From Armatimonadota bacterium (GTDB taxonomy: Bacteria; Armatimonadota; UBA5829): a stretch of DNA of 64,000 nt. A model generated the notes under the pieces. That model saw nothing but the letters and a program-made list of their open reading frames with translations. It was not told the origin of the DNA and did no database searches. Position numbers and translations under genes: made by a program. Numbering within the stretch: position 1 is the stretch's first letter; every line of letters starts with the position of its first letter. The stretch spans positions 2,445-66,444 of the forward strand of contig JAAYKE010000049.1 in NCBI GenBank assembly GCA_012522575.1, written 5' to 3'. Shown piece by piece: positions 1-64,000 of the stretch.

Positions 1-143
1 CAGCAGCGTGGCAGAATATTTATTCGATGGCGTAAGCTGCCACGCCGCAACAAGCTCGGCCGGCTCCGAACGACCGCAGCCGACGATACTGCATAATGTG
101 GCGGCAAAGCCCAGTATGATAAATGCTACAACGATGGCTCTAA
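1..143 (-). CDS. 5' end of a lipoprotein gene; the rest lies beyond the window edge
   Basis: Reverse strand reads MKIRAIVVAFIILGFAATLCSIVGC..., a signal peptide with a lipobox-like 'IVGC'; start codon at 143-141. Confidence 0.35.
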
Positions 144-200
144 TTTTCATTGACTCAACCCCAACCTGACCAACCCTTTCAATGAGCAAACCAACTGCAT

Positions 201-1817
201 CTACGGCAATGTGACAGGCAGCGTTCCCTTTGCATTAACTGCTCCGAAAATCACCGCAGCAGCAGCGTCAAGAGACTCTTTGCGATAGCCATAGGTGCAC
301 AGATATACCCCGATCTCCGGGAAATTGCGGATGTCGTATGGCTCGCGCACAGCCACAACTATTAGCTTTTTGCCAAGCCCATTCAGCATCTTTACCAGAT
401 CTGTCTGCAACACCTGATCGGTGGGAGCTTTCCAAGGCTCGCTGGGACAGGTTGGCATAATTATAACATCCGCGCCCGACGCAGCATCTGTAGCGGCCTT
501 GAGCACCCTTTCGCGGTCGCCTTCAAGTGGCACTATATTAGCGTCCTCAGAGTATTTTTGCACCGCCGATCCCAGATCACGAGTAGTGGTATGCAATCCC
601 ATAACAACGACTTTCTCCTCTGACTTGGGATGCAGCGGCACCACACTGCCTTCATTACGCACTATAGTTATGGAAAGTTCGGCTATATCGCGTTGAGTGG
701 AGAGGTGCGCAGACTTTCTCAGAGTCTTGTTAAGGGCGGCCGTATCGGTGAATCGGCGGTCATGAAGTTTATATTGATTTTTCAGCGCAGTAAGTCGGCC
801 TACGGACTCGTCTATGCGGGATTCGGAGATGCGCCCGTCCTTGACGGCCTTGATAATAGCCTCCCGCGAAGCCCTCTGCGTTTCCAGCGTATGGGGAATG
901 AGCACCAGGTCTACCCCGGCCTCGATAGCCATAACACACGCCTCCGGCACGCTCCATTTATCCGCTATGCCCTTCATCTCCATCGAATCGGTGACTATGA
1001 CTCCGTCGAAGCCCAACTCCTGTCTCAACAGACCTGTAATAATTTTGTGTGACAGCGTGGAAGGCAGGTCGGGATCCAGGGCCGGAAACATAATGTGCGT
1101 GGTCATAATGCTGGATACGCCGGCAGCGATCGCCCATCGAAATGGCGTCAGTTCAATCTTGTCCAGTCGTTCTCGCGGATATGGAACCGACGGCAGAGCC
1201 AGATGGGAATCTACGGCTGTGTCCCCGTGACCGGGGAAATGCTTGGCGCACGCGATCACTCCGGCGTTTTGATATCCGCCAATGGCCTGCGCTCCGAATT
1301 CACCAACCGCGTCCGGTGATTCCCCATAAGACCTTGTGCCAATTATCGGGTTGTCCGGGTTGTTGTTTACATCGACGCTTGGAGCAAAGTCGTAGTTGAC
1401 GCCAATGGCCAGCAACTCCTCCGCACATACAGCCGCAGCCGCCCGCGCAAGATCGGGCCTGCCGGTGGCTCCCAGGGCCATATTCGATGGCATAACGGTG
1501 ACTCCATCGACAAATCGAGCCACCATCCCGCCCTCTTGATCCACATTGATGAGCAGAGGCTCAACGGACATTTTCTGCAGTTCATTGATAGTGTTTGCAG
1601 TGACGCTAAGATCGTCGTGGCGTATATTGCGTCCCATAAGGATAATGCCGCCGACCTGCATATCTTCGACGATTTCACGAGCTTTATCGCAGACGGTAGT
1701 GTCCTGTTCGAGATCGTCGCCTTCCCAGCCTAACATCAACATCGCGCCTATTTTTTGTTCTACGTTCATATCATCTCCAAAATGGTCGTCGGTTTTCACG
1801 CCAAAATATAATGTCAC
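201..1817 (-). CDS. Glycoside hydrolase family 3 (beta-N-acetylhexosaminidase/beta-glucosidase NagZ-like)
   Basis: GH3 N-terminal domain signature 'KHFPGHGDTAVDSH', plus a C-terminal alpha/beta sandwich-length extension; 538 aa. Confidence 0.75.
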   Translation of the reverse strand: MTLYFGVKTDDHFGDDMNVEQKIGAMLMLGWEGDDLEQDTTVCDKAREIVEDMQVGGIILMGRNIRHDDLSVTANTINELQKMSVEPLLINVDQEGGMVARFVDGVTVMPSNMALGATGRPDLARAAAAVCAEELLAIGVNYDFAPSVDVNNNPDNPIIGTRSYGESPDAVGEFGAQAIGGYQNAGVIACAKHFPGHGDTAVDSHLALPSVPYPRERLDKIELTPFRWAIAAGVSSIMTTHIMFPALDPDLPSTLSHKIITGLLRQELGFDGVIVTDSMEMKGIADKWSVPEACVMAIEAGVDLVLIPHTLETQRASREAIIKAVKDGRISESRIDESVGRLTALKNQYKLHDRRFTDTAALNKTLRKSAHLSTQRDIAELSITIVRNEGSVVPLHPKSEEKVVVMGLHTTTRDLGSAVQKYSEDANIVPLEGDRERVLKAATDAASGADVIIMPTCPSEPWKAPTDQVLQTDLVKMLNGLGKKLIVVAVREPYDIRNFPEIGVYLCTYGYRKESLDAAAAVIFGAVNAKGTLPVTLP

Positions 1818-3322
1818 CTGACCGAAGCCGGAACTTCTTCGACTTCGGGTTCCTTTGGTTGTTCGGCAATCACATTGAAGTCTACGCTAACCTGCTGTGA
1901 GCCGTAAAACACCGTTATCGGGCCTTTTCGAGCGCGTGACGGAATCCAATAGCCCTGCTGATTGACGAATCCCATGCCGTTGCTGACGGTCCATATAATC
2001 TTGTCGAGCTGCTCCTTAGATAGCGGGCAGCCGTCTTCTCCCTGTGTCAAGGATAGTTGGACTCCGTTGCCTACCACAAGGTCAGATCCGGGAGCGCATA
2101 TTGATAGATTCGGAATTTCATCGACAACTACGGGGTTTGCAAACACCAGCACTCCGTTGGCTACATTGCGCATAATTCCGCCGGAGAGGCTGTTGACGAT
2201 GCCTCCTCTATAGGACATCGTAGTTGAACCGCCGCCGTCGAGGTTGATCGCATCCGTCGCTCCCAGACGTTTCATAACAGCGGACAAGTCCGGCAGATTG
2301 ATCCCGCGGCTGATGCTTTGCCGCCCGTCCACTGTCACCATCATTAACTTGCCGTCGGCTGTTGCTCCCAGAGCGGTGCGGGGATGTCTTGCGGTGGAAA
2401 ATGAAGCTCCTACGCGCTCGTATTCGAGGCTGATATGCTCCTTGCCGTCCTTGAGAATCCACGGCCTGCCTCCTACCGCCTGCTGCACCTGGGTCCAGTC
2501 TATGCCGTTTGTGCTCTTGATATCAAAGCGCACGGTGAGTTTATCCCCGGGCTTGAGGTTCGCCTTAAGAAATGATGCGGCCGGGCCGCCCGCGGACAGC
2601 ACCATGCCATCTTTTGGTATAGGCGTGTGGACCGAGTCAGGCCGGACTTCGACAACGGTGAGATTGATGGTTTTGCCGCACTGCACCGGCAGGTTTTCCG
2701 CGCTGCAGATTATTTCCGTGCCTTTATATTTGCTGCGCGTCTGTGAATCGAACATGCCGGTATATGCGATCACCTGATTGGTTTCCCGGTCTCGATTTAT
2801 GCCGTCTATCTGCCGGCTGACACCGCTTGTCAAAGACAACTTGGCCTGCCATATCGGGTTATCAAAACGGCAGGTTCCATCTGCAAGAATAGCGGCAACC
2901 GCATGGCGAAATGAAGGCTCGCTGACCAATTCTCCGTCTATTATGCACACGCCCAGCGGATCGCCCGCTCGATCTGTCCCCATAGGAAAGAAATCGGCGT
3001 TGACTCCGAGAACTGCGCCGCGCCTGCCGGTCATCGAACCAATGGTTTCGCAGCCCTTTGTCGGTTGTTCGGTGAGGATGACATCCTGTCCAATGGCCGC
3101 TTTTATCGCGACTCCCTCCGCCTTTGGGTCCACCGTAACTGCATTTATAATCAGTTGCGCATCGCTGGTGGTGTTAATTTCCTGATATAACACCACTCCT
3201 TGAGCAAGCTCTCTGGTGGTAGTCGTCGTTGCCGCAGAGCACGAAGCCGACACCAGTAATATCAGACACAATGAGAGGCTGTAAAATCGAAAACGAGTCA
3301 ACACGTCACTTTCTCCTTGCAT
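1814..3322 (-). CDS. Secreted phosphodiester glycosidase family protein (NAGPA-like)
   Basis: N-terminal signal peptide; 'INLDGGGSTTM' motif typical of the phosphodiester glycosidase/NAGPA domain; 4-nt overlap with the downstream GH3 gene. Confidence 0.6.
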   Translation of the reverse strand: MQGESDVLTRFRFYSLSLCLILLVSASCSAATTTTTRELAQGVVLYQEINTTSDAQLIINAVTVDPKAEGVAIKAAIGQDVILTEQPTKGCETIGSMTGRRGAVLGVNADFFPMGTDRAGDPLGVCIIDGELVSEPSFRHAVAAILADGTCRFDNPIWQAKLSLTSGVSRQIDGINRDRETNQVIAYTGMFDSQTRSKYKGTEIICSAENLPVQCGKTINLTVVEVRPDSVHTPIPKDGMVLSAGGPAASFLKANLKPGDKLTVRFDIKSTNGIDWTQVQQAVGGRPWILKDGKEHISLEYERVGASFSTARHPRTALGATADGKLMMVTVDGRQSISRGINLPDLSAVMKRLGATDAINLDGGGSTTMSYRGGIVNSLSGGIMRNVANGVLVFANPVVVDEIPNLSICAPGSDLVVGNGVQLSLTQGEDGCPLSKEQLDKIIWTVSNGMGFVNQQGYWIPSRARKGPITVFYGSQQVSVDFNVIAEQPKEPEVEEVPASVR

Positions 3323-3337
3323 AATTAAAGACCTGCG

Positions 3338-5020
3338 TTAATGACAGTCGGCCTGCCGGGCAAACAATACCGCGTTGGGCAGCAGGGCCTTGCTGCAGAT
3401 CCTGATTTCATCGAGCAGCCCTTTATACCGGTCTGCATATTTCCCATCCCGCCTCGCGCAGCCGACAAACCATCGACCATTTGAGAGTTCAAAGGGCTTT
3501 GAGCCAAGCTCGGCAGCGGTGTCAAGCTTCGGCCCGTCCCCATCGTCAATATAAAGCTTCAATTTGAAACCATTGCAGGCCACAGCGAGATTATACCAGT
3601 TATCAGCGATAAGAGCTTTGCGGGATACAATACGCTGGCCGCCCAATCGGACTTCTACCCGGCCATCGGAGGTCAAGGCAAAATCTATAACGGATTCTCT
3701 GCACAAGAACACCTGCCGTTGGGAGAGGCTACCGGGACGAAGAGATACTTCAACTGTCCAATTAGAAAACTTCTCAGTCTCTATCGATCCGTCAACGCTG
3801 CGCAAATAGCGCGCTTCTACACCCTGTTCCGGAGGCTCGGAGTTATCGTAGCTTCCCAGATTGAGCCTGAGAGTGGAGGTTATCCTGCGCGCAGGGACCG
3901 ACGCCGAGCCGGACCCGGTAGTATTGTAGGCATCCCCGCGCAGGTGATTATCCCTGCCCGATGAATCTAAAATATCGATCGACGGCAGCAGATTGCGCCC
4001 CGGAGTGCTGTCCTCGAACCGCCAGTATGCCTGCACGTAGCCCGGCGTCCTAGGGTCGGCCATAGTGAGCTTGCAGTTATCCTCATATACAGGCAGAAAC
4101 AACGGATACGGCGTCCCTCCGCTGTTCGGCTGATGTACGCTCAGGACAAGCCCCATTGACGGATGCCGAAAAATCTGCCCGTGACCGGCAAATCCATTAT
4201 ATAATATGCCTTCGTGCACCCACGGCCCCTCTACATCGCCGCCGACAGACCTGGCTATGGATACGGTGTAGCCCCAATGGACAGGGGCCGGCAGGATATT
4301 GTTTGTGGACCATGCCAGCACCAAGTCCCCGTTTGACAGGCGCAGCATCTGAGGCCCATCTGTGAGATAACAGGTTTGGCCTTCCTTGTTTCGCCAGGAA
4401 GCTGCGTATGGCGCGCTGCTGGCCTTGAACAGGAGTATGTCGATAAGCGGCTCAAGGGGCGCGGTGAGGTCGTGCTTCAGGCGAAGCGCCCTCATCTCCC
4501 CGTCCTGAATGGATACATGCTCGCGGGAATATACCATCCAGGGCTGTCCCTGCTTGTCTATATGCAAAGTGCCGTCTAGTGAGAAATATTCCGGGCCGTT
4601 GATCGGTTCGGGGCTGTGCACATGAAACGGCCCTCGCGGGGAATCGGCAGCAAGTATCTGCACCGCCCTTGCGCGACCCGGTCCTTCGAATGTCGCAAAG
4701 AGATAGAATTTATCCTTGTAGCGGAATACTTCAGGCGCCCAGTATGCCCAAACGCCCCAGAAATCGTCGGGTTTGCGCCACACTGGTTTGAGTTGGCTCC
4801 AGGTTTGCAGCGTGGGATCCGACGTCTCTCGAACATCAAACCCGCGCTTTCCGTCAGATGTGCGGCCGGTTCCGTACAGATAGCATCGACCTGTGGCTTT
4901 ATCGCAATAGATAAACGGGTCCCGAATTACAATATCGGATCTGGAGACCGTCTGGCCTGCCAGGGCTGTCGCCAGGCACATACAAAGCCCGACGGCATAA
5001 GAAATTACATTCATTTTCAC
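3338..5020 (-). CDS. Secreted GH43-like glycoside hydrolase with a C-terminal concanavalin/LamG-like domain
   Basis: Signal peptide; 'WAPEV..YKDKFYLFAT' and 'DPF' blocks typical of 5-bladed beta-propeller GH43/GH32-clan enzymes; the C-terminal 180 aa are lectin-like. Confidence 0.5.
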   Translation of the reverse strand: MKMNVISYAVGLCMCLATALAGQTVSRSDIVIRDPFIYCDKATGRCYLYGTGRTSDGKRGFDVRETSDPTLQTWSQLKPVWRKPDDFWGVWAYWAPEVFRYKDKFYLFATFEGPGRARAVQILAADSPRGPFHVHSPEPINGPEYFSLDGTLHIDKQGQPWMVYSREHVSIQDGEMRALRLKHDLTAPLEPLIDILLFKASSAPYAASWRNKEGQTCYLTDGPQMLRLSNGDLVLAWSTNNILPAPVHWGYTVSIARSVGGDVEGPWVHEGILYNGFAGHGQIFRHPSMGLVLSVHQPNSGGTPYPLFLPVYEDNCKLTMADPRTPGYVQAYWRFEDSTPGRNLLPSIDILDSSGRDNHLRGDAYNTTGSGSASVPARRITSTLRLNLGSYDNSEPPEQGVEARYLRSVDGSIETEKFSNWTVEVSLRPGSLSQRQVFLCRESVIDFALTSDGRVEVRLGGQRIVSRKALIADNWYNLAVACNGFKLKLYIDDGDGPKLDTAAELGSKPFELSNGRWFVGCARRDGKYADRYKGLLDEIRICSKALLPNAVLFARQADCH

Positions 5021-5050
5021 TTCCGCTGGGTTTTATAGTCGGCATCCGGT

Positions 5051-7858
5051 TCAATTCGCCGCCGCAGACTGATCGGACACCTCAACGGGAACAACCAGCA
5101 TATCCCCGCCCCGGCTCAGCGACTCGGTTGACAGCCATTTGTTGTCGATGTTCAAATCCCACACCAGAATATATTTGCCTTCTTTTGATGGAACCTTGAC
5201 CTTGGCCGGCTGCACCAGCGCAACTGACGGGCCTAGCGTGGACGCAAGAGGACTGGTCTCGCTTTCCCATTGCACCTCGACGCCTTCATCGTCATACCAA
5301 TGATAGCCAAGAGAGGTCTTTTTGGCGTTCCACGGCTGCACTCCGGTATTGCGCAGAACCACCATAGCGTCCACGGTCTGTCCCTTCGGCAAAGTCGAGG
5401 CCAAATCCGTATCGACTATCCTCGGGCCATAGTCACTGTCCAGGACGCATATAGTCTGATTGAGAGTCCTCCCGCCGGCCTCTGAGAGCCGCTTTGAGCC
5501 GCTTGTAATATCGAAGCTGAGCTGGTATGTCCAGTCATCGTCGAGGTTTGACAAATCTAGCGTTTTTTTGGCGGCAGGGGCTAGAGTGAGGGTCATCGGC
5601 ACATCGACGATCTCACCCGGCTTGAGGTCTTTGCGCAGGTTTGCCCGCAGAGCCGGCATATCGACCTCTTGGGCCGGTTCATCCGGCTGACTCCGCATAA
5701 CCCTGACCAGTTTACACTCAATTTTGGTGTTTGAAGATTTCAGCGCCTCGGTTCCGTCGTTTCTGATCTTCACGGAAATGGGATAATTTGCGCCAAGGGC
5801 AACCATATTCGGCGCAGCGCTCGACAACATAGTCACTCCGAACTCTTCCGATGCGCCTATTGTGACGGGAATCATCATCGGAGTGTCGCCGAGAGCGGAG
5901 AACCACTTGCCGTCGGTCCCTCGCACAAGCTCAATGTGCAGTTCGCATGGCCCTTCTATCAAAGGGGAGCCTTGCGCCGTTACCGTGGCGATGCCGATGT
6001 TCATAGCCACGGAGTCGCCCGGGGCCACGTCTTTGTCCAGCGGCCTGCGAATCTTGCTCTCCCCAAAGAAGCGTCCGTTGCGATACCATCTATACCCAAG
6101 CGCATGGCCGGACTTCGCCCGCCAGGTCGTCTTGCCCACATTTCGAATGACAACATGAGCCTGCACGATCTGATTGGCAGCCAGCACCTTCGGAATATCG
6201 CAGCGCAGGAACCGAGCGGAATAGTCCCTGTCCACGACAAAGCGCTTGACGGAGTTCTTTGTGATATTAACCCTGCTTATGCCGAGTTTTTCGGTCGGGC
6301 AAATGCATTTTCCCGATGAATAGTCGTTCCACGCATCGCATACTACCCAGAGAGGGTTTGCCGCAATCGCGTCGTTCCACTGTTTGTCGTATGAATCGTC
6401 GGCGGTGATCCATGCCAAGCTTATGCGCGACTCTGATCCGCCCGCAACTGCATCGAGGGTATCCGCTTTCGACGCAAAGCCGGAATCGCCCATCCAAATC
6501 AGCGGGGAGCCGAAATCCTTGTCAAATCGCTCACTGCATCGGTCTACAAACTCCCGGCTCCACACGCCAGCCGACTCCGCATTAGCCAAACAGACTATCG
6601 CGGCTGGCCGCCCGGCATCCGGCTTGGCAGAGGGCGCAGAGGCGCGATACTGCGGAGGAATGCGATTGAAAAAATCTTTAATTGCGCCATATACGGCCAG
6701 CAGCGGCTGACTGCCGGATTTCAGGTAGGAAGTGTCGAAATACATGCCCACCACAGGATACGGCTTGCCCTCTTTGCGAAGCTCATCGAGAGCGGCCACC
6801 ATACAATCCAGACCCTTGTCGGCAGCCCCGGGACCCGCGCTGACCGCGGCCAGATAGTCCGGCAGGGCTACCGTAATACCCGCCAGAGCCATATTCGACA
6901 GCTCATCTTTGTGCCATTGCACTCGATCGTAGCTAAACCACGGCCCGACGCCATTGGCAGGAACGTCCTGCATATCCAACGAGCCGTTTTCATTGCGAAT
7001 ATTTTGCACCGGAGCCCGTTTTCTGGGGTCCGCCTGATACCAGTAGGTGTAACGGGCAAACACGGTTCTTTGGACGGGGAACTTGGCTTCATAGACAAAT
7101 CCCTCCGGCATCGGCAGATCCAGGGCAAAGGAGGTGTTATTATTCCACTCCTTGGCGTTGATTATCCCGTCAATCAGAGGGGAGCGCACGACATATTTGG
7201 TGGATAATATTTTCTCAATGCTGACCGTGGATGCAATGAAAGTATGCGCCGCATAGACCATCTTGACCCATTTTTCCGGAACCAGCAGGTCTTGGTCGGT
7301 TTTTACCTTCGGGGATAGGCTGATAAAGTCGTCCGGGTTGCTGTGCCTGCGTATGATAACATTGAACCCGACCATTTTGCCCATCGATGGAGCTTTCATG
7401 TTGAGCATTTCCCACGGCACGGCCATCTCAACGCAGTATGTGGTATCGATATCCTCGGGATTGTTTATAGTGCCCTGAACCGTAGCTCCGTATTTGAAAG
7501 TGTAGGCCGGGGTCATTTTCAGTCCCCCCGATTCATCGCCCGCCCTAAACCTCGACCCGCCTGCATCCGACACAGCCATTGCAAAGCAGGCAGGGGTAAT
7601 AGACTCGGAGCCTTTGTTGTCGGTCTCAATATAGAACTCGACCATGTCATCGCCTGCCAGATCGACGTTAGGCTTATCGTTGGTCGCCCTCACATCGGGG
7701 CTGTCGACCTTAAACGCGATGTAGAAATAGCTATCATCCCAGGTCGTATAGCAGTTGACCTGGTCTTTGGCGGCATCCTGCGCGAATGCGACGGAACCTA
7801 TAAACATCAAAACCACTGCACATAATATTGCACGCTTGACAATCATCCTGGACTCCAT
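5051..7858 (-). CDS. Large secreted protein with a CBM9/DOMON-like N-terminal domain, a putative glycosidase-like core and two C-terminal repeat domains
   Basis: Signal peptide 'MIVKRAILCAVVLMFIGSVAFA'; 'WDDSYFYIAFKVDSPD' is CBM9-like; an internal duplicated motif 'N.GxxxWxAKxxxLGYxWY' occurs twice near the C-terminus. Confidence 0.4.
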   Translation of the reverse strand: MESRMIVKRAILCAVVLMFIGSVAFAQDAAKDQVNCYTTWDDSYFYIAFKVDSPDVRATNDKPNVDLAGDDMVEFYIETDNKGSESITPACFAMAVSDAGGSRFRAGDESGGLKMTPAYTFKYGATVQGTINNPEDIDTTYCVEMAVPWEMLNMKAPSMGKMVGFNVIIRRHSNPDDFISLSPKVKTDQDLLVPEKWVKMVYAAHTFIASTVSIEKILSTKYVVRSPLIDGIINAKEWNNNTSFALDLPMPEGFVYEAKFPVQRTVFARYTYWYQADPRKRAPVQNIRNENGSLDMQDVPANGVGPWFSYDRVQWHKDELSNMALAGITVALPDYLAAVSAGPGAADKGLDCMVAALDELRKEGKPYPVVGMYFDTSYLKSGSQPLLAVYGAIKDFFNRIPPQYRASAPSAKPDAGRPAAIVCLANAESAGVWSREFVDRCSERFDKDFGSPLIWMGDSGFASKADTLDAVAGGSESRISLAWITADDSYDKQWNDAIAANPLWVVCDAWNDYSSGKCICPTEKLGISRVNITKNSVKRFVVDRDYSARFLRCDIPKVLAANQIVQAHVVIRNVGKTTWRAKSGHALGYRWYRNGRFFGESKIRRPLDKDVAPGDSVAMNIGIATVTAQGSPLIEGPCELHIELVRGTDGKWFSALGDTPMMIPVTIGASEEFGVTMLSSAAPNMVALGANYPISVKIRNDGTEALKSSNTKIECKLVRVMRSQPDEPAQEVDMPALRANLRKDLKPGEIVDVPMTLTLAPAAKKTLDLSNLDDDWTYQLSFDITSGSKRLSEAGGRTLNQTICVLDSDYGPRIVDTDLASTLPKGQTVDAMVVLRNTGVQPWNAKKTSLGYHWYDDEGVEVQWESETSPLASTLGPSVALVQPAKVKVPSKEGKYILVWDLNIDNKWLSTESLSRGGDMLVVPVEVSDQSAAAN

Positions 7859-7902
7859 AAATCAGACAATAGATTGTATATCTGACCACCACATCTCATA
7901 AC

Positions 7903-9059
7903 TCAGGAAAACTTTTTGACAAACCGAGCAATGCGCTGCATGGCTTGCTCGATCTTCTCTATAGAAGTCGCATACGAACAGCGGACATGACCTTCTCCGC
8001 AGTCACCAAATGCATTCCCCGGCACAACAACCACTTTTTCTTCGAAAAGCAGACGCTCGGAGAAGTCATTTGAATTGAGGCCGGTTTCTTTGATCGATGG
8101 AAACGCATAGAACGCGCCTCCCGGCATCAGGCACGGCAGTCCCGCCTCATTCAGCCCTTTGACTATGACCCGTCTGCGCTGTGCATACTGGTCGATCATC
8201 TGCTGGCTGTCGTCGTAGCCGTTGTTAATGGCCTCCAGCGCGGCAATCTGCCCCATAATGGGCGCGCAGAGCATTGTATATTGATGAATTTTCATCATAG
8301 CTTCGATAATATCCGCCGGTCCGGCCGCATATCCGATCCGCCAGCCCGTCATCGCGTATGCCTTCGAAAAACCATTGAGATAGATAGTGCGTTCGTATGC
8401 TCCGCTCAAGGCAGGAACACATGTATGGGGCGCATCGTAGCTCAGGCGGTCGTAAATCTCATCGGTGATTATATACAGATCGTGCTCTTTTGCAATAGCG
8501 ACTATTTTTTCGAGGGTCTTGCGAGGCGCGACCGCTCCGGTAGGGTTGGATGGATAGCTAATGAGCAGCGCTTTGGTTTTCGGCGTGATCGCGGCTCGTA
8601 TTTTTTCCGGCTCGACACAGAATTCGGTCTCAGTGGTAGTTGGTATGCTTACGGGAACGCCGCCGGCAAATAGAATGCATGGCTTGTATGAAACATAACA
8701 CGGCTCCGGGCAGATAACTTCCTCTCCAGGATTGAGCAACGCCCTCATAACCAGATCCATAGCTTCGCTGACGCCCACAGTAATAAGAATCTGATCGTCA
8801 GGGTTGTATTCGAGTTTCTCCTGATTGAACAGATATGCTGATATGGCGTCGCGCAGTTCCTGCAGGCCGTAGTTTGACGTATAGCTGGTGCGGCCTCGTT
8901 CAAGTGACTGTATGCAGGCTTCGCGCACCGCCAGGGCGTGACGAAATCCGGCTCACCCACGCCAAGCGAAATCGCTTCCGGCATCTGAGCAGCAACATCA
9001 AAAAACCTGCGTATGCCCGACGCAGGCGTGGAATTTACAACATCAGAAATAGGCTTCAT
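7903..9059 (-). pseudogene. Class I/II (aspartate-type) aminotransferase, interrupted by a frameshift near 8930-8945
   Basis: The N-terminal 'ISDVV..PSGIRRFFDVA..ISLGVGEPDFVTPW' lies in ORF 8745..9137; the remainder 'REACIQSLERGRTSYTSNYG...KAYAMTGWRIGY' lies in ORF 7903..8928 in another frame; a +1 shift at '...ccctggcggtgcgcgaagcc' joins them. Confidence 0.6.
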
Positions 9060-9150
9060 TATAGTATTTTGAATTACGAGGTCCGGATTGCGAACAAAAC
9101 GCCTCAACAGGCTCCCGCTCGCGACTCGTAACCGCAATATTCAGCATCGT

Positions 9151-9696
9151 CTACGGCGCAACGGCTAATCGATAATCCTCGCCGGTGTCGTCAAAAATAT
9201 CCCCGCCGTCCTTATACTTTTTGAGCAGGAAATTGGTCCGGGTTGACAGCACGCCTTCCAGATTAGACAACTTCTCCGCGACGAAGAACGCAACCTCCTG
9301 CATGGTCTTGCCTTCGACTACCACGCGCAGATCGAAGTCTCCCGATACTAAAAACACCGAATGCACCGCATCGTATTTGTATATCTCGCGGGCAATTTCG
9401 TCATAGCCGACTCCCTTGCGCGGGGTGACGCGCACATCAATGAAAGCAAATACGCGCTCCTTGCCTGCCTTGTCCCAGTCTACGATAGTCTTGTAGTGCC
9501 TGATGATCCCTCTTTTTTGCATCTCTTCGATGGCATTGACGATAACCTGCTCGGATTTGCCCAGCATAACAGCTATTTTCGATGCCGGAGTGCGAGCGTC
9601 CTGTTCGAGTATCGTGAGTATTTGGCGTTCCATATCACGTCCTGTTGTCGAGTTGTTCCAATGATACATCCCCTGCCGGGCATAGTCAATCGTCAC
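9151..9696 (-). CDS. Lrp/AsnC family transcriptional regulator
   Basis: HTH 'ARTPASKIAVMLGKSEQVIVNAIEEMQKRGII' followed by a RAM/AsnC_trans-like domain 'VFAFIDVRV...HSVFLVSGDFDLRVVV'; the real start is probably the internal Met near 9633. Confidence 0.65.
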   Translation of the reverse strand: MTIDYARQGMYHWNNSTTGRDMERQILTILEQDARTPASKIAVMLGKSEQVIVNAIEEMQKRGIIRHYKTIVDWDKAGKERVFAFIDVRVTPRKGVGYDEIAREIYKYDAVHSVFLVSGDFDLRVVVEGKTMQEVAFFVAEKLSNLEGVLSTRTNFLLKKYKDGGDIFDDTGEDYRLAVAP

Positions 9697-9733
9697 CAGC
9701 CGACCGGGGAGTCTGCACGGTCGAAATCTCGAT

Positions 9734-11677
9734 TTATTTCACATTGGATCCGGGGCTTACGTCTGCGTCGGGCTGCAGCAAAACCGCCCCTCCATTTTCA
9801 TCGGTGGCCGCCAGTAGCATGCCATTGGAAACAACGCCGCGAATCTTCGCCGGTTCGAGGTTTGTCAGCAGCACGATTTTGCGTCCGGACAATGTGTCGG
9901 GATCATAGTTCTGTGCGATCCCCGCCACGATCTGTCGCTGCTCGTCGCCAAGGTTCACGGTCAGCTTGAGCAGCTTATCGGCGCCTTCTATGCGCTCAGC
10001 CGTCATTATTTCCGCTATGCGAATGTCGAGCTTGCTGAAGTACTCATAGTTGATCTGATCCTGTGATTTCTCCTCTTTGGGAGCCGGAGGCCGGTCTGCC
10101 ATTTTTGTCCCCTCTTTTCGTTTGCTGCCGAGCCTTGGAAAGATCGGATCAGGGCCTTGAATCGCGGTTCCAACAGCAAAAGGCCTGCTTGTCGCTATAT
10201 CGGACCATCTCAGCGATGCAAAGGTGTCGGCTATGCCGAGTTGGCGGGCTATTTCGCGGGCAGTAGCCGGCATAAACGGGGAGATCATTATCGCCGCCGC
10301 GCGTGCGACCTCAAGGGCCGAGTAAAGCGCCCCTGCCAGCTCGTCGAGTTTGTTTTCCTTTGCCAGATTCCAGGGTTGCGTATCGTTTACGTATTTGTTG
10401 CCGATGCCTATCATCTGCCAGACGGCTTCGAGGGCGCGGGTAAACTCGAACTTGTCGCAGGACTCCTGAGCCGATATAGCGGTCTGCGAAATAACGTCCC
10501 CCAGACCTCCGCCGAAATCTTTAGGATCCGGCAGCAGCCCGTCGAAATATTTGCCGAGCATGCTCAGTGTGCGATTGAGCAAGTTGCCGAGATCGTTGGC
10601 CAGATCAGAATTGAACCGGTTTCTGAATGACTTAATAGAGAAGTCCCCGTCCTGACCCAACGGCACTTCGCGCGCCAGAAAATATCTTACCGCATCCAGA
10701 CATACGCCGCGCGTCGCGCCCGATTCATTTGACAACTCTTCGGCTAGAGCGGCAGGGGATATGGCGTTGCCCTTTGACTTGGATATTTTTTCGCCGTCGA
10801 TTGTCCAGAACCCATGCCCGAAAAGCGCCCTGGGCAGCGGCAGATCGAGCGCCATAAGCATGGCAGGCCAGAAAGTGCAGTGGAATCGAACAAATATGTC
10901 CTTTCCCATAAGCTGCAAATCCGCAGGCCAGATGCTTTTGAATCGTTCGTCGTCGCTGAGGTATCCGGTGGCGCTGATATAGTTGATGAGCGCATCGAAC
11001 CAGACATATATGACCTTGCTTTCATCTTCCGGCACGGGGATCCCCCACCCTTTATTGTCCCGGGTTATGGAGACGTCGCGCAGACCTTGCTTGATGAAGT
11101 TGACAACCTCGTTTTTTCGGAACTCCGGCTGTAAAAAATCCGGGTTGGCGTCAATATGGGCAAGCAGTCTGTCGCCATAAGCCGAAAGTTTGAAATAATA
11201 GTTGGTCTCCTCCACCCACTCTACATCACGTCCGCAGGATGGGCACTTGCGATCTACAAGCTCGGAATCTGCAAGAAAAGTCTCACAGGGCACGCAGTAC
11301 CATCCTTCGTAGTTGCCCTCAAAAATATCTCCCTGTTCGAGCAGCCTTTTGAATATCTCCCTGACTACGGTCACGTGCCTCTGCTCGGTGGTCCTGATGA
11401 AATCGTCATATTCTATATCGAGGCTTGCCCACACCTTTTTGAAGTCCTCGGCAAGCTGATCGACATACTCAGCGACGGCAACGCCTTTGTCGGCGGCGGC
11501 TGCGGCGACCTTGATGGCGTTTTCATCGGTTCCGGTGAGAAAATATGTATCGTCACCTTTGAGCCTGTGGTAACGGGATACAATATCCGCCATTATCGTC
11601 GTGTAGGCGTTTCCGATGTGCGGGACATCGTTGACATAATATATCGGAGTGGTGATGTAGTATGCTTTATTGGTCAT
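9734..11677 (-). CDS. metG: Methionine--tRNA ligase with a C-terminal tRNA-binding (EMAP/Trbp111-like) domain
   Basis: 'PIYYVNDVPHIGNAYTT' (HIGH region), 'KISKSKGN' (KMSKS), a CxxC...CxxC zinc knuckle, and a C-terminal 'KLDIRIAEI...LLKLTVNLGDE' tRNA-binding domain; start moved to the internal Met (MTNKAYYITTP). Confidence 0.9.
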   Translation of the reverse strand: MTNKAYYITTPIYYVNDVPHIGNAYTTIMADIVSRYHRLKGDDTYFLTGTDENAIKVAAAAADKGVAVAEYVDQLAEDFKKVWASLDIEYDDFIRTTEQRHVTVVREIFKRLLEQGDIFEGNYEGWYCVPCETFLADSELVDRKCPSCGRDVEWVEETNYYFKLSAYGDRLLAHIDANPDFLQPEFRKNEVVNFIKQGLRDVSITRDNKGWGIPVPEDESKVIYVWFDALINYISATGYLSDDERFKSIWPADLQLMGKDIFVRFHCTFWPAMLMALDLPLPRALFGHGFWTIDGEKISKSKGNAISPAALAEELSNESGATRGVCLDAVRYFLAREVPLGQDGDFSIKSFRNRFNSDLANDLGNLLNRTLSMLGKYFDGLLPDPKDFGGGLGDVISQTAISAQESCDKFEFTRALEAVWQMIGIGNKYVNDTQPWNLAKENKLDELAGALYSALEVARAAAIMISPFMPATAREIARQLGIADTFASLRWSDIATSRPFAVGTAIQGPDPIFPRLGSKRKEGTKMADRPPAPKEEKSQDQINYEYFSKLDIRIAEIMTAERIEGADKLLKLTVNLGDEQRQIVAGIAQNYDPDTLSGRKIVLLTNLEPAKIRGVVSNGMLLAATDENGGAVLLQPDADVSPGSNVK

Positions 11678-11806
11678 TTTATCTCTCTGTATATTGAATA
11701 GGGCATTGGATGCCCGATGAGTATCGGCGCCTGATTTGGCTATCGAAGCGGAGTTCGGCACATCGACGGCCGGTTCCTTCGTGATATCGGTGCAGCGATA
11801 TTGTCG

Positions 11807-12034
11807 CTAACATCCGCCGCATGTGGCGCAATTGCCTGACGAGCAACCCGAGCATCGATCCGCCGAACTATCACAACATTCGCTGTCGGCTGTTCGCGAG
11901 GCGAAGGTAGATATCAACCGGTTTATCTTGCTTGAACCGCAGGTCGGGCATTTGGCTTCGTGTATGCGATTGATTCCTATCAACAATTCAAAACGCCCGC
12001 TGCACCTGCTGCATTCGAACTCGTATACAGGCAT
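11807..12034 (-). CDS. FmdB family zinc-ribbon protein
   Basis: 'MPVYEFECSRCSGRFE....CPTCGS', the typical FmdB CxxC...CxxC architecture. Confidence 0.6.
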   Translation of the reverse strand: MPVYEFECSRCSGRFELLIGINRIHEAKCPTCGSSKINRLISTFASRTADSECCDSSADRCSGCSSGNCATCGGC

Positions 12035-13254
12035 CAGTCCTGATCTCCGTTTGGCCGCAAACGTGATTCGCGTTTATCGTTTGCGCTGTTTCCATTTGTT
12101 TTTTTACGGCGAACCGATCTTCCTGCGCGCTTGCCGCCGTTTCCTGCCTGACCGTTTTGATGTTTGTTGAATCTGCCCTTATTGGCTTTGCGGCCGGAGC
12201 CTTGGTCATGAGAAGTTGTTTCTACAATGTGCACGGCGTCGTCAATATCAGCCGGGGGATCGTCGTCGACTATCACTTCTTCGGCCTCTATTTCCTCTTC
12301 TATCCGGCTGCAATCCTGCCCGTCAAGACAGATCGGATGGCAATGCGAATCAGACATATTGCATCCGATGCCATGCCTGCGGCACATCCCTCTCATATCG
12401 ATGCTGGATGCAGGCAGGTGAAATTGGACGCCTTCCTCCGTTTGCACCGTGATTTCACCGCTCACATAATTTACGTCGATGACCTTGCCGCGTCCCTGTT
12501 CGAGCGGCAGAATAGCTCCGACCAGTGGCATTGACAACTGAGCTTCTTTGTAGAAATCGTGTTCGTATCTGAGGCAGCACATCAGCTTGCCGCAACATCC
12601 GGAGAACTTGGCGGGATTCAAAAACAGGCTCTGGTCCTTGGCCATCTTCATGGAAATAGGATCAAATGAGCTTAGAAACGTCGAGCAGCACAGCGGGCGG
12701 CCGCAGGTGCCGTATCCGCCGATCAGCTTTGCCTCGTCACGTACGCCTATCTGGTGCAGTTGGACTTTGATCCGCAGAGCGCCCGCGACATCTTTTACCA
12801 GCTCTCGAAAGTCAATCCTGCCATCGGCTGAAAAGGAGAACGTAACCTGAGATCCGTCGAATGCGTATTCGGCTTCCAGCAGTTTCATCGGCAGGCCGTG
12901 GTCGGCTATTTTTGTCTGGCATACCTGAAAAGCATGAATCTCGCGCTCTCTGTTTGCGGCTTCACGTTGAAGATCGTCCCCTGAAGCCAGACGAACGATT
13001 CTCTTCAGCGGCGCTACCAGATCGGTCTCGGCCACCTCCCGCGGCTCCAGCACTACCTCGCCAAACTCCATTCCTCGCGCGGTCTCGGCGATTACGAAAT
13101 CACCCTCGTTAAGAGCAAACTCTACTGGATCGAAATAGTAGACCTTACCTACTTTTCTGAAGGAAACGCCAACAACAAGCGGCATATATAAAGTCCTTTG
13201 ACCCGGGGTCAGTTCAGTTGGTTCGTGCGCACGACATTCGGACGCACAGCCCAT
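12034..13254 (-). CDS. PSP1/RicT (YaaT-like) domain protein with a long basic C-terminal tail
   Basis: Cys-rich PSP1 C-terminal core 'GGYGTCGRPLCCSTFL...FSGCCGKLMCCLRYE'; the C-terminal 90 aa are Lys/Arg/Gly/Asn-rich low complexity; the real start is possibly the internal Met near 13185. Confidence 0.7.
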   Translation of the reverse strand: MGCASECRAHEPTELTPGQRTLYMPLVVGVSFRKVGKVYYFDPVEFALNEGDFVIAETARGMEFGEVVLEPREVAETDLVAPLKRIVRLASGDDLQREAANREREIHAFQVCQTKIADHGLPMKLLEAEYAFDGSQVTFSFSADGRIDFRELVKDVAGALRIKVQLHQIGVRDEAKLIGGYGTCGRPLCCSTFLSSFDPISMKMAKDQSLFLNPAKFSGCCGKLMCCLRYEHDFYKEAQLSMPLVGAILPLEQGRGKVIDVNYVSGEITVQTEEGVQFHLPASSIDMRGMCRRHGIGCNMSDSHCHPICLDGQDCSRIEEEIEAEEVIVDDDPPADIDDAVHIVETTSHDQGSGRKANKGRFNKHQNGQAGNGGKRAGRSVRRKKTNGNSANDKRESRLRPNGDQD

Positions 13255-13405
13255 CGGCTACTTCTAATTTTACCACAGCCAAAAAACACCGGCAAATTTT
13301 CTAAAAACTGGTGGAACAAATATGTTTGCTGCGTCGTATATATATTAGCAAACCTTCCCACCCTCTTTTCTCCTCCCCGGTCTTCCAAAGATCGGGGAGC
13401 TTTTT

Positions 13406-13512
13406 TGTAACTGCTCACGAATGATGAGTACACCTGCCGTAGTTTCCGATCTCCATTTCGGACAAGGCTTCGACAGAGGCCAGCCACAATCACTCACGAA
13501 GAGTAAGTTGTT
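13406..13512. repeat. MITE-like repeat, minimal copy (copy E)
   Basis: Begins 'GTAACTGCTCACGAATGATGAGTAC..CTG.CCGTAGT.TCCGATCTCC' and ends 'CACTCACGAAGAGTAAGTTGTTAT'; its termini are inverted complements, and it shares modules with the copies at 20945, 31502, 34612 and 61047. Confidence 0.6.
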
Positions 13513-13637
13513 ATTTTTTCATCCCTGACAGGCACAAAAGCCGGGCAGGATGGTTGGTCGCAGGGATGCTGAAACGAGACAGGCGAGGTCGATTCGGACC
13601 CCACCTGATTCACAATGGTAACGTCACAGACAAATAA

Positions 13638-15551
13638 TCAGCGAACCTGAGACGCATTCACGCCTACGCTTTCACCGACCAGCGCGCAGGCTTTCGCGTA
13701 ACCGCCGACGTCAAATACCGTCCGATCACCGATCAGACAAGGCGCGGAGTCCATAACCAACTCCTGCCCGTTGACTCTCGCAACCCAGCTGCCTATCCGC
13801 ATCTCAAACACGATATCGCCGACATAGGCCGTGACCGTGCGCGTAGCAGAGTCCCAGAACAACACTCCGCCCATATCTTCGAAGAACGACCTGGCCTTGA
13901 CCTTGCCGGTTACCGGCTTGGCGGGTTTTGTTATACGAGCAGGCGCGCGTTTGGGCGCATCCGGAGGGCTTGCTATGGCCGGGCTTGCCTGCAGATTGCC
14001 CGGCATAGAGTGCAGATTCGGAGCTAATGCTACCTGAACCCTTGCCAGCATTTCCTTTGACAGCCTGGCAGGCTGATCGATTATCACAGGAGCAGCGCAA
14101 ACAGGCGCGCTGAGCGATGCAGGAGAAGTGTCAGCTTGTTTTAGATCGCCGCATATTGACGACGACACCATATTCCCTGCAGAGGACGCCGAAGGGGAAT
14201 CCAGCGTAATCGGAGCTGCCGCTACGGCAGGCTGCACAGCCGGATTTTGCCGGGTTTGTTGCAATAAAGCGGATGGGTTTGCAGAGATTGCCTTGCCCGC
14301 ATCAGCTGTAAGTTTAGCAGGTTCGACCGCCACCTCTGTAGCCGAGGGCTTGCCGGCGACGGGCGCGGCAGCAACCATATTGACCGCATCCAACCGATAA
14401 GTCGGGGATGACGCGGTGGCAGATGCCATTTTCACCGGCTCCTGCGCCAGCACGGGAGCTGCTATTTTAGCGGTAGTTTCCCTGCCTGCGATCTGAGGAG
14501 CGGCCGCAGCCATTCTCAAATCCGGCTTGGGAGTCGGGTTTGCGGATTGCAGGTCGGGTTTAGCCGATACAGGGACGGTTTTGGGAGCCGCCAACGACGC
14601 CTTCGGCATTTCGACAGGCTTGGGAGCCGCCGTCACAGCTTTGGCTACCTGCACGGGTGTAGGTGCGGATGCCACCGCTTTAGGCTGCGGTTTGACCGAT
14701 GCGGCAGGAGGGGCTGTATAGGTTTCTTCGTGATTCCTTGACACACTTCTACCGGCAGACGAAAACGATGATTCGGTTACAGGGTCGAGGCTGGGAACGT
14801 AGTCATCTTCCATGACTTCGTCCGGCAGTTCGCCATCCTGCCGCACAACAGAAAGCGTGGTCACAACCGGCCTTTGCGATCCGTTGCGGAACCTCACATT
14901 GACTACAGCCGGGTCGCTTTTGTTGCCCGCGCCATCGTAAGCGTAAGTGGTGAGGGAGTGATCTCCATCGGGATATGTCGTGGTGTCTAAATCATAGTTA
15001 TATGGCGGCGTGTTTTTGATGAGCTTGAGCACGTCGTCGACAAGCAAACTGACCATCGGAGCTTCGCCGCTATCGTCTGTTGCATGGATTTTAATCGTTG
15101 CAGAGCCGGTCAAAATATCTTCGGAGCTGATATTGACGAAGGTCACCACGGGAGGTCTGGTGTCTATTACTCCCCGGCCCTGACCGTTTCGACCGACAGC
15201 GCCGGTTCCGTAGACTTTTGATATCAATTGATCCCCGGAAAGCACCTTTACTACCAGGTTGTGGGTTCCCTGCGCCTCACGGGTTACATCCCACCAAAAT
15301 GAGCATACGCCTCTGGACTCCGGGTTGCCCAGAATCTTTCGGGAATAAAATTTGCCGTCTACATATAGCTCGAGCGATGTAACCAGAAGCTCAGACTGAG
15401 TATTGTAACCGACAGCCACTTCTACCCTTGCCCCGGATACGATCTGTCCGGGCTGCGGGGATAGCCAGGCAGCCATCGTTCCTTCGGCCGCCGAAACTGC
15501 TGCGGGGGTGAACATGGCCATCACGATAGCCAAAGAAATCCAGCGTCTCAT
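13638..15551 (-). CDS. Secreted protein with Ig-like/Big-type domains, a Pro/Ala-rich linker and a C-terminal copper-amine-oxidase-N-like domain
   Basis: Signal peptide 'MRRWISLAIVMAMFTPAAVSAAEG'; a long 'PKP..APKPVE..AAP' low-complexity stretch; C-terminal 'TVTAYVGDIVFEMRIGS..ARVNGQELVMDSAP'. Confidence 0.4.
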   Translation of the reverse strand: MRRWISLAIVMAMFTPAAVSAAEGTMAAWLSPQPGQIVSGARVEVAVGYNTQSELLVTSLELYVDGKFYSRKILGNPESRGVCSFWWDVTREAQGTHNLVVKVLSGDQLISKVYGTGAVGRNGQGRGVIDTRPPVVTFVNISSEDILTGSATIKIHATDDSGEAPMVSLLVDDVLKLIKNTPPYNYDLDTTTYPDGDHSLTTYAYDGAGNKSDPAVVNVRFRNGSQRPVVTTLSVVRQDGELPDEVMEDDYVPSLDPVTESSFSSAGRSVSRNHEETYTAPPAASVKPQPKAVASAPTPVQVAKAVTAAPKPVEMPKASLAAPKTVPVSAKPDLQSANPTPKPDLRMAAAAPQIAGRETTAKIAAPVLAQEPVKMASATASSPTYRLDAVNMVAAAPVAGKPSATEVAVEPAKLTADAGKAISANPSALLQQTRQNPAVQPAVAAAPITLDSPSASSAGNMVSSSICGDLKQADTSPASLSAPVCAAPVIIDQPARLSKEMLARVQVALAPNLHSMPGNLQASPAIASPPDAPKRAPARITKPAKPVTGKVKARSFFEDMGGVLFWDSATRTVTAYVGDIVFEMRIGSWVARVNGQELVMDSAPCLIGDRTVFDVGGYAKACALVGESVGVNASQVR

Positions 15552-15665
15552 CGCTGTCCTCCCATTGGTGCTTTCATCCTGTCAAGAATTACAAAACTGT
15601 ACCACGAGCCATCCCAAAAGTCAACGATAAAGGCGTAATTTTCGGCCTGCCATTGGCGCGCTGCA

Positions 15666-16886
15666 TCAGGGTATCGCTTTTCTGATCTGCTCCGGGCTGA
15701 CCAGACGGGCAGCAATGCCCTGAGCGGAAGCTATTGCCCCGGCAGCACCTGCTGCGGCCCCAATGCCCAGGCATATTGTCATCACTCTGTATGATGCGTG
15801 CGCGTCGTGGCTGCCGCTGATGCATCTGCCTGCGAGCAGCAATCCGTCGATTTCACGCGGGACCAGACACCCATAAGGTATGTCGTACGGGCGGCATTCC
15901 ACCGCAGATCCCTCCGATTGTCCCGGCCCGTCGGGGTTGTGTATATCGATCACGAACAGTGCGTCCTGCACCACTGCATCCGGCCTTTTTCGCCCTTCGA
16001 GCAGATCGCTGCGCGTGAGATATTCGCATCCCAAAAACCGCCTTGTTTCCCGAACTCCTATTACGGCAGGCATCTCGCTGATAAAGCAATCTTTGTATCC
16101 GGGAGCGTGTTTTCTGAGGAACTCGGTCACCTGATATGCCTGTTTGCGGCCCTCTATCTCCGCTTTGGTGAGATCGGCGGCGGAGGTTGGGTCTATATAG
16201 TTGACTTGAGTGGCGTTTACGGTGACTTCGGAGGGTCGCCGGGTTGCGTAGGTGCGAATAACGCCGACGTTTTTCGGCAGTTCGCCATCGCGCATGCCCT
16301 GTTCTACTATCTGTTCCCAACTGCCTTTAGCAAGCATGAGGGCCGCCGCCGCCCCTTCGCTGCCGCACAGCAACGGAGAAGGCCCTACTCCGCCGATTCT
16401 AAACATAATCGAAACCGGCTGGGTGAGTCCATCTTCAGGACGGCCCTGCTCGAATGGGACTCCGGCTGAATGCGCAATGATCCCGTCCCCGGTTGCGTCG
16501 ATCGTAACCGCCGCATATAAATCTAATTGTCCCTGATTCGTATAGCACGTACAACCTGTGACTGTGTCGCCATCCATAATCGCCCGAACTGCATAAGTAT
16601 GTAGAAGTATTTGCACGTTTTCTTGGACAAGCAAATCGGCATAATCGATGTCCAACCTGGCGGGATCGACCTCTCGCCCTCCAAGGTATTGGAGTATATC
16701 GTTTACAAATTGGCTGTTAACCATGCCAAGGAATGGGGAGACCAGGGCATTGGTGGCCATCCCGCCAAGCCGCCCGCTGCGTTCTATAAGAAGCGTATTC
16801 GCACCTGCCCTGCCTGCCGCGAGAGCCGCCGCGAACCCTGCCGGCCCTCCCCCTGCCACAAGAACATCAACTCGACTTTTGTCCAC
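15666..16886 (-). CDS. FAD-dependent oxidoreductase (pfam12831-like)
   Basis: N-terminal dinucleotide fold 'VDVLVAGGGPAGFAAALAAGRAG...LLIERSGRLGG'. Confidence 0.6.
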   Translation of the reverse strand: MDKSRVDVLVAGGGPAGFAAALAAGRAGANTLLIERSGRLGGMATNALVSPFLGMVNSQFVNDILQYLGGREVDPARLDIDYADLLVQENVQILLHTYAVRAIMDGDTVTGCTCYTNQGQLDLYAAVTIDATGDGIIAHSAGVPFEQGRPEDGLTQPVSIMFRIGGVGPSPLLCGSEGAAAALMLAKGSWEQIVEQGMRDGELPKNVGVIRTYATRRPSEVTVNATQVNYIDPTSAADLTKAEIEGRKQAYQVTEFLRKHAPGYKDCFISEMPAVIGVRETRRFLGCEYLTRSDLLEGRKRPDAVVQDALFVIDIHNPDGPGQSEGSAVECRPYDIPYGCLVPREIDGLLLAGRCISGSHDAHASYRVMTICLGIGAAAGAAGAIASAQGIAARLVSPEQIRKAIP

Positions 16887-17026
16887 CTTTGCATACCCCG
16901 CTCAGAATATTATCGATTTCACCCCATACGGCCTGTGTAAAATCTTAGCCAGACGGCCGGTACTTCCCTTTGTTTTGCATGCGTTGTAGAATGTAGACCT
17001 ACTAGCCCCAAAAACGGGAGGTATCA

Positions 17027-19474
17027 ATGGCGCTCGATAAATATGGATATTTTTCCGAAGACGGCAGGGAATTCATCATCACTCGTCCGGATACTCCGGC
17101 TCCGTGGGTAAATTATATATCCAATGGCCGATATACCGGGCTTGTCTCCAATACGGGAGGCGGGTTCAGCTACTGGATGGATCCGCGGGATAGCCGAATC
17201 ACCCGGTTCCGCTATAATTCGCTCCCCATAGACCGACCGGGCCGCTACGTATATATAAAGGATGAGGACGGCGAGACGTGGAGCCTGTCCTGGCAGCCTA
17301 CCGGTCATAAACCGGACAGCTATGAATGTCGCATTGGACAGGGATATCAGACGATTAAGCAGCAATATCGCGGCATTGGCAGCGAGATTGCGTATTTTGT
17401 GCCGCTCGGAGATGACCTCGAGATATGGCTCATCAAGCTGCGTAACGAGACCTATGAGCCAAAGCGACTGTCGATTACAAGCTACGTTGAGCTTTGTTTG
17501 GGACACGCGCTGCAGGATCTCATAATGCAGCCAAACGATCAGCATTTCAATCTTGCCAGATTCTCACACGATGATAATGCCATTTTCGCCACCAAAAACT
17601 ACTGGGTAACGAATAGAGGAGTCTCGGTCGCGCAGCCGAATCAGGCGTGGGATAAGTATGTCTTCTTCACATCGGACCTTGCGGCAAACTCATGGGATTG
17701 TCTGAAAGATGCGTTCATCGGGCCTTGGCGAAGCGAGGCTAACCCCGTTGGAATAGAGAAAGACCTGCTGGCGAACACGGATATTACGTCCGGGGACGCC
17801 TGCGCTGCACTGCGTGGTGAGGTTGTGCTTGAGGCCAAACAGGAGGCGGAGTTTGTGGTGCTGATGGGCTGCACCCCCGCTTCTGCTGATAAAGACGGGC
17901 TGGCTATTCCCCCTCCCGGCGCTAGGGAGATGATAGCGAAATATCGTTCTCCGAAAGCGGCGCACGAAGAGCTTGATAAGGTCAAGGCTTACTGGGATGC
18001 ATATCTAGCCTCCGTTCAGGTGCAGACGCCTGATGATGAGATGAACATTATGCTCAACGTCTGGGGCAAACGGCAGAGCTGGGTTACTTTCAACATGAAC
18101 CGCAACGCGGGTTATTATCACGGCGGGTTGTTGTTTGGAGTGGGAATCCGCGATCAATGCCAGGATATGATGGGGCCGATTTTGAGCGTGCCTGATCAGG
18201 TCGAGGATAGACTGCTGGAGGTGCTTTCCAAGCAGTTTGCCGACGGCAGCACCCTGCATAACTATTTCAAGCTTACCGGAGTCGGCGAAAAGACCGGCCA
18301 TTCCGACACGCCGCTGTGGCTTCCGCTGGCTGTGATCAACTATCTTAAGGAGACCGGGGACTGGACTTTCCTTATGAAGATCGTCCCGTTTTATGATGGC
18401 GGGGAATCTGACGTGCTTGATCACGTGATGCGGGCGTGCGATTATGTGCTTTCGCAGTTGACGGAGAATAATTTGCCGAAGTTCGGGCCTGGGGACTGGA
18501 ACGACACGCTCGACTACGTTGGCCGCAAAGGCATAGGAGAGAGCGTGTGGGTGGCGCATTTCCTGTGTTATATTCGGCGGGAGACCGCCGAGATGCTGGA
18601 TAATTTCTGCGAGGGAACTCCGTGTCCGGGCGCTGTCAGAATAAAAGAAGCCGCCGCTCGATATCGGGCGCAGTATGACCTGATAAAAGCCGCCCTCAAC
18701 GATCGATGCTGGGATGGAGAATGGTATATCAGAGGCATTCGAGACGATGGCAAAGTTATCGGATCTGCCAAAAATACGGAAGGGCGTATATTTATGAACG
18801 CCCAAAGCTGGGCAGCGATATCCGGGGTTGCCGACAGCAGACGTGCCAAGATGGCGATGGACTCAGCGGACCGACTGTTGATAACTTCGAGAGGGCCAAA
18901 GATCTTATCCCCAAGTTATACACAGGTTGATTCCGGTGTCGGGCTTGCGACTAGATGTGTGCCGGGCAAGAAAGAAAACGGTGCGATTTTCAATCATGTG
19001 GCGGCCTGGGCGATTTTGGGCAACTGCGTCATCGGGGAAGGCAATCGCGCATATAGCTATTACCGAAAAACTTTGCCAATGGTGCAAGCGACGGACCCTG
19101 ATGTGTATAAGATGGAGCCGTATGTTTATTCAGAATATGTCACCAGCGACGATCATCCGACATTCGGGCAGGCGAGCCATGCCTGGCTTACGGGGTCGGG
19201 AGTGTGGATGTTCCGCGATGGGCTGGATTATATTCTCGGCGTCCGTCCTGCATACGATGGTCTATTGATCGACCCGTGCATTCCCGATTCATGGGATGGA
19301 TATAAAGTCACTCGAAAGTTCCGTGGCGCGACATACCAGATCGAGGTAAAAAACCCGAACCACGTGCAACGGGGAGTTGCCAGTATCACCGTGGACGGCC
19401 AGCCAATCGAAGGCAATGTTATACCCGCGTTTGACAAGGGCAGCCTCGTCAGGGTTGTATGCGTGATAGGATGA
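17027..19474 (+). CDS. GH94 family glycoside phosphorylase (cellobiose/chitobiose phosphorylase-like)
   Basis: The N-terminal block 'FSEDGREFIITRPDTPAPWVNYISNG...GGGFSYWMDPRDSRITRFRYN..P.DRPGRYVYIKDEDGETWS' closely follows the conserved cellobiose phosphorylase N-terminal domain; 815 aa is typical of GH94. Confidence 0.65.
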   Translation: MALDKYGYFSEDGREFIITRPDTPAPWVNYISNGRYTGLVSNTGGGFSYWMDPRDSRITRFRYNSLPIDRPGRYVYIKDEDGETWSLSWQPTGHKPDSYECRIGQGYQTIKQQYRGIGSEIAYFVPLGDDLEIWLIKLRNETYEPKRLSITSYVELCLGHALQDLIMQPNDQHFNLARFSHDDNAIFATKNYWVTNRGVSVAQPNQAWDKYVFFTSDLAANSWDCLKDAFIGPWRSEANPVGIEKDLLANTDITSGDACAALRGEVVLEAKQEAEFVVLMGCTPASADKDGLAIPPPGAREMIAKYRSPKAAHEELDKVKAYWDAYLASVQVQTPDDEMNIMLNVWGKRQSWVTFNMNRNAGYYHGGLLFGVGIRDQCQDMMGPILSVPDQVEDRLLEVLSKQFADGSTLHNYFKLTGVGEKTGHSDTPLWLPLAVINYLKETGDWTFLMKIVPFYDGGESDVLDHVMRACDYVLSQLTENNLPKFGPGDWNDTLDYVGRKGIGESVWVAHFLCYIRRETAEMLDNFCEGTPCPGAVRIKEAAARYRAQYDLIKAALNDRCWDGEWYIRGIRDDGKVIGSAKNTEGRIFMNAQSWAAISGVADSRRAKMAMDSADRLLITSRGPKILSPSYTQVDSGVGLATRCVPGKKENGAIFNHVAAWAILGNCVIGEGNRAYSYYRKTLPMVQATDPDVYKMEPYVYSEYVTSDDHPTFGQASHAWLTGSGVWMFRDGLDYILGVRPAYDGLLIDPCIPDSWDGYKVTRKFRGATYQIEVKNPNHVQRGVASITVDGQPIEGNVIPAFDKGSLVRVVCVIG

Positions 19475-19664
19475 GATTTGCCGTCTGAAGATGTCATATC
19501 GCGGGCTTGTGATATAATGAAGGGGATTGAAGCCGCTGTTTTGTAACCGGCAGCGATTGGAGACCTTTGTAAGCTTGCGGTCGGGCCGGTAACCGTTGCA
19601 TCGAAGGATTTTATGGTGGGTTAAACCACATCACATTTCAGGATAAACAAAAAGGAGTCCAGTT

Positions 19665-20879
19665 ATGTCCAGCAAACCGAAAGTAGCCATATCGAAGGTA
19701 TCGGACATTGACAGTATGCAGGCTGTCGAGTTGGCAGTTCGCGAGGCTGTCGCATTAGCTTGTGATTTCACGGCGTTGTGCAAGGACAAGCATGTCATCC
19801 TCAAACCAAACGTCTATTGCCCAAGTCCCGCCCCTACCACTACCGACCCGCGTGTGATCGCTTCATTGATTCGAGCGGCCAAGGCCGCAGGAGCGCGCAG
19901 GGTAACCGTGGCGGAAGGACGCTCGATTTCGACGGCGCTGTTCCGCAAGAACACCAGCACCACCGAGGCTTGCTTTGAGGCTATCGGAATGAAACAGGCC
20001 GCGCTGGAGAACGGCGCGGACATCGTATATCTGGAAAATGATGAGTTCCTTAACCCGTCCAATCCGGATGCGCTCGTGCTTAAGCACCCAAGCATTCCTC
20101 GCACCATACTCGAGGCAGAGGTGCTTATCAACGTGCCGGTGTTAAAGAATCACAGCTTAACCTTAACAACCTTAGGCATCAAGAACCTGCACGGAACAAT
20201 CTCCGACGCCGACAAGCTCTTCGGCCATGACTATACGCGCATCCCGCAGAAGCTCGTGGACATCCTGCACTACAACAAGCCTGACCTGACGGTCATCGAT
20301 GGCGTTCGAGGACAGGAAGGCGACCACGCAGATATGGGCAAGGTGGTGGATATGGGGATTATCATATCCGGCGCGGATATCGTTGCGGTTGACGCGGTTG
20401 CGGAATCGGCGATCGGATTCGACAACCTTCAGATCGATACTACCCGACTGGCGCACGAGCAGGGCTTCGGAGTTGGCGACATCAACGAAATCGAGGTTGT
20501 GGGGACGCCGGTTGCGGACATCCGCCGTGTCTTTGAGAAGCCTGACATCGAGATCACCGAGGAGCGATTCCCCGGCATCAAGATCTGTGCCGGCGACTAT
20601 TGCAAGGGCTGTGAGTATTACGTTCGACGCGGCATCGACAGGCTTGTCGATCTGGATGCGCTCGATCCCAATGATCCGGTGACCCTGGTATATGGCAAGG
20701 ACCCAAGCGTCGATCCCAACACCGAGGGCAAAGTGATTCTGCTAGGCGACTGCGCAATGGAGAGCCAATCGGTGAAGCGACTGAGAGATAAACTGTGGCT
20801 TACCGGTCGACTCAAAACCGTCTATTGCTGCCCTCCGATGGAGTTCCGAATGAGAGCCCTGGAGCTTGCCGGGGATTAA
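19665..20879 (+). CDS. DUF362 domain protein
   Basis: 'KVAISKV......ILKPNV' and 'TDPRV' are DUF362 hallmarks; a C-terminal Cys cluster 'CAGDYCKGCEYY' is present; RBS 'AAAAAGGAG' upstream. Confidence 0.55.
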   Translation: MSSKPKVAISKVSDIDSMQAVELAVREAVALACDFTALCKDKHVILKPNVYCPSPAPTTTDPRVIASLIRAAKAAGARRVTVAEGRSISTALFRKNTSTTEACFEAIGMKQAALENGADIVYLENDEFLNPSNPDALVLKHPSIPRTILEAEVLINVPVLKNHSLTLTTLGIKNLHGTISDADKLFGHDYTRIPQKLVDILHYNKPDLTVIDGVRGQEGDHADMGKVVDMGIIISGADIVAVDAVAESAIGFDNLQIDTTRLAHEQGFGVGDINEIEVVGTPVADIRRVFEKPDIEITEERFPGIKICAGDYCKGCEYYVRRGIDRLVDLDALDPNDPVTLVYGKDPSVDPNTEGKVILLGDCAMESQSVKRLRDKLWLTGRLKTVYCCPPMEFRMRALELAGD

Positions 20880-20944
20880 GCGATCGAGTTTCAGTTTGGC
20901 ATATATCTTTGCAGTCCCGGTTTTTGTTGAGCCGGGGCTGCTTT

Positions 20945-21221
20945 GGTAACAGCTCACGAATGATGAGGTCTAGAGGTTAGAGGTTGGAAGTTGGAGGTTA
21001 GATGAGTTATTGAGAGGGTTATGCGTAGCCTCCAATTTTTGTCATTCCGAGGCGAATGCCGAGGAATCTGCTTTTTCCCTTCTCATTTCTGGGTCTCGCT
21101 TCTTTCGGGCTTTCGCGATTTACGTAAAAGCAGATTTCTCACTTCGTTCGAAATGACATAGTTTGTGTGGCTGGGACAGAGACCAGTCACTACAATCACT
21201 CACGAAGAGTGAGTTGTTACC
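20945..21221. repeat. MITE-like repeat, full-length copy (copy A)
   Basis: 5' end 'GTAACAGCTCACGAATGATGAG', 3' end 'CACTCACGAAGAGTGAGTTGTTAC'; the terminal 12-mers are inverted complements (11/12). It contains an internal short tandem 'GGTTAGAGGTTGGAAGTTGGAGGTTAGA' and the 'GTCATTCCGAGGCGAATGCCGAGGAATCTGC' module. Confidence 0.65.
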
Positions 21222-21295
21222 TACTTTGTTTGTGATTGACACGCCGCAAAGAGGGTGGTAGACTCTGACCGAAATCAGCTCAGGAGGGTTCCCAA

Positions 21296-21899
21296 AGTGT
21301 ATGTTGGACGAATCGTGGCGGTTGGTAAAACCGACAGGCCGTTTGTAGCTTATAGAGTCTCTTCGAGGTCATTTCCCAACAGAGTTGCACGGATAACCGA
21401 TGTTGGCGTCGCAATTCAGCCGCTTGACCCGGAGGATATGAAACGCAACCCGTATATTGCATACAACTGCATTAGGGTTTCGCGAAATGGAGTAGTCGTA
21501 TCGAACGGTTCACACACCGACCCGATTTTCGAGAAACTGGAGTCCGGAGTAGAGCCGGAGACGGCGCTGCAGCAGACCCTTGAGGAGATGGGCTATGAAC
21601 GCGATGATTTTAATACCCCGCGAATAGCCGGTATCGTCACCGATAAGGTTGGTTATGTGGCAACCATTCGGGCAGATGGATTTGAGGTCGCAAGTTTTGA
21701 ACTCAAAGACAACTCCTGTCAGGTGATCTGCACCTATGAGATGGATAAAATACAAGGCGATGGGCATCCGTTCGCCGCGCAAACTGCCCTTGAGGCGGCT
21801 GAATATGTTGTGGATGGAGGGATTTTTGCGGATCTCGAGCTGCCGATCTGCGCTGCGGCGTGGATGGGTGAATTGGCTGTGTTGAACCCGCATGAGTGA
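21296..21899 (+). CDS. IMP cyclohydrolase PurO-like protein (archaeal-type)
   Basis: '(M)YVGRIVAVGKTDRPFVAYRVSSRSFPNR....NPYIAYNCIRV....VVSNGSHTD.IFEKL' resembles the PurO/IMP_cyclohyd family; start set to the GTG at 21296 with 'GGAGGG' about 8 nt upstream (the ORF track starts at 21255). Confidence 0.5.
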
Positions 21900-21947
21900 G
21901 ATTGCCGGTATAATTCCAGGTTATGCTGTGTTATAATCATCAAGCGC

Positions 21948-22023
21948 GCACCCGTAGCTCAGTGGATAGAGCGCTTGCCTCCGGAGCAAGAAGTCGGGCG
22001 TTCGAATCGCCCCGGGTGCGCCA
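21948..22023 (+). tRNA. tRNA-Arg (anticodon CCG)
   Basis: A manually folded cloverleaf: acceptor GCACCCG/CGGGTGC, D-arm GCTC-AGTGGATA-GAGC, anticodon stem CTTGC/GCAAG with loop CTCCGGA, T-arm GGGCG-TTCGAAT-CGCCC, discriminator G plus an encoded CCA. Confidence 0.85.
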
Positions 22024-22124
22024 TTGCATCGAATTCCACAGCCAATATCTTCCGAATGCGATTTTTATTGATTCTTCGACGGTGTATAATGCAGGAGTCG
22101 CCGCAGCAAGGAAAGGAGTCTGTT

Positions 22125-23909
22125 ATGCGCGTATGTCTGCTTGTCGCAGCCGCGATGGTCGCAATTTTGAGCAGTCCGGGAGGAGCTGATATGAAACTTG
22201 TACAAGACGGCCGGACCGATTATTGTATCGTTCTGGCAAAAGATGCTTCGCCATCTGAGCATTGGGCCGCTAGTGAACTCAAACAGTTTATCGGGGAGAT
22301 GTCCGGTGCGGTGATACCGTATGCCGAGGATAGCAATGAAGCGCCTGCACACGCTATTTTGCTGGGAGATTCCAGGGCGCTGCAATCTTTGGGCGCGGGC
22401 ATAGACTTTGACGACCTCGGCGAGGAAGGGTTTGCCATCAAGACGGTCGGGGATCGTTTGGTGATTGCAGGCGGCAGGCTTCGCGGCACGATGTATGGCG
22501 TCTATGAGCTTCTGGAGAGGCTCGGCTGCAGATTTTTGACCGATAAAGTTAATAAGGTCCCAAAGACGAGGGATATTTTCGTTGGGACAATAGACATTAC
22601 GCAAAAGCCCGCATTTGAATATCGCGATGTCTATATTCGCGAAGCTATGACCCCAAATTATGCAGCCCGAAACCGCGGCAATAGCTATATGGCGAAAATC
22701 GACAAGAAGCGCGGAGGCAGCATAGCCTATTATCCGTTCGTTCATAGCTTCAACATGCTCGTTCCGCTGGAGAAATACTGGGATAGTCACCCTGAGTATT
22801 TCTCGATGATCGAGGGCAAACGCATCAAAGACCACACTCAGTTGTGTATGTCGAACCCGGAAGTTCTTAGAATCGCGACGGAGACTGTGATGGGTTGGAT
22901 GCGTGACAAATCGGAGGCCAAAATCTGCTCCGTCTCGCAAAACGACTGGTATAACAACTGCCAGTGCCCGAACTGCAAGGCCATTGACGATGAAGAAGGA
23001 AGCCCGTCCGGCTTGATGCTGCGGTTTGTGAACGCGATTGCCGAGCAGACTTCTAAAGTATATCCCGATAAGCTGATTGATACTTTGGCGTATCAGTGGA
23101 CAGAGAAGCCGCCGAAGGTCACAACGAAACTGCATCCCAATGTGCGAGTGCGGCTGTGCCCGATATTTTGCTGCGAATCGCATGCTTATGAGAGCTGCGG
23201 CACCAAAGAGAATAATGATTTTGTAGAAAACCTCAAAGAGTGGAGCAAGATCACCGATCAGCTTTACATTTGGCACTACAATACTAGTTTCGCGCACTAT
23301 CTGAACCCGTTCCCGGATTTTTGGCAGTTGATGGATACTGCGAAGCTGTATAAGCGTTATGGAGTGAAGGGCATCTTCTGGGAGGGATCCTATCCGCCGG
23401 GCGGCGGCGGAGAGATGGCCTATCTGCGCTCCAATTTGCTGTCTAAGATCACCTGGGACCCGGAGGTCGACGGAAACGCGGTTATGCGCGAGTTCTGCGA
23501 CGATTTCTATGGCAGGAGCGGCAAATATATCTATGAGTATGTGCAGATGCTTCTGAACAAGGTGACAAAGGATCATATTCACATGAAAATATGGTCAACG
23601 CCGACTGAGCCGTTTTTGACGCCTGAGATTATCGCCGCCGCCGATAAGTTGTTTGATAAGGCGGAGGCTGAGGCTGAGTCCGATGAGATTCTGGACCGGA
23701 TCAAGCATGACAGGATTCCGATTCAGTATGTGAAGTTTATGCAGCCGGTTATGAACAAGCAGGTCCAGGGCAAGGAAGCCGACTTTCTCAAGCAACTCGA
23801 TGACTTTGTTGCGCTGTGCAGGAGTCGCGGTATGACGCATATCAGCGAATGGGAGGATTTGTCCGCCTATCACGAGCGCACGAAGAAAGCTATCGAAGGT
23901 AAAGAATAA
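22125..23909 (+). CDS. DUF4838 domain protein (GH20-like TIM-barrel, alpha-glucuronidase-like fold)
   Basis: Signal peptide 'MRVCLLVAAAMVAILSS'; the N-terminal 'DYCIVLAKDASPSEHWAASELKQFIGEMSG..IP' pattern is typical of DUF4838 proteins; RBS 'AAGGAG' upstream. The ORF-track start at 21975 would run through the tRNA and is rejected. Confidence 0.5.
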   Translation: MRVCLLVAAAMVAILSSPGGADMKLVQDGRTDYCIVLAKDASPSEHWAASELKQFIGEMSGAVIPYAEDSNEAPAHAILLGDSRALQSLGAGIDFDDLGEEGFAIKTVGDRLVIAGGRLRGTMYGVYELLERLGCRFLTDKVNKVPKTRDIFVGTIDITQKPAFEYRDVYIREAMTPNYAARNRGNSYMAKIDKKRGGSIAYYPFVHSFNMLVPLEKYWDSHPEYFSMIEGKRIKDHTQLCMSNPEVLRIATETVMGWMRDKSEAKICSVSQNDWYNNCQCPNCKAIDDEEGSPSGLMLRFVNAIAEQTSKVYPDKLIDTLAYQWTEKPPKVTTKLHPNVRVRLCPIFCCESHAYESCGTKENNDFVENLKEWSKITDQLYIWHYNTSFAHYLNPFPDFWQLMDTAKLYKRYGVKGIFWEGSYPPGGGGEMAYLRSNLLSKITWDPEVDGNAVMREFCDDFYGRSGKYIYEYVQMLLNKVTKDHIHMKIWSTPTEPFLTPEIIAAADKLFDKAEAEAESDEILDRIKHDRIPIQYVKFMQPVMNKQVQGKEADFLKQLDDFVALCRSRGMTHISEWEDLSAYHERTKKAIEGKE

Positions 23910-23915
23910 TTGGTA

Positions 23916-23945
23916 AAGGGTGTCGATTTGGCGATTGACACCCTT
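23916..23945 (+). terminator. Hairpin downstream of the DUF4838 gene (possible terminator)
   Basis: 'AAGGGTGTC-gatttggcgattg-GACACCCTT' is a 9-bp perfect stem, but no U-tract follows. Confidence 0.3.
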
Positions 23946-24139
23946 AATTGTTGCTTGCAGTTGTTCATAACTTCTGAGAAACTGCCAATGAGCTACTTCT
24001 TTAATTGACAGGGCAATAAGCTCTACATATAATTTGTACGCACCCCAGTCCCGGGGTTCGCTCTATTGAGCATATTGATATGTAGCCGCTTCGGCATAAT
24101 TGGGACCGGCCCGAAGCGAAGAACGGAGGAAACATCGGT

Positions 24140-25246
24140 ATGGCACAAGTCGTGCTGAAGGATTTGACCAAGACCTTCAAGACTGTGGTCGCGGTCAACA
24201 ATATGAACCTTGAGATCAAAGACAAGGAATTTCTCGTGCTTGTCGGGCCATCGGGCTGCGGTAAGACGACAGCTTTGAGAATGGTTGCAGGGCTTGAGGA
24301 ATCGACAGAAGGCGAAATTTACATTGGAGATCGGCTGGTCAACGATGTTTCTCCAAAAGATCGTGATATCGCGATGGTCTTTCAGAACTACGCTCTGTAT
24401 CCGCACATGAGCGTGTATGACAATATGGCGTTTGGATTGAAGCTGCGAAAGCTGCCTAAAGAACAGATTCAGGCGCGGGTCAACGAAGCGGCGGACCTTT
24501 TGGGATTGGCCGATTTGCTTAATCGCAAACCCAAGCAACTCTCCGGCGGGCAGAGACAGCGCGTTGCTCTTGGACGTGCGATAGTGCGCGAGCCGAAGGT
24601 CTTCCTTATGGACGAACCTCTCTCCAACCTAGACGCAAAGCTGCGCGTACAGACTCGCGCTGAACTGATCAAGCTGCACCGCAGGCTGGGGATCACCACC
24701 ATCTACGTCACACACGACCAGGTGGAAGCGATGACGATGGGCGATCGCATTGTGGTTATGAAGGATGGAGTTGTCCAGCAGGTGGACTCTCCCCTTGGGC
24801 TGTATAATACTCCGGCCAACGTGTTCGTGGCAGGGTTTATCGGCACGCCCTCGATGAACTTTATCGAGGCTAAGATCACTAATGGCGCGGATGGCTATGG
24901 AATTGATACCGGATGTTTCACGGTGAAGCCGCCTGATGATAAAACGAAACTGCTGGCAAATTATGTCGGCAAGGACGTGATTTTTGGCGTGCGACCGGAA
25001 GATATCTTCGACAAATCTCTGGTCAATATTATACAAGCGACTCCGTATAATACTATCAGAGCGGTAGTGGACGTGATGGAGCCGATGGGCAACATCGTGA
25101 CGATGTATCTGAGCTGCGGCAAGCACGACATTGTCGCCAGTATCGACGCCGATTCCAAAGCCAAAGACGGCGAAGAGATGGAGCTGATTCTGGATATGGC
25201 AAAGACCCACGTCTTTGATAAAGAGACCGAGAAAGCGATATATTGA
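24140..25246 (+). CDS. Sugar ABC transporter ATP-binding protein (MalK/MsiK/UgpC family)
   Basis: Walker A 'GPSGCGKTT', Q-loop, signature 'LSGGQRQRVALGRA', Walker B 'FLMDEPLSNLD', and a C-terminal MalK-type regulatory (TOBE) domain. Confidence 0.9.
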   Translation: MAQVVLKDLTKTFKTVVAVNNMNLEIKDKEFLVLVGPSGCGKTTALRMVAGLEESTEGEIYIGDRLVNDVSPKDRDIAMVFQNYALYPHMSVYDNMAFGLKLRKLPKEQIQARVNEAADLLGLADLLNRKPKQLSGGQRQRVALGRAIVREPKVFLMDEPLSNLDAKLRVQTRAELIKLHRRLGITTIYVTHDQVEAMTMGDRIVVMKDGVVQQVDSPLGLYNTPANVFVAGFIGTPSMNFIEAKITNGADGYGIDTGCFTVKPPDDKTKLLANYVGKDVIFGVRPEDIFDKSLVNIIQATPYNTIRAVVDVMEPMGNIVTMYLSCGKHDIVASIDADSKAKDGEEMELILDMAKTHVFDKETEKAIY

Positions 25247-25313
25247 TCGGTTTTTGAAGTCTGATATCAGTGGCCTCGGAGGAATCCGGGGCCATTTTTG
25301 CGTATGAGGCAGT

Positions 25314-27497
25314 ATGACATTGACTAGGAAGTGCGAAATGAGAGTAGTGGTGATGATGGTTTTTATGCTGATGCTTGTAAATGCAGGATTTGCGGATGTA
25401 GAAGGGCCGAGGATCACGGATGCTGAGTTTTTTGATGCGATGAACCTAGATTATCCGGGACTGGAGAGCGTGAAAACGGCGGCGGATGCGTCGGATTTTG
25501 CAGCGGCGAAACACGAGTTTGCCGAGTATCTGAGGGAGCGCAAAAAACCTGTGTATAAGCCGGATTGGTTGGCTGGTCTTGCTCGTGGAAAACGCACTGA
25601 TAAGACCGACACCAGGCAGGCTGACCGGATTTTGCAGCGGGATTTGCCGAGCGTGGGAGTCTATCATAAATATGAAGGCAGAATCGACTGGAGCCTGGAC
25701 CCGATAAACTATCGAGAGTGGCCGTTTCAGTTGAACCGACATTCGTTTTGGACGACTCTGGGTTTGGCGTACCTGGAGACCGGCGAGGAAAAATATGCCG
25801 AAGAGTTCGTTTATCAGATGACAGACTGGGTCAAGCAGTGCCCTGTGCCGATCAACGACAGCGGCAATAGAGGTGTGCTGTGGAGAACCATCGAGCAGGG
25901 AATCAGGATGGGACAGACCTGGCCTGCTGCGTATTTTCTGTTTATCAAATCGCCATCGTTTACTGATGAGGCTATTGTGACGATGGTCAAGTCGATGGTG
26001 GAACACGCACGGCATTTGATGATCCACCAAACGACCGCTAACTGGCTGTCGATGGAGTGCAACGGGTTGATGCACGTAGGGGTGCTGTTTCCTGAGTTCA
26101 AAGAGGCCGACGAATGGAGAAAGACCGCCATTGACAGGATGTATGTGGAGCTTGACAAGCAAGTCTACCCTGATGGCGCACAAATTGAGCTGTCTACGGG
26201 GTACCATCAAGTGTCGCTGAACAATTTTTTGATGCTGTGGAATGTGGCGCATATCAACGATGTGCCTGTGCCGGAGGACTATATCGCCAGGCTGGAGAAA
26301 ATGTTTGATTACAATCTCTACGCCTCTATGCCTAACGGGTATCTGCCGGGGCTGAACGATGCGGGGGCGACTAACGTCAAGGGGCAGGCTCAGATGGGGC
26401 TGACATATTTTCCAGACAGGAAAGACTATCTGTGGCTTGCGACGCTTGGCAAAGAAGGAACGAAGCCGGATGTGGATTCGATAGCCCTGCCATTTTCGGG
26501 ACATTTAATTATGCGGTCCGGATGGGATGCAGATGCGCGGTATATGCTCTTTGATGCAGGGCCGTTTGGGTATGGCCACCAGCACGAGGACGCGCTCAGT
26601 TTTGTGATCTTCGCCTATGGCAAGTATATGCTGATCGACCCTGGTAACTATCCTTATGACAGCTCTCAATGGCGGAAATATGTGCTGTCGACGAGGGCGC
26701 ATAATACGATAATGGTCGATGGATGTGAGCAGCATCGCAGAGATCGACCGAGACAGGAATATGTGCTCGCCAAACCAATGCCGATCAAGTGGGCATCGGC
26801 TGAGAAATACGACTATGCGTCGAGCGTTTATGGGGACAACTACTGCAGTGATAATTCGGTGAAGGTGGAGCACGAGCGCAGCATTTTCTTCGTGAAGCCG
26901 GATTATTGGATCGTTGTGGATAAGCTGACTCCGGAAGATGATAAGCCTCATAAATATGAGAGTATGTTTCATCTCGATATGAGCGGAACGGAGGTGGATG
27001 CTGCAACAAAGGCCGTGCATACAACTGATGAGAAGGGCGCGAATTTGTCGATCTGGCCTGCGTATGACGATTCGCTTTCGGTCTCGGTGATAGCCGGGCA
27101 GGAGGAACCGATCGTGCAGGGTTGGATACGACTCAAAGATTATGAATGCAGGCCCATCCCCACACCAGTTTATGAAAAAGAGCACTCTGGCGTGACCAGG
27201 CTGGCCTATGTCTTCTACCCTACGCCTGAGGGTGCAAAATGTCCGGTGAAGGGTGTGGAGTATGTGCCGGTGCGTGTAGGAGAAGGTGTTGCGCTGGCGA
27301 TTGACTTCGGAGAAGGCAGAATAGACTACTTCGCGCTGTCTGATGCGCCGGGCAAGCAGATCAAATTCGGCAACTTAACAACCGATTCCAGAGCCGCTTA
27401 TTTCCGAACATCAAACGGCAAAGTCGAGGACTCGGTGATGGTCAGGCACGCGATCAGAGACCTGTCGAAGACGGCGCAAAGACACGTCTTTGAGTGA
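25314..27497 (+). CDS. Heparinase II/III-like family protein (polysaccharide lyase-like)
   Basis: Signal peptide 'MRVVVMMVFMLMLVNAGFA'; heparinase II/III-like blocks 'NWLSMECNGLMHVGVLFPEF' and 'DALSFVIFAYGKYMLIDPGNYPYD'. Confidence 0.6.
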   Translation: MTLTRKCEMRVVVMMVFMLMLVNAGFADVEGPRITDAEFFDAMNLDYPGLESVKTAADASDFAAAKHEFAEYLRERKKPVYKPDWLAGLARGKRTDKTDTRQADRILQRDLPSVGVYHKYEGRIDWSLDPINYREWPFQLNRHSFWTTLGLAYLETGEEKYAEEFVYQMTDWVKQCPVPINDSGNRGVLWRTIEQGIRMGQTWPAAYFLFIKSPSFTDEAIVTMVKSMVEHARHLMIHQTTANWLSMECNGLMHVGVLFPEFKEADEWRKTAIDRMYVELDKQVYPDGAQIELSTGYHQVSLNNFLMLWNVAHINDVPVPEDYIARLEKMFDYNLYASMPNGYLPGLNDAGATNVKGQAQMGLTYFPDRKDYLWLATLGKEGTKPDVDSIALPFSGHLIMRSGWDADARYMLFDAGPFGYGHQHEDALSFVIFAYGKYMLIDPGNYPYDSSQWRKYVLSTRAHNTIMVDGCEQHRRDRPRQEYVLAKPMPIKWASAEKYDYASSVYGDNYCSDNSVKVEHERSIFFVKPDYWIVVDKLTPEDDKPHKYESMFHLDMSGTEVDAATKAVHTTDEKGANLSIWPAYDDSLSVSVIAGQEEPIVQGWIRLKDYECRPIPTPVYEKEHSGVTRLAYVFYPTPEGAKCPVKGVEYVPVRVGEGVALAIDFGEGRIDYFALSDAPGKQIKFGNLTTDSRAAYFRTSNGKVEDSVMVRHAIRDLSKTAQRHVFE

Positions 27498-27535
27498 CGG
27501 GTTCAGAGGCAGGAAAAGACGATCGTCGATTTGAC

Positions 27536-27587
27536 ATGGGTGGCGATTCAGCGCGTCGCCACCCATATATGATATTTCTTTTTATTT
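27536..27587. terminator. Bidirectional rho-independent terminator between convergent genes
   Basis: 'ATGGGTGGCGA-ttcagcgcg-TCGCCACCCAT' is an 11-bp perfect stem followed by 'ATATGATATTTCTTTTTATTT'. Confidence 0.6.
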
Positions 27588-28730
27588 CAAATACGCAAAA
27601 GCCTGGTCGAGGTCGGCGATAAGGTCTTCTACATCCTCGATTCCGACAGACAGCCTGACCAGGCCGTCCGGAACTCCGAGGGCTTTGCGTTCCTCAACCG
27701 TGCACTCTACGTGGCTGGTGGTTCGCGCCGGACCGTAGGTGGTCTCAACCGCGCCGAGGTTTGCGGCCCGGTTTGCATATTGCAGTTTGGGCAGCAGTAT
27801 CGATGCCGACTCCATTCCACCCTTGAGCGCAAAGCTCATCATCGCTCCAAAATCGCTCATTTGTCTGGCCGCTACGTCGTGGTGCAGATGGCTCGTCAGG
27901 CCGGGATAGTGGACAGCTTCGACCATTTTCTGCGTTTGCAGATATGCCGCCATTTTCTTTGCGCTTTCACACTGCCGCAGCACTCGCAGATTGAGCGTCT
28001 TCATTCCCCTGAGCAAGAGATATGCATCCCATGGGGCCAGGGTAGCTCCGTTGATCTCGCGATAGTGATGTATCTGTGTGATAAGTTCCTTGCTGCCGCA
28101 TACCGCTCCGCCCAGAGCATCGGCGTGGCCGCCGAGATATTTGGTCGCGCTGTGCAATGACAAGTCCGCTCCAAGCTCCAGAGGCTGCTGAAGGACGGGA
28201 GTTGCCATCGTATTGTCTACTATCAACAGCGCGCCGACGGCCTTTGCCGCTTTGGATATGCGAGCGATATCGGTTATCTTAACAAGTGGGTTGGTGGGAG
28301 TTTCAAGGTAGACGATCTTGCAGCCGCGGGCGATTTCGCGTTCGAGTTCTTCGTGGTCGCCGGTGTCACAAAGGGTGACATCTACGTTGATATTCGGCAG
28401 AAATTCACAAAAAAGCCTGTGGGTTCCGCCGTAGGAGTCTTTTATCGATACAACGCGGTCCCCGGGCCGTATGAACGCGTAAATGGAGTTGCTGACCGCG
28501 GCCATTCCCGTGGAGAAGCTCGTAGCGGCCTGCGCACCCTCCAGTTCTTTGATTTTATCTTCAAACGCATTCACGGTCGGGTTGGTATTGCGCCCGTAGA
28601 TATGGCCGGGCTTGTTGCCGATCGCCACATCGTACCACTCTTCCATATCGTCGTAGCCATAGGCGGAGCTAACGATCACCGGAACCTGAGTTGCGTGATG
28701 AACCCGCTGCGGTTTTTCGCCTGCCCACAC
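27582..28730 (-). CDS. Cys/Met-metabolism PLP-dependent enzyme (cystathionine gamma-synthase/beta-lyase family)
   Basis: 'SATKYLGGHAD' PLP-lysine block; overall length and layout match the MetB/MetC family. Confidence 0.75.
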   Translation of the reverse strand: MWAGEKPQRVHHATQVPVIVSSAYGYDDMEEWYDVAIGNKPGHIYGRNTNPTVNAFEDKIKELEGAQAATSFSTGMAAVSNSIYAFIRPGDRVVSIKDSYGGTHRLFCEFLPNINVDVTLCDTGDHEELEREIARGCKIVYLETPTNPLVKITDIARISKAAKAVGALLIVDNTMATPVLQQPLELGADLSLHSATKYLGGHADALGGAVCGSKELITQIHHYREINGATLAPWDAYLLLRGMKTLNLRVLRQCESAKKMAAYLQTQKMVEAVHYPGLTSHLHHDVAARQMSDFGAMMSFALKGGMESASILLPKLQYANRAANLGAVETTYGPARTTSHVECTVEERKALGVPDGLVRLSVGIEDVEDLIADLDQAFAYLK

Positions 28731-28831
28731 GGCGGCTGTGCCGATGCCGGGCTTTGCAGTTTTCTTGTCAGTAAATTGGTTTCACTCCTTTTTATATCGA
28801 GGCCGAAGTCGGAAATCCGCGATCCGATCTG

Positions 28832-29578
28832 TTAGCCGTGATCATGCTTTGATTTGGCAATTCTGGAAAATGGTCTTGGGAATTGCGGCGGGGTTGGACT
28901 ATGCTTTCGCACCACAACCAGCCGACGCACGATATTCTCCTTCGGTATGGTTATCTGCCTGACCTTCTCTATTGAACCTCCGAGTTGACCGATGAGCGGC
29001 CTTGCGGCGTCGACCTCGTTTGCGGATGCGTCGCTTTTCTGCGCGATGAAAACGCCGCCTACTTTAACCAAAGGCAGACAAAACTCGACAAGTATGGTCA
29101 TATCGGCCAAAGCGCGAGCGATCGCGATATCGTAAGCCTCTCTATGATCGGAATCTCGACCGGCGTCCTCTGCGCGCGCGTGGACTGTGCGTGCTCCGCT
29201 AAGCTCAAGCTCGGAAATCGCGTCTTCTATAAACTTGAGCTTTTTGGCCGATGAATCCATCAGCGTCATATCGAGATCCGGACGGGCGATTTTCATCGGT
29301 ATGCCGGGGAAACCCGCTCCGGCTCCGACATCAATCACCCTGACTCCCTGTTTAATGTTGATAGCGGCCAGGCATGTGAGCGAATCGAGATAGTGGCCGG
29401 TGACGATCTGGTCGGGCTGGGTTATGCGCGTCAGGTTAAGGGTCCTGTTTGTATCCACAAGCAGACGCGCGAAACAATCGAATTGGCCGATTTGATCGTC
29501 ATTGAGGCTGATGTCCAGTTCCTCGGCCCCTGTGCGAAGTAGTTCCACAGGTAAGAATGCGCTATCGGATTTACTCAC
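28832..29578 (-). CDS. rsmG: 16S rRNA (guanine527-N7)-methyltransferase
   Basis: '[19 protein letters not shown]' and the SAM motif '[21 protein letters not shown]'; a GTG start overlaps the mnmG stop ('gatGTGagTAA'); the ORF-track start at 29671 is likely too far upstream. Confidence 0.8.
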
Positions 29579-31448
29579 ATCCGCCCTCTTGTCTGCTGGT
29601 GTTGGATATCGTGACGGCGAGTATGGCGACATCGGCTGGGGTGACGCCGGGCACTCGTGAAGCCTGGCCAAGGGTGGCGGGACGAACCTTTGCGAGTTTT
29701 TCGGCCCCTTCTCGTGAGAGCGCTCTGATTGCGGGGTAGTCGATGGATTCAGGGATGGATTTCTCCTCCATCTTCCTGGCCTGCCGCACCTGCGTCTCCT
29801 GTCGTTCTATATAACCCATATATTTGACGCTAATCTCTACTTGCTCGGCAACATCGGGAGGCGTATCGCCGTTTGGAGCGGCCTTCGCAATATCGCTGTA
29901 TTCGATATCCGGCCTGCGCAATATCTCCTCCAACGAGATGCTTCTGCCGCTGATAGTGATGCCGAGCGAGTCGATCGCTTCTTTATCGGACGGACGCAGG
30001 AAGGTATTGGCCAGGCGGATATGCTCCTTTTCTACAAGCGTCTGCTTGGTCTGAAAGCGTTCCCAACGCTCGTCCGATACCAGTCCGACCTCCCGGCCAA
30101 TCGGAGTCAGCCGCTGGTCTGCATTGTCCTGCCGCAGAAGAAGTCTATATTCCGCCCTGGATGTCAAGAGTCGATACGGGTCGCTGACGCCCTTGGTGAC
30201 GAGATCGTCAACGAGCACCCCTATATAACCCTGGTCGCGTCGAATCACTACCGGCTGGCCGCCTCGAATTAGTTGCGCTGCGTTTATCGCAGCCATAATC
30301 CCCTGCGCGGCGGCCTCCTCGTAACCGGATGTACCGTTGATCTGCCCTGCAAAAAAGAGTCCATCGACGAGCTTGGTTTCCAGGGTAGGCTTAAGCTGAG
30401 TCGGAGGAGAAAAATCGTATTCGATTGCATAGCCCGGACGAATCACACGGCATTGTTCGAGGCCGGCAATTGTGCGCAGAGCTTCTATTTGCACGTCCTC
30501 CGGCAGGCTCGTTGACATTCCCTGAACGTAGATTTCGTCGGTGTTCCAGCCCTCCTGTTCGAGGAATATCTGGTGGCGGAGCTTGTCCGGGAACTTGACG
30601 AGCTTATCCTCTATTGAAGGGCAATATCTCGGCCCGACTCCTTCTATTCTGCCGCCATACATAGCGGAACGGTCGAGGTTGCGTATTATAATGTCGCGAG
30701 TGCGGTCGTTTGTATAGGTAAGAAAACACGGAAGCTGGTTTTCGGCGTTTTGATAAGGCTCGGTCCGCATAAAGGAGAACGGGACGGAGTCAGGCTCGGA
30801 GTCCTGTCTTTCGCACTGTGAATAGTCGACGCTTTTTTTGTCTATTCGGGCAGTAGTTCCGGTTTTGAGTCGACCCAACTCGAAGCCGAGGTTGCGCAGA
30901 CCCTCGGACAGGTTGTGCGCGGCGAACTCCCCTGCCCTGCCCGCCGATATCTGAGTCTCTCCAATATGAATCAAGCCGTTTAGAAACGTGCCGGTGGTTA
31001 CTATCACGCACTGCGCGGCATATTTCAGGCCGGTTTGAGTGGCAACAATCAGCCTCGATGGAGCATGCTGTTTGATATCGTCAACCATTGCCTGCTTGAT
31101 GTCGAGGTTAGGCTGCGCCATCAAAACCCGGCGCAGGTAGTCCTCATAGAGTCGTTTATCGACCTGCGCGCGCAAGGCTCGCACGGCAGGGCCTTTGCCG
31201 GTGTTGAGCATACGGACGTGCGTCAGGGTGGCATCGGTGGCAAGGGCCTGCTCCCCTCCGATGGCGTCTATCTCACGCACCAGATTGCCCTTCGCAGGAC
31301 CTCCGAGGCTGCAGTTGCAGGCCATGTGGCCGACTGTATCCATATTAATAGTCAAAAGCAGGGTTTCCAGCCCCATTCGAGCCGACGCCAGCGCTGCTTC
31401 ACAGCCCGCGTGCCCTGCCCCGACAACTATGACTTGATAGGTTTGCAT
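29571..31448 (-). CDS. mnmG: tRNA uridine 5-carboxymethylaminomethyl modification enzyme
   Basis: '[23 protein letters not shown]' FAD fold; 625 aa is typical of GidA; the conserved mnmG-rsmG order holds. Confidence 0.9.
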
Positions 31449-31501
31449 AACTATTTTATTATAGCAGGTTTGCGATTCCCCATATCAGAGCATTCTGTCT
31501 C

Positions 31502-31694
31502 GTAACAACTCACTCTTTATGAGTAGTTGTATTGGCTGGCCTCTGTCTCAGCCACACAAACTATGTCATTTCGAACGAAGTGAGAAATCTGATTTTATGT
31601 AAATCGCGAAAGCTCGAAAGAAGCGAAACCCGGAAAAGAGAAGGGAAAAAGCAGATTCCTCGGCATTCGCCTCGGAATGACAATGAGCTGTTAC
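31502..31694. repeat. MITE-like repeat, short variant (copy B), inverted relative to copy A
   Basis: Starts 'GTAACAACTCACTCTT..' and ends '..GAATGACAATGAGCTGTTAC'; it lacks the internal ~85-bp 'GAATGATGAG...GGTTAGAGG' module; it lies directly upstream of the 1024-aa gene. Confidence 0.6.
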
Positions 31695-31741
31695 CCTGTC
31701 TCTTATTAGCCGTTCGGGTTATAATAGGACGATATAACTGT

Positions 31742-34606
31742 ATGGAGGCGATTGATTTGAACAATGTGAGCCTTATCGCGCTTGCTCTTCTGGTGCTGGG
31801 AACTGCGTCGGAGTGCTCCGCCAATGTATATGCATGTGACATGAAGTCGGGCAAGTTCAGCGTTAACTTCAATTGCGGAGGCAAAGGTCTCTCGGTGTGG
31901 TATGACGACGTCTGCGTCATTCGCGAATCGTCAATGTGGCTGCACAACCCTGGCTGGAACGTGCATTATTATGGCCTGCATCAGATGAGCGACAATATCG
32001 AGATGCGTGATATCGATGGCGGCAAAGAGGCCGTTGTCACCCATAAATCTGAGTTTTTTGATGGCACGCAGACGATAAGGGTCACCGCCGACAAAGTCAG
32101 CGTTGATTTCAAAAGCAAGCTGATAAAAGAAATTGAAGACGCGGATATGGAATACTGCTTCGGCAAGTTCTGTGCGGCTCCGATACTCGGCAGACCATAC
32201 ACAGGCGTCACGCACACAGGCAAAAATGAAAAGGGAGTTGTCCCTATTCGCGCTACCAGTCCGGATTCCTGGTCGCAACTACTCACATCCGAATCTTTCA
32301 ATAAACTCGAAATTGATACGCGGATTGGCAAGATGACGCTGGAGGTGAGCGGATACCCGAGTTCGTTGATGATGATGGACTATCGGTTGAACCAATACCA
32401 CGACATCGACGAGATTCCATATTTCTGGTGTGGAACGAATTGGCATTATGAATATGGCAGGGAATACGCCGGAAACGTCACTCTCACTATGCAGCCTCAC
32501 GCTAAAGCCGCCGCCCCTAAGCCCGTTTCGATTCCAGCCGCTTTGGTGTCGGACAAGAACCTGCGAAAGGCGCAATATGGGCCGGTGTATGTTATCCCGG
32601 AGCCGCAGGAGATGAAGCTGACACAGGAGGCGTTTCGACTGACTCCGAGCACGATGATCGTTGTTGCGGACTCGGCAAAGCGCGCTGATTTGCGCGGAGC
32701 TATGTCATTTGCCGAAGAAGTCAAGTTGCTGTATGGATTTCTGCCAAAAGTTGTGCGGGAGCGCGAGGCAGGCAAGAATCCGGCGATTCTGGTTGGTGAA
32801 GCGGCGTCCAATAAGCTGCTGGCTGCGCAAGCCGGCAAACGCGGTTTGGCCGCGCCGACCAAAGAGGAAGGCTATGCGCTGAGCGTGACTCCATCTCAGG
32901 CGCTGGTGCTTGGATATGACCAGCGCGGATCGTTTTATGGCATGCAAACCCTGAAGCAGCTTCTGGTGTCGGACGCCGGAGGGGCTGCGATTCACGGGTG
33001 CGAGATCAACGACTGGCCGAGCATGGCTTTCCGCGGGGTGCATTTGTTTACATCCAACGAGGCTCTGCCGTTTCATAAGAAACTCATCGACCGCATTCTG
33101 GCGCGTTATAAGATGAATAACATTATCCTTGAGGCGGAGTTTGTAAAATGGAAGGCCGACCCGGATATTGCGGTTTCCTGGGCGCAGGATCAGTCTGAGA
33201 TCAAAGAAGAGATCAAATATGCGAAGGATAATTTCATAGAAATCAATCCGCTGATGCAGTCCCTTGGGCATTGCGACTGGTTGTTTATGACTGGCAGAAA
33301 TCGCGATATCGCGGAGAACCCCGGCAAGCCGTATGCGTATTGCCCGACAAATCCTAGGACTTATCCGTATATCTTTAAGTTCTATGACGAGTTAATTGAG
33401 CTTTTTGATACCCCTAGATATGTGCATATCGGGCACGATGAGGTGTCGGAGACGTGGGGATTCCCGCTGGATGAGGAGTGCAAAAAGATCGGCGGCCAGC
33501 AGTTGTTTTTAGACGATACCCTCAAAGTATATAATCACATCACCAAACAGGGGCCAAAAGTGATGCTTTGGGGCGATATGCTGTTGTCTCGAGGAGACGG
33601 GCCGGATGCTACCCACGCGAAGGATGCGCAGACTGCGAAGTGGCTGAGGGATCAACTGCCAAAGGACATCGTGGTCACGGACTGGCATTATGCCGCGGCC
33701 AAACCCGAAGAATATAAGTCCCTGAAGCTGTTTATGGACGATGGGTTTGACGTGATCGCTTCGACGTGGGATACGCCGACCAACATCGAACAGTTTGCGC
33801 AGCAGGCCAAAAACGTGGGAGCTATGGGATTGCTGCAAACCACATGGGCGGGATTCAAAAGCGCGGAGAGCAACATTAAGGAGAACTTCAAACAGTTTTC
33901 CGCGTTTATTCTCGCCGCTGAGTATGCGTGGAACAGCGGCAAGACCGACCTGGATCACCTGCCATATAATCACGATGAGGAGTTTCGGCGGCAGTGGACT
34001 CCCAAGTCGATCGCGGCTGTTGATAAGTCCGGGTTTGCCATCGACCTTGCACAGGCATATAACGTGAGCCTTGCCGACAATGAGTCGCTGACAGGGTGGC
34101 TTGGGCTTGGCCCTCAACACGATATGTCGGCAGTGCCAAACGGGCCAACCCGATTCAGAGGGGACCTGTTTAAGCTGGCCGCCGATAACACAAAGCCGTC
34201 GGCAATTAAACTGGCCAGTTCCCTTGACGATAAAGCGATGCCTGAGAGCGTGAAGCTGAATGTCGGGCGAAAGGCGGAGTCGTTATTGTTCCTGCACACC
34301 TGCGCATGGCCGGATAAGAACAACCGCAAAGTCGGCTCATATAAGATCAATTACGCCGACGGATCATCTGAAGCCATCGACCTGCAGTATGGAGCGAACA
34401 TCGTATCCTGGCTGGATCAGCGCTCAATTGGCGGCGCGGAGAAGGTATGGGGCGGGCGCACGAAAGATGACCAGCGCGTGGCACTGTGGCAGTTGCAGTG
34501 GGATAACCCGCATCCGAATAAGAGCATTGAGTCCATTGAGTTCAATTCGACCCGCACGGAAGCCGGGCCGGTGTTGCTGGGGCTGAGCGCGTTGGAAGCT
34601 AAGTAG
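31742..34606 (+). CDS. Large secreted protein with a GH20-like (beta-hexosaminidase-like) TIM-barrel core
   Basis: Signal peptide 'MEAIDLNNVSLIALALLVLGTASECSA'; 'GVHLFTSNE...NNIILEAEF...HIGHDEV' resembles the GH20 catalytic region (the H.GGDE-like block); the C-terminal ~200 aa form a beta-rich domain; the ORF-track start at 31532 runs through repeat B and is rejected. Confidence 0.4.
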   Translation: MEAIDLNNVSLIALALLVLGTASECSANVYACDMKSGKFSVNFNCGGKGLSVWYDDVCVIRESSMWLHNPGWNVHYYGLHQMSDNIEMRDIDGGKEAVVTHKSEFFDGTQTIRVTADKVSVDFKSKLIKEIEDADMEYCFGKFCAAPILGRPYTGVTHTGKNEKGVVPIRATSPDSWSQLLTSESFNKLEIDTRIGKMTLEVSGYPSSLMMMDYRLNQYHDIDEIPYFWCGTNWHYEYGREYAGNVTLTMQPHAKAAAPKPVSIPAALVSDKNLRKAQYGPVYVIPEPQEMKLTQEAFRLTPSTMIVVADSAKRADLRGAMSFAEEVKLLYGFLPKVVREREAGKNPAILVGEAASNKLLAAQAGKRGLAAPTKEEGYALSVTPSQALVLGYDQRGSFYGMQTLKQLLVSDAGGAAIHGCEINDWPSMAFRGVHLFTSNEALPFHKKLIDRILARYKMNNIILEAEFVKWKADPDIAVSWAQDQSEIKEEIKYAKDNFIEINPLMQSLGHCDWLFMTGRNRDIAENPGKPYAYCPTNPRTYPYIFKFYDELIELFDTPRYVHIGHDEVSETWGFPLDEECKKIGGQQLFLDDTLKVYNHITKQGPKVMLWGDMLLSRGDGPDATHAKDAQTAKWLRDQLPKDIVVTDWHYAAAKPEEYKSLKLFMDDGFDVIASTWDTPTNIEQFAQQAKNVGAMGLLQTTWAGFKSAESNIKENFKQFSAFILAAEYAWNSGKTDLDHLPYNHDEEFRRQWTPKSIAAVDKSGFAIDLAQAYNVSLADNESLTGWLGLGPQHDMSAVPNGPTRFRGDLFKLAADNTKPSAIKLASSLDDKAMPESVKLNVGRKAESLLFLHTCAWPDKNNRKVGSYKINYADGSSEAIDLQYGANIVSWLDQRSIGGAEKVWGGRTKDDQRVALWQLQWDNPHPNKSIESIEFNSTRTEAGPVLLGLSALEAK

Positions 34607-34611
34607 AGCGC

Positions 34612-34905
34612 AGCGAGACATCTGCTTTTCGTAAAACGCGAAAGCTCGAAAGAAGCGAAATGCAGAAAAGGGAAGGGAAAAAGCAGATTCCTCGGCATTC
34701 GCCTCGGAATGACAATTTAGTTGACACATCCAAGCGCAGTGGCTGGCCTCTGTACCCAGCCACACAAACTATGTCATTTCGAACGAAGTGAGAAGTCTGC
34801 TTTTTTCGAAGTCCGAGGTCAGATGTCCGATGTCCGATACGGGAAACCGCAAACCCTCTCAATAACCCTTCTAACCTCTAACTTCCAACCTCTAACCTCT
34901 AGATT
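34612..34905. repeat. MITE-like repeat, rearranged/degenerate copy (copy C)
   Basis: It contains the 'GCCTCGGAATGACAA', 'GGCTGGCCTCTG..CAGCCACACAAACTATGTCATTTCGAACGAAGTGAGAA' and 'CTAACCTCTAACTTCCAACCTCTAACC' modules of the family in permuted order; no clean TIRs. Confidence 0.5.
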
Positions 34906-35022
34906 CAACGGGCGGCTTTCTTGACCTCAAGTTGAGCATAGGGTTATAATGTGTTCGTTGAACAGAAGCGTAAGGCCCCTGGTTTAGACAGGGGCTTTAC
35001 GGTATGTACTGGGGGTGCAGAG

Positions 35023-35874
35023 GTGCGGGTTTTAGTCACAGGCGCGTGCGGTATGCTGGGGTCGCTGGTGTGCCGTTCGCTGGAGGGCAGCCACACAGTT
35101 GTCCCGACCGATATTGCGGATGGATGCGAGCGGCTGGATGTGGCTGATACTGGGGCTGTGTTTGATATTATCAGCCGGGTTCACCCTCAGACAGTCATCC
35201 ACTGCGCCGCAATGACCGACGTCGATGGCTGTGAGCGCGCTCCCGATGCGGCCCATAAAATCAACGCTATCGGAGCCTGGAACCTGGCCTGTGCGTGCGC
35301 TTCCATTAACTGCGCTATCATATATGTCAGCACGGATTATGTATTTGACGGAGAAAAAGGGGAGCCTTACACCGAGTTCGATTCCCCAAACCCTCAGGGA
35401 GCATACGGAGCAAGCAAGCTGGCAGGCGAACAGGCGATTGAGCAGATATGCCGCAAACATCATATCGTTCGCACTTCGTGGCTGTTTGCGCCACACGGAA
35501 AAAACTTTGCCCTGAGCATATTGAATGCGGCTGAGACAAAATCGGAACTGCGGGTGGTGGCGGATCAGGTGGGTTCGCCGACTTATGCGAGGGATTTGTC
35601 CGAATATCTCGCGTCGCTGGTCGGCTCGCAGTTGTATGGCACATATCATTTCACGAACTCCGGAAGCTGTTCGTGGTACGAATTTGCCAGGGAGATTTTG
35701 AACGCTGCCGGCAAAACCGAGGTAAAAGTAGAGCCTATTACGTCTGAGCAGTGGCCTACTCCCACGAAAAGGCCGAAGTATTCGGTGCTGCGGCGCTACA
35801 GGATGGAGCTTCTCGGACGTGACGACACGCGGTCGTGGCAAAGCGCGGTCGCTGAATTTGCCGCTGCGCTGTAA
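35023..35874 (+). CDS. rfbD: dTDP-4-dehydrorhamnose reductase
   Basis: '(M)RVLVTGACGMLGS' Rossmann start, 'YGASKLAGE' catalytic YxxxK; GTG start at 35023 with 'GGGGG' upstream (the ORF-track start at 34951 is probably too long). Confidence 0.75.
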   Translation: MRVLVTGACGMLGSLVCRSLEGSHTVVPTDIADGCERLDVADTGAVFDIISRVHPQTVIHCAAMTDVDGCERAPDAAHKINAIGAWNLACACASINCAIIYVSTDYVFDGEKGEPYTEFDSPNPQGAYGASKLAGEQAIEQICRKHHIVRTSWLFAPHGKNFALSILNAAETKSELRVVADQVGSPTYARDLSEYLASLVGSQLYGTYHFTNSGSCSWYEFAREILNAAGKTEVKVEPITSEQWPTPTKRPKYSVLRRYRMELLGRDDTRSWQSAVAEFAAAL

Positions 35875-35924
35875 AATAAATTCGGAAACATATTGCATTT
35901 TGAACGATTTGGAGCACCTGTTGG

Positions 35925-38678
35925 ATGGACTATAGCAAAACCGTAAACCTGCCCAGGACGGACTTCCCGATGAAGGCAAACCTGCCGAACAGGGAGCCGG
36001 AATTCCATAAATACTGGGAAGAGCACGAGATTTATAACAAGATATCCCAACGCGACGACGCCAAAGGGACGTTTGTATTCCACGATGGCCCGCCCTATTC
36101 TAACGGCGATATTCACATGGGACATGCGCTCAATAAGTCCCTTAAGGATTTCATTGCGCGTTATAAGGCGATGACCGGCTATCGAGTGCCGTATATCCCC
36201 GGCTGGGATAATCACGGGCTGCCCATCGAACAGAAAGTGGCCGAGGAGTTCCGCAAGAAGAAGCAGAATCCGAGCAAGCTGGAACTGCGTAAAGCGTGCC
36301 GCATCTATGCCGAAAAATGGGTCGGAATCCAGCGTGAGCAGCTCAAAAGGCTGGGGCTTCTCAGCGATTGGGATCACCCATATCTCACCATGAGCCGCGA
36401 ATATGAGGCCACAATCATCAAAGTGTTTGGCGAGATGATGGAGAAGGGCTATATCTACCGCGGGCTTCGGCCAATTTACTGGTGCACCAACGACGAAACC
36501 GCGCTTGCCGAAGCGGAGATCGAATATGCCGACCATACCTCGCATTCGATATTCGTTCGCTTCCCGCTAGTGTGTGACCCAAATGGCATATTCGAGCGCA
36601 AAGAAAACGCTTATACGATAATCTGGACGACGACTCCTTGGACCATCCCGGCCAACCTGGCGGTTGCGGTTCACCCGGACTATGAATATGCCGTTGTGGA
36701 TGTCGCAGGGGATCGTTATCTTATAGCAGCCGAGCTTGTCAGTCGGACGATGGAAGCCGCCGAGGTGGCCGAATATTGCGTCGTCAAGACCGTCAAGGGC
36801 AGCGAACTTGAAGGGCTGGTGTTTAAGCACCCTATTTATGATCGTGAATCCGTGCTGACCCACGCCAACTATGTCACGCTGGAAGATGGAACCGGCATTG
36901 TTCATACCGCGCCGGGACATGGCCGCGAAGACTTTGAGACCGGCAAAAAGTATGGATTGGAAGCGCTGAACCCGGTTGATGAGCGGGGCTACTTCACCGA
37001 GGCCGCCGGACAGTTCGAAGGGCTTCACATTACCAGGCAGGGCAATCAGGCGGTTATCGACGCGATGCGAGAAAACGGCTCTCTGATGGCCGAAAGCAGC
37101 ATAACCCACAGCTACCCGCACTGCTGGAGGTGTCATAAGCCGGTAATATTCCGAGCGACTGAGCAGTGGTTCGTGAGCATCGACCACGACGATTTGCGAA
37201 AGCGCATTCTTAATGAGATCGAATCATCGGTGAGGTGTTTCCCGAAGGAGGGTCGCAATCGACTGTATGCGATGATCGAAAGTTCTCCGGACTGGTGCTT
37301 GTCCAGACAGCGGTCGTGGGGAGTGGCGATCCCGGTGTTGTTCTGTGACGCCTGCCGCGAACCGGTGTTGAGCAAGGATGTCATTGATCTTGTCTATGCG
37401 GATGCGCTGGAAAACGGGTCGGACTCGTGGTTCGAGAAAGATGCCTCGGAGTTTGTGCCGGCAGGGTTCAAATGCGCAGTCTGCGGATGCGAAACATTCG
37501 TCAAAGAAGAGGATGTCCTGGATGTGTGGTTCGATTCCGGGTCGAGCTGCAGAGCCGTGACTGAGCGCCTATATGGTGACTTTGTAGCGGATGTATATCT
37601 GGAAGGCTCAGACCAGCACAGGGGCTGGTTCAACAAGTCGATCATAGTCGGGACCGCAACGAAGGGCGCGTCTCCGTTCAAGGATCTGGTCACACACGGC
37701 TATGTGCTGGACGCCGAAGGCAAGAAGATGAGCAAGTCCGGCGGCAATACGATTGCTCCAAAGGAAGTAACCAAGCATTTCGGCGCGGATATTCTCAGAT
37801 TGTATATCTCATCGCTGAACTATTTTGAGGATGTGCGGTTTGGACAGGAGATGTTCACCCGTGCGGTGGACGCATACAGGCGCATCCGCAACACGTTCAG
37901 GTTCATTCTGGGCAATTTGTCTGACTTTGACCCGGATAACGACGCCGTTGATTATGCGGATATGCCTGAGATCGATAAATTCGCTCTGCATCGGCTTGCC
38001 GAGTTCACCGCCGAAGTGACAAAGGCTTATGAAGTCTATGAGTTTCATAAGGTCTACCATGCGGTGCACAATTACTGCGCGGTGGATTTGAGCGGGTTCT
38101 ATCTGGATGTGCTCAAGGACAGGCTCTATGCATCCGCGGCGGACTCCGATGAGCGTCGCTGTGCTCAGAGCGCTTTGTATCATATATTATCCGTTCTGAC
38201 GCGGGTTGTGGCTCCCGTGCTGGTGCATACATCCGAAGAGGCCTGGCTGGCTATGCCGGGTGAATCCAAAGCGGAGTCGGTGCATCTGGCTCCGTTCGCT
38301 GAGGCGGACTCACGGTGGATCGATTCCGAGCTTGCCGGGCGATGGGGACGCATACTCGAAGTGCGCGACCGTGTGCTGGCGGCTTTGGAAGAAGCAAGGC
38401 AGTCCGGGGCCATAGGCAAGCCGCTGGAGTCCAGGATTATAGTCTCCGCAGAGGATGAACTGCTCGCGTTTTTGAAGGGATATGAGGGCATTCTTCCATC
38501 GGTCTTTATAGTATCACAGGTAGAGCTAAGGCAAGCCGATGAGTTGGCTGTCGAAGTGCAGGCTCCTGCGGGCGCAAAGTGCGCGAGGTGCTGGCTGGTG
38601 CTCGAATCAGTCGGCACAAACGAGGAACACCCGGAACTGTGCAGCCGGTGCGCAGAAGCAATAGCACACTCTCACTGA
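35925..38678 (+). CDS. ileS: Isoleucine--tRNA ligase (bacterial type 1 with a C-terminal zinc finger)
   Basis: 'PPYSNGDIHMGHALNK' (HIGH), 'KMSKSGGN' (KMSKS), C-terminal 'CARCW....CSRC'. Confidence 0.95.
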   Translation: MDYSKTVNLPRTDFPMKANLPNREPEFHKYWEEHEIYNKISQRDDAKGTFVFHDGPPYSNGDIHMGHALNKSLKDFIARYKAMTGYRVPYIPGWDNHGLPIEQKVAEEFRKKKQNPSKLELRKACRIYAEKWVGIQREQLKRLGLLSDWDHPYLTMSREYEATIIKVFGEMMEKGYIYRGLRPIYWCTNDETALAEAEIEYADHTSHSIFVRFPLVCDPNGIFERKENAYTIIWTTTPWTIPANLAVAVHPDYEYAVVDVAGDRYLIAAELVSRTMEAAEVAEYCVVKTVKGSELEGLVFKHPIYDRESVLTHANYVTLEDGTGIVHTAPGHGREDFETGKKYGLEALNPVDERGYFTEAAGQFEGLHITRQGNQAVIDAMRENGSLMAESSITHSYPHCWRCHKPVIFRATEQWFVSIDHDDLRKRILNEIESSVRCFPKEGRNRLYAMIESSPDWCLSRQRSWGVAIPVLFCDACREPVLSKDVIDLVYADALENGSDSWFEKDASEFVPAGFKCAVCGCETFVKEEDVLDVWFDSGSSCRAVTERLYGDFVADVYLEGSDQHRGWFNKSIIVGTATKGASPFKDLVTHGYVLDAEGKKMSKSGGNTIAPKEVTKHFGADILRLYISSLNYFEDVRFGQEMFTRAVDAYRRIRNTFRFILGNLSDFDPDNDAVDYADMPEIDKFALHRLAEFTAEVTKAYEVYEFHKVYHAVHNYCAVDLSGFYLDVLKDRLYASAADSDERRCAQSALYHILSVLTRVVAPVLVHTSEEAWLAMPGESKAESVHLAPFAEADSRWIDSELAGRWGRILEVRDRVLAALEEARQSGAIGKPLESRIIVSAEDELLAFLKGYEGILPSVFIVSQVELRQADELAVEVQAPAGAKCARCWLVLESVGTNEEHPELCSRCAEAIAHSH

Positions 38679-38761
38679 GTGCAATCCGGACATATTCACG
38701 CGCTAAATATAACCGCAAGCCGGGATAAATTGGTCAATGAAATGATTGGAGCCTGAACAGC

Positions 38762-39277
38762 TTGGATCGAAAAAATACGATATTGTTCTATTCGACGGCA
38801 GCGGATGTGGCGGTTATAGATCAGTTGACCAAGTATCTGGCGCGGCAGAACCTCGCGTCCGGCAAGCCTGTGGAGGTGATCGCGGGTCTGCTTGACCTCC
38901 CCCTCAACTTCAACACGGGGGCTGCGTTCGGTCTGCTGCCGGATTGGGCGCCGCTGCTCATAATCATGGCCCTTGTGGCGATATTCATAATCGTAAAACT
39001 GCGCGGCGTTGGCGGCGGTTCTTTGCCTGTTTCGATTGGCCTTGGCCTGCTGCTGGGCGGTGCGATTGGCAACCTCATCGACCGCATCGCATTCCCCGCT
39101 CGCGGCGTGACCGATTTTATCGATATCCACATATTTGTTAAAGGTCAGACGCACGCCTGGCCTACTTTCAATATCGCGGATGTCGGGATAGTGGTCGGCG
39201 CGATTCTGGTTTTGTTTCACGTATATATCCTCGAAAGGATGAGAATGGATGATGGAGACACAGAGGCCGCAGATTGA
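38762..39277 (+). CDS. lspA: Lipoprotein signal peptidase (signal peptidase II)
   Basis: 'NFNTGAAFGLL', 'GNLIDR', 'FNIADVGIVVG' conserved blocks; conserved position downstream of ileS. Confidence 0.85.
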   Translation: MDRKNTILFYSTAADVAVIDQLTKYLARQNLASGKPVEVIAGLLDLPLNFNTGAAFGLLPDWAPLLIIMALVAIFIIVKLRGVGGGSLPVSIGLGLLLGGAIGNLIDRIAFPARGVTDFIDIHIFVKGQTHAWPTFNIADVGIVVGAILVLFHVYILERMRMDDGDTEAAD

Positions 39278-39752
39278 GATAGAGCCGACACCGATTGATC
39301 GAGTGGTGGATACGCTGGCGATGATAGGGCTGTTGTATATGGTGGCGATAACCGTGATCTATTATCCGCAGCTTCCGGCGACCATTCCCACGCATTTCGA
39401 TCTTGCAGGCAAAGTCGACGGCTGGGGATCAAAGTTGACCCTGTCGTTTTTGCCTGTGATAAGCGCGGTCTTTTATTTCGCTTTATCTACGATCACCCGT
39501 TTTCCGCACATATATAACTATCCCGTGCCGATAACCGCGGAGAACGTCGAGAAGCAGTATCGAATCGGAATATCGATTATGCGATGGCTGAAGATGGAGT
39601 TCGTGTGCATTTTCGCATTTCTGACTCAGCAGATAATCGCTGCGGCTCAGGTGAAACATCTTTCGATGCAGCCGTGGGTTCCGATGTTGTTTGTGGCGGC
39701 GATACTGATTACATCGGCTGTGCATATAGTGTTGGCTTATCGCGCGAAGTAG
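39249..39752 (+). CDS. DUF1648 domain membrane protein
   Basis: 'IPTHFDLAGKVDGWGSK' is the DUF1648 signature; four predicted TM helices. Confidence 0.5.
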   Translation: MMETQRPQIEIEPTPIDRVVDTLAMIGLLYMVAITVIYYPQLPATIPTHFDLAGKVDGWGSKLTLSFLPVISAVFYFALSTITRFPHIYNYPVPITAENVEKQYRIGISIMRWLKMEFVCIFAFLTQQIIAAAQVKHLSMQPWVPMLFVAAILITSAVHIVLAYRAK

Positions 39753-39761
39753 TATTGTTTC

Positions 39762-40523
39762 ATGCATAGTACCCTGTTTAAGATATTTGGATTTCCGGTG
39801 CACTCCTATGGCCTGATGATGGTCGTTGGGTTTGCGCTTGGGCTGTGGCGCGCGAGCAGAATATCGAAGAAGCGATATGGAATTGAGCCGGATCGGGTCT
39901 ATGATATGGCCCTGACGCTGCTGATCAGCGGCATAGTGGGATCGCGAATCGTATTTGTGCTCATTAACCCGGACACGGAGAGCTGGAAGGATATGCTGTC
40001 GGTGTGGCAGGGCGGACTAAGTTTCCACGGCGGGCTGATCAGCGCGATGGTTGCAGGAGCTATTTATGCGCGTATTGCGAAGCTGAATTATTGGGTTTGC
40101 GCTGATCTGTTCTCCCCTTCGCTGACGATTGGCTATGCCTGCACTCGAATCGGATGTTTTTTGAACGGCTGCTGCTATGGCGCGCCCACCAATCTGCCCT
40201 GGGGAATGAGATTCCTCGATGAAGGCTTCCTGACTCCGCCCTCTCACCCCACCCAACTCTATGCTGTCGGCGCAAATATTCTGATCCTGTGGGCGTTGAT
40301 TAGGTTGGAGAAGCTGCGCCGAAAGCCCGGTTTCGTATTTGTCGGATATGTCGGGCTTTACTCCATATACAGATTTCTGATCGAGTTTTTGCGCAGCGGA
40401 TATACCGCCAAACTGCTCGCGTTCGGGCTGACTGAGGCGCAGTGGGTAAGCCTGGCGGCCATATTAGCCTCGGCTGTTTTGATGCTCACGGTGTATCGCA
40501 ATCCCCTCAAATCTTCACAATAG
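39762..40523 (+). CDS. lgt: Prolipoprotein diacylglyceryl transferase
   Basis: 'GFPVHSYGLMMVVGFALG', 'GGLSFHGGLI', 'R.GCFLNGCCYG' Lgt signature blocks. Confidence 0.85.
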   Translation: MHSTLFKIFGFPVHSYGLMMVVGFALGLWRASRISKKRYGIEPDRVYDMALTLLISGIVGSRIVFVLINPDTESWKDMLSVWQGGLSFHGGLISAMVAGAIYARIAKLNYWVCADLFSPSLTIGYACTRIGCFLNGCCYGAPTNLPWGMRFLDEGFLTPPSHPTQLYAVGANILILWALIRLEKLRRKPGFVFVGYVGLYSIYRFLIEFLRSGYTAKLLAFGLTEAQWVSLAAILASAVLMLTVYRNPLKSSQ

Positions 40524-40605
40524 ACGATCTCATACTTCGAAGAACGAGATATTTCTGCAATTCGACGCCGATTTAATCCATACTCAGGTCATCAACTGAC
40601 AATTT

Positions 40606-40628
40606 TTGACATAGCCGTATGCTATAAT
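40606..40628 (+). promoter_or_regulatory. Putative sigma70-type promoter with an extended -10 (TGcTATAAT) upstream of the E2-like gene
   Basis: TTGACA at 40606-40611 and TGCTATAAT at 40620-40628; the spacer is short (11 nt), so the extended -10 would have to compensate. Confidence 0.3.
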
Positions 40629-40723
40629 ACCGGTGGGCGGTTGCGGATAAATCAACATCCATCTATAGCCATAATACTCATATAGTAAAAGAATATTGAG
40701 CGATAGATCGGCAAGGGTCGAAT

Positions 40724-41227
40724 ATGAATGTCAGACAACGCAGACTCAACTCGGATTTCCAGGCGCTCATCGAGCTTTCCCGCGACAATCCGCTTATTGA
40801 TTTTGATATATTAAGCAACAACAAGGACAGATATGTAGTGATTTATCGATGCAGAGGTCTGCATTGGCTGCCGGGTCGTCCGCGTCCATCCGTTGCTAAT
40901 CTGCATCGTATGGAAATTTATCTTCACCTGGACTACCCGCGCCTGCCTCCGCAACTGCAGTGGCTGACCGATATTTTCCATCCCAACATCCTGCCTCCTT
41001 CGATGAACGGCGGGGTATGCATAGGCAAATGGACCCCGGCGGAATCTCTGGACAGGCTGGTGGTGCGTCTCGGGGAGATGGTGCAGTATAAAAACTATAA
41101 CACAAAGGATCCCATGAACCTGCAAGCGGCCGCTTGGGCGGAAGAGAACTCCTCGTCGCTGCCCGTAGACAACAGGCCGCTGACAAATCATTCTAACCCT
41201 TTGGACATAGGCATAGGAGCGCAATAA
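40724..41227 (+). CDS. Ubiquitin-conjugating enzyme (E2/UBC)-like protein, copy 1
   Basis: 'DIFHPNILPPSMNGGVCIGKWTPAESL' matches the UBC active site (HPN, then the catalytic Cys, then the downstream Trp/Pro); the N-terminal 'RRLNSDFQAL' matches UBC helix 1. Confidence 0.7.
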   Translation: MNVRQRRLNSDFQALIELSRDNPLIDFDILSNNKDRYVVIYRCRGLHWLPGRPRPSVANLHRMEIYLHLDYPRLPPQLQWLTDIFHPNILPPSMNGGVCIGKWTPAESLDRLVVRLGEMVQYKNYNTKDPMNLQAAAWAEENSSSLPVDNRPLTNHSNPLDIGIGAQ

Positions 41228-41228
41228 A

Positions 41229-42167
41229 ATGTCATTTCGGTGTGGAAGGTATTTGCTGTTAGTTATTTGTTTGGGTGTTTTGTTTATCAGTTGCGTGTTC
41301 GCCGACGCCAGAGATGTGGTGGATAAAGTGGGCGATGCAGTGGTAAGCATAGAATGTGATACTCCCGCCGGCGTTTCGGGAGGTTCGGGCGTATTAGTAA
41401 ACCCGGACGGCTACATTCTGACCAACGCTCACGTCATTGATAAAGCAAAAAAAGTGCGGATTAAAATGACGGATGAGAAGCAGTTGAGCGCGAAGGTGGT
41501 GGCTAAAGACAACGAAAATGACCTTGCGATCATCCGCATCAATATCCGAAACCTGCCGGTGGCGGTTATCGGCAACGCGAAGAACGCCAAATCCGGGGAC
41601 AGCGTGGTTGCGATAGGCAGTCCCAAAGGGCTGGATCATACCGTCACCAGCGGGATTGTATCCAAAAGCGACAGAGTAATAAACGGACGCCATTATATTC
41701 AAACCGACGCAGCCCTCAACGAAGGCAACAGCGGTGGCCCGTTGCTGAACGAAAATGGGGAAATTATTGGCATCAATACAATGATTCATAAGAATGCCAA
41801 TCAACTTGGGTTTGCGATTCCCATAAATACGGCTTATGAACTGCTGAACAAAAATAATGTGGCTGTGCTCACGCCGCTGGATAATGAAGAACTTGCAAAG
41901 ACCAAATTGCCAGCCAACAAGACAGAGGGAGCAGGCAGACCATCGACCAAAAAGCCGGGCTGGATTTTATATGTGATTTTGGGAGTGGTTGCGGCGGCTG
42001 TTGCAGCAACCGTTGTGATACTGATTAGAAAGCGCAAAGCGCGAAAGCGGCAGGGAGGTAATGAGGGAGCGCTGGATATCACCCTGCATCCAAAGCTGGC
42101 ACAGGCTCAGCCGGCTGGCCAGGATAACGCCGACGACGGCGATGATTTGGAAATAGAACTGAAATAG
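41229..42167 (+). CDS. Membrane-anchored trypsin-like (S1/HtrA-type, no PDZ) serine protease with an acidic C-terminal tail
   Basis: 'ILTNAHVI' (His), 'NDLAIIRI' (Asp), 'GNSGGPLLN' (Ser) triad blocks; TM helix 'WILYVILGVVAAAVAATVVILI'; ends '...DDGDDLEIELK'; the start lies 1 nt after the E2 stop. Confidence 0.7.
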   Translation: MSFRCGRYLLLVICLGVLFISCVFADARDVVDKVGDAVVSIECDTPAGVSGGSGVLVNPDGYILTNAHVIDKAKKVRIKMTDEKQLSAKVVAKDNENDLAIIRINIRNLPVAVIGNAKNAKSGDSVVAIGSPKGLDHTVTSGIVSKSDRVINGRHYIQTDAALNEGNSGGPLLNENGEIIGINTMIHKNANQLGFAIPINTAYELLNKNNVAVLTPLDNEELAKTKLPANKTEGAGRPSTKKPGWILYVILGVVAAAVAATVVILIRKRKARKRQGGNEGALDITLHPKLAQAQPAGQDNADDGDDLEIELK

Positions 42168-42192
42168 AAACAGAGAGGAGATACACAAGATT

Positions 42193-42462
42193 ATGGGAAA
42201 AGTGGATGTCACGATTATTGACGCTACGGGAAACAAGGAGCAGCAGGCCTCGCTGCCGGACGATGCGCCGGTGAGGAGAATTATCGCCAGGCTGACGGAG
42301 ATGATGCAACTGCCGGCAACCGATCCGGGCGGACAGATGTTGAGCTACAAGTTTCAGCATAAGGCGTCCGGCACGCAGCTTACCGATGATCAGACCCTTG
42401 CCGATGCAAACGTAAAAGATGGGGACGTGCTGCGGATGCTGCCGGAGATTACTGCAGGATGA
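42193..42462 (+). CDS. Ubiquitin-like beta-grasp protein (Ubl) with a C-terminal Ala-Gly
   Basis: 89 aa; ends '...LRMLPEITAG*'; the stop overlaps the E1 start (ATGA); RBS 'GAGAGGAG' upstream. Confidence 0.6.
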   Translation: MGKVDVTIIDATGNKEQQASLPDDAPVRRIIARLTEMMQLPATDPGGQMLSYKFQHKASGTQLTDDQTLADANVKDGDVLRMLPEITAG

Positions 42463-43730
42463 TCGACGATACAGATGATCTCGGCATTGAACTGATCGGC
42501 GACGACGCCGTTGCGCCGGATGCCCAACAGCCGAAACAGGCGGACGAACAAAAGTTGGTGTCAACCGAGGAGGAAGAGGATCGCTACAGCCGTTTCCGAC
42601 TGATTCCGTGGTGGGATCAGGAGTTGCTTAAACGGACGCGCGTGCTGGTAGTTGGAGCGGGTGCGCTCGGCAATGAGATTCTCAAAAATCTTGCCCTGCT
42701 GGGAGTCGGCAAGATATTTCTGATCGATTTGGATCGGATAGAGAACTCCAACTTGTCCAGGTCGGTGCTTTACAGGCTGTCGGATGAGGGATCCGGCAAA
42801 GCGGAAGTAGCTGCGCGGTCGGCGATGGAGATCAACCCTGACATTACCGTGCATCCGTTTATGGGCAATATCGTGCACGATGTGGGCCTGGGTGTGTTCA
42901 GATCAATGGATGTGGTGATCTGCGGACTGGATAATCGAGAGGCGAGGCTGTGGGTCAACCAGTGCTGCTGGCGGGTGAACAGGCCGTGGATCGACGGAGC
43001 TATAGAGGTATTGCACGGCATAGTGCGAGTGTTCGTCCCGCCTGATGGCGCGTGTTATGAATGCACAATGAACGACACCGACTATGAGATGCTGCGGCGG
43101 CGAAAGTCCTGCGCTCTGCTGACCAGAGAACAGATGCTGGAAGGCAAAGTGCCGACCACGCCAACCATATCATCGGTAATCGCGGGAATACAGTGTCAGG
43201 AGGCCGTAAAACTGGTTCACGATCGCCCTGAGCTACCGGTGCTTGAGGGAAAGGGATACTTCTTCAACGGATTGACCCATGACTCATTTGTGGTGAATTA
43301 TACCCGCAAGCAGGATTGTTTGAGCCATGAGACCTTTGAAAACATCAAGGAGATGGACTGGCGGGCGCAGGACCTGACCTTGAGGCAGGCTCTCGAACAT
43401 ATTCGAGCGGATCTCGGAGACGAAGCGGCTCTGGAGCTTAACCGCGAAATTGTATATGAGATGACCTGTGAGCAATGCGATGTCTCGGTTCCGACTTCGA
43501 TGCTGCTGGGGAAGATGACCGAAGCCGATGCCGCTTGCCCGAAATGCCGCGAAGTGATGGCTTTGGAGATGTGTCACAGCGTCTCCGGAGACGAGGCGTT
43601 TGTTGACAAGACCTTCGCCGAAATAGGGCTGCCCGCATTTGACATAGTTGCGGGCAGGTGCGGGATGGAAGAAAGGTACTATGAGTTGAGCGGTGACAGG
43701 GCAAAGATGCTCGGCGACATCGCGGATTGA
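42459..43730 (+). CDS. E1-like ubiquitin-activating enzyme (ThiF/MoeB/HesA family) with a C-terminal CxxC zinc module
   Basis: 'RVLVVGAGALGNEILKNLALLGVGKIFLIDLDRIENSNLSRS' adenylation Rossmann fold; C-terminal 'CYEC', 'CEQC', 'CPKC' pairs; N-terminal acidic 'DDTDDLGIELIGDD'. Confidence 0.8.
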   Translation: MIDDTDDLGIELIGDDAVAPDAQQPKQADEQKLVSTEEEEDRYSRFRLIPWWDQELLKRTRVLVVGAGALGNEILKNLALLGVGKIFLIDLDRIENSNLSRSVLYRLSDEGSGKAEVAARSAMEINPDITVHPFMGNIVHDVGLGVFRSMDVVICGLDNREARLWVNQCCWRVNRPWIDGAIEVLHGIVRVFVPPDGACYECTMNDTDYEMLRRRKSCALLTREQMLEGKVPTTPTISSVIAGIQCQEAVKLVHDRPELPVLEGKGYFFNGLTHDSFVVNYTRKQDCLSHETFENIKEMDWRAQDLTLRQALEHIRADLGDEAALELNREIVYEMTCEQCDVSVPTSMLLGKMTEADAACPKCREVMALEMCHSVSGDEAFVDKTFAEIGLPAFDIVAGRCGMEERYYELSGDRAKMLGDIAD

Positions 43731-44707
43731 GCAAAAAAAGAACGGGTGGGAAGGCTATGACTGCAGAGGATAGACACAATGATGCAGATATTGAGCTTAT
43801 TGTAACCGAAAATCGGCCCAGCGGCGCGATGGATTGTCCGGACATCCGGATCGACCCTGAAGTAGATAAGCAGATACAGACCTTCGCAAAAACAGACACC
43901 GGCAAAGAGTTGGGAGGAGTGCTGCTTGGGGAGCTTATCGCTGATTCCGTAATCCCGCAGGTGAGAATCAAGGCCGCTATTGAGGCCAAACATACGGAAG
44001 CCGTTCAGACAAGCGTCAAATTCACCCACGATACCTGGGACGACATCAACCGGGTCAAGGATGAAAAATATCCGGATATGCGGATAGTCGGGTGGTTCCA
44101 CACTCATCCCGGCTTTGGCATATTCCTGTCGCGGTGGGATATGTTTATCCAGGAAAACTTCTTTAATCTGCCGTGGCAGGTGGCCTATGTGGTCGATCCT
44201 GTCGGTAAAACGAGCGGGTTTTTCCGGTGGGAAAACGGCAAAGTTGCTCAGGTCGGCAAGAAAAAAGAAATTGCGCCTCCTATTGAGGTCACGCTTCCGA
44301 AAGTGGAAAAAGTCGGCAGGTCATTTAACTGGGGAACGGTATTCTCTGTTGTCTTGAACGTTGCGCTGATTGCGGCCGTGGTATATCTTGGCCTGTTCAA
44401 GCCTCCGGAGGTTCGGGTTGAGGAGAAAATCGTAACCGAAGAAGCGCCGGTTAACGTTGAGCGGCAATCGACAACTGAGATGACCGAGCAAGCGCAGACG
44501 TGGACGGAATATGTTGTGCAGAGGGGGGATTCTTTCTGGTCGATAGCCAAGAATTGTTATGGAGAGGGTGAATTATATACCGCTATCCAACTCTTCAACA
44601 ATATGCCCGATAAAAAGGTACTGCACACAGGGGAGCGCTTGCGGCTGCCGTCCAAAGAGATCGCCGTTACGATGCTTGACAAGAGGATCAGACCAGGGAT
44701 TGATTAA
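43727..44707 (+). CDS. JAB/MPN (JAMM) metalloprotease fused to a TM segment and a C-terminal LysM domain
   Basis: 'E..AV' glutamate plus 'WFHTHPGFGIFLSRWD' (HxHx7Sx2D); TM helix 'VFSVVLNVALIAAVVYLGLF'; LysM 'YVVQRGDSFWSIAKNCYG....AIQLFNNMPDKKVLHTGERLRLP'. Confidence 0.75.
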   Translation: MSKKRTGGKAMTAEDRHNDADIELIVTENRPSGAMDCPDIRIDPEVDKQIQTFAKTDTGKELGGVLLGELIADSVIPQVRIKAAIEAKHTEAVQTSVKFTHDTWDDINRVKDEKYPDMRIVGWFHTHPGFGIFLSRWDMFIQENFFNLPWQVAYVVDPVGKTSGFFRWENGKVAQVGKKKEIAPPIEVTLPKVEKVGRSFNWGTVFSVVLNVALIAAVVYLGLFKPPEVRVEEKIVTEEAPVNVERQSTTEMTEQAQTWTEYVVQRGDSFWSIAKNCYGEGELYTAIQLFNNMPDKKVLHTGERLRLPSKEIAVTMLDKRIRPGID

Positions 44708-45301
44708 ATGCGTTCGTCTGTCGGCAAAACGTGTCCATATTGCCAGTATCCCATCAAGCCGGATGAGCCGGTAATCGAGTGCAGTCATTGCGGCATGCCG
44801 CATCATAGGGCTTGCTGGGAATATAACCGCGGGTGTACGACTTATGGCTGCAGCGGAGTGCAGCGGCATGGCAGATTGCCCGTTGCAGGCAATCAGCAGG
44901 GGTCTGATCATATCGACCTTACAGACATAATGCACGAGCCGGAACAGCCGACTCCATACTATCCGCAACAACCGGGATACCAGCCCGCGGAATCGGAAGC
45001 TCCGCTTTTAGCGACATCGAACTCATTAGCGGGCAGCGGAGGAGTGATTGGAGCGATAATCGGAGGATTTATCGGTCTGAGCGGCGGGTGCGCAGGCTGC
45101 ATTCCCGGCGCAATTTTCGGTTTTATCATAGGCGCCTTGATCGGCGGGTTTATGCTCTATGGCATTATAATAACTGTGACCAGCGGGATTGGGTATATGT
45201 TCGGATCAGTCGGCGGGCAGGACGCGGCTATCGGCGGAGCGGCAATCGGGCTGATAGTCGGAGTCATAATAATCGTAATCGGTTGCTGCAAGCAGGCATG
45301 A
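44708..45301 (+). CDS. PHD/RING-like binuclear zinc-finger protein (paralog 1) with a glycine-zipper membrane C-terminus; candidate E3
   Basis: N-terminal 'CPYCQYPIKPDEPVIECSHCGMPHHRACWEYNRGCTTYGC' (C-x2-C-x12-C-x2-C-x3-HH-x2-C-x6-C-x4-C); the C-terminal half is GxxxG-rich and hydrophobic. Confidence 0.55.
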   Translation: MRSSVGKTCPYCQYPIKPDEPVIECSHCGMPHHRACWEYNRGCTTYGCSGVQRHGRLPVAGNQQGSDHIDLTDIMHEPEQPTPYYPQQPGYQPAESEAPLLATSNSLAGSGGVIGAIIGGFIGLSGGCAGCIPGAIFGFIIGALIGGFMLYGIIITVTSGIGYMFGSVGGQDAAIGGAAIGLIVGVIIIVIGCCKQA

Positions 45302-45339
45302 CGATTCATACAAGATCAAGATAGCAGGAGGTTTGATCT

Positions 45340-45939
45340 ATGGCTAATACAGTGGCCGGACCCGCAATAGCCGGCAAGACATGTCCGTTTTGTCAGACTC
45401 CGATAAAACCAAATGAACCTGTGCACATTTGTGACCAGTGCAATATCCCGCATCACCAGGATTGCTGGCGGGAAAATGGCGGCTGCACGACTTTCGGGTG
45501 CAGGGGAGCCAATGCAGCACGCCCAATCATCCCGCAACGAGCTTACGACGATCACTCTCAACCAGTCCAACAGCAGCCCTATTTTCAACCAAATCAGCAA
45601 CCCGGATACGGTAATCAATATCAACAACATTATCAATATGCGCCCGATGTGCCGCCTGAAATAATGGGCAAGCTCAACTGGGGAGCATTTCTTTTGCCTT
45701 TCTTTTGGGCGATAGCCCACAATGTGTGGATCGGACTCTTAATACTGGTTCCCTACGTTGGATGGGTTATGCATTTTGTTCTGCTGTTCAAGGGCAACGA
45801 ATGGGCGTGGAGAAATCGCAGATTCCAGAGCGTTCAACATTTCAACGAAGTGCAAAATGCCTGGGTGATAGCGGGACTCATATTGTTCTTCGGGTCGATA
45901 GTGTTCGTTTTTATATTAATGTCACTGGCGTACGCTTAG
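45340..45939 (+). CDS. PHD/RING-like zinc-finger membrane protein (paralog 2); candidate E3
   Basis: 'CPFCQTPIKPNEPVHICDQCNIPHHQDCWRENGGCTTFGC' has the same ligand spacing; a Gln/Pro/Tyr-rich linker; two or three C-terminal TM helices. Confidence 0.55.
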   Translation: MANTVAGPAIAGKTCPFCQTPIKPNEPVHICDQCNIPHHQDCWRENGGCTTFGCRGANAARPIIPQRAYDDHSQPVQQQPYFQPNQQPGYGNQYQQHYQYAPDVPPEIMGKLNWGAFLLPFFWAIAHNVWIGLLILVPYVGWVMHFVLLFKGNEWAWRNRRFQSVQHFNEVQNAWVIAGLILFFGSIVFVFILMSLAYA

Positions 45940-45962
45940 TTTAGTCAAGTTAGCTGAAATCC

Positions 45963-46847
45963 ATGACCGGCAAGCTCTGTCCATATTGTCAAAATCGTAT
46001 TACGTCGGGGAGCGCGGTTACTGCCTGCCCTGCCTGCAACACTCCGCATCATAGCGAGTGCTGGAACTACAATGGCGGGTGCACGACTTTTGGGTGCCGA
46101 TATATGCCCGGAGCAAGTGCGCATTCTTCAGCACAAGCATACGATGCATACGATGACCTGGATATAGAGCTTTATCCTCCGGGTGGCGGGTATCCGCCTT
46201 CGCGAAGCGGTCATGTGGAGCAGCAACACTACCGGCAGAGCCAGCCCAGGTCAAAGAATTCGTGGTTGTGGGCGATTATTTCGATAACTGCGTTTCTGGG
46301 CATGGTCGCCATTATGATAAGCACGACATTCAATAACCCGACGAATGCATCTTACATGAAACGCGCCATAAAATGCGTCAATCAAGAGCAGTATGAAACT
46401 GCAAAAACCTACTGTAATCTGGCTATTGAACAGGACCCCGAGTGTATGGAGGCATATTATCTGAAGGGCACATTGCTGCTGGAGCTTTGCAATTGGCGGC
46501 ACAACAACATTGAGGTGTGGATGAACCAGGCCAGACACGGTAACACTGAGCGGTTCGATGCGGCAGATGAGTGCTTTAGGCAATGTATCAGGTTCGCGCC
46601 AACTGATACGACTGAATATAACAAATATCTGAAGCTGGATAACTCTGAGATTGTGAGCCGGGCGTATGTCCACCTGGCGATGACGGCAACTCTGCGGATG
46701 CTGGCTAATTATGATGCCAATCGTATGAACGACGCGCTACTATGGGCCAGAATCGCGCGGCAATATCTTAACAAGGTGACATATTACCACCTTGGAACGG
46801 AGTATTACGAACTGGCAGATGCCCTGCAAAAGTTTGTGCCCGGTTAA
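45963..46847 (+). CDS. PHD/RING-like zinc-finger membrane protein (paralog 3) with a C-terminal TPR-like helical domain; candidate E3
   Basis: 'CPYCQNRITSGSAVTACPACNTPHHSECWNYNGGCTTFGC'; one TM helix 'WLWAIISITAFLGMVAIMI'; TPR-like 'YETAKTYCNLAIEQDPECMEAYYLKGTLLLE'. Confidence 0.55.
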   Translation: MTGKLCPYCQNRITSGSAVTACPACNTPHHSECWNYNGGCTTFGCRYMPGASAHSSAQAYDAYDDLDIELYPPGGGYPPSRSGHVEQQHYRQSQPRSKNSWLWAIISITAFLGMVAIMISTTFNNPTNASYMKRAIKCVNQEQYETAKTYCNLAIEQDPECMEAYYLKGTLLLELCNWRHNNIEVWMNQARHGNTERFDAADECFRQCIRFAPTDTTEYNKYLKLDNSEIVSRAYVHLAMTATLRMLANYDANRMNDALLWARIARQYLNKVTYYHLGTEYYELADALQKFVPG

Positions 46848-46897
46848 GATACGCAGCGGCTTAATATACTTGATCAACACAACTGGAGACGATATAT

Positions 46898-47467
46898 ATG
46901 AACCCTAGAATGATGCGTCTGAATGCCGATTACGAGAAGATCAGGACGGAATTTCTCGGCCATAGATATGTTACGGTCGAACCGATGGGTTCGCTGCCGC
47001 CTGAGAGATATAGAATCACATATCGAGTGCCGGGGCTGCGATGGGATAGCTTCGGCAACAGGCCGATTGTCGTCAACGAACATGTCGCGGAGATATATCT
47101 TCACGCTGATTACCCGCGTCAAACGCCAAAAGCTACCCTCAAAACCCCGATTTGGCACCCGAACTTTGGCACATATATCTGCATTGGAGATCACTGGGCG
47201 GCAGGAGAGACGCTGGTGGATATAATCGTGCAGATTGGGGATATGATTCAATATAAGTCCTACAATCCCAAGAGTCCGCTCAATGCAAATGCCGCGATAT
47301 GGTCGATGCAAAACCAGCATCTCTTCCCGGTAGGGACGATCGATATCCTGCAGCCGGAACCGGAGGTGGAGTTTGGCGGCGCAAGCGCAGATGTTGAGGA
47401 GGATGACCTTGGAATTGTGCTGGGGCCAAGCTCCGATAACGATGATCTGGAGATAGAATTCAAATGA
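46898..47467 (+). CDS. E2/UBC-like protein, copy 2, with an acidic C-terminal tail
   Basis: 'PIWHPNFGTYICIGDHWAAGETL' HPN...C motif; N-terminal 'MRLNADYEKI'; ends '...DNDDLEIEFK'; RBS 'GGAGACG' upstream. Confidence 0.7.
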   Translation: MNPRMMRLNADYEKIRTEFLGHRYVTVEPMGSLPPERYRITYRVPGLRWDSFGNRPIVVNEHVAEIYLHADYPRQTPKATLKTPIWHPNFGTYICIGDHWAAGETLVDIIVQIGDMIQYKSYNPKSPLNANAAIWSMQNQHLFPVGTIDILQPEPEVEFGGASADVEEDDLGIVLGPSSDNDDLEIEFK

Positions 47468-48231
47468 CACGGCCAGATGACGCCGGCAATCAAAAAATTG
47501 AAGTGACACTGGACGAGCCGGTCGATACGCCTGAGCAGGGATCAAATAGACCGCAAGGGGAATCGGAAGGCGCGATTCCACCGGGAGCCGTTGAGGTCTA
47601 TATAGACAAGGCTGTGCTTGAATCGACCTGGGAGCATGTGCTCACAAACAGGCGCACCGAGCTTGGCGGAGTGCTGATTGGGCGGCGCAGGGAAGCGGAC
47701 GGAACCTTTACGCACATCACAAACTGGCTTGACGCGAGGCACACGACCACCACCTCCGGCAGCCTGACATTCACACACGATGCCTGGGCCGATATAGCGC
47801 AACGAATGAGCGATATGGATCCGGATGACAAAATTGTCGGATGGTATCATTCTCATCCCGGCCACGGCGTTTTTATGAGCGGCCAGGATAGATTTATCCA
47901 TAATAACTTCTTTGCCAATGACTGGCAGTGTGCGCTGGTGATTGACCCAATTAAAAACGACAGGGGATTGTTTCAATTAGTCAACGGACAGATTGTGCGC
48001 ACCGGGTATTGGTGTGTGCCCGACAAGCCGGTGTATGTGACTCAACAAGATAGTAAGCCCGTTGCCGTGGAAACGCCGCCGCAACAGGATGGGTTGCACG
48101 AAGCGGCAAGCGATTTTCTGGAAGCGGGAGATCATATCGCATCGGGAATAGAGAAATTCGTAAAATATTCTGCACAGCGCATACGCAATTCTAAAGGCCC
48201 GCTTGGCCGGAACATCGACAAAAAGGCGTAA
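47464..48231 (+). CDS. JAB/MPN (JAMM) metalloprotease, copy 2 (soluble)
   Basis: 'ELGGVLIG' glutamate plus 'WYHSHPGHGVFMSGQD' (HxHx7Sx2D); the start overlaps the E2 copy-2 stop (ATGA). Confidence 0.75.
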   Translation: MTRPDDAGNQKIEVTLDEPVDTPEQGSNRPQGESEGAIPPGAVEVYIDKAVLESTWEHVLTNRRTELGGVLIGRRREADGTFTHITNWLDARHTTTTSGSLTFTHDAWADIAQRMSDMDPDDKIVGWYHSHPGHGVFMSGQDRFIHNNFFANDWQCALVIDPIKNDRGLFQLVNGQIVRTGYWCVPDKPVYVTQQDSKPVAVETPPQQDGLHEAASDFLEAGDHIASGIEKFVKYSAQRIRNSKGPLGRNIDKKA

Positions 48232-48258
48232 GACATCGCGCTATAAGGAGCGACTGAG

Positions 48259-49344
48259 ATGAGCAACGACAAAATTGAAATCAGCTTTGACGATGAGGAC
48301 GAGCAGCCGAAGCCCCGGGAAAAGAAACTGATCATTACGAGCGATGACCTGCTCAACGTGCCCGACCCGCAGCCGCTTGCCGCACAGAAGCCTGTGGGGT
48401 TTGATGCGCCTGCGGATTCATATATGCAGTATCAGAAGAAACCATCGGCCTCAGCGGTGTCCGGTCACAGTATTATGCAGGGAGCAATCGCCGGGCTTAT
48501 TGGCGGTTTTTTGGCGTGGGCTGTCACTGAGCCTTTATTTGGGGACAATGTGGCCAGCAGCAATTTTGTCAGTATCATCGTTAAAATGGGTTTTTTCGGC
48601 GGACTGATCGGAGGGCTGATTGGCGGTTGCCTGGGAGCTGCGGATGGAGTTGTTTCAGGAGTTGCTGAAAAGGCGTTCAAGGCCGGCGCAATTGGCTTGG
48701 GGATCGGAATGGGCGGCGGTTTTCTGGGCGGAGTTTTTGGGCAGATTGTCTATGGCGCTCTGCTGCAATCGGGAGAACCCGGACTTGGCACATATATGGT
48801 GGCGCGAACAATCGGCTGGTCGGTGGTGGGTGTGTTCGTTGGGTTGGGACAGGGAGTAGGACGAGGCTCCGGCAAGCGCGTGACTAACGGTTTGCTGGGA
48901 GGTCTGGCTGGCGGTTTTATTGCAGGAATTCTGTTTGACCCAATTTCGGTTTTATTTGCTACCGGATTGTTGAGCCGACTCTTTGGAATCACGATACTCG
49001 GCGCTGCTGCCGGGCTGGCGGTCGGATTGGTGGAGGAAATGCGAAAGCAAGCCTGGTTATCTATAGTCAAAGGGCCGCTTGCGGGCAAGCAGTTTATTTT
49101 ATATGAACAAAGAACGAGAATTGGCAGTTCTCCCAAGTGTGAAATTAGTCTGGTAAAAGACCCGCAGGTGATGCCGGAACACATTGCCATAGATAATCAC
49201 GGCAGCAGTTTCAGCCTCAGCGCTCTTATGGGACAGGCGCTGGTGGACGGACGACCGGTACATCAAACCCGGCTGCAGGCGGGGAATATGATCACACTCG
49301 GTTCGACGTCGCTGCTCTTTGAGGAGAAGGCGATCGGTCAGTAG
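48259..49344 (+). CDS. Membrane protein with a glycine-zipper TM region and a C-terminal FHA-like domain
   Basis: N-terminal acidic 'KIEISFDDEDEQ'; GxxxG-rich hydrophobic core 'GAIAGLIGGFLAWAV...GGLIGGLIGGCLGAADG...GIGMGGGFLGGVFG'; C-terminal 'GKQFILYEQRTRIGSSPKCEISLVKDPQVMPEHIAID.....L.....ALVDGRPV....L..GNMITLGSTSLLFE' matches an FHA fold pattern. Confidence 0.55.
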   Translation: MSNDKIEISFDDEDEQPKPREKKLIITSDDLLNVPDPQPLAAQKPVGFDAPADSYMQYQKKPSASAVSGHSIMQGAIAGLIGGFLAWAVTEPLFGDNVASSNFVSIIVKMGFFGGLIGGLIGGCLGAADGVVSGVAEKAFKAGAIGLGIGMGGGFLGGVFGQIVYGALLQSGEPGLGTYMVARTIGWSVVGVFVGLGQGVGRGSGKRVTNGLLGGLAGGFIAGILFDPISVLFATGLLSRLFGITILGAAAGLAVGLVEEMRKQAWLSIVKGPLAGKQFILYEQRTRIGSSPKCEISLVKDPQVMPEHIAIDNHGSSFSLSALMGQALVDGRPVHQTRLQAGNMITLGSTSLLFEEKAIGQ

Positions 49345-49380
49345 ATATCTGACTAAGGAGCGATAAGGCCATTAACGCAG

Positions 49381-49500
49381 TCATCGGGAAAATCTGCCCT
49401 TTTTGCCAGACTCCTATAAAATCGGAGGACGATTGGGATTCGGATGACGACGACGATGGTTGGGATTCCGAGGAATATGATGATGACTGGGATTACTGAT
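49381..49500 (+). pseudogene. Fragment of a fourth zinc-finger paralog fused to an acidic Trp-rich tail (no ATG start)
   Basis: The in-frame translation '...GKICPFCQTPIKSEDDWDSDDDDDGWDSEEYDDDWDY*' carries only the first CxxC of the paralog motif; the upstream in-frame stop leaves no canonical start. Confidence 0.4.
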
Positions 49501-49526
49501 TTGGTTATAGGGTTGGGAGGGCTAAT

Positions 49527-50102
49527 ATGATCGCGCCTAGGCGCATTTTGGGCCTTATCTGCGGGGTGTGCGCGGTGATATTGGTCGTGGGATGCAGCGG
49601 TGGTAATTCATCCGCGCCTGCCGAGGGAAATCGGCCCCAGTCGCTGTTTAGCGCAGATTTGGCCGAACGACTGGACAGACACGATGCGCAAACCGGGGAT
49701 GTGCAGGCGAGTTTGATCTGGAATAACTACAACGACCTCGACTTGCACATTATTGATCCGAATGATGAACGGATATATTTCGCGCACAAACGGGCCAGGT
49801 CAGGAGGGGAACTCGATGTGGATATGAACGCGCGCGGTCGGGAATCTAATGAGCCGGTCGAAAACATCTATTTCCCGCAAGGCGGAGCGCCCGCCGGACG
49901 CTACAGGGTCTACGTTCATTACTATGCCAAGCACGACTCCGATAACCTCACCCCGTTCAGATGCGAAGTGCTGGTCAAAGATGAGGTGCATAAATTCTCC
50001 GGGGAGATGTCCAAAGGCGATCCGATCCGACTGATTTATGAATTCACACTGGAAGGCAAGCAGGAAAAACCAATTCCACTGCTGTTTTCACCGAGAAGAT
50101 AG
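49527..50102 (+). CDS. Lipoprotein of unknown function
   Basis: 'MIAPRRILGLICGVCAVILVVGCSGG' lipobox; conserved-looking 'LIWNNYNDLDLHIIDPNDERIYF....GGELDVDMN' beta-rich domain; RBS 'GGGAGGG' upstream. Confidence 0.5.
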   Translation: MIAPRRILGLICGVCAVILVVGCSGGNSSAPAEGNRPQSLFSADLAERLDRHDAQTGDVQASLIWNNYNDLDLHIIDPNDERIYFAHKRARSGGELDVDMNARGRESNEPVENIYFPQGGAPAGRYRVYVHYYAKHDSDNLTPFRCEVLVKDEVHKFSGEMSKGDPIRLIYEFTLEGKQEKPIPLLFSPRR

Positions 50103-50229
50103 ATGAACGCTCAAAACGGACCGGCGATACTTGCAAGCAAATAACCCGTCGGAGTTTTCAAGTAAGCAAATTAGCCAGGATGGATTCGAAAGGCACATCT
50201 GCCAGCTAGGGAAATAGTAGGCCGACTTG

Positions 50230-50934
50230 TCAATAATTAAATGCCAGTGCTTTTCCAAAGCCCGCGTAAGGCACCTTCACAAAGAACGCCCCGGCAGCAT
50301 AGTAGCTGACGGCATATTGCTCTATCAAAAAAGTGACCCCGGCAGGAGTGATAACGAACTCCTTGGTCAGTTTGTCGCTGTCGGCGGTCACTGTCCCATC
50401 CTGCACCCAGGTCGCGTTTTGGTTGCTCTGAAGCTGCGCATAGACCCTCTCGCCCGCCAGCTTTTTTGCGTCCACTTCGGGTTTGAACAGATCTTGCAGG
50501 GCCAGCAGTTTCGGTTTACCGTTTATAACCCCGTAGTTCCTGCCGTGGAAGTAGGTCATGCCATGTGCTCCGCCGGTATAGGTATACTCGGTGAAGTATA
50601 GGCTGATGAGGTCGGGCCGGGCGATGGATACGGCAGGCTCAAGCACATAGGAGTAACGCAACGGAATATCTTTTCCCTCAAAGTCTTTCTTCATCTGGGC
50701 AAGGTCTTTTCGAAAAGCTTGAAGCCGTTCACCGGCGAACTTCAGCAGGTCAGCGTTTGCCGTTTTTATTACCGTGTCTGAGCCGGCAAACTGCGGATAA
50801 GTTACCTTTATCTCGGCATCTCCAGTTCTTATTGAAGCTATCTTTACGCCGAGCTTCTCCTGAGCTATAGACATCTGAAGCCCGGCAAGCGTAAGCACCA
50901 TACAAACCAAAGCTGTGCTAAATATGCGCTTCAA
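50230..50934 (-). CDS. DUF3298/DUF4163 (RsiV-like) domain secreted protein
   Basis: Signal peptide; 'TYTGGAHGMTYFHGRNY' is the DUF3298 hallmark. Confidence 0.55.
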   Translation of the reverse strand: MKRIFSTALVCMVLTLAGLQMSIAQEKLGVKIASIRTGDAEIKVTYPQFAGSDTVIKTANADLLKFAGERLQAFRKDLAQMKKDFEGKDIPLRYSYVLEPAVSIARPDLISLYFTEYTYTGGAHGMTYFHGRNYGVINGKPKLLALQDLFKPEVDAKKLAGERVYAQLQSNQNATWVQDGTVTADSDKLTKEFVITPAGVTFLIEQYAVSYYAAGAFFVKVPYAGFGKALAFNY

Positions 50935-51066
50935 GAGTGTGCCTCCTCATACATATCTTTCCAAGTAAGACCGCATGCGCGCCGTTGGATTTAGAGATAT
51001 CCGTCAAAACCCCGCCGGAACCCGACGAGGTCAATTTCGCATAGAGAACGGTTCTATTTTGATTAT

Positions 51067-51144
51067 TGGTCGGGGCGGAGAGATTTGAACTCTCGGCCTC
51101 CAGTTCCCAAAACTGGCGCGCTAACCAAGCTGCGCTACGCCCCG
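51067..51144 (-). tRNA. tRNA-Pro (anticodon TGG)
   Basis: A manually folded reverse-strand cloverleaf: acceptor CGGGGCG/CGCCCCG, D-arm GCGC-AGCTTGGTTA-GCGC, anticodon stem CCAGT/ACTGG with loop TTTGGGA, T-arm GAGAG-TTCAAAT-CTCTC, discriminator A plus CCA. Confidence 0.85.
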
Positions 51145-51225
51145 ATCGACAATATTATATCACACACCACGCCCGTATAACAGGCTTGGTGACCCTCACT
51201 TTACATCATCCCAAAAGCGCGTCGA

Positions 51226-52422
51226 TTATTGAGACAACTCCAAAACCAGCAACTCCATAATCATTCGCGGATCCTCCACGTGTGCGCCCCCATCAGCCCC
51301 TTTTAGCATAGAATCGGCCCTGGCAATCGCATCGAACCCGTTTATGAGATGATCGCGCGACATAAGCGATGCCTGCGATCTGAGACGGTTTTCCTGCCAA
51401 CTCTGCCTGCTCAGGATGTCGAGCAGATTCGGAGTAGATGGCAGAAATGACAGCAACTCCTGCGGAACCGAGCCTTTTTGAAAGTATCTGACTCCGGCCT
51501 TTGAAAGCATTTTATACTGCCATATCAATCTGAACGTGCGAGCAATGTTCGCCAGCACCTTGGGAGCCTCGGATTCCGGTCGGTCGCCGGTCTCAAATAA
51601 TTCATCCAGAAATCGCATAGCCTCTCTGGGTTTTCGAGCGCCAATCGCATCCACCAGCTTGAATACCTTCTCCTCCGGAGTCTCACAGACCACCCTGGCG
51701 ACATCGGCAGCCTTGATTGCAGAGCCGTCACCGGAATAATCGATCAGCTTTTGAGCCTCAGAAGTCAACACCGAAAAATCTGCGCCTACACGCTGAATGA
51801 ATGCAGTGAGAGTCTTTTCATCGATTTTTTTGCCCGCTGCGGCAAATATAGAGGCGGCGTGTTTGCGAGCGCTGTCGGTTCGAGCACGACCCTTTTCCCC
51901 GCCAACCTTTACTACGCTGCCCACCTTGCGAATGGCCCTGGAAATATCCCCGATAACCTCATCGCCCTTTTTAATCCTGCCCCCCGTTTTGTCCGATGCA
52001 GGAGTGACCAATATCAAACACGCGCTCGAAGGCGTATCAGGTAGCTGCCGTGCAAGTTTCTTCTGTTCGGCCTCATCCATCTTATTGGCGAACTTGACCA
52101 GCACAACTCTTTTGGTAGAAGAAAACGGAGGGATGGCAAGCCCTGCCATAATGCGATCCGAAGTTGCCGAATCGCCCTCCATCTGCTCGAAGTCGAAGTC
52201 CGCGAAATCAGGCGCGACAAGATCGCCGAGCAATTTTTCAAGCTCCTGCTGTTTGCGATAATCATCGTCCCCCGCGAACAGATATGCGCGAGGCTGGTTG
52301 GCAGATTTGTCTTTCGAACTCATAGCATACGCATTATCGCACTCCAGGCCACAATTGGCAACCGTTTCCAATAACCCAGCAATTTTACCTGTTTTGGCAG
52401 GTAATAAAGGTATTTGGGGCAT
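51226..52422 (-). CDS. holA: DNA polymerase III subunit delta
   Basis: N-terminal 'YLFAGDDDYRKQQELEKL', then 'PPFSSTKRVVLV', then 'CLILV': an LxxG(E/D)-type clamp-loader delta layout; about 400 aa. Confidence 0.55.
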   Translation of the reverse strand: MPQIPLLPAKTGKIAGLLETVANCGLECDNAYAMSSKDKSANQPRAYLFAGDDDYRKQQELEKLLGDLVAPDFADFDFEQMEGDSATSDRIMAGLAIPPFSSTKRVVLVKFANKMDEAEQKKLARQLPDTPSSACLILVTPASDKTGGRIKKGDEVIGDISRAIRKVGSVVKVGGEKGRARTDSARKHAASIFAAAGKKIDEKTLTAFIQRVGADFSVLTSEAQKLIDYSGDGSAIKAADVARVVCETPEEKVFKLVDAIGARKPREAMRFLDELFETGDRPESEAPKVLANIARTFRLIWQYKMLSKAGVRYFQKGSVPQELLSFLPSTPNLLDILSRQSWQENRLRSQASLMSRDHLINGFDAIARADSMLKGADGGAHVEDPRMIMELLVLELSQ

Positions 52423-52681
52423 AGAAGGGGAATATTATAAATGTCCGACCATTTAGTGGTTGGGAATATAGGCTGCTCCTCGCGGGTAAGGCTCGCGAAG
52501 TCAGCAATCAATGGAGGATCGAATGGTCCTTTCCCTTTACCACGAACTCGCAAAAAGCGAGCGACGGACCTGAGCCAGGCGACGCGGAAAGTTCGGGGCA
52601 ACTGCGATTTCCACTAGCCTGGCTCAATCTTGTCCGGACGATAATGCAGGGTTTATCGTTATCTGCATAGAATCCCACACT

Positions 52682-53665
52682 GTGAACGAATCTATTTTTC
52701 TCGTTGAACCCCAGGATGCCGGCAAGCGGCTCGACGTGTATCTGGCGGAGCGGATTCCGGAGATTTCTCGGTCTCATATACAAAAACTCATCGCCAGAGC
52801 TTGCGTGACGGTGAACGGATCGACGGCCAGATCAGGGTATAAGATCCAAACCGGAGAAGCTCTGCGCGTGGAAATACCTCCCCCTGAACCCGCCGATATC
52901 AGCCCGGAGCAAATACCGCTGGACGTCGCCTACGAGGACGAACATATCATCGTCATCAACAAACCCAAATCCATGACCGTGCACCCTGCGCCGGGCCACA
53001 GAAGCGGCACCCTTGTCAACGCGGTGGTTGCGTATTCCGATGACCTGTCCGGGATTGGAGGCACGGAGCGGCCGGGGATCGTTCATAGACTGGATAAAAA
53101 CACCTCCGGGCTGCTGGTTGTAGCCAAGACCGATGCGGCGCATTCATCGCTGCAGGCTCAGATTCAGAGCCGAAGCGCCGAGAGAAAATATCTTGCCCTC
53201 GTCTGGGGGTCGACTAATTTCAACGAGGCCGTTGTCGATGCTCCCATAGGACGTCACCCGACCGACCGTCAAAAGCAGGCGGTGATAAAAGATACCGAAC
53301 GCTACACCGCTCGCGAGGCTATCACTCACTTAAAGGTCCTGGAAAGGTTTGACGGATTTACTTTCCTTGAGGCAAAACTCGACACCGGACGCACGCATCA
53401 GATTCGCGTCCACTGCGTATTTATCGGTCATCCGGTAGTCGGCGATCCCACCTACGGCGGCACAAAACGCGCTATGCCATCATCCTATGGAAAGCTTGAT
53501 GCGCCCGATCTATTGCAACTTATAGAAGCTCTGCAAGGGCAGGCTCTGCATGCATATTCCCTGTCGTTTGATCATCCCGCAACCGGCAAGCGATTGAGCT
53601 TTGAAGTTCCGATGCCATCGGATACAGCGGCGTTGGTCGATTGGCTGAGGAATTGGACCCAATAA
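52682..53665 (+). CDS. rluD: RluA-family 23S rRNA pseudouridine synthase (RluD-like) with an N-terminal S4 domain
   Basis: 'GIVHRLDKNTSGLLVVAKT' catalytic Asp block; N-terminal S4-like 'RLDVYLAE...SRSHIQKLI'. Confidence 0.8.
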   Translation: MNESIFLVEPQDAGKRLDVYLAERIPEISRSHIQKLIARACVTVNGSTARSGYKIQTGEALRVEIPPPEPADISPEQIPLDVAYEDEHIIVINKPKSMTVHPAPGHRSGTLVNAVVAYSDDLSGIGGTERPGIVHRLDKNTSGLLVVAKTDAAHSSLQAQIQSRSAERKYLALVWGSTNFNEAVVDAPIGRHPTDRQKQAVIKDTERYTAREAITHLKVLERFDGFTFLEAKLDTGRTHQIRVHCVFIGHPVVGDPTYGGTKRAMPSSYGKLDAPDLLQLIEALQGQALHAYSLSFDHPATGKRLSFEVPMPSDTAALVDWLRNWTQ

Positions 53666-53755
53666 AACAAAGATGGATGGCAATACGGTAAATGCCACCC
53701 ATCCAGGATATATGCAGAACAAATTCGCATACTATTGCATCAGGTAATCGACGTC

Positions 53756-54646
53756 CTAATCAGTAGTTGTCGGACTAGCAGAGCCGTAGTAGTATGAATT
53801 GCGATGCCACGGACACCGGCAAGGCGTATTTGCCCTATGTGTAGTTCCGCCGGCATACGTGTCGTGCAATCCTCGTATTTTTAGGATCTCTTTCTTTGGA
53901 ATCCACTTAGTGTGGCCATCTGCGAACGAACAGGTCGTGCCTTCCCAGTGAATATCGCCGGGATCGTCGAATGACGCGTAGCTCCACCACTGGAAGAACC
54001 CGTCGTTCTGGCCATTCAAGCCGGCTTTTGTGCCGCGTTTTTCGTGTATCAGGAACATAATCTGCCCGGACCGGCCTGCCGTAGCAGCCGCAAGTTTAAC
54101 GGTAAACGGCGCAGCTTGCTTGTCGCAGAGGTCCTCATTGACCGCATAGCTGACCCCGAAACCTGCCGGCAAAGTAGACGCCTGATATTCAGTCGCTCCT
54201 TTAGGCCAGGATGCCTTATCCATCCAACCTATTCTGCGGCCGCCATAATAGCAAGGAATGTTCATATCCGATGGGCAGTTGAACAAGGCTATGCCTCTGG
54301 CATATCCGCCGATAGCCAGCGATCCTTTGCGGGGGTCACAAGGCACTATGCTTGTGTCTCCGCCGGCAACTCCTCTGTCGAAGGTGGAGCCTGTCCACTC
54401 TATCGTTGCTCGACCGGTGTAGTTCGCCATTCGGCTTCTGGAGGAAACCGGCAGAAATCCGTCATTGTCATCAGCATAGCTGAACATCGCCAAAGTGAGC
54501 TGTTTGAGGTTGGAGGTGCAGGTAGCCTGTCTGCCGCGCTCTTTCGCGTTCAGGAACACAGGAAAAAGAATGGCTGCTAAGATAGCAATAATTGCAATTA
54601 CAACCAACAGCTCAATGAGTGTGAATCCTCGCTTGGTCATTATCAA
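53756..54646 (-). CDS. Prepilin-type N-terminal cleavage/methylation domain protein with DUF1559 (H-X9-DG family pseudopilin)
   Basis: '[26 protein letters not shown]' class III signal peptide; 'CTSNLKQL..A...[10 protein letters not shown]' DUF1559-like. Confidence 0.7.
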
Positions 54647-54891
54647 ACCTCATTTCAATCTAAGAAGCAGGTCTTGCGGGCGTGCGGACACGCATATGTC
54701 CATCACAGCTTAAGTATCGCATGCCGCTGATTGAATGTCAACATATAATTACCTGCTTTTCAATGCACGCTGACTTGATATCGTGATCCGGGTTAATTAT
54801 GACCCGTGAATGGGGTATGTATACTCCTGAGCCTGTATTCACCGGGCGTGCGATACCTAGTTTTCGCCCAATAAAAGATGGAGGACTATGA

Positions 54892-55206
54892 ATGGAGAGA
54901 ATCAAACACCTCAACGATCAAATCGAGTTTCCCAAAGAAGGCATTCTGAGCAAGACCGTATTTGAAGATGCTTGCGGAGAAGCGGACCTTTTTATGCTTC
55001 CAAAAGGAGCGAAAATATCGACGCACACCTCGTCACGCCCTGCCGCTATTATCGTTTTGCAGGGAGAAGCCGAGTTTGTGCTCGGAGATGAGCCATATAA
55101 CGTGAAGGCCGGGGACTGGTTTTTTATGGAGGCCGAGCTTCCGCACTCGCTGGCTGCAATCGAGGACTTTGCTTTTCTGCTGACCCTTTTCGGAAGCAGC
55201 GACTGA
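54892..55206 (+). CDS. Cupin domain protein
   Basis: 104 aa with 'HTSSRPAAIIVLQGEAEF......Y.VKAGDWFFMEAELPH', the two-His cupin motif pattern. Confidence 0.5.
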   Translation: MERIKHLNDQIEFPKEGILSKTVFEDACGEADLFMLPKGAKISTHTSSRPAAIIVLQGEAEFVLGDEPYNVKAGDWFFMEAELPHSLAAIEDFAFLLTLFGSSD

Positions 55207-55273
55207 GCTATCACAAATAAACGAGGCGGCGATGAATCCCATGCCGCCTCGTTGAAATCACACTACCCTGAGA

Positions 55274-57010
55274 TCAATTTCCCTCTGCTATCTCCGCCTG
55301 CTCACTTTCGAACTGAGGCGGGCAGTTGGGCAACTCAAATATGAATGATGAGCCTTGGCCTTCCTCGCTTTCGACCCATATTTTGCCGCCGTGCGCCTCG
55401 ACGAGGTGTTTGACCAGATAAAGCCCGATTCCGGTTCCCCCTACCTTGCGGGTGTCACGGTTGTCGATGCGATGGAATCGGTCGAAGAGTTTTTCGATAT
55501 GCTCTTTAGGGATACCCATGCCCTGGTCGCTGACCGATATCCTGACTACTCCATCCTCCGGCTTGCCGGTGACGGTGATTATGCCGCCCTTGGGCGAGTA
55601 TTTTACGGCGTTGTTTGTCAGGTTGGTCAGTATCTGATCCACCTTGTCGTTATCGGCCACGATCGTCGGCAGGTTCGGGTCGAGGTCAATTTCAAATTCG
55701 TGCTTGTTGGTATATGACTTCTGCGCGGCGACGACTTTTTCGACCACCTCAGACAGATTGACCTGTCCCGGATTGAGATCCAGCGCCCTGCCCGCCTCGA
55801 TTCTCGACACGTTGAGCAAATCGCTTATCAGTCGCGTCAGCCTGTCGCATTCCTGATCGATAATAGTATAGAACTCGTGCACCGTATCGGCATCGTAGAA
55901 GCCGTCGACATCCTGCAGCAGGGTAGAGATGAAGCCTTTAATCGAGGTGAGCGGGGTGCGCAGTTCGTGTGATACCGTGGATACAAATGCGGTCTTCATT
56001 CGCTCGATGCTTCGTATTTCCGTGATGTCGTTGAAGATCGCAACAACGCCGATCACGCTCTGATCTTCTCCTCGAACAAGGGCGGTCTGAACCTGGTAGA
56101 TGCGCTCATTTTCGTCATCTCCGGGAACGGTCATTGAGATTTCTTCTTCGAGTTCGTCGGTTTCCTCCAGGGCTTTATTTATCAGCGCCTGGACTGCTTC
56201 ATTTTTGACGATTGATACATAGTCACCGGTGAGCCGCTCCCCTTGATCGACACCGAACATTGTGCGCGCAGAGGAGTTCATCTGCATAACTCTGCCGTTT
56301 TGGTGAACCATCACGATGCCGGCATATACGCTTTCAATAACGTGTTCGAGTTCTTCCTTTTCTTCGATGATCTCGCGATACATCTTCGCGCTCGCGACCA
56401 CCGAAGCTAGGTTATGGGCATATCTGCTGAGCAGATTGACGTCTTCCTGCACAAACACATTGCCGAGTCGCTGGTTGAAAACCCACAGCACCCCGATGAC
56501 TCTACGTTCGAGGACTTTGTTGGTATCCTCATCACGCTTTTCTACTATGAGCGGCACGCAGACTCCGTTGGTGATCTTCAGCAGGGCGACGTTTTCGCGT
56601 ATGGTGCGGGGATCGTTCAGCGCGTCGTAGAGTATGATCGGCTTCTGGTCGCGAAACACTTCACCGGAAATGCCTGCGGTTACGGGAACTCTGAACGCCT
56701 TTATCTCGGCATCGTTGAAGCCCAGGGCGGGCTTTGCCGCAACGAGGTCTCCATCGTCCTCATCATAGAGCATAAATACGCACTTCTCTCCCTGGAGAAG
56801 CATACTCGTGCGCACCATAAGGCGCTTGATCATTTCCTCGAGTTCGGAAAGCGAAGTCGCGCCAGGACCCTGTGACTCCGACTCCTTTATGCGCTCCTCA
56901 AGCCGTTTATTGGCCTGCTCCAGAGCAGAAACGGCCATTTCCTTTTCTGACAGGAGCTTTTCGAGTTCTGCAACTCTAATGTTAAGGGACTTGGGATCGG
57001 CGTCCAACAT
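55274..57010 (-). CDS. Sensor histidine kinase (coiled-coil, GAF, PAS, HisKA, HATPase_c)
   Basis: H-box 'VSHELRTPLTSIKGF'; N/G boxes 'LTNLTNNAVKYSP', 'DQGMGIP', 'GGTGIGLYLV'. Confidence 0.85.
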   Translation of the reverse strand: MLDADPKSLNIRVAELEKLLSEKEMAVSALEQANKRLEERIKESESQGPGATSLSELEEMIKRLMVRTSMLLQGEKCVFMLYDEDDGDLVAAKPALGFNDAEIKAFRVPVTAGISGEVFRDQKPIILYDALNDPRTIRENVALLKITNGVCVPLIVEKRDEDTNKVLERRVIGVLWVFNQRLGNVFVQEDVNLLSRYAHNLASVVASAKMYREIIEEKEELEHVIESVYAGIVMVHQNGRVMQMNSSARTMFGVDQGERLTGDYVSIVKNEAVQALINKALEETDELEEEISMTVPGDDENERIYQVQTALVRGEDQSVIGVVAIFNDITEIRSIERMKTAFVSTVSHELRTPLTSIKGFISTLLQDVDGFYDADTVHEFYTIIDQECDRLTRLISDLLNVSRIEAGRALDLNPGQVNLSEVVEKVVAAQKSYTNKHEFEIDLDPNLPTIVADNDKVDQILTNLTNNAVKYSPKGGIITVTGKPEDGVVRISVSDQGMGIPKEHIEKLFDRFHRIDNRDTRKVGGTGIGLYLVKHLVEAHGGKIWVESEEGQGSSFIFELPNCPPQFESEQAEIAEGN

Positions 57011-57299
57011 ATTACCTCGCTTAAATCATCCCGACGACTAAATAAAACGGCGCTCTCGCGCCTACGCCGGAAGCTAAAAACAAACCCATAAGGGCCGGTT
57101 TCACCAATCGAATTATATCACGGAGCAATCTCATGGTCAAACTGATCGACAACCCGAAAAGACATCGAGCGTAAGCCGCAATTTCTGACCTATTGCTACC
57201 AAATCGCACAAAACAGCAGCTATCTCCCCATATCAGCAGCTTTAGCCTAAATCTTCAGCCTGCACTCACGCAATTAACGTAATTTGCCGATACTAATGC

Positions 57300-59222
57300 A
57301 TGACAGTTATTGGAGATGGAGATATGGAGGAAAATATGATCATTCGGCCCCAGGGAGCGACCGACCAGCACGTGCCCTACGCTGCAGGGCGTTTCACAGA
57401 CGGGGACGCGTTCGCTATTAACCAGATAGGAGCGGCAAGTCCGTTCGGCGGGCTGTTGTGCAGCATAGGCTCGGACTACTCCGTGGACCTTATGCCCGAC
57501 GGCTCAGGGTGCAGCCAGTTTGCCGGCAGGGAGTTGACCCACTCATCACGCCTGAGCAAAGCCTGGTATATTCGCGACAAGGAAAGCGGCGAACAATGGA
57601 GTATTTTCTTCAGTCCTATGGGCAAGCGCAGTGACGAATATGAGGTGACTTTCGAGCCGGGACAGGCAAGCGTCTACGCTCTGAAACATAAGATAGCATC
57701 TACATTGACCATCGCCACCGTGCCTAATATGCCCTGTGAAGTGTGGCATTTAGTTCTCGAAAATCGCTCGGCGACGACCCGAACCCTTGAGTTTACGACC
57801 TATATAGAACCTCGTGCTGATTCGTTGATGGAGGCGGCCTTTCATCCAAACGATAACGTGCTGCTGATGCGGCGTCCTCTCAGCGCAGTAGATGTCATTC
57901 ATGACGAGGGACTGGTCAACGATCTGGTGCTGTTCCATTCCTGCACTCTGGCTCCGGTTCGGATGGCCATAGAAAAGAACGAATTTATCGGGGACGGCCG
58001 CAGTCTGGCCAACCCCATTCATATTGAAGACAATAACAAAAACTCTGAAAACGGAAACGTGCGCAAGCTGATAGCCGCGTTGACAATAGAGGTCGAACTG
58101 CCGGTAGAGGGCGCGGCTGAGTGCGGTTTCAGCTTCGGAGTAGCTCCAAATCCGGAATCTGCAATGCGCGTCGCTCGCAACCTGAATAAATCGGAGGCTG
58201 TCCGAGAGGCGATACAATTATCCCGGCAATGCTGGAGAGACCTGTCCGCCACGGTGCAGGTAAGCACCTCGGATCGTGTTTTCGATGCGCTGGTAAATAC
58301 GTGGCTGCCTTATGAGACCTATTCAGGCTGGATTCGACAGCGTAACTCTCCGGGCAACCTCGACCCGTCACAGGTAGCCGACATTTTGCGGTGTCTGCAT
58401 TCATTATCGGCAACCGCCGCACACATCATACGCCCTGCTCTATTGAGCTTTGCGGCGGGACTGTCTTTGCTGGGGTCCTATTCCCCGGACGAACGATCCA
58501 TAGTCAGCATACCGCCAACCGAACTTCTCTGGCTGGTAATCGGCACTGCAAGATATGTCGCCGAGACAGGGGACAGCAGCATTCTCGCCGAAAGCATTGC
58601 ACTTCGTGACGGCCCTGCAATGCCGCTTTACGAACACTGTGAGCGCATCATCAGGATGGCTCTGGACACCAAGGCCGCTGATTCAAACTTCGGCGATGAC
58701 AGATTGCTTGCCGAGACGATTCGGTCGTGGTCGCTGATCCAGGCGGGAGCTGCCGACCCTGCGAAAATGCTTGAGACTCTGCAGCGCAGGAATCTGGACA
58801 GGGAAGACGTCTCCGAACGACGCTCACTGCCAAGGCGAATAAAGTATCTTCAATCGATCACCCCTGCGCTGGCGGATAAAGTGATCATCGACGATCTGAT
58901 CGACTTTCTTGGCAGCGACCATCTCGGAACCGGGGATGTAGATGCCCTTAACGCGCTATATAGCGTGCTCGTTGAGTGGACACTCGGCCTGAGCGCCACC
59001 AGAGAAGGGCTGCTGTTGCATCCAAGGCTGCCGGATTCGTGGATAGAATGCGAAATCGAGCGCATTTTCCGCGGCGATACATATAAAATCGTAATGCGTC
59101 GCAACATAGTGGAGCCGGGCTGCGGGTCTTCTATGATCGTGGACGGGGAGCCGGTGCTGGGATATATGCTGCCGTTTTTTGGCGATGGCGGCGTCCATAA
59201 TGTCGAGGTCACGGTTGGCTAA
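57300..59222 (+). CDS. Hypothetical protein (possible six-hairpin glycosidase-like fold)
   Basis: 640-aa ORF with a plausible start and no recognisable short motif; the glycosidase idea is only by size/composition analogy. Confidence 0.3.
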   Translation: MTVIGDGDMEENMIIRPQGATDQHVPYAAGRFTDGDAFAINQIGAASPFGGLLCSIGSDYSVDLMPDGSGCSQFAGRELTHSSRLSKAWYIRDKESGEQWSIFFSPMGKRSDEYEVTFEPGQASVYALKHKIASTLTIATVPNMPCEVWHLVLENRSATTRTLEFTTYIEPRADSLMEAAFHPNDNVLLMRRPLSAVDVIHDEGLVNDLVLFHSCTLAPVRMAIEKNEFIGDGRSLANPIHIEDNNKNSENGNVRKLIAALTIEVELPVEGAAECGFSFGVAPNPESAMRVARNLNKSEAVREAIQLSRQCWRDLSATVQVSTSDRVFDALVNTWLPYETYSGWIRQRNSPGNLDPSQVADILRCLHSLSATAAHIIRPALLSFAAGLSLLGSYSPDERSIVSIPPTELLWLVIGTARYVAETGDSSILAESIALRDGPAMPLYEHCERIIRMALDTKAADSNFGDDRLLAETIRSWSLIQAGAADPAKMLETLQRRNLDREDVSERRSLPRRIKYLQSITPALADKVIIDDLIDFLGSDHLGTGDVDALNALYSVLVEWTLGLSATREGLLLHPRLPDSWIECEIERIFRGDTYKIVMRRNIVEPGCGSSMIVDGEPVLGYMLPFFGDGGVHNVEVTVG

Positions 59223-59229
59223 GGTTAAA

Positions 59230-59508
59230 TCAGCCGCCAATTCGCGCCCGAACCTCAGCGTCGGACAGCCCGATGATTCTGAGGGTCTTTTCTCGACTTT
59301 TATCCCCGGAGACAAGCTCGACCTGGGACTTACGCACGCCGAGCTTATCGGCGACGAATTTGACGATAGCAGCATTGGCAGCGCCTTCGACGGGGGGTGC
59401 GGTGATCTTGATGCACAGAGCATCTCCGCGCCACCCGGTTACCTCGTTTCGGGAACCGCGGGGGATAACGTGCAGCTTAAGAAGAGCTTTGGGGAGTTGC
59501 GCTACCAT
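59230..59508 (-). CDS. DUF167 (YggU) family protein
   Basis: '[32 protein letters not shown]' is typical of DUF167. Confidence 0.6.
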
Positions 59509-59891
59509 CTGATCAGGCGCTCGTGGGCTTTGTCGATGTTAAGTATTGGCCGGCGCGCCTGAAAATCGATGAACAGATCGCCCTGATAGGTAAGCACGCC
59601 ATCGGCGCCACCCTCCGTCCAATCCCATACCTCGTCCGGCACGTCGTATTCTCGCTCAACGCCGTCCTCGCATTCGAAGACTATCAGTTTTCTGATCGTC
59701 TCAGTCTGCCAGCTTAGGGAGTGGAACCCCTGCTCCCCTATTTTTCTCTTGATGACGGCGTTGACACTGGTCTTAGCCTGGCGTTTGCTCTTGAAATACG
59801 GCCCAAGGCCCCTTCTGATGATGTAAAACAATACTCCCCACATCGCGATGACGTAGATCGAGAGGAGTATGACTATCAGCCATCTAACCAT
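59502..59891 (-). CDS. Small membrane protein (DUF2500-like)
   Basis: N-terminal TM helix '[22 protein letters not shown]', followed by a ~100-aa soluble domain. Confidence 0.4.
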
Positions 59892-60969
59892 CTATGTTTA
59901 CACCCATAATTTTGTATCCGTTAGCGGGCAATTCAATTTCGACTCCGGCGGGTGACGCAGCATCAATTTTGGCTCCGCTCTCCATATTCGTCCAGTCAGA
60001 CAGTGCAATTTGGCCGGAAGAGGCGAACAGCGGGTCGGTTAGAGGCAATTTTACCTTCGCATCAGCATCGGATGGGTTGAAAATAAATATGAACCCTTTT
60101 CCATCGACTGCCCGCGCCTCCATATCGATTCCTGCAGAGTTATCATAGGGCAGATTTCGGCACACAGCGAAATAATTTGCAAATCTTTTCTGCAGCGCGG
60201 CCAATTTAGAATCTCTGGCCAGCGCCGGGAACCTTGTATCCATCAACATCCGCCTGTATGCCGCGAACATCTCTTCCGGTTTGCCCGATACTGCTCCGAG
60301 AGTGAATCTTGCGGTCTGGTATCCTTTTTCGACGGGCACATCTACGGTTTCATAGACGGTCAAGCTTTGATTTCTACCGGGCGTTATCGTTTTCGACGGC
60401 AAATCCCAGCACAGACCCCTGTTGGTTTTTGGATCGATAAGCGCAAAACTTGACTTTGTTTCGTTGACAAATTCGAGGCCGTCTGGGGCGATCGGAACCG
60501 CGGTGTTCTTGATGCGGATTGATTCTATGGTGATGCGTTTTAATACCGCGTCCTTGGCTTTGTTGCACGGCAAAATTACGATGGATTTCTGCTGAAATGA
60601 ACCGCGCTCCTCGCGGAAGTAGTCGATATACATTCGCAGAGGCAGATCGGAACGGCGGCAGTTAAGCTCGATGCTGGTGCATATTTCCCGATCCTTGGTG
60701 ACCGTGTTGGCGCCTTTTATATTGAAATCTGAAGGAACCAGCGTTATGGCTTCATCTTTATAATCGAGATCGATCATAAACTCCACGCTCGGCTGGGCAA
60801 GCATCTCGGATCCGGCGACCACGATTTCCGTCGTTTTGATTATATTGTTTACGTAGGACAAGGTGCGCGAGAACCCGAGGTTTGTGATCTTGATATGCTC
60901 GACTTTTGCCGCATCCGCGCCAGTGGAGATCGCTATAAGCAACCCTATCGCAATATATATCACCCGCAT
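59884..60969 (-). CDS. Secreted hypothetical protein
   Basis: Signal peptide 'MRVIYIAIGLLIAISTGADA'; no recognisable motif. Confidence 0.4.
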   Translation of the reverse strand: MRVIYIAIGLLIAISTGADAAKVEHIKITNLGFSRTLSYVNNIIKTTEIVVAGSEMLAQPSVEFMIDLDYKDEAITLVPSDFNIKGANTVTKDREICTSIELNCRRSDLPLRMYIDYFREERGSFQQKSIVILPCNKAKDAVLKRITIESIRIKNTAVPIAPDGLEFVNETKSSFALIDPKTNRGLCWDLPSKTITPGRNQSLTVYETVDVPVEKGYQTARFTLGAVSGKPEEMFAAYRRMLMDTRFPALARDSKLAALQKRFANYFAVCRNLPYDNSAGIDMEARAVDGKGFIFIFNPSDADAKVKLPLTDPLFASSGQIALSDWTNMESGAKIDAASPAGVEIELPANGYKIMGVNIDG

Positions 60970-61046
60970 TTCATACCTCCTGACTTATGGTATCACACGC
61001 CCTGCTTCCCGGCAATTGTTCTTATGCTTTGCCTGCTATCCGGCAG

Positions 61047-61348
61047 GTAACAGCTCACGAATGATGAGTACTCCTGTCCGTAGTGTCCGATCTCCGTCTC
61101 GGACTAGGCCGTTTGGAGGTTAGAAGTTGGAAGTTAGAGGTTAGAAGGTTTATTGAGAGGGTTCGAGTAGCCTCCAAATTTTGTCATTCCGAGGCAAATG
61201 CCGAGGAATCTGCTTTTTTCCGGGTTTCGTTTCTTTCGAGCTTTCGCGATTTACGAAACGGTATCTAACTTCGTTCGAAATGACATAGTTAATGTGGCCG
61301 GGACAGAGGCACGGCCACTACAATAACTCACGAAGAGTGAGTTGTTAT
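61047..61348. repeat. MITE-like repeat, full-length copy (copy D), same orientation as copy A
   Basis: 5' 'GTAACAGCTCACGAATGATGAGTACTCCTGTCCGTAGTGTCCGATCTCC', 3' 'ACTCACGAAGAGTGAGTTGTTAT'; it contains the 'GGAGGTTAGAAGTTGGAAGTTAGAGGTTAGAAGG' short tandem repeat and the 'GTCATTCCGAGGCAAATGCCGAGGAATCTGC' module. Confidence 0.65.
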
Positions 61349-61424
61349 TCCCGGCAGCAATATTTTGACCGTGCGGCGCGAAAGTGGTAGACTATAGATG
61401 ATGCCGGTCGGCCAACTGGTCGAC

Positions 61425-61525
61425 GCAACTGGCCCGCTGGGGGTGCTCCGGAGAATATACGGGGCTGAGAAGCTCGAATGAGCTAACCCTTTGAACCTGC
61501 GTATAGAGAATGCAGAGCGTTTTCG
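61425..61525 (+). promoter_or_regulatory. TPP (THI-box) riboswitch upstream of thiE-thiC-thiL
   Basis: 'CTGGGGGTGC....GGGGCTGAGA......ACCCTTTGAACCTG.......AATGCAGAGCG' matches the THI-element conserved blocks (GGGGUGC / GCUGAGA / ACCC..ACCUG / AAUGC.AGCG). Confidence 0.75.
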
Positions 61526-61643
61526 TCCCTCCGTGGCATATCCACGGACCTGCAGGGAAGCGGAGAGGGTGCTTTTAGGCCGTGAGTCCCCGTCTCCGGA
61601 GGATTTGCGGCTTTTGTTATTTTTGGAGCCGGATTGAACTGTT

Positions 61644-62273
61644 ATGATTGAAGGGTTATACATAATAACAGACGAGGAACTGCATCCCGGCAGGACGCAT
61701 TTGATGATCGCGGAAGCTGCGATCGCAGGCGGAGCCGGATTGATTCAGATTCGAGACAAACACGCCTCCGACCGAGACCTATATGAGGCGGCAATGGCTG
61801 TTCGCGAGGCGTGCACTCGAGCAGGTGCGCTGCTTTTTGTAAACGATCGAGTGCATATTGCCGCTGCGGTCGGGGCTGATGGGGTAAATATAGGCCAGAG
61901 TGACCTGCCTGTTGCGGCAGTCAGAACGATACTGGGTAAGAATGCCGTCATAGGAGTCTCTTGCGATTGCCTTAAGCAGGCTCTGCAAGCTGAAAAGGAC
62001 GGTGCGGACTACATCGGGTATGGCCCTGTTTTTCCTACCTCGACCAAGCTCGATGCAGGGCCAGTGTCCGGCTTGGAGACGCTCAGAAAAGTATGTGATT
62101 CGGTTAACATTCCGGTGGTAGCGATTGGCGGAATCAATGCGGACAATATCGATCAGGTCGCAGCCGCGGGCGCACAATGCGCGGCAGTGATCTCTGCAAT
62201 CGTATGCGCTGACGATATGAAACAAGCGACTATCGAATTAATAAGGAGGTATGGGACCAAACGACAGGCGTAA
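61644..62273 (+). CDS. thiE: Thiamine-phosphate synthase
   Basis: 'GLYIITD', 'LIQIRDK', 'LFVNDRVHIAAAVGADGVNIGQSDLP', 'VAIGGIN' ThiE blocks. Confidence 0.85.
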   Translation: MIEGLYIITDEELHPGRTHLMIAEAAIAGGAGLIQIRDKHASDRDLYEAAMAVREACTRAGALLFVNDRVHIAAAVGADGVNIGQSDLPVAAVRTILGKNAVIGVSCDCLKQALQAEKDGADYIGYGPVFPTSTKLDAGPVSGLETLRKVCDSVNIPVVAIGGINADNIDQVAAAGAQCAAVISAIVCADDMKQATIELIRRYGTKRQA

Positions 62274-62295
62274 AGCAACTGTCCGTTGATCCCTG

Positions 62296-63597
62296 TTGCC
62301 TGAAATGACACAGTTGGAAGCCGCCCGCAAGGGCAGAATAACTGAGGAGATGGAGCGGGTCGCTCAGAGCGAAAACGTCAACATCGATGTGCTGGTCAAA
62401 CACGTCGCAGCCGGCAGCGTGGTGATTCCGAAAAATGTGAACCGCGACCTGAAGCGCGTCGAGGCCGTCGGGTTGGGGTTGCGCACAAAGGTCAACGCCA
62501 ATATCGGCACATCCGCAACGTTTCCGGATATAAAAGATGAACTGGCGAAACTGCAGGCCGCCCTCGATGCAGGCGCGGATGCCGTGATGGACCTATCGAC
62601 CGGCGGCAATTTGACCGATATTCGCAAGGCCATATTGGAGAACTGCGATGTGGCTCTGGGGACCGTGCCTATCTATGAATGCGCGGTCGATGTGGTCGGG
62701 GAGCACGGCGGGATAGTCAAAATAACCGGCGATGACCTGATGGGCACTATCGAGCGACAGGCCAGGCAGGGAATTGACTTTATGACGCTGCACTGCGGCG
62801 TCACGCTGGAGAGCATATCCCGTATGCGTGATCAGGGCAGATTGATGGACGTCACCAGCAGAGGCGGAGCTTTTCTGGTCAACTGGATTTTGGCCAATGG
62901 AAAAGAGAACCCGCTGTATGAACGGTATGACGACGTATTGGCGATCGCCAGAAAATATGATATCACCCTCAGCCTTGGGGATGGTTTCAGGCCGGGATGC
63001 CTGGCGGACGCGACCGACCGAGCGCAGGTTCAAGAGCTTATAATCCTTGGTGAACTGGTGAAGCGCGCCAGGGAAGCCGGCGTGCAGGCGATGGTCGAAG
63101 GGCCGGGACATGTGCCTCTTAACCAGATTGCCGCTAATATGCAGATTCAGAAAAGTCTGTGCGAGGGCGCGCCGTTTTATGTGCTTGGGCCGCTGGTGAC
63201 GGATGTGGCCCCGGGTTATGATCATATAACCTCGGCTATTGGCGGCGCGATAGCAGCGATGAATGGCGCGGATTTTATCTGCTATGTCACTCCGAGCGAA
63301 CACCTCGGCCTGCCCACTGTGCAAGACGTTAAAGAAGGCGTCATCGCCGCAAGAATCGCCGGACACGCTGCCGATATTGTAAAGGGTTTGCCCGGAGCGG
63401 CCGAGTGGGACAGACAGATGGCGATCGCCCGCAAGGATCGAGACTGGGAAAAACAACTTGAACTGGCCATCGACCCGGTTAAGGCTCGCGAAGTCTATAA
63501 TAAGCGATCCGGCGATGTTGACGAAGTTTGCTCAATGTGCGGTGAGTTGTGCGCGATGAAAGTTGTTGAAGAATACCTGGGCAAAACGAAGATTTGA
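62296..63597 (+). CDS. thiC: Phosphomethylpyrimidine synthase
   Basis: Short-form ThiC: 'DLSTGGN', 'TVPIYE', 'MTLHCGVT', C-terminal 'CSMCGELCAMK' Fe-S motif (CxxCxxxxC). Confidence 0.9.
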   Translation: MPEMTQLEAARKGRITEEMERVAQSENVNIDVLVKHVAAGSVVIPKNVNRDLKRVEAVGLGLRTKVNANIGTSATFPDIKDELAKLQAALDAGADAVMDLSTGGNLTDIRKAILENCDVALGTVPIYECAVDVVGEHGGIVKITGDDLMGTIERQARQGIDFMTLHCGVTLESISRMRDQGRLMDVTSRGGAFLVNWILANGKENPLYERYDDVLAIARKYDITLSLGDGFRPGCLADATDRAQVQELIILGELVKRAREAGVQAMVEGPGHVPLNQIAANMQIQKSLCEGAPFYVLGPLVTDVAPGYDHITSAIGGAIAAMNGADFICYVTPSEHLGLPTVQDVKEGVIAARIAGHAADIVKGLPGAAEWDRQMAIARKDRDWEKQLELAIDPVKAREVYNKRSGDVDEVCSMCGELCAMKVVEEYLGKTKI

Positions 63598-63631
63598 TAA
63601 GCTACAGGCAAAATGTGAGGCATTGCTGGCA

Positions 63632-64000
63632 GTGAAGATTTCCGAAGCGGGCGGCGAGAGAGCCATCATAAAGCTGATTCGGGATCAATTCGGCTCCCCG
63701 GCAGAGGGCGACCTCGCGCTAGGCATCGGGGACGACGCTGCACTGATTCGATCGGGAGATATGTTTCTGATCGTCACCACCGATATGCTTCTCGAAAACA
63801 CCCATTTTCGCATGGAGCTTATCGACGGATATCAGTTGGGCTGGAAAAGCGCGGCGGTAAACATATCGGACGTTGCGGCTATGGGAGGGACGCCGACTTA
63901 CTCATTTGTCAGCATCGGCCTGCCGGATATAGAAATCGGCGTCGTCGAATCCATCTATGAGGGCATAAGGGATGTCTCGGCGAAATATGGCAGCGTGCTG
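63632..64000 (+). CDS. thiL: Thiamine-monophosphate kinase (5' part; continues beyond the window)
   Basis: 'GERAIIKLI....GIGDDAALI......LIVTTDMLLENTHF....GWKSAAVNISDVAAMGG' AIR-synthase-related ThiL N-terminal domain; GTG/TTG start near 63623-63632. Confidence 0.7.
   Translation, partial: MKISEAGGERAIIKLIRDQFGSPAEGDLALGIGDDAALIRSGDMFLIVTTDMLLENTHFRMELIDGYQLGWKSAAVNISDVAAMGGTPTYSFVSIGLPDIEIGVVESIYEGIRDVSAKYGSVL

Follow-up and report, generated by a model that had tools for sequence, protein, structure and literature searches.

A predicted membrane-associated ubiquitin-like conjugation operon with two E2 paralogs and two Rpn11-like JAB peptidases in an Armatimonadota genome

RESULTS AND DISCUSSION

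Architecture of the cassette

The window analyzed here, a 64,000-nt stretch of an Armatimonadota genome, contains one operon of 11 to 12 genes on its plus strand, spanning positions 40724 to ~50102 (Table 1). The Ubl, E1, E2, and JAB genes and their neighbors share this orientation and either overlap by 4 nt or lie no more than 50 nt apart; a scan of the cassette for internal promoters and terminators gave counts not above those of shuffled sequence (13 vs 10.5; 13 vs 9.1), thus providing no evidence that E2b and JABb form a separate transcription unit. In the window and in its Armatimonadota relatives, the cassette is stably located between the housekeeping genes ileS-lspA-lgt and holA-rluD. 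Only the closest relatives retain, downstream, the small lipoprotein gene that is possibly the last of the cassette; homologs were found at three loci (L004, L007, and L009).

Table 1. Features of the cassette and the matches supporting their assignment
Feature	Coordinates	Strand	Supporting match
E2a (E2 copy 1), UBC-type E2	40724..41227	+	UQ_con 41.7 bits; best PDB sequence match 6zm3 (eukaryotic E2), 4e-9
Trypsin-like S1 serine protease	41229..42167	+	Trypsin_2 3e-34
Ubl, beta-grasp, 89 aa	42193..42462	+	YukD 2e-14; weak Rad60-SLD and ubiquitin matches
E1, single, ThiF-type adenylating enzyme	42459..43730	+	ThiF 2e-54
JABa (JAB copy 1), Rpn11-like JAMM with TM and LysM	43727..44707	+	JAB 42.7 bits; LysM 1e-6
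RING E3 number 1	44708..45301	+	Prok-RING_1 (PF14446) 40.5 bits
RING E3 number 2	45340..45939	+	PF14446 38.1 bits
RING E3 number 3	45963..46847	+	PF14446 42.3 bits; TPR_1 1e-6
E2b (E2 copy 2), UBC-type E2, 189 aa	46898..47467	+	UQ_con 35.9 bits
DLEIEF docking-type motif, E2b C-terminus	47444..47461	+	Exact DLxIE[LF] match (four such in the cassette)
JABb (JAB copy 2), soluble Rpn11-like JAMM peptidase, 255 aa	47464..48231	+	JAB 45.4 bits
Polytopic membrane protein with C-terminal FHA-like (YscD-type) domain	48259..49344	+	Yop-YscD_cpl 3.6e-12; FHA 4.6e-6
Small lipoprotein, possibly last cassette gene	49527..50102	+	Weak DUF2135 match just below cutoff

The protease, whose gene starts 1 nt past the E2a stop codon, has an N-terminal signal or TM segment, a second TM segment, and a short cytoplasmic tail ending in DLEIELK. 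The Ubl contains five lysines and terminates exactly at ...EITAG; because it ends at Gly, there is no propeptide to remove. Among 84 Ubl homologs, 28 end at Gly and the others carry 1 to 18 additional residues. The single E1 has DDLGIEL at its N-terminus and CxxC pairs at its C-terminus, with D6, D7, L8, C218, and the CxxC pairs invariant in the E1 alignment.

The first-pass annotation of this DNA placed three zinc-finger genes upstream of E2b; their position stands, and their identity can be refined to Prok-RING_1 domains, since all three (38-42 bits) exceed the Pfam gathering score of 29.1 bits for PF14446. In RING E3 number 1, the N-terminal Prok-RING_1 domain is followed by glycine-zipper TM segments, in number 2 by two TM segments, and in number 3 by a DLDIEL linker motif, one TM segment, and a TPR-like extracytoplasmic domain, in agreement with the Pfam description of this family as bacterial RING proteins with TM helices. 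The linker motif belongs to a pattern, DLxIE[LF], found in four exact copies in the cassette vs 0.007 expected from composition, with no copy in the window's other long ORFs (25,206 aa). Across the cassette proteins of 87 sources (the window plus 86 loci), a looser form of the motif is 16-fold enriched and located at protein termini.

Properties of the paired E2 and JAB proteins

The E2b and JABb products are identical to two public sequences from an Armatimonadetes MAG (NLN75494.1 and NLN75495.1). A Shine-Dalgarno-like GGAGA lies ~10 nt 5' of the E2b start at 46898, and the E2b and JABb genes are translationally coupled through an ATGA overlap at 47464-47467 that can be read directly from the sequence, as the first-pass annotation had noted.

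Both E2 proteins are canonical members of the UBC family (PF00179), scoring above the UQ_con cutoff of 27 bits and retaining the HPN motif and catalytic cysteine (H86-P87-N88 and C99 in E2a; H87-P88-N89 and C95, as well as W100, in E2b). The AF2 model of E2b (pLDDT 86.9) has the UBC fold, with a confident core at residues 1-150, and its best Foldseek matches are UBE2K, Ubc13, and UbcH5 (E ~5e-8). The C-terminal tail of E2b is disordered, acidic, and conserved, ending in DLEIEFK. E2a (E2-1) and E2b (E2-2) are 38% identical over 150 aa (E=1e-32) and both have R-x-x-R-L-x-[AS]-D-[YFW] as their alpha-1 motif; because this motif is common to both, the same E1 would be expected to charge both E2s. 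In a neighbor-joining tree of ~170 columns, with human UBE2D2 and UBE2N as the outgroup, E2a (13 sequences) and E2b (78) separated with bootstrap values of 86/100 and 68/100, respectively, so that monophyly of E2b has only 68% support; the placement of E2a could also be distorted by long-branch effects.

The two clades differ systematically around the active site. HPN and the cysteine are invariant in 114/114 E2a and 126/126 E2b clusters, and the HPN-x10-C spacing is constant in the E2a clade. At the CES/D site, defined by the alignment column of UBE2D2 D117 and UBE2A S120, E2a clusters have Asp in 108 of 114 cases (Asp129 in the window) and E2b clusters have Ser in 122 of 126 (Ser126-Pro127 in the window). 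The next residue (+1) is Pro in 118 of 126 E2b clusters, vs Asp-Pro/Ala in E2a. The E3-binding loop is [ST]-P-[AS] in E2a and [GA]-A-G in E2b. These differences, together with that in the C-terminal docking motif, suggest a division of labor between E2a and E2b. One E2 may also be specialized for some of the RING ligases and not others, an idea to which the clade-specific E3-binding loop lends some support.

JABa and JABb are 35% identical over 195 aa (E=1e-32), score above the JAB cutoff of 22.5 bits, and carry the complete JAMM/MPN+ isopeptidase signature (PF01398), E...HxHx7SxxD, formed by E61, H125, H127, S135, and D138 in JABa and by E66, H129, H131, S139, and D142 in JABb; the latter are all invariant in the JABb alignment, and the motif is complete in 127 of 129 JAB ORFs. 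The AF2 model of JABb (pLDDT 84) has the MPN fold. Its best fold match (6fnn, TM 0.80) and best sequence match (6fjv, 1.6e-8) are both the Caldiarchaeum Rpn11 homolog, and the best PDB match of JABa is yeast Rpn11 (3e-9). JABa has one hydrophobic TM segment (~residues 200-218) with an extracytoplasmic LysM domain beyond it, whereas JABb has a long C-terminal helix and no hydrophobic segment (maximum KD19 0.54). Full-length orthologs of JABb are few, and it is therefore considered fast-evolving; identity to the L004 ortholog is 60% for JABb and 73% for JABa. The JAB neighbor-joining tree was long-branched and poorly resolved and was used only for the split between TM/LysM and non-LysM forms, which Pfam confirmed.

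For all four genes (E2a, E2b, JABa, and JABb), dN is far below dS, with dN/dS of 0.07-0.19 where dS could be estimated, ratios that are only indicative because dS was saturated, either exceeding 1.4 or being undefined, in comparisons with even the nearest relatives used. Taken with the residue data, these values agree with the first-pass annotation that both E2s and both JABs are intact, neither copy being in decay. The E2 copies are, as that annotation stated, diverged paralogs, and the JAB copies are paralogs as well; its reading of the first JAB as bearing TM and LysM and of the second as soluble is borne out by hydrophobicity and Pfam.

Conservation across related operons

An E1-anchored scan of a one-genome-per-species collection located relatives at no fewer than 556 sites, among them cultured Clostridia and many animal-gut lineages. 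Cultured carriers include Clostridium weizhouense YB-6, Massiliimalia massiliensis, Tissierella creatinini, and Anoxynatronum buryatiense (type B). Eighty loci were classified, 42 of them complete enough for component counts; since the 80 are those most similar to the window's E1, the proportions below are not an unbiased census. Among the complete loci, 36 encode E2b only, to which L068 can be added (its E2-FHA fusion was scored as FHA), four encode both E2a and E2b, and one encodes E2a only. At least two JABs are present in 31 of 42, and an FHA-like domain, fused to E2b or separately encoded, in 40 of 42. The Ubl/E1/E2/JAB neighborhood recurs in more than 80 loci, and the sporadic distribution over phyla suggests horizontal transfer. 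Some copies of the cassette adjoin transposase, GmrSD, and PD-(D/E)XK genes.

The 10-gene order of the window, E2a-protease-Ubl-E1-(M48)-JAB/LysM-RINGn-E2b-JABb-FHA, was also found on Syntrophomonadaceae and Armatimonadota contigs, and coupling of E2a to the gene for the trypsin-like protease is a constant feature of this architecture. E2a and E2b occur together in at least two unrelated gene orders; both clades are present in a distant fourth architecture (L087 and L088), where E2a directly precedes a JAB gene with a 4-nt overlap and a 2-nt gap, respectively. E2b has more than 200 homologs, many at 50-79% identity, with orthologs in this range in Armatimonadota, Syntrophomonadaceae, Gelria, and Abditibacteriota. 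It was found in all architectures seen bar one locus, L077, which has E2a without E2b, and is thus not strictly universal. Taken as a whole, the operon family has E2b as its standard E2, and E2a appears to be an old sister paralog of E2b, kept in some lineages only. The tree and the ortholog identities indicate that the E2 duplication is ancient and that the two clades probably diverged before the operon spread across phyla.

These patterns change the reading of the locus given in the first-pass annotation, in which an E2 plus JAB pair had been duplicated within the cassette. A local duplication does not fit E2b being 50-79% identical to orthologs in other phyla and 38% identical to E2a, with the clades separate in the tree. 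Nor do the pairs behave as units: E2b and the TM/LysM-bearing JAB (JABa) are widespread, whereas E2a and the soluble JAB (JABb) are restricted. Both E2s occur together in four of the 42 complete loci, so homologous cassettes do not always carry both pairs. Assignment of the second copies to a cytosolic circuit is contradicted by the long form of E2b (>450 aa) in 32 of 42 complete loci, the two such proteins scanned with Pfam (L027 and L029) having both UQ_con and FHA domains; in Clostridia, E2b and the FHA-like membrane protein form one fusion protein. The duplication noted in the window is a hallmark of the family and no oddity of this locus.

Comparison with known ubiquitin-like systems

Complete bacterial E1-E2-RING E3 Ubl cascades have been predicted since 2011, and prokaryotic RING-finger Ub-like operons were reportedly described in that year by Burroughs, Iyer, and Aravind (Mol Biosyst 7:2261). 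The cassette has the gene neighborhood of Prok-RING_1 operons, in which a Ubl ending in Gly, a ThiF-type E1, a UBC-type E2, a Prok-RING_1 E3, and an Rpn11-like JAB are encoded together on the same strand. In the literature searched, experimental work was found on the archaeal system and on Bil, CBASS, and Bub, which lack an E3, and none on bacterial RING-type Ub operons; the same literature contains passing mentions of "rare RING-type E3" operons.

The Ub/E1/E2/srfp (RING)/Rpn11 system of Caldiarchaeum subterraneum has been reconstituted in vitro (PMC5654768, PMC6043591), and Ubl-to-protein conjugation by E1-E2-E3 has been shown only for this archaeal system (PMC5654768). Its operon encodes Ub, E1, E2, and srfp once each, a single Rpn11 gene lying close by (PMC5654768, PMC6043591), and its Ub is a precursor cut by Rpn11 (PMC5654768), whereas the cassette Ubl already ends at Gly. 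The cassette has the same five component types, with canonical UBC-fold E2s. Beyond these it has one more E2 and one more JAB, three RINGs that are membrane proteins, a protease predicted to be periplasmic, and the FHA-like membrane protein. The C. subterraneum operon is not known to encode membrane anchors. As judged from its gene content, the cassette is a member of the known prokaryotic RING-type Ubl operons, of the Caldiarchaeum-like kind, and not of Bil.

Type I and type II Bil (BilABCD) operons resemble the cassette in combining Ubl, E1, E2, and JAB, the last acting as a peptidase, but have no E3, a CEHH-type E2, and an E1 with an IAD-AAD-CYS layout (PMC10557695). PADLOC models, BilB included, matched neither E2, nor the RINGs, the Ubl, or the FHA protein; the BilD match was partial (2e-9, adenylation core only) and the BilC match was 0.006. 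With no BilB match to the E2s, weak BilD and BilC matches, and three RING E3 genes, Bil membership was rejected. The expectation of one E2 and one JAB per operon, drawn earlier from Bil, accordingly uses the wrong yardstick, two JABs being the majority state. In type II CBASS, the Cap2/Cap3 module is an E1-E2 fusion beside a CD-NTase and an effector; this assignment was rejected because the E1 and the E2s are separate genes and no CD-NTase was found among the cassette Pfam matches, and PADLOC E1-E2 matches span the adenylation core only. Bub (6E/DUF6527) systems are characterized by the DUF6527 serine protease BubE, Ubl-E2 or E2-E1 fusions, and an E2 with a catalytic Ser (PMC11601596). Bub was likewise rejected, given stand-alone E2s with a catalytic Cys and the lack of a DUF6527 match in Pfam scans of the cassette.

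In eukaryotic E2s, Asp at the CES/D site marks constitutive enzymes (UBE2D) and Ser-Pro marks CDK-regulated ones (Rad6/UBE2A) (PMC4604453). The near-exceptionless Asp of the E2a clade and Ser-Pro of the E2b clade would parallel this division, a resemblance that is positional only. Phosphorylation of the CES/D Ser could in principle regulate E2b; against this idea, the operon encodes no kinase, and the FHA-like domain does not retain the Arg, Ser, and Asn with which canonical FHA domains bind pThr. A link between Ser-type E2b and the FHA domain as a phosphothreonine reader is weak on the latter ground and was set aside.

Proposed pathway and alternative interpretations

The joint interpretation favored here, with a probability of about 0.7, is a membrane-associated, eukaryote-like Ubl conjugation operon of the Prok-RING_1 type with old E2 paralogs and two JABs. 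Biochemical or genetic data on bacterial members of the family were not found in the literature searched, and every functional step of the pathway is thus inferred. The single E1 would activate the single, already Gly-ended Ubl and hand it to either E2a or E2b, both with intact catalytic residues. Transfer would be steered at the inner face of the membrane by the three membrane-anchored RING E3s, which have differing extracytoplasmic domains, and conjugates would be taken off or edited by the two Rpn11-like JAMM isopeptidases, predicted to act in the Armatimonadota host as deconjugases and not as Ubl-processing enzymes. E2b is probably linked in function to the FHA-like polytopic membrane protein, whose gene is the second one downstream. 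The E2s would split their labor by E3 or target class, or as constitutive vs regulated enzymes. A more specific and tentative version of the latter, to which a low probability is assigned, is a division of labor of the eukaryotic kind, in which an Asp-type constitutive E2a works beside a switchable Ser-Pro-type E2b tethered to the FHA-like protein by fusion or by its DLxIE[LF] docking tail, with one E1 and distinct RING E3s and JABs; the switch might be, e.g., CES/D serine phosphorylation or envelope signals received through the RING/LysM ectodomains.

Several other explanations of the paired enzymes were considered. The two E2s might act sequentially on the same substrates, one priming with the first Ubl and the other extending chains, as do UBE2C/UBE2S with APC/C and Ubc4/Ubc1 in yeast, with the E2b tail serving in Cdc34-like docking. 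The alpha-1 motif shared under a single E1, the diverged CES/D residue and E3-binding loop, the conserved acidic tail of E2b, and the five Ubl lysines are compatible with such a scheme, but there is no evidence of Ubl chains, the cassette lacks a UEV-like or UBA partner, and most family operons have E2b alone, so that chain building, if any, needs no E2a; this explanation is considered rather unlikely. Unlikely, too, is the proposal of parallel circuits arising from a duplicated E2 plus JAB pair, with pair 1 membrane-proximal and pair 2 cytosolic. It is consistent with the anchored JABa and soluble JABb of the window and with the translational coupling of E2b and JABb, and the E2a-JAB adjacency in L087 and L088 makes E2-JAB gene pairing a recurrent theme. 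Against it, the protease, Ubl, and E1 genes intervene between E2a and JABa, the widespread and restricted partners are wrongly combined for such pairs, the E2 split appears older than the spread of the operon, and in Clostridia both JABs are membrane-anchored and the fusion to a polytopic membrane protein is that of E2b, not of E2a.

A role in anti-phage defense of the Bil, CBASS, or Bub type, with the extra E2 and JAB as an elaboration targeting phage proteins, is quite improbable. Bil and type II CBASS are indeed defense systems derived from E1, E2, and JAB components (PMC10557695, PMC11601596), the distribution of the cassette is sporadic across phyla, transposase, GmrSD, and PD-(D/E)XK genes adjoin some copies, and the trypsin-like protease resembles protease modules of defense proteins. 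These observations are countered by the lack of PADLOC matches to the E2s, Ubl, RINGs, and FHA protein, the stable housekeeping setting in Armatimonadota, the canonical UBC rather than CEHH-type E2s, and the RING E3s, LysM, and extracytoplasmic sensor domains, which point to an envelope-linked role. Finally, a scenario in which each enzyme has one copy that is decaying or has lost catalysis (a UEV-like E2 or an MPN-minus JAB) and is at most a scaffold was rejected as exceedingly improbable: despite the fast evolution and few full-length orthologs of JABb, none of the 240 E2 clusters examined departs from HPN and Cys, the JAB catalytic residues are conserved, each of the four genes has dN far lower than dS, and the AF2 models of E2b and JABb are confident.

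CONCLUSIONS

The RING-type bacterial system is common and built around membrane proteins, with a conserved multiplicity of components. Its operons usually encode two Rpn11-like JABs, and those of a large subfamily have two E2 clades with systematic differences in the active site and E3-binding loop. Contrasts between E2a and E2b may bear on the origin of E2 specialization. Were the division of labor between a constitutive E2a and a switchable E2b to hold, this operon family would be a tractable prokaryotic model in which to study how E2s are regulated and how they pair with E3s, and multi-E2 ubiquitin networks would be older than, or independent of, eukaryotes.

Gene content and integrity of the cassette

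The bacterial ubiquitin-like (Ubl) cassette is a block of 12 genes, all on the same strand and placed between lgt and holA/rluD, with intergenic gaps of at most 50 nt save for 182 nt ahead of a small lipoprotein gene. Its products comprise a single Ubl, which in this genome needs no processing at its C-terminus, a single E1, and two UBC E2s (E2a and E2b) and two Rpn11-like peptidases (JABa and JABb), all four intact. Also encoded are three membrane RING E3s whose ectodomains differ, an FHA-like polytopic protein, and a periplasmic protease whose tail is cytoplasmic. Each of the three "zinc-finger genes" exceeds the gathering score for Prok-RING_1 (PF14446). Sequences from the window are public from an Armatimonadetes MAG (NLN75486.1, NLN75494.1, and NLN75495.1). 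Housekeeping genes lie on both sides, and the upstream order ileS-lspA-DUF1648-lgt also occurs in a related contig (L004); in Syntrophomonadaceae, the cassette is found at another site, adjoining flagellar genes or IS elements.

Features of the Ubl cassette and its flanks (positions in the window)
Feature	Position	Strand	Description
Upstream flank	35925-40523		ileS, lspA, DUF1648 gene, lgt
E2a (E2-1)	40724-41227	+	UQ_con (Pfam)
Protease		+	Trypsin-like, membrane-anchored
Protease C-tail	42144-42161	+	Exact DLxIE[LF]
Ubl	42193-42462	+	YukD/ubiquitin-like, 89 aa, ends ...TAG
E1		+	Single ThiF-type gene in cassette
E1 N-terminus	42477-42494	+	Exact DLxIE[LF]
JABa (JAB-1)	43727-44707	+	JAB and LysM domain (Pfam)
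JABa N-terminus	near 43760-43790	+	Looser motif copy
RING3 linker	46155-46172	+	Exact DLxIE[LF]
E2b (E2-2)	46898-47467	+	189 aa; UQ_con, 35.9 bits (cutoff 27; Pfam)
E2b C-terminus	47444-47461	+	Exact DLxIE[LF]
JABb (JAB-2)	47464-48231	+	255 aa; JAB, 45.4 bits (cutoff 22.5; Pfam)
JABb N-terminus	near 47494-47511	+	Looser motif copy
FHA-like gene	48259-49344	+	Polytopic membrane protein; C-terminal FHA-like (YscD-type) domain
FHA N-terminus	near 48271-48288	+	Looser motif copy
Small lipoprotein gene		+	After 182-nt gap
Downstream flank	50230-53665		PdaC/DUF3298 protein, holA, rluD

A GGAGA site precedes the E2b start, and the E2b stop overlaps the JABb start (ATGA). The two E2s share 38% identity and the two JABs 35% (E=1e-32 in each case). 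JABa has one hydrophobic segment (approximately residues 200-218); a search along JABb found none. ORF reading, Pfam, and pairwise comparison thus bear out every detail of the first-pass annotation as to the two ORFs, their overlap, and the paralogy of both enzymes, and the LysM match and hydrophobic segment agree with its division into a membrane-spanning LysM JABa and a soluble JABb.

Alignment of the catalytic Cys and metal ligands likewise upheld the view that all copies are intact. All E2 clusters, 114/114 for E2a and 126/126 for E2b, retain HPN and the catalytic Cys. Of 129 JAB ORFs, 127 preserve an intact JAMM motif (HxHx7SxxD), and every sequence in the JABb alignment has the catalytic Glu. 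Estimates of dN/dS against the closest fetched relatives were 0.07-0.19 for all four genes where dS was estimable, values that are indicative only, as dS was saturated. On these data, the reading as a decaying duplicate was rejected.

Distribution and origin of the E2 and JAB paralogues

The second E2-JAB pair had been read as a duplication within the cassette. However, E2b is far closer to homologues in other phyla (50-79% identity) than to E2a (38%). More than 200 E2b homologues were found, many in that identity range, from Armatimonadota, Syntrophomonadaceae, Gelria, and Abditibacteriota. Three of their contigs have the order E2a-protease-Ubl-E1-(M48)-JAB/LysM-RING(1-5)-E2b-JABb-FHA; in one of these (L006), JABb is relocated beside JABa, and one is syntenic with the window, upstream ileS-lspA-DUF1648-lgt included.

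With E1 as an anchor neutral to E2 number, a scan of a one-genome-per-species collection yielded at least 556 matched sites encoding a relative, the best 80 of which were classified by HMMs built from the window and the three relatives. Type A, the layout of the window, contains E2 and JAB genes in two copies each. Type B (RING-Ubl-E1-E2-protease-JAB-RING-JAB/LysM), found in most gut and rumen Clostridia, and type C (Protease-Ubl-E1-JAB-E2-(JAB)-FHA-RING) each have one E2. Among the 42 of these best 80 loci with enough flanking DNA, E2a and E2b occur together in 4; 36 have E2b only, as does L068 (scored as FHA owing to a fusion), 1 has E2a only, and 31 have at least two JABs.

A distant fourth layout, E2b-like-(FHA)-Ubl-E1-(unknown)-E2a-like-JAB-RING, was observed at L087 and L088 (contigs of 3.65 and 1.55 Mb). 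There, the JAB directly follows E2a, not E2b, with a 4-nt overlap in L087 and a 2-nt gap in L088, and several genes of 290-520 aa in the vicinity are without a Pfam match. A type B (Clostridia-type) cassette is also present on a contig under the label "Escherichia coli isolate ... cleanbin" (L035, CAVGWF010000065.1), which probably reflects mis-binning and not a gene cluster of E. coli. Some relatives encode a small VWA-domain protein beside the FHA gene (L010:17888-18589 and L089:13813-14517), and one has a DUF2085 membrane protein between JAB and the RINGs; the distal end of the cassette is modular.

A neighbor-joining tree of 93 E2 domains, with human UBE2D2 and UBE2N as the outgroup, resolves two clades of bacterial E2, E2a (bootstrap 86/100) and E2b (68/100). 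The E2b clade includes every layout and the E2a clade only type A and the fourth layout, so that E2b, the "copy 2" of the first-pass annotation, is the family's standard E2 and "copy 1" an old sister paralogue kept in only some lineages. Within type A, the branching orders of E2a and E2b match, as expected under co-inheritance. E2a is not uncommon in metagenomic data, where it forms 114 clusters at 90% identity that share HPN-x10-C spacing throughout.

For the JABs, the situation is the reverse: the TM/LysM form is widespread, and both type B loci scanned have it as their distal JAB, whereas the non-LysM form, soluble in the window and membrane-anchored in Clostridia, evolves fast and has only some ten clusters of full-length orthologues. 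Since the widespread members, E2b and the LysM JAB, are split across the two proposed pairs, and each has a restricted partner, the pairs are not evolutionary units.

Sequence features distinguishing E2a from E2b

An alpha-1 motif, R-x-x-R-L-x-[AS]-D-[YFW], is common to both E2s, consistent with a single E1 serving both. Four features differ systematically. The distance from the N of HPN to Cys is eleven residues in E2a versus six or seven in E2b; E2b ends in a disordered, acidic tail (DD[LFI][DE]I[ET][FLI]) that E2a lacks; and the E3-binding loop after the conserved Trp reads [ST]-P-[AS] in E2a versus [GA]-A-G in E2b, the former resembling the SPA motif of UbcH5. At the CES/D site (aligned to UBE2D2 D117 and UBE2A S120), Asp is found in 108/114 E2a clusters and Ser in 122/126 E2b clusters, followed by Pro in 118/126. 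In eukaryotic E2s, this site divides "constitutive" Asp enzymes from phosphorylation-activated Ser-Pro enzymes (PMC4604453).

Association of E2b with an FHA-like membrane protein

The single E2 of type B is 540-650 aa long (L027:11184-13109, L029:11149-12891, and about 30 other loci). Both long E2s scanned with Pfam, those of L027 and L029, match UQ_con and, toward the C-terminus, FHA/Yop-YscD_cpl, and thus represent a fusion of window genes 9 (E2b) and 11 (the FHA-like gene). A long E2b (>450 aa) is found in 32 of the 42 complete loci and a separate FHA gene in 8; in L088, the FHA gene directly follows the E2b-like gene. This Rosetta-stone fusion or adjacency to a membrane protein makes it hard to call the second pair a "cytosolic" circuit. 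The canonical pThr-binding Arg, Ser, and Asn are not conserved in the FHA-like domain (the last ~100 aa of the protein and its homologues), so that there is no support for E2b, as a Ser-type enzyme, being linked to it by plain FHA-phosphopeptide binding. The YscD cytoplasmic-domain model fits the window's domain better than FHA. The earlier interpretation is supported in part: intact paralogues within one operon stand; local duplication, the pairs as units, and a cytosolic second pair do not.

Relation to known ubiquitin-like systems

The cassette is a prokaryotic RING/E1/E2/Ubl/JAB type of operon, a kind already known. Membership in the Bil systems, the yardstick used at first, is ruled out by the three Prok-RING_1 genes and by the E2s, neither of which has a match among the PADLOC models, to BilB or any other; no model was matched by the RING, Ubl, and FHA proteins either. 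In PDB sequence searches, both E2s match canonical eukaryotic UBC enzymes and both JABs match Rpn11, CSN5, and AMSH, the best match of JABb being the Caldiarchaeum subterraneum Rpn11 homologue. In the AlphaFold model of E2b (pLDDT 86.9), residues 1-150 form a UBC core predicted with confidence and the acidic tail is disordered; UBE2K, Ubc13, and UbcH5 are its best fold matches. The JABb model has a confident MPN core and a long C-terminal helix and is closest in fold to the Caldiarchaeum Ub:Rpn11 complex (TM 0.80). This kind of operon was reportedly recognized through comparative genomics by Burroughs, Iyer, and Aravind (2011), the source of PF14446. An archaeal counterpart has been reconstituted (PMC5654768, PMC6043591); the literature searched yielded no experimental work on a bacterial RING-type member.

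A recurrent terminal motif and the Ubl C-terminus

A short acidic beta-strand-like motif, DLxIE[LF], occurs at the termini or in linkers of most cassette proteins. Four exact copies were observed in the window versus 0.007 expected, and none in 25,206 aa of its other long ORFs. A looser pattern, assessed over the window plus 86 loci (87 sources), shows 16-fold enrichment in the proteins of the cassette, including the protease C-terminus (59/65), E2b (64/79), and the M48 C-terminus (4/4). The motif looks like a putative SIM/LIR-type docking peptide, with the Ubl or the FHA-like domain as candidate receptors. In the type A locus L006, a 169-aa protein (L006:4490-4999) replaces the trypsin-like protease; it weakly matches the C-terminal part of Trypsin, has the looser motif at its own C-terminus, and may be a truncated protease remnant.

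In the window, the last residue of the Ubl is Gly, as it is in 28 of 84 homologues; in the remainder, 1-18 residues follow the last Gly, so that processing is needed there.

Proposed mechanism

Both E2s would be charged by the single E1, and the RINGs would bring E2~Ubl to targets on the membrane's inner side. E2b would act in complex with the FHA-like protein, and E2a would provide a second, differently wired conjugating activity, with another E3 or target or in an unregulated mode. Alternatively, the two E2s may act in sequence, one priming and the other elongating, and the cassette may instead serve in defence. Conjugates would be reversed or edited by the JABs, JABb being produced stoichiometrically with E2b. 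Since the C-terminal extension of the Ubl varies, the role of the JABs may depend on the lineage, limited to deconjugation in some and extending to maturation in others.

Follow-up and report, generated by a model that had tools for sequence, protein, structure and literature searches.

The open reading frame at positions 48259–49344 of the forward strand, named GFHA, is a real gene for a non-enzymatic inner-membrane protein, which is a constant part of a little-studied bacterial operon for a ubiquitin-like protein (Ubl). The window, that is, the whole stretch of DNA that was analysed, comprised 64,000 nucleotides from an Armatimonadota bacterium. The frame opens with ATG, a start codon backed by the conserved N-terminus of the homologues, and its 361-residue product was composed of three parts, a disordered acidic tail (residues 1–60), a glycine-rich membrane domain of six helices (residues 63–261), and a C-terminal FHA domain (residues 265–356). 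The AF2 model of the whole protein had a pLDDT of 84 and a pTM of 0.73. Because 530 homologues were found in a 90%-clustered database, and the membrane part alone, at a threshold of E ≤ 1e-3, matched 2,320 cluster representatives, the glycine-rich region is not a product of chance. According to the first-pass annotation, the protein is glycine-rich, lies in the membrane, and ends in an FHA β-sandwich. This description was borne out by Pfam matches above the cut-offs and by superposition of the AF2 model, and the glycine-rich strings quoted with it were present in the translated protein.

The membrane domain (48445–49041, forward strand) was delimited by conservation and the AF2 model. Its helices were formed by residues 63–94, 103–133, 136–168, 176–200, 205–233, and 236–261, and were modelled confidently in a compact arrangement (pLDDT 91, pTM 0.87). 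Glycine accounted for 49 of the 199 residues (24.6%), and 27 GxxxG and 16 overlapping GxxxGxxxG patterns were located in a hydrophobic context. The invariant residues E91, R183, W187, D227, and R240 were positioned towards the outer helix ends. The positive-inside charge distribution pointed to an N-in/C-in topology. Of the 136 cluster representatives that ranked highest, 126 had an FHA domain directly after the membrane domain, and the two domains are an obligate pair.

The membrane domain is represented by no Pfam or NCBIfam model. No Pfam family was found at E ≤ 1 for residues 1–270 or 58–266, which ruled out membership of GFHA in the glycine-zipper families of Pfam, and Gly-zipper_YMGG (PF13441) was matched, weakly, by no more than 3 of the 30 family members compared. 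GFHA shares hydrophobic segments with repeated GxxxG with the families Gly-zipper_Omp (PF13488), Rick_17kDa_Anti (PF05433), and Gly-zipper_YMGG; however, these families are short modules of one or two helices, whereas GFHA contains a domain of ~200 residues with six helices and with E, R, W, D, and R as invariant residues. The label "glycine zipper" was accurate for the GxxxGxxxG pattern but not for family membership. Instead of a short zipper or a flexible linker, the region was a conserved and confidently modelled domain. A fold search with this domain gave no match in the PDB or BFVD, to a transporter or to any other protein. A rhomboid- or Derlin-like identity with six transmembrane (TM) helices was also considered and was dropped, with no fold or sequence match.

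The zinc-finger protein encoded at 44708–45301, RING protein 1 of the cassette described below, had been thought to end in the same glycine-zipper module, but the two regions were not homologous. BLASTP of GFHA against this protein gave an E-value of 1, the membrane-domain HMM found nothing in it with the --max option even at E ≤ 10, and hhalign of the membrane domain with its tail gave a probability of 0.9% over 12 columns. The likeness is compositional, since both regions contain ~25% glycine.

The FHA domain (49051–49326, forward strand) was identified by Pfam, by profile comparison with GarA, and by superposition of the AF2 model. The best Pfam match was Yop-YscD_cpl (PF16697) at 3.6e-12 (46.8 bits, cut-off 33.2), and FHA (PF00498) was matched at 4.6e-6 (27.4 bits, cut-off 20.7). 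A profile of the GFHA family found GarA at 5e-13. When the model of the domain was compared with OdhI and GarA by Foldseek, the structures were aligned with TM-scores of 0.88–0.92 and r.m.s.d. values of 1.1–1.4 Å. The pLDDT was 86–95 over residues 261–350 and 81 in the last strand, and the model formed the eleven-stranded β-sandwich of the FHA fold, the point on which the earlier assignment had been staked.

The signature residues G289 and H308 of the FHA fold were retained, whereas the residues that contact phosphothreonine (pThr) were substituted in GFHA, as they were in no less than 90% of the subfamily. In the alignment with GarA, the arginine after the glycine was replaced by S290, with Ser in 41 of 45 sequences, and the asparagine of the β6–β7 loop by G325, with Asn in 2 of 45 sequences. 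The serine of the SxxH motif was replaced by M305; the family has Ala, Leu, or Met at this position, and Ser was outside the six commonest residues. Thus, of the phosphopeptide-binding FHA pattern proposed earlier, the fold stood and the pThr-contacting residues did not. Judged by these residues, the FHA domain of GFHA appears phosphate-blind, with the fold kept and the canonical pThr residues gone. Neither the window nor any of the Ubl-type loci contained a kinase or PP2C motif in a regex scan. Gating of GFHA by phosphorylation, as had been suggested, is unlikely because the Arg/Ser/Asn triad was lost and these motifs were absent.

The cassette upstream of GFHA is encoded on the forward strand, and its genes were assigned by Pfam, supported by motifs in several proteins. 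It contains E2 number 1 (UQ_con with an HPN...C motif; 40724–41227), a membrane trypsin-like protease (41229–42167) whose cytoplasmic tail ends in DDLEIELK (42141–42164), and a YukD-family Ubl (42193–42462; Pfam YukD at 2e-14) that ends in ...EITAG and is the likely ligand of GFHA. These are followed by an E1 (ThiF; 42459–43730) with the N-terminal sequence DDLGIEL (42474–42494), and by a JAB deubiquitinase-like protein (43727–44707), which continues into a TM helix and then LysM. Three Prok-RING_1 proteins come next, of which RING protein 1 has the glycine-rich TM tail compared above, RING protein 2 (45340–45939) has TM helices, and RING protein 3 (45963–46847) has a TM helix, TPR, and a linker with DDLDIEL (46152–46172). 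E2 number 2 (UQ_con; 46898–47467) has the C-terminus DDLEIEFK (47441–47464). The second JAB gene (47464–48231) overlaps that of E2 number 2 and lies immediately upstream of GFHA, at a distance of 27 nt.

The E2 and JAB motifs in the translations of the window read FHPN...VCIGKW, WHPN...ICIGDHW, HTHPGFGIFLSRWD, and HSHPGHGVFMSGQD. An E1, E2 proteins with HPN...Cys, RING proteins, and JAB proteins with HxH...S..D were found together in one operon, and the Ubl ended in ...EITAG both in the window and in 13 loci. From these sequences, the cassette is predicted to conjugate the Ubl to proteins. As a whole, the cassette is membrane-centred.

GFHA recurred in all sufficiently complete YukD/E1/E2/RING/JAB operons examined, and it is a core gene of these operons at no fewer than 20 loci in several phyla. 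This recurrence confirmed the earlier placement of GFHA in a Ubl-conjugation cassette, within which it is seated. Among the loci seeded with GFHA, 19 of 44 contained the operon. When the Ubl was used as the seed, GFHA was present in L046 and L051, and the other five contigs ended before it. Further operons with GFHA were found at L045 and, in the compact order Ubl-E1-JAB-GFHA-RING-E2, at L053 and L054. L053 had been considered as a "minimal E2-less operon"; six-frame analysis revealed uncalled RING and E2 genes downstream, and this candidate was rejected. At L001, a real locus, a triad of trypsin, GFHA, and YukD occurred without E1 or E2; its Ubl still ends in TAG, and the conjugating enzymes may therefore be encoded elsewhere. 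This locus was left out of the evidence.

About half of the fetched relatives had no adjacent Ubl genes, for example those at nine loci with common neighbours, several of them from Zipacnadia MAGs. Therefore, the domain pair serves, or once served, a function that does not depend on an adjacent Ubl operon. In distant relatives (L034, L035, L038, L039, L042, and L043), the six-helix domain followed by FHA was located beside vWA, PP2C, and Ser/Thr kinase genes. These relatives have the domain pair in common with GFHA, but they keep the pThr residues GR/SxxH that are replaced in GFHA. They also have a zinc ribbon and a further, fully canonical FHA domain, the acidic tail was absent, and no Ubl genes were nearby.

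The acidic tail of GFHA carries two motifs. Motif A (residues 5–12, KIEISFDD; 48271–48294, forward strand) is a copy of an acidic β-strand motif found across the cassette, and its counterpart in the homologues reads IEIS or LDIS. Motif B (residues 24–35, LIITSDDLLNVP; 48328–48363, forward strand) was identified by conservation among the homologues, with I26 and L31 at least 90% conserved. The DDLEIELK-type motif was located in the disordered ends of the protease tail, the E1, both E2s, both JAB proteins, RING proteins 1 and 3, and GFHA. It was ~10-fold enriched in the cassette relative to the remaining window (p = 2e-4), and its positions were preserved in orthologous cassettes from other phyla. 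At L045, L053, and L054, the motif was basic instead (IRISW), and the charge of the Ubl was changed at β1/β2/α1 (K3, T7E, E16R, S20E, R28D/N, and R33V); this covariation comes from three loci, possibly of one lineage, whose Ubls also differ at many other positions. The FHA domain was considered as a candidate receptor of the acidic motif. Its position 305 was Glu in three basic-motif systems, but the covariation with the motif was weak because other basic-motif relatives have Ala, Ser, or Gln. Where relatives lie away from Ubl operons, and in the kinase/vWA clusters, the neighbouring proteins had no motif at their termini, and this comparison therefore gave no discrimination between receptors.

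It is possible, as a tentative reading, that the acidic motif corresponds, in bacteria, to the SUMO-interacting motif (SIM) and would bind the YukD-type Ubl non-covalently, with the FHA protein as a membrane receptor having two motifs and a phosphate-independent FHA domain. The SIM is a short β-strand with acidic flanks that binds SUMO at β2/α1. SIMs are found on the SUMO E1, E3s, proteases, and receptors (PMC12687455). The cassette motif resembles them in its hydrophobic β-strand core, acidic flanks, presence in many pathway enzymes, and tandem copies, and its charge changes were matched in the Ubl at β2/α1, the region where SIMs bind SUMO. However, the Ubl of the cassette is YukD-like and not SUMO, and its binding to the motif is putative.

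GFHA may be the membrane platform or receptor, as a core subunit, of the YukD-type Ubl conjugation system, a reading that we hold with as much confidence as doubt. Alongside GFHA, this system has the Ubl, the E1 with two E2s, three RING E3s in the membrane, a pair of JAB peptidases, and the membrane protease. The six glycine-rich helices of GFHA would pack into a compact membrane domain whose two ends face the cytoplasm, with a conserved polar cluster near the outer leaflet. The juxtamembrane FHA domain would be the first cytoplasmic binding device and, since its pThr pocket is lost, is proposed to bind its partner without phosphorylation. The disordered acidic tail, with two copies of the β-strand motif, would be the second. 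Both devices might hold the Ubl, free or conjugated, at the membrane and thereby, as we propose, the Ubl-handling enzymes too. GFHA would thus provide the platform through which the Ubl system acts on or senses the envelope.

The pairing of a YukD-family β-grasp protein with a membrane-tethered FHA domain is shared with YukB/EssC of type VIIb secretion, and EssC-type FHA domains, too, are not known to have the pThr-binding residues. In Bacillus subtilis, YukD binds the juxtamembrane FHA domains of YukB non-covalently, as seen by cryo-EM, and controls the assembly and organisation of the membrane complex (PMC12637312). The precedent is an analogy, because no YukB/EssC FHA domain was among the sequence matches of the GFHA FHA domain even at E ≤ 10. 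YukB carries a pair of FHA domains at its N-terminus, two TM helices, and FtsK ATPase domains, whereas GFHA has six TM helices, one C-terminal FHA domain, and no ATPase. Furthermore, YukD of B. subtilis is not conjugated (PMC1779556), whereas the Ubl of the cassette ends in Gly and is accompanied by E1, E2, RING, and JAB proteins.

Other envelope proteins with an FHA domain were also compared. The actinobacterial FhaB/FipA (Rv0019c), and FhaA with MviN, resemble GFHA in that a TM segment precedes a cytoplasmic FHA domain at the C-terminus, in an envelope-related context; FhaA was among the fold matches of the GFHA FHA domain, and FhaB_Rv0019c was a weak NCBIfam match. However, FhaA and FhaB bind pThr produced by PknA/PknB and have one TM helix, whereas GFHA has six helices, lost pThr residues, and Ubl enzymes as neighbours. 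The YscD/SctD structures 4a0e and 4d9v of type III secretion matched the FHA fold with a TM-score of 0.75, in keeping with the best Pfam match and with the location of an FHA fold next to a membrane. The FHA fold of YscD is not known to rely on pThr binding. In contrast to GFHA, YscD carries its FHA domain at the N-terminus, one TM helix, and periplasmic ring-building domains, and type III secretion genes were absent at the GFHA locus. The cassette itself resembles the prokaryotic RING/E2/E1/JAB operons with YukD-like Ubls that were reportedly predicted by Burroughs, Iyer, and Aravind in 2011 (Mol Biosyst 7:2261), with a proposal of Ubl conjugation, and Prok-RING_1, UQ_con, ThiF, JAB, and YukD are all present here. 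Our literature search found no experimental work on YukD-type E1/E2/RING/JAB operons.

The earlier proposal of an abortive-infection membrane effector was not upheld. In its broader form, the glycine-zipper helices would oligomerize into a pore or damage the membrane on release by Ubl conjugation or deconjugation, with the FHA domain as a regulatory handle. The 16 overlapping GxxxGxxxG patterns agree with this improbable reading, as do the last or nearly last position of the gene in the operons of many loci, the lack of an enzymatic or obvious sensor domain in GFHA alone among the cassette proteins, and the arrangement of the upstream JAB gene, which overlaps E2 number 2 and is separated from GFHA by 27 nt. 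However, PADLOC-DB had 0 families for GFHA, and the neighbours gave generic E1, JAB, and protease similarities only. BLAST searches, which mask low-complexity sequence, turned up plasmid relatives of neither the membrane domain nor the Ubl, and phage relatives of the membrane domain were likewise missing. The GC content of the cassette was the same as that of its surroundings, and relatives stood alone in conserved chromosomal, non-defence neighbourhoods or in kinase/PP2C/vWA signalling clusters. The compact six-helix model with invariant charged residues, outside the Pfam glycine-zipper families, is also unlike a short amphipathic zipper. GFHA is similarly unlikely to be the main substrate, in which the Ubl would be conjugated to conserved cytoplasmic lysines and removed by the JAB proteins, switching an activity of the membrane domain. 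The nearly invariant K263, K277, K293, and K300, at the junction of the membrane and FHA domains and on the ligand face of the FHA domain, would suit such a role, but they are equally explicable as ligand-binding or membrane-interface residues. GFHA always co-occurs with E1, E2, RING, and JAB, and membrane-anchored RING E3s would adjoin it; such a role could go together with the platform model and does not exclude it.

A phospho-signalling adaptor, whose FHA domain would read pThr made by a Ser/Thr kinase with its gene elsewhere, in the manner of FhaA, FhaB/FipA, or GarA, is very unlikely. The best sequence matches of GFHA were the pThr-binding GarA, OdhI, and FhaA, and distant relatives adjoin kinase and PP2C genes; the weak NCBIfam matches to OdhI and FhaB_Rv0019c scored 20 bits against cut-offs of 125–200. 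Against the adaptor stand the replacement of the canonical Arg, Ser, and Asn in GFHA and most of its subfamily, the N-terminal motifs of the family, which have no conserved Thr, and the lack of kinase and PP2C motifs in the regex scan of the window and the Ubl-type loci. We consider hardly probable a transport or secretion machine with type VII logic, in which the six-helix domain would be the channel. The YukD-family Ubl, the membrane-tethered FHA domain, and the membrane-anchored serine protease do occur together, and type VII systems unite YukD/EccD, the FHA-bearing YukB, and a mycosin protease (PMC1779556, PMC12637312). However, the Pfam scan of the cassette proteins found no FtsK-type ATPase (EssC/YukB) and no WXG100 protein, the fold search gave no transporter match, and the terminal Gly of the Ubl is conjugatable, with E1, E2, RING, and JAB proteins encoded beside it.

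Among prokaryotic systems, bacterial operons with a full set of E1, E2, RING, and JAB are the nearest relatives of ubiquitination in eukaryotes. The YukD-type systems include an unannotated six-helix domain, with ~2,300 clusters and no Pfam model or solved fold, and an FHA domain apparently rebuilt for phosphate-independent binding. The proteins of the cassette share a candidate docking motif, the charge of which shifts together with that of the Ubl at three loci. The motif, the FHA domain, and the Ubl are thus testable handles on how a prokaryotic Ubl signal is recognized. They bear on whether SIM-like reading predates eukaryotes, given that a 2025 review knows of no prokaryotic system with a SIM-binding groove so far (PMC12687455). 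If the motif does act as a SIM counterpart, ubiquitin-like modifications would have, in the FHA membrane protein, their first prokaryotic "reader", and SIM-like reading would tie the conjugating Ubl systems to the YukD–FHA pairing of type VII secretion.

The ORF at 48259–49344 (+) opened with ATG and encoded a protein of 361 residues, here called GFHA, with an acidic N-terminal tail, a glycine-rich membrane domain and a C-terminal domain of the FHA type. The N-terminus, MSNDKIEI..., was kept in the homologue alignment. A search of a 90%-clustered protein database returned 530 homologues from Armatimonadota, Bacillota, Planctomycetota and candidate phyla, and the named ones were annotated merely as "FHA domain-containing protein". 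Residues 63–261 contained 49 glycines in 199 positions (24.6%), with 27 GxxxG and 16 GxxxGxxxG motifs, and every glycine-rich string quoted in the first-pass annotation was found in the translation.

Residues 58–266 were modelled by AlphaFold2 from the family alignment as six long helices (pLDDT 90.9, pTM 0.87). Lysine and arginine were concentrated in loops 130–141, 198–210 and 258–268 and were absent from loops 90–104 and 166–178, a distribution consistent with N-in/C-in topology, which would put both the acidic tail and the FHA domain in the cytoplasm. Residues E91, R183, W187, D227 and R240 were invariant in the homologue alignment, and by the helix limits of the full-length model all would lie near the outer helix ends. 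A profile built on the membrane domain only matched 2,320 cluster representatives at E<=1e-3, of which 229 remained at E<=1e-30. Among the 136 best-scoring representatives, FHA directly followed the membrane domain in 126, and most of the remaining 10 are probably fragments. The model, the profile counts and the FHA pairing thus define a distinct, widespread and unannotated domain, an obligate partner of FHA, rather than a linker or a short glycine zipper. GFHA fell outside the glycine-zipper families, which the earlier annotation had likened it to, and belonged neither to PADLOC systems nor to type VII secretion.

The same module had been thought to end RING1, the first zinc-finger protein of the cassette (44708–45301), in which a Prok-RING_1 finger is followed by a hydrophobic tail with 26% glycine. 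This tail matched the GFHA membrane domain at E=1 in BLASTP, RING1 gave no match to the HMM of the domain in an unfiltered search at E<=10, and hhalign of tail against domain returned a probability of 0.9% over 12 columns. Homology was detected by none of the three comparisons, and the likeness is compositional.

The C-terminal 100 residues of GFHA passed the curated Pfam cut-offs for both Yop-YscD_cpl (3.6e-12) and FHA (4.6e-6), and the family profile matched GarA and OdhI at 5e-13. In the AlphaFold2 model of GFHA (pLDDT 84, pTM 0.73), the predicted β-sandwich superposed on OdhI and GarA with TM values of 0.88–0.92 and an rmsd of 1.1–1.4 Å. By all available tests, of profile and of predicted structure, the C-terminus is an FHA domain, as had been proposed; a predicted structure lacking the sandwich would have refuted that proposal, and this outcome was not seen. 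The residues for phosphothreonine binding were judged by aligning the family to GarA, the canonical phosphothreonine reader, over 45 diverse members. The structural residues of the FHA signature were retained (G289 in 45/45, H308 in 41/45). The arginine following the conserved glycine was replaced by serine in 41/45 (S290 in GFHA), the serine of SxxH by alanine, leucine or methionine (M305), and the asparagine of the β6–β7 loop was present in only 2/45 (G325 in GFHA). In place of the lost residues, the family has its own conserved loop motifs, IGSSPKC[DE]I and KDxxxxPxH. When the window and all Ubl-type loci were searched with crude regular expressions, neither the Hanks-kinase signature HRDxKxxN nor the PP2C signature DGHGG turned up, although such genes may lie elsewhere in the genome. 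GFHA thus has the FHA fold, but not the phosphopeptide-binding pattern suggested for it.

GFHA lies at the close of a co-directional cassette (40724–50102), which encodes, in order, an E2, a trypsin-like protease, a YukD-family ubiquitin-like protein (Ubl) ending in EITAG, an E1, a JAB-TM-LysM protein, three Prok-RING_1 membrane proteins, a second E2, a second JAB, GFHA and a lipoprotein. The HPN...Cys motif of the E2s and the HxH...S..D motif of the JABs were intact in the translations. With a Gly-ending Ubl, E1, E2, RING and JAB, the cassette has the make-up of a putative YukD-type conjugation operon. Of the 44 database loci (L numbers) retrieved with the GFHA family, 19 contained these Ubl-system genes, mostly in a similar gene order with GFHA at or near the 3′ end; they came from Armatimonadota, Syntrophomonadaceae, Gelria, Zipacnadia and Sumerlaeota. 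Reciprocally, among seven loci retrieved through the Ubl, the family was present in both that reach the operon end (L046, L051), and the other five contigs end before it. The planctomycete-type loci L053, L054 and L055 showed the compact order Ubl-E1-JAB-GFHA-RING-E2. This recurrence in GFHA-seeded, Ubl-seeded and compact loci makes GFHA a core component of the Ubl system. Duplicate or vWA-fused copies of the gene are found in some operons (L023, L045); L045, retrieved through a GFHA relative, has two copies.

In the Bacillota operon of L023 (6022–9156), the two paralogues stand one on each side of the protease gene. Database gene calls would give L053 an operon devoid of E2; this reading was discarded, as genes for a RING-like protein and a TM-anchored E2 lie uncalled at 11114–13568, downstream of the GFHA homologue. 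The trypsin/HtrA-like protease (41229–42167) begins with a signal sequence or anchor and, after a C-terminal TM helix, ends in a 45-residue cytoplasmic tail with two copies of a short motif, a layout suggesting an extracytoplasmic protease wired to the cytoplasmic Ubl system. A TM helix joins the JAB peptidase at 43727–44707 to a peptidoglycan-binding LysM domain, and another joins the RING protein at 45963–46847 (RING3) to TPR repeats. Envelope-related genes were seen about the cassette: lgt (39762–40523), the DUF2135-like lipoprotein (49527–50102), conserved beside the operons of L004 and L005 as well, and, encoded on the opposite strand, a PdaC/DUF3298 protein (50230–50934). Further on, ORFs 51226–52422 and 52682–53665 look, by translation, like holA and rluD, and ORF 53756–54646 (-) has a prepilin-type N-terminal methylation motif; L001 is also flanked by proteins with N_methyl/SBP_bac_10 matches.

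A short motif of acidic β-strand type, acidic-[LIV][DEG][IV][DETQ][LF], was present in a disordered end or linker of nearly every cytoplasm-facing cassette protein. It occurs as LDITL in the protease tail and DDLEIELK at its very C-terminus (42141–42164), DDLGIEL at the N-terminus of E1 (42474–42494), LDIGI at the C-terminus of the first E2, DDLGIVL in the second E2 and DDLEIEFK at its extreme C-terminus (47441–47464), DIELI and IEVTL in the two JABs (with a site at 47497–47511), HIDLTDI in RING1, DDLDIEL in RING3 (46152–46172), and KIEISFDD (48271–48294) and LIITSDDL in GFHA. In the cassette the strict motif occurred at about 10 times the rate of the remaining 40 ORFs of the window (1.84 vs 0.19 per 1000 residues, Poisson p = 2e-4). 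Its positions were conserved in orthologous cassettes of other phyla (L001, L003–L006, L010, L014, L017, L019, L021, L023), even in L001, where only the protease, GFHA and Ubl are adjacent. GFHA relatives kept the two N-terminal copies inside or outside operons. From sequence alone, the pattern resembles SUMO-interacting motifs, whose carriers are SUMO E1, E3s, proteases and receptors and whose binding site is the β2/α1 groove (PMC12687455).

The Ubl (42193–42462) was unusually conserved, with 66–90% identity to that of the window across the metagenome loci retrieved with it. In the window and 13 loci E[IVLP]TAG was always present, with TAG as the exact C-terminus or followed by 1–6 extra residues (A, Q, YM, RGIAP, YLNSVM); in L053 a longer read-through followed. 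These extra residues imply processing by a JAB peptidase in some lineages. A basic version of the motif, DDKIRISWDD, was present in 21 of 244 full-length family sequences compared, and the planctomycete-type compact operons had the basic forms IRISW/IRITL. The basic-type Ubls (L045 4640–4912, L053 7506–7790 and L054 7485–7754, with the neighbouring genes) differed from all acidic-type Ubls at K3, T7E, E16R, S/T20E, R28D/N and R/K33V. On β1, β2 and α1, positive charge was lost (K3, R28, R33) and negative charge gained (E7, E20). Motif and Ubl thus show what looks like a charge swap, in three operons of perhaps one lineage. FHA column 305, the former Ser position, was Glu in L045, L053 and L054; other basic-type proteins had Ala, Ser or Gln at this site.

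Outside Ubl operons, nine loci, several from Zipacnadia MAGs, had common neighbours including a GAF response regulator and pilus-type ATPases. Distant relatives, with the architecture six-helix domain-FHA-zinc ribbon-FHA, were found next to vWA, PP2C, Ser/Thr kinase and additional FHA genes, retained GR and SxxH, and had no acidic tail. The remaining relatives were on contigs that end early. By this comparison, the branch that lost the phosphothreonine residues also lost its kinase/phosphatase neighbours and acquired the acidic tail. In L034 (3587–13390), L035, L043 and L044 the distant relatives are clustered with a vWA protein, a Ser/Thr kinase, a PP2C phosphatase and three more FHA proteins, and such clusters may represent the ancestral, phosphorylation-dependent setting of the six-helix–FHA pair. 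An N-terminal vWA domain preceded the six-helix domain in L037 (9161–11017), L041 (5259–7124) and L045 (8001–9836); in L037 and L041, a "GS"-type FHA was followed by an acidic C-terminal tail with GIEF/VIIEM-like motifs.

The proposal that GFHA is a pore or membrane-perturbing effector draws solely on the glycine motifs and the gene position. GFHA had no PADLOC match, no plasmid or phage relatives were found, relatives occurred in non-defence contexts, the GC content of the cassette was in line with that of its surroundings, and the flanking genes in the window were ordinary housekeeping genes such as lgt, all of which argues against such an effector. GFHA may itself carry the Ubl, for which the conserved K263, K277, K293 and K300 speak; this is compatible with a role as membrane platform, and both may hold.

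Systems of RING/E2/E1/JAB with YukD-like Ubls were reportedly predicted in prokaryotes by Burroughs, Iyer and Aravind in 2011, and the cassette corresponds to this type; a literature search found no experimental study of such operons. As far as checked, four points are new: the recognition of the six-helix domain as a separate, FHA-linked family, a putatively phosphate-blind FHA in the Ubl-linked branch, GFHA as a core gene of the operon, and a cassette-wide motif that seems to co-vary with the Ubl.

To our knowledge, B. subtilis YukD is the sole experimentally characterised member of the YukD family. Cryo-EM showed this protein bound non-covalently to the FHA domains that the membrane ATPase YukB carries next to the membrane; YukD holds them in a fixed conformation, which allows assembly of the type VIIb secretion core (PMC12637312). 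By this analogy and from its own anatomy, GFHA would serve the Ubl system as a membrane platform or receptor, a role to which, with all its binding partners, we give roughly an even chance. Free or conjugated Ubl would be held by the FHA domain and the pair of N-terminal motifs; these, with the copies of the motif on the enzymes, would gather the machinery for conjugation and deconjugation at the membrane. There the machinery would neighbour the membrane RING E3s as well as the protease, LysM and TPR proteins, which have extracytoplasmic domains, in a Ubl system that appears to span the membrane and face the cell wall.
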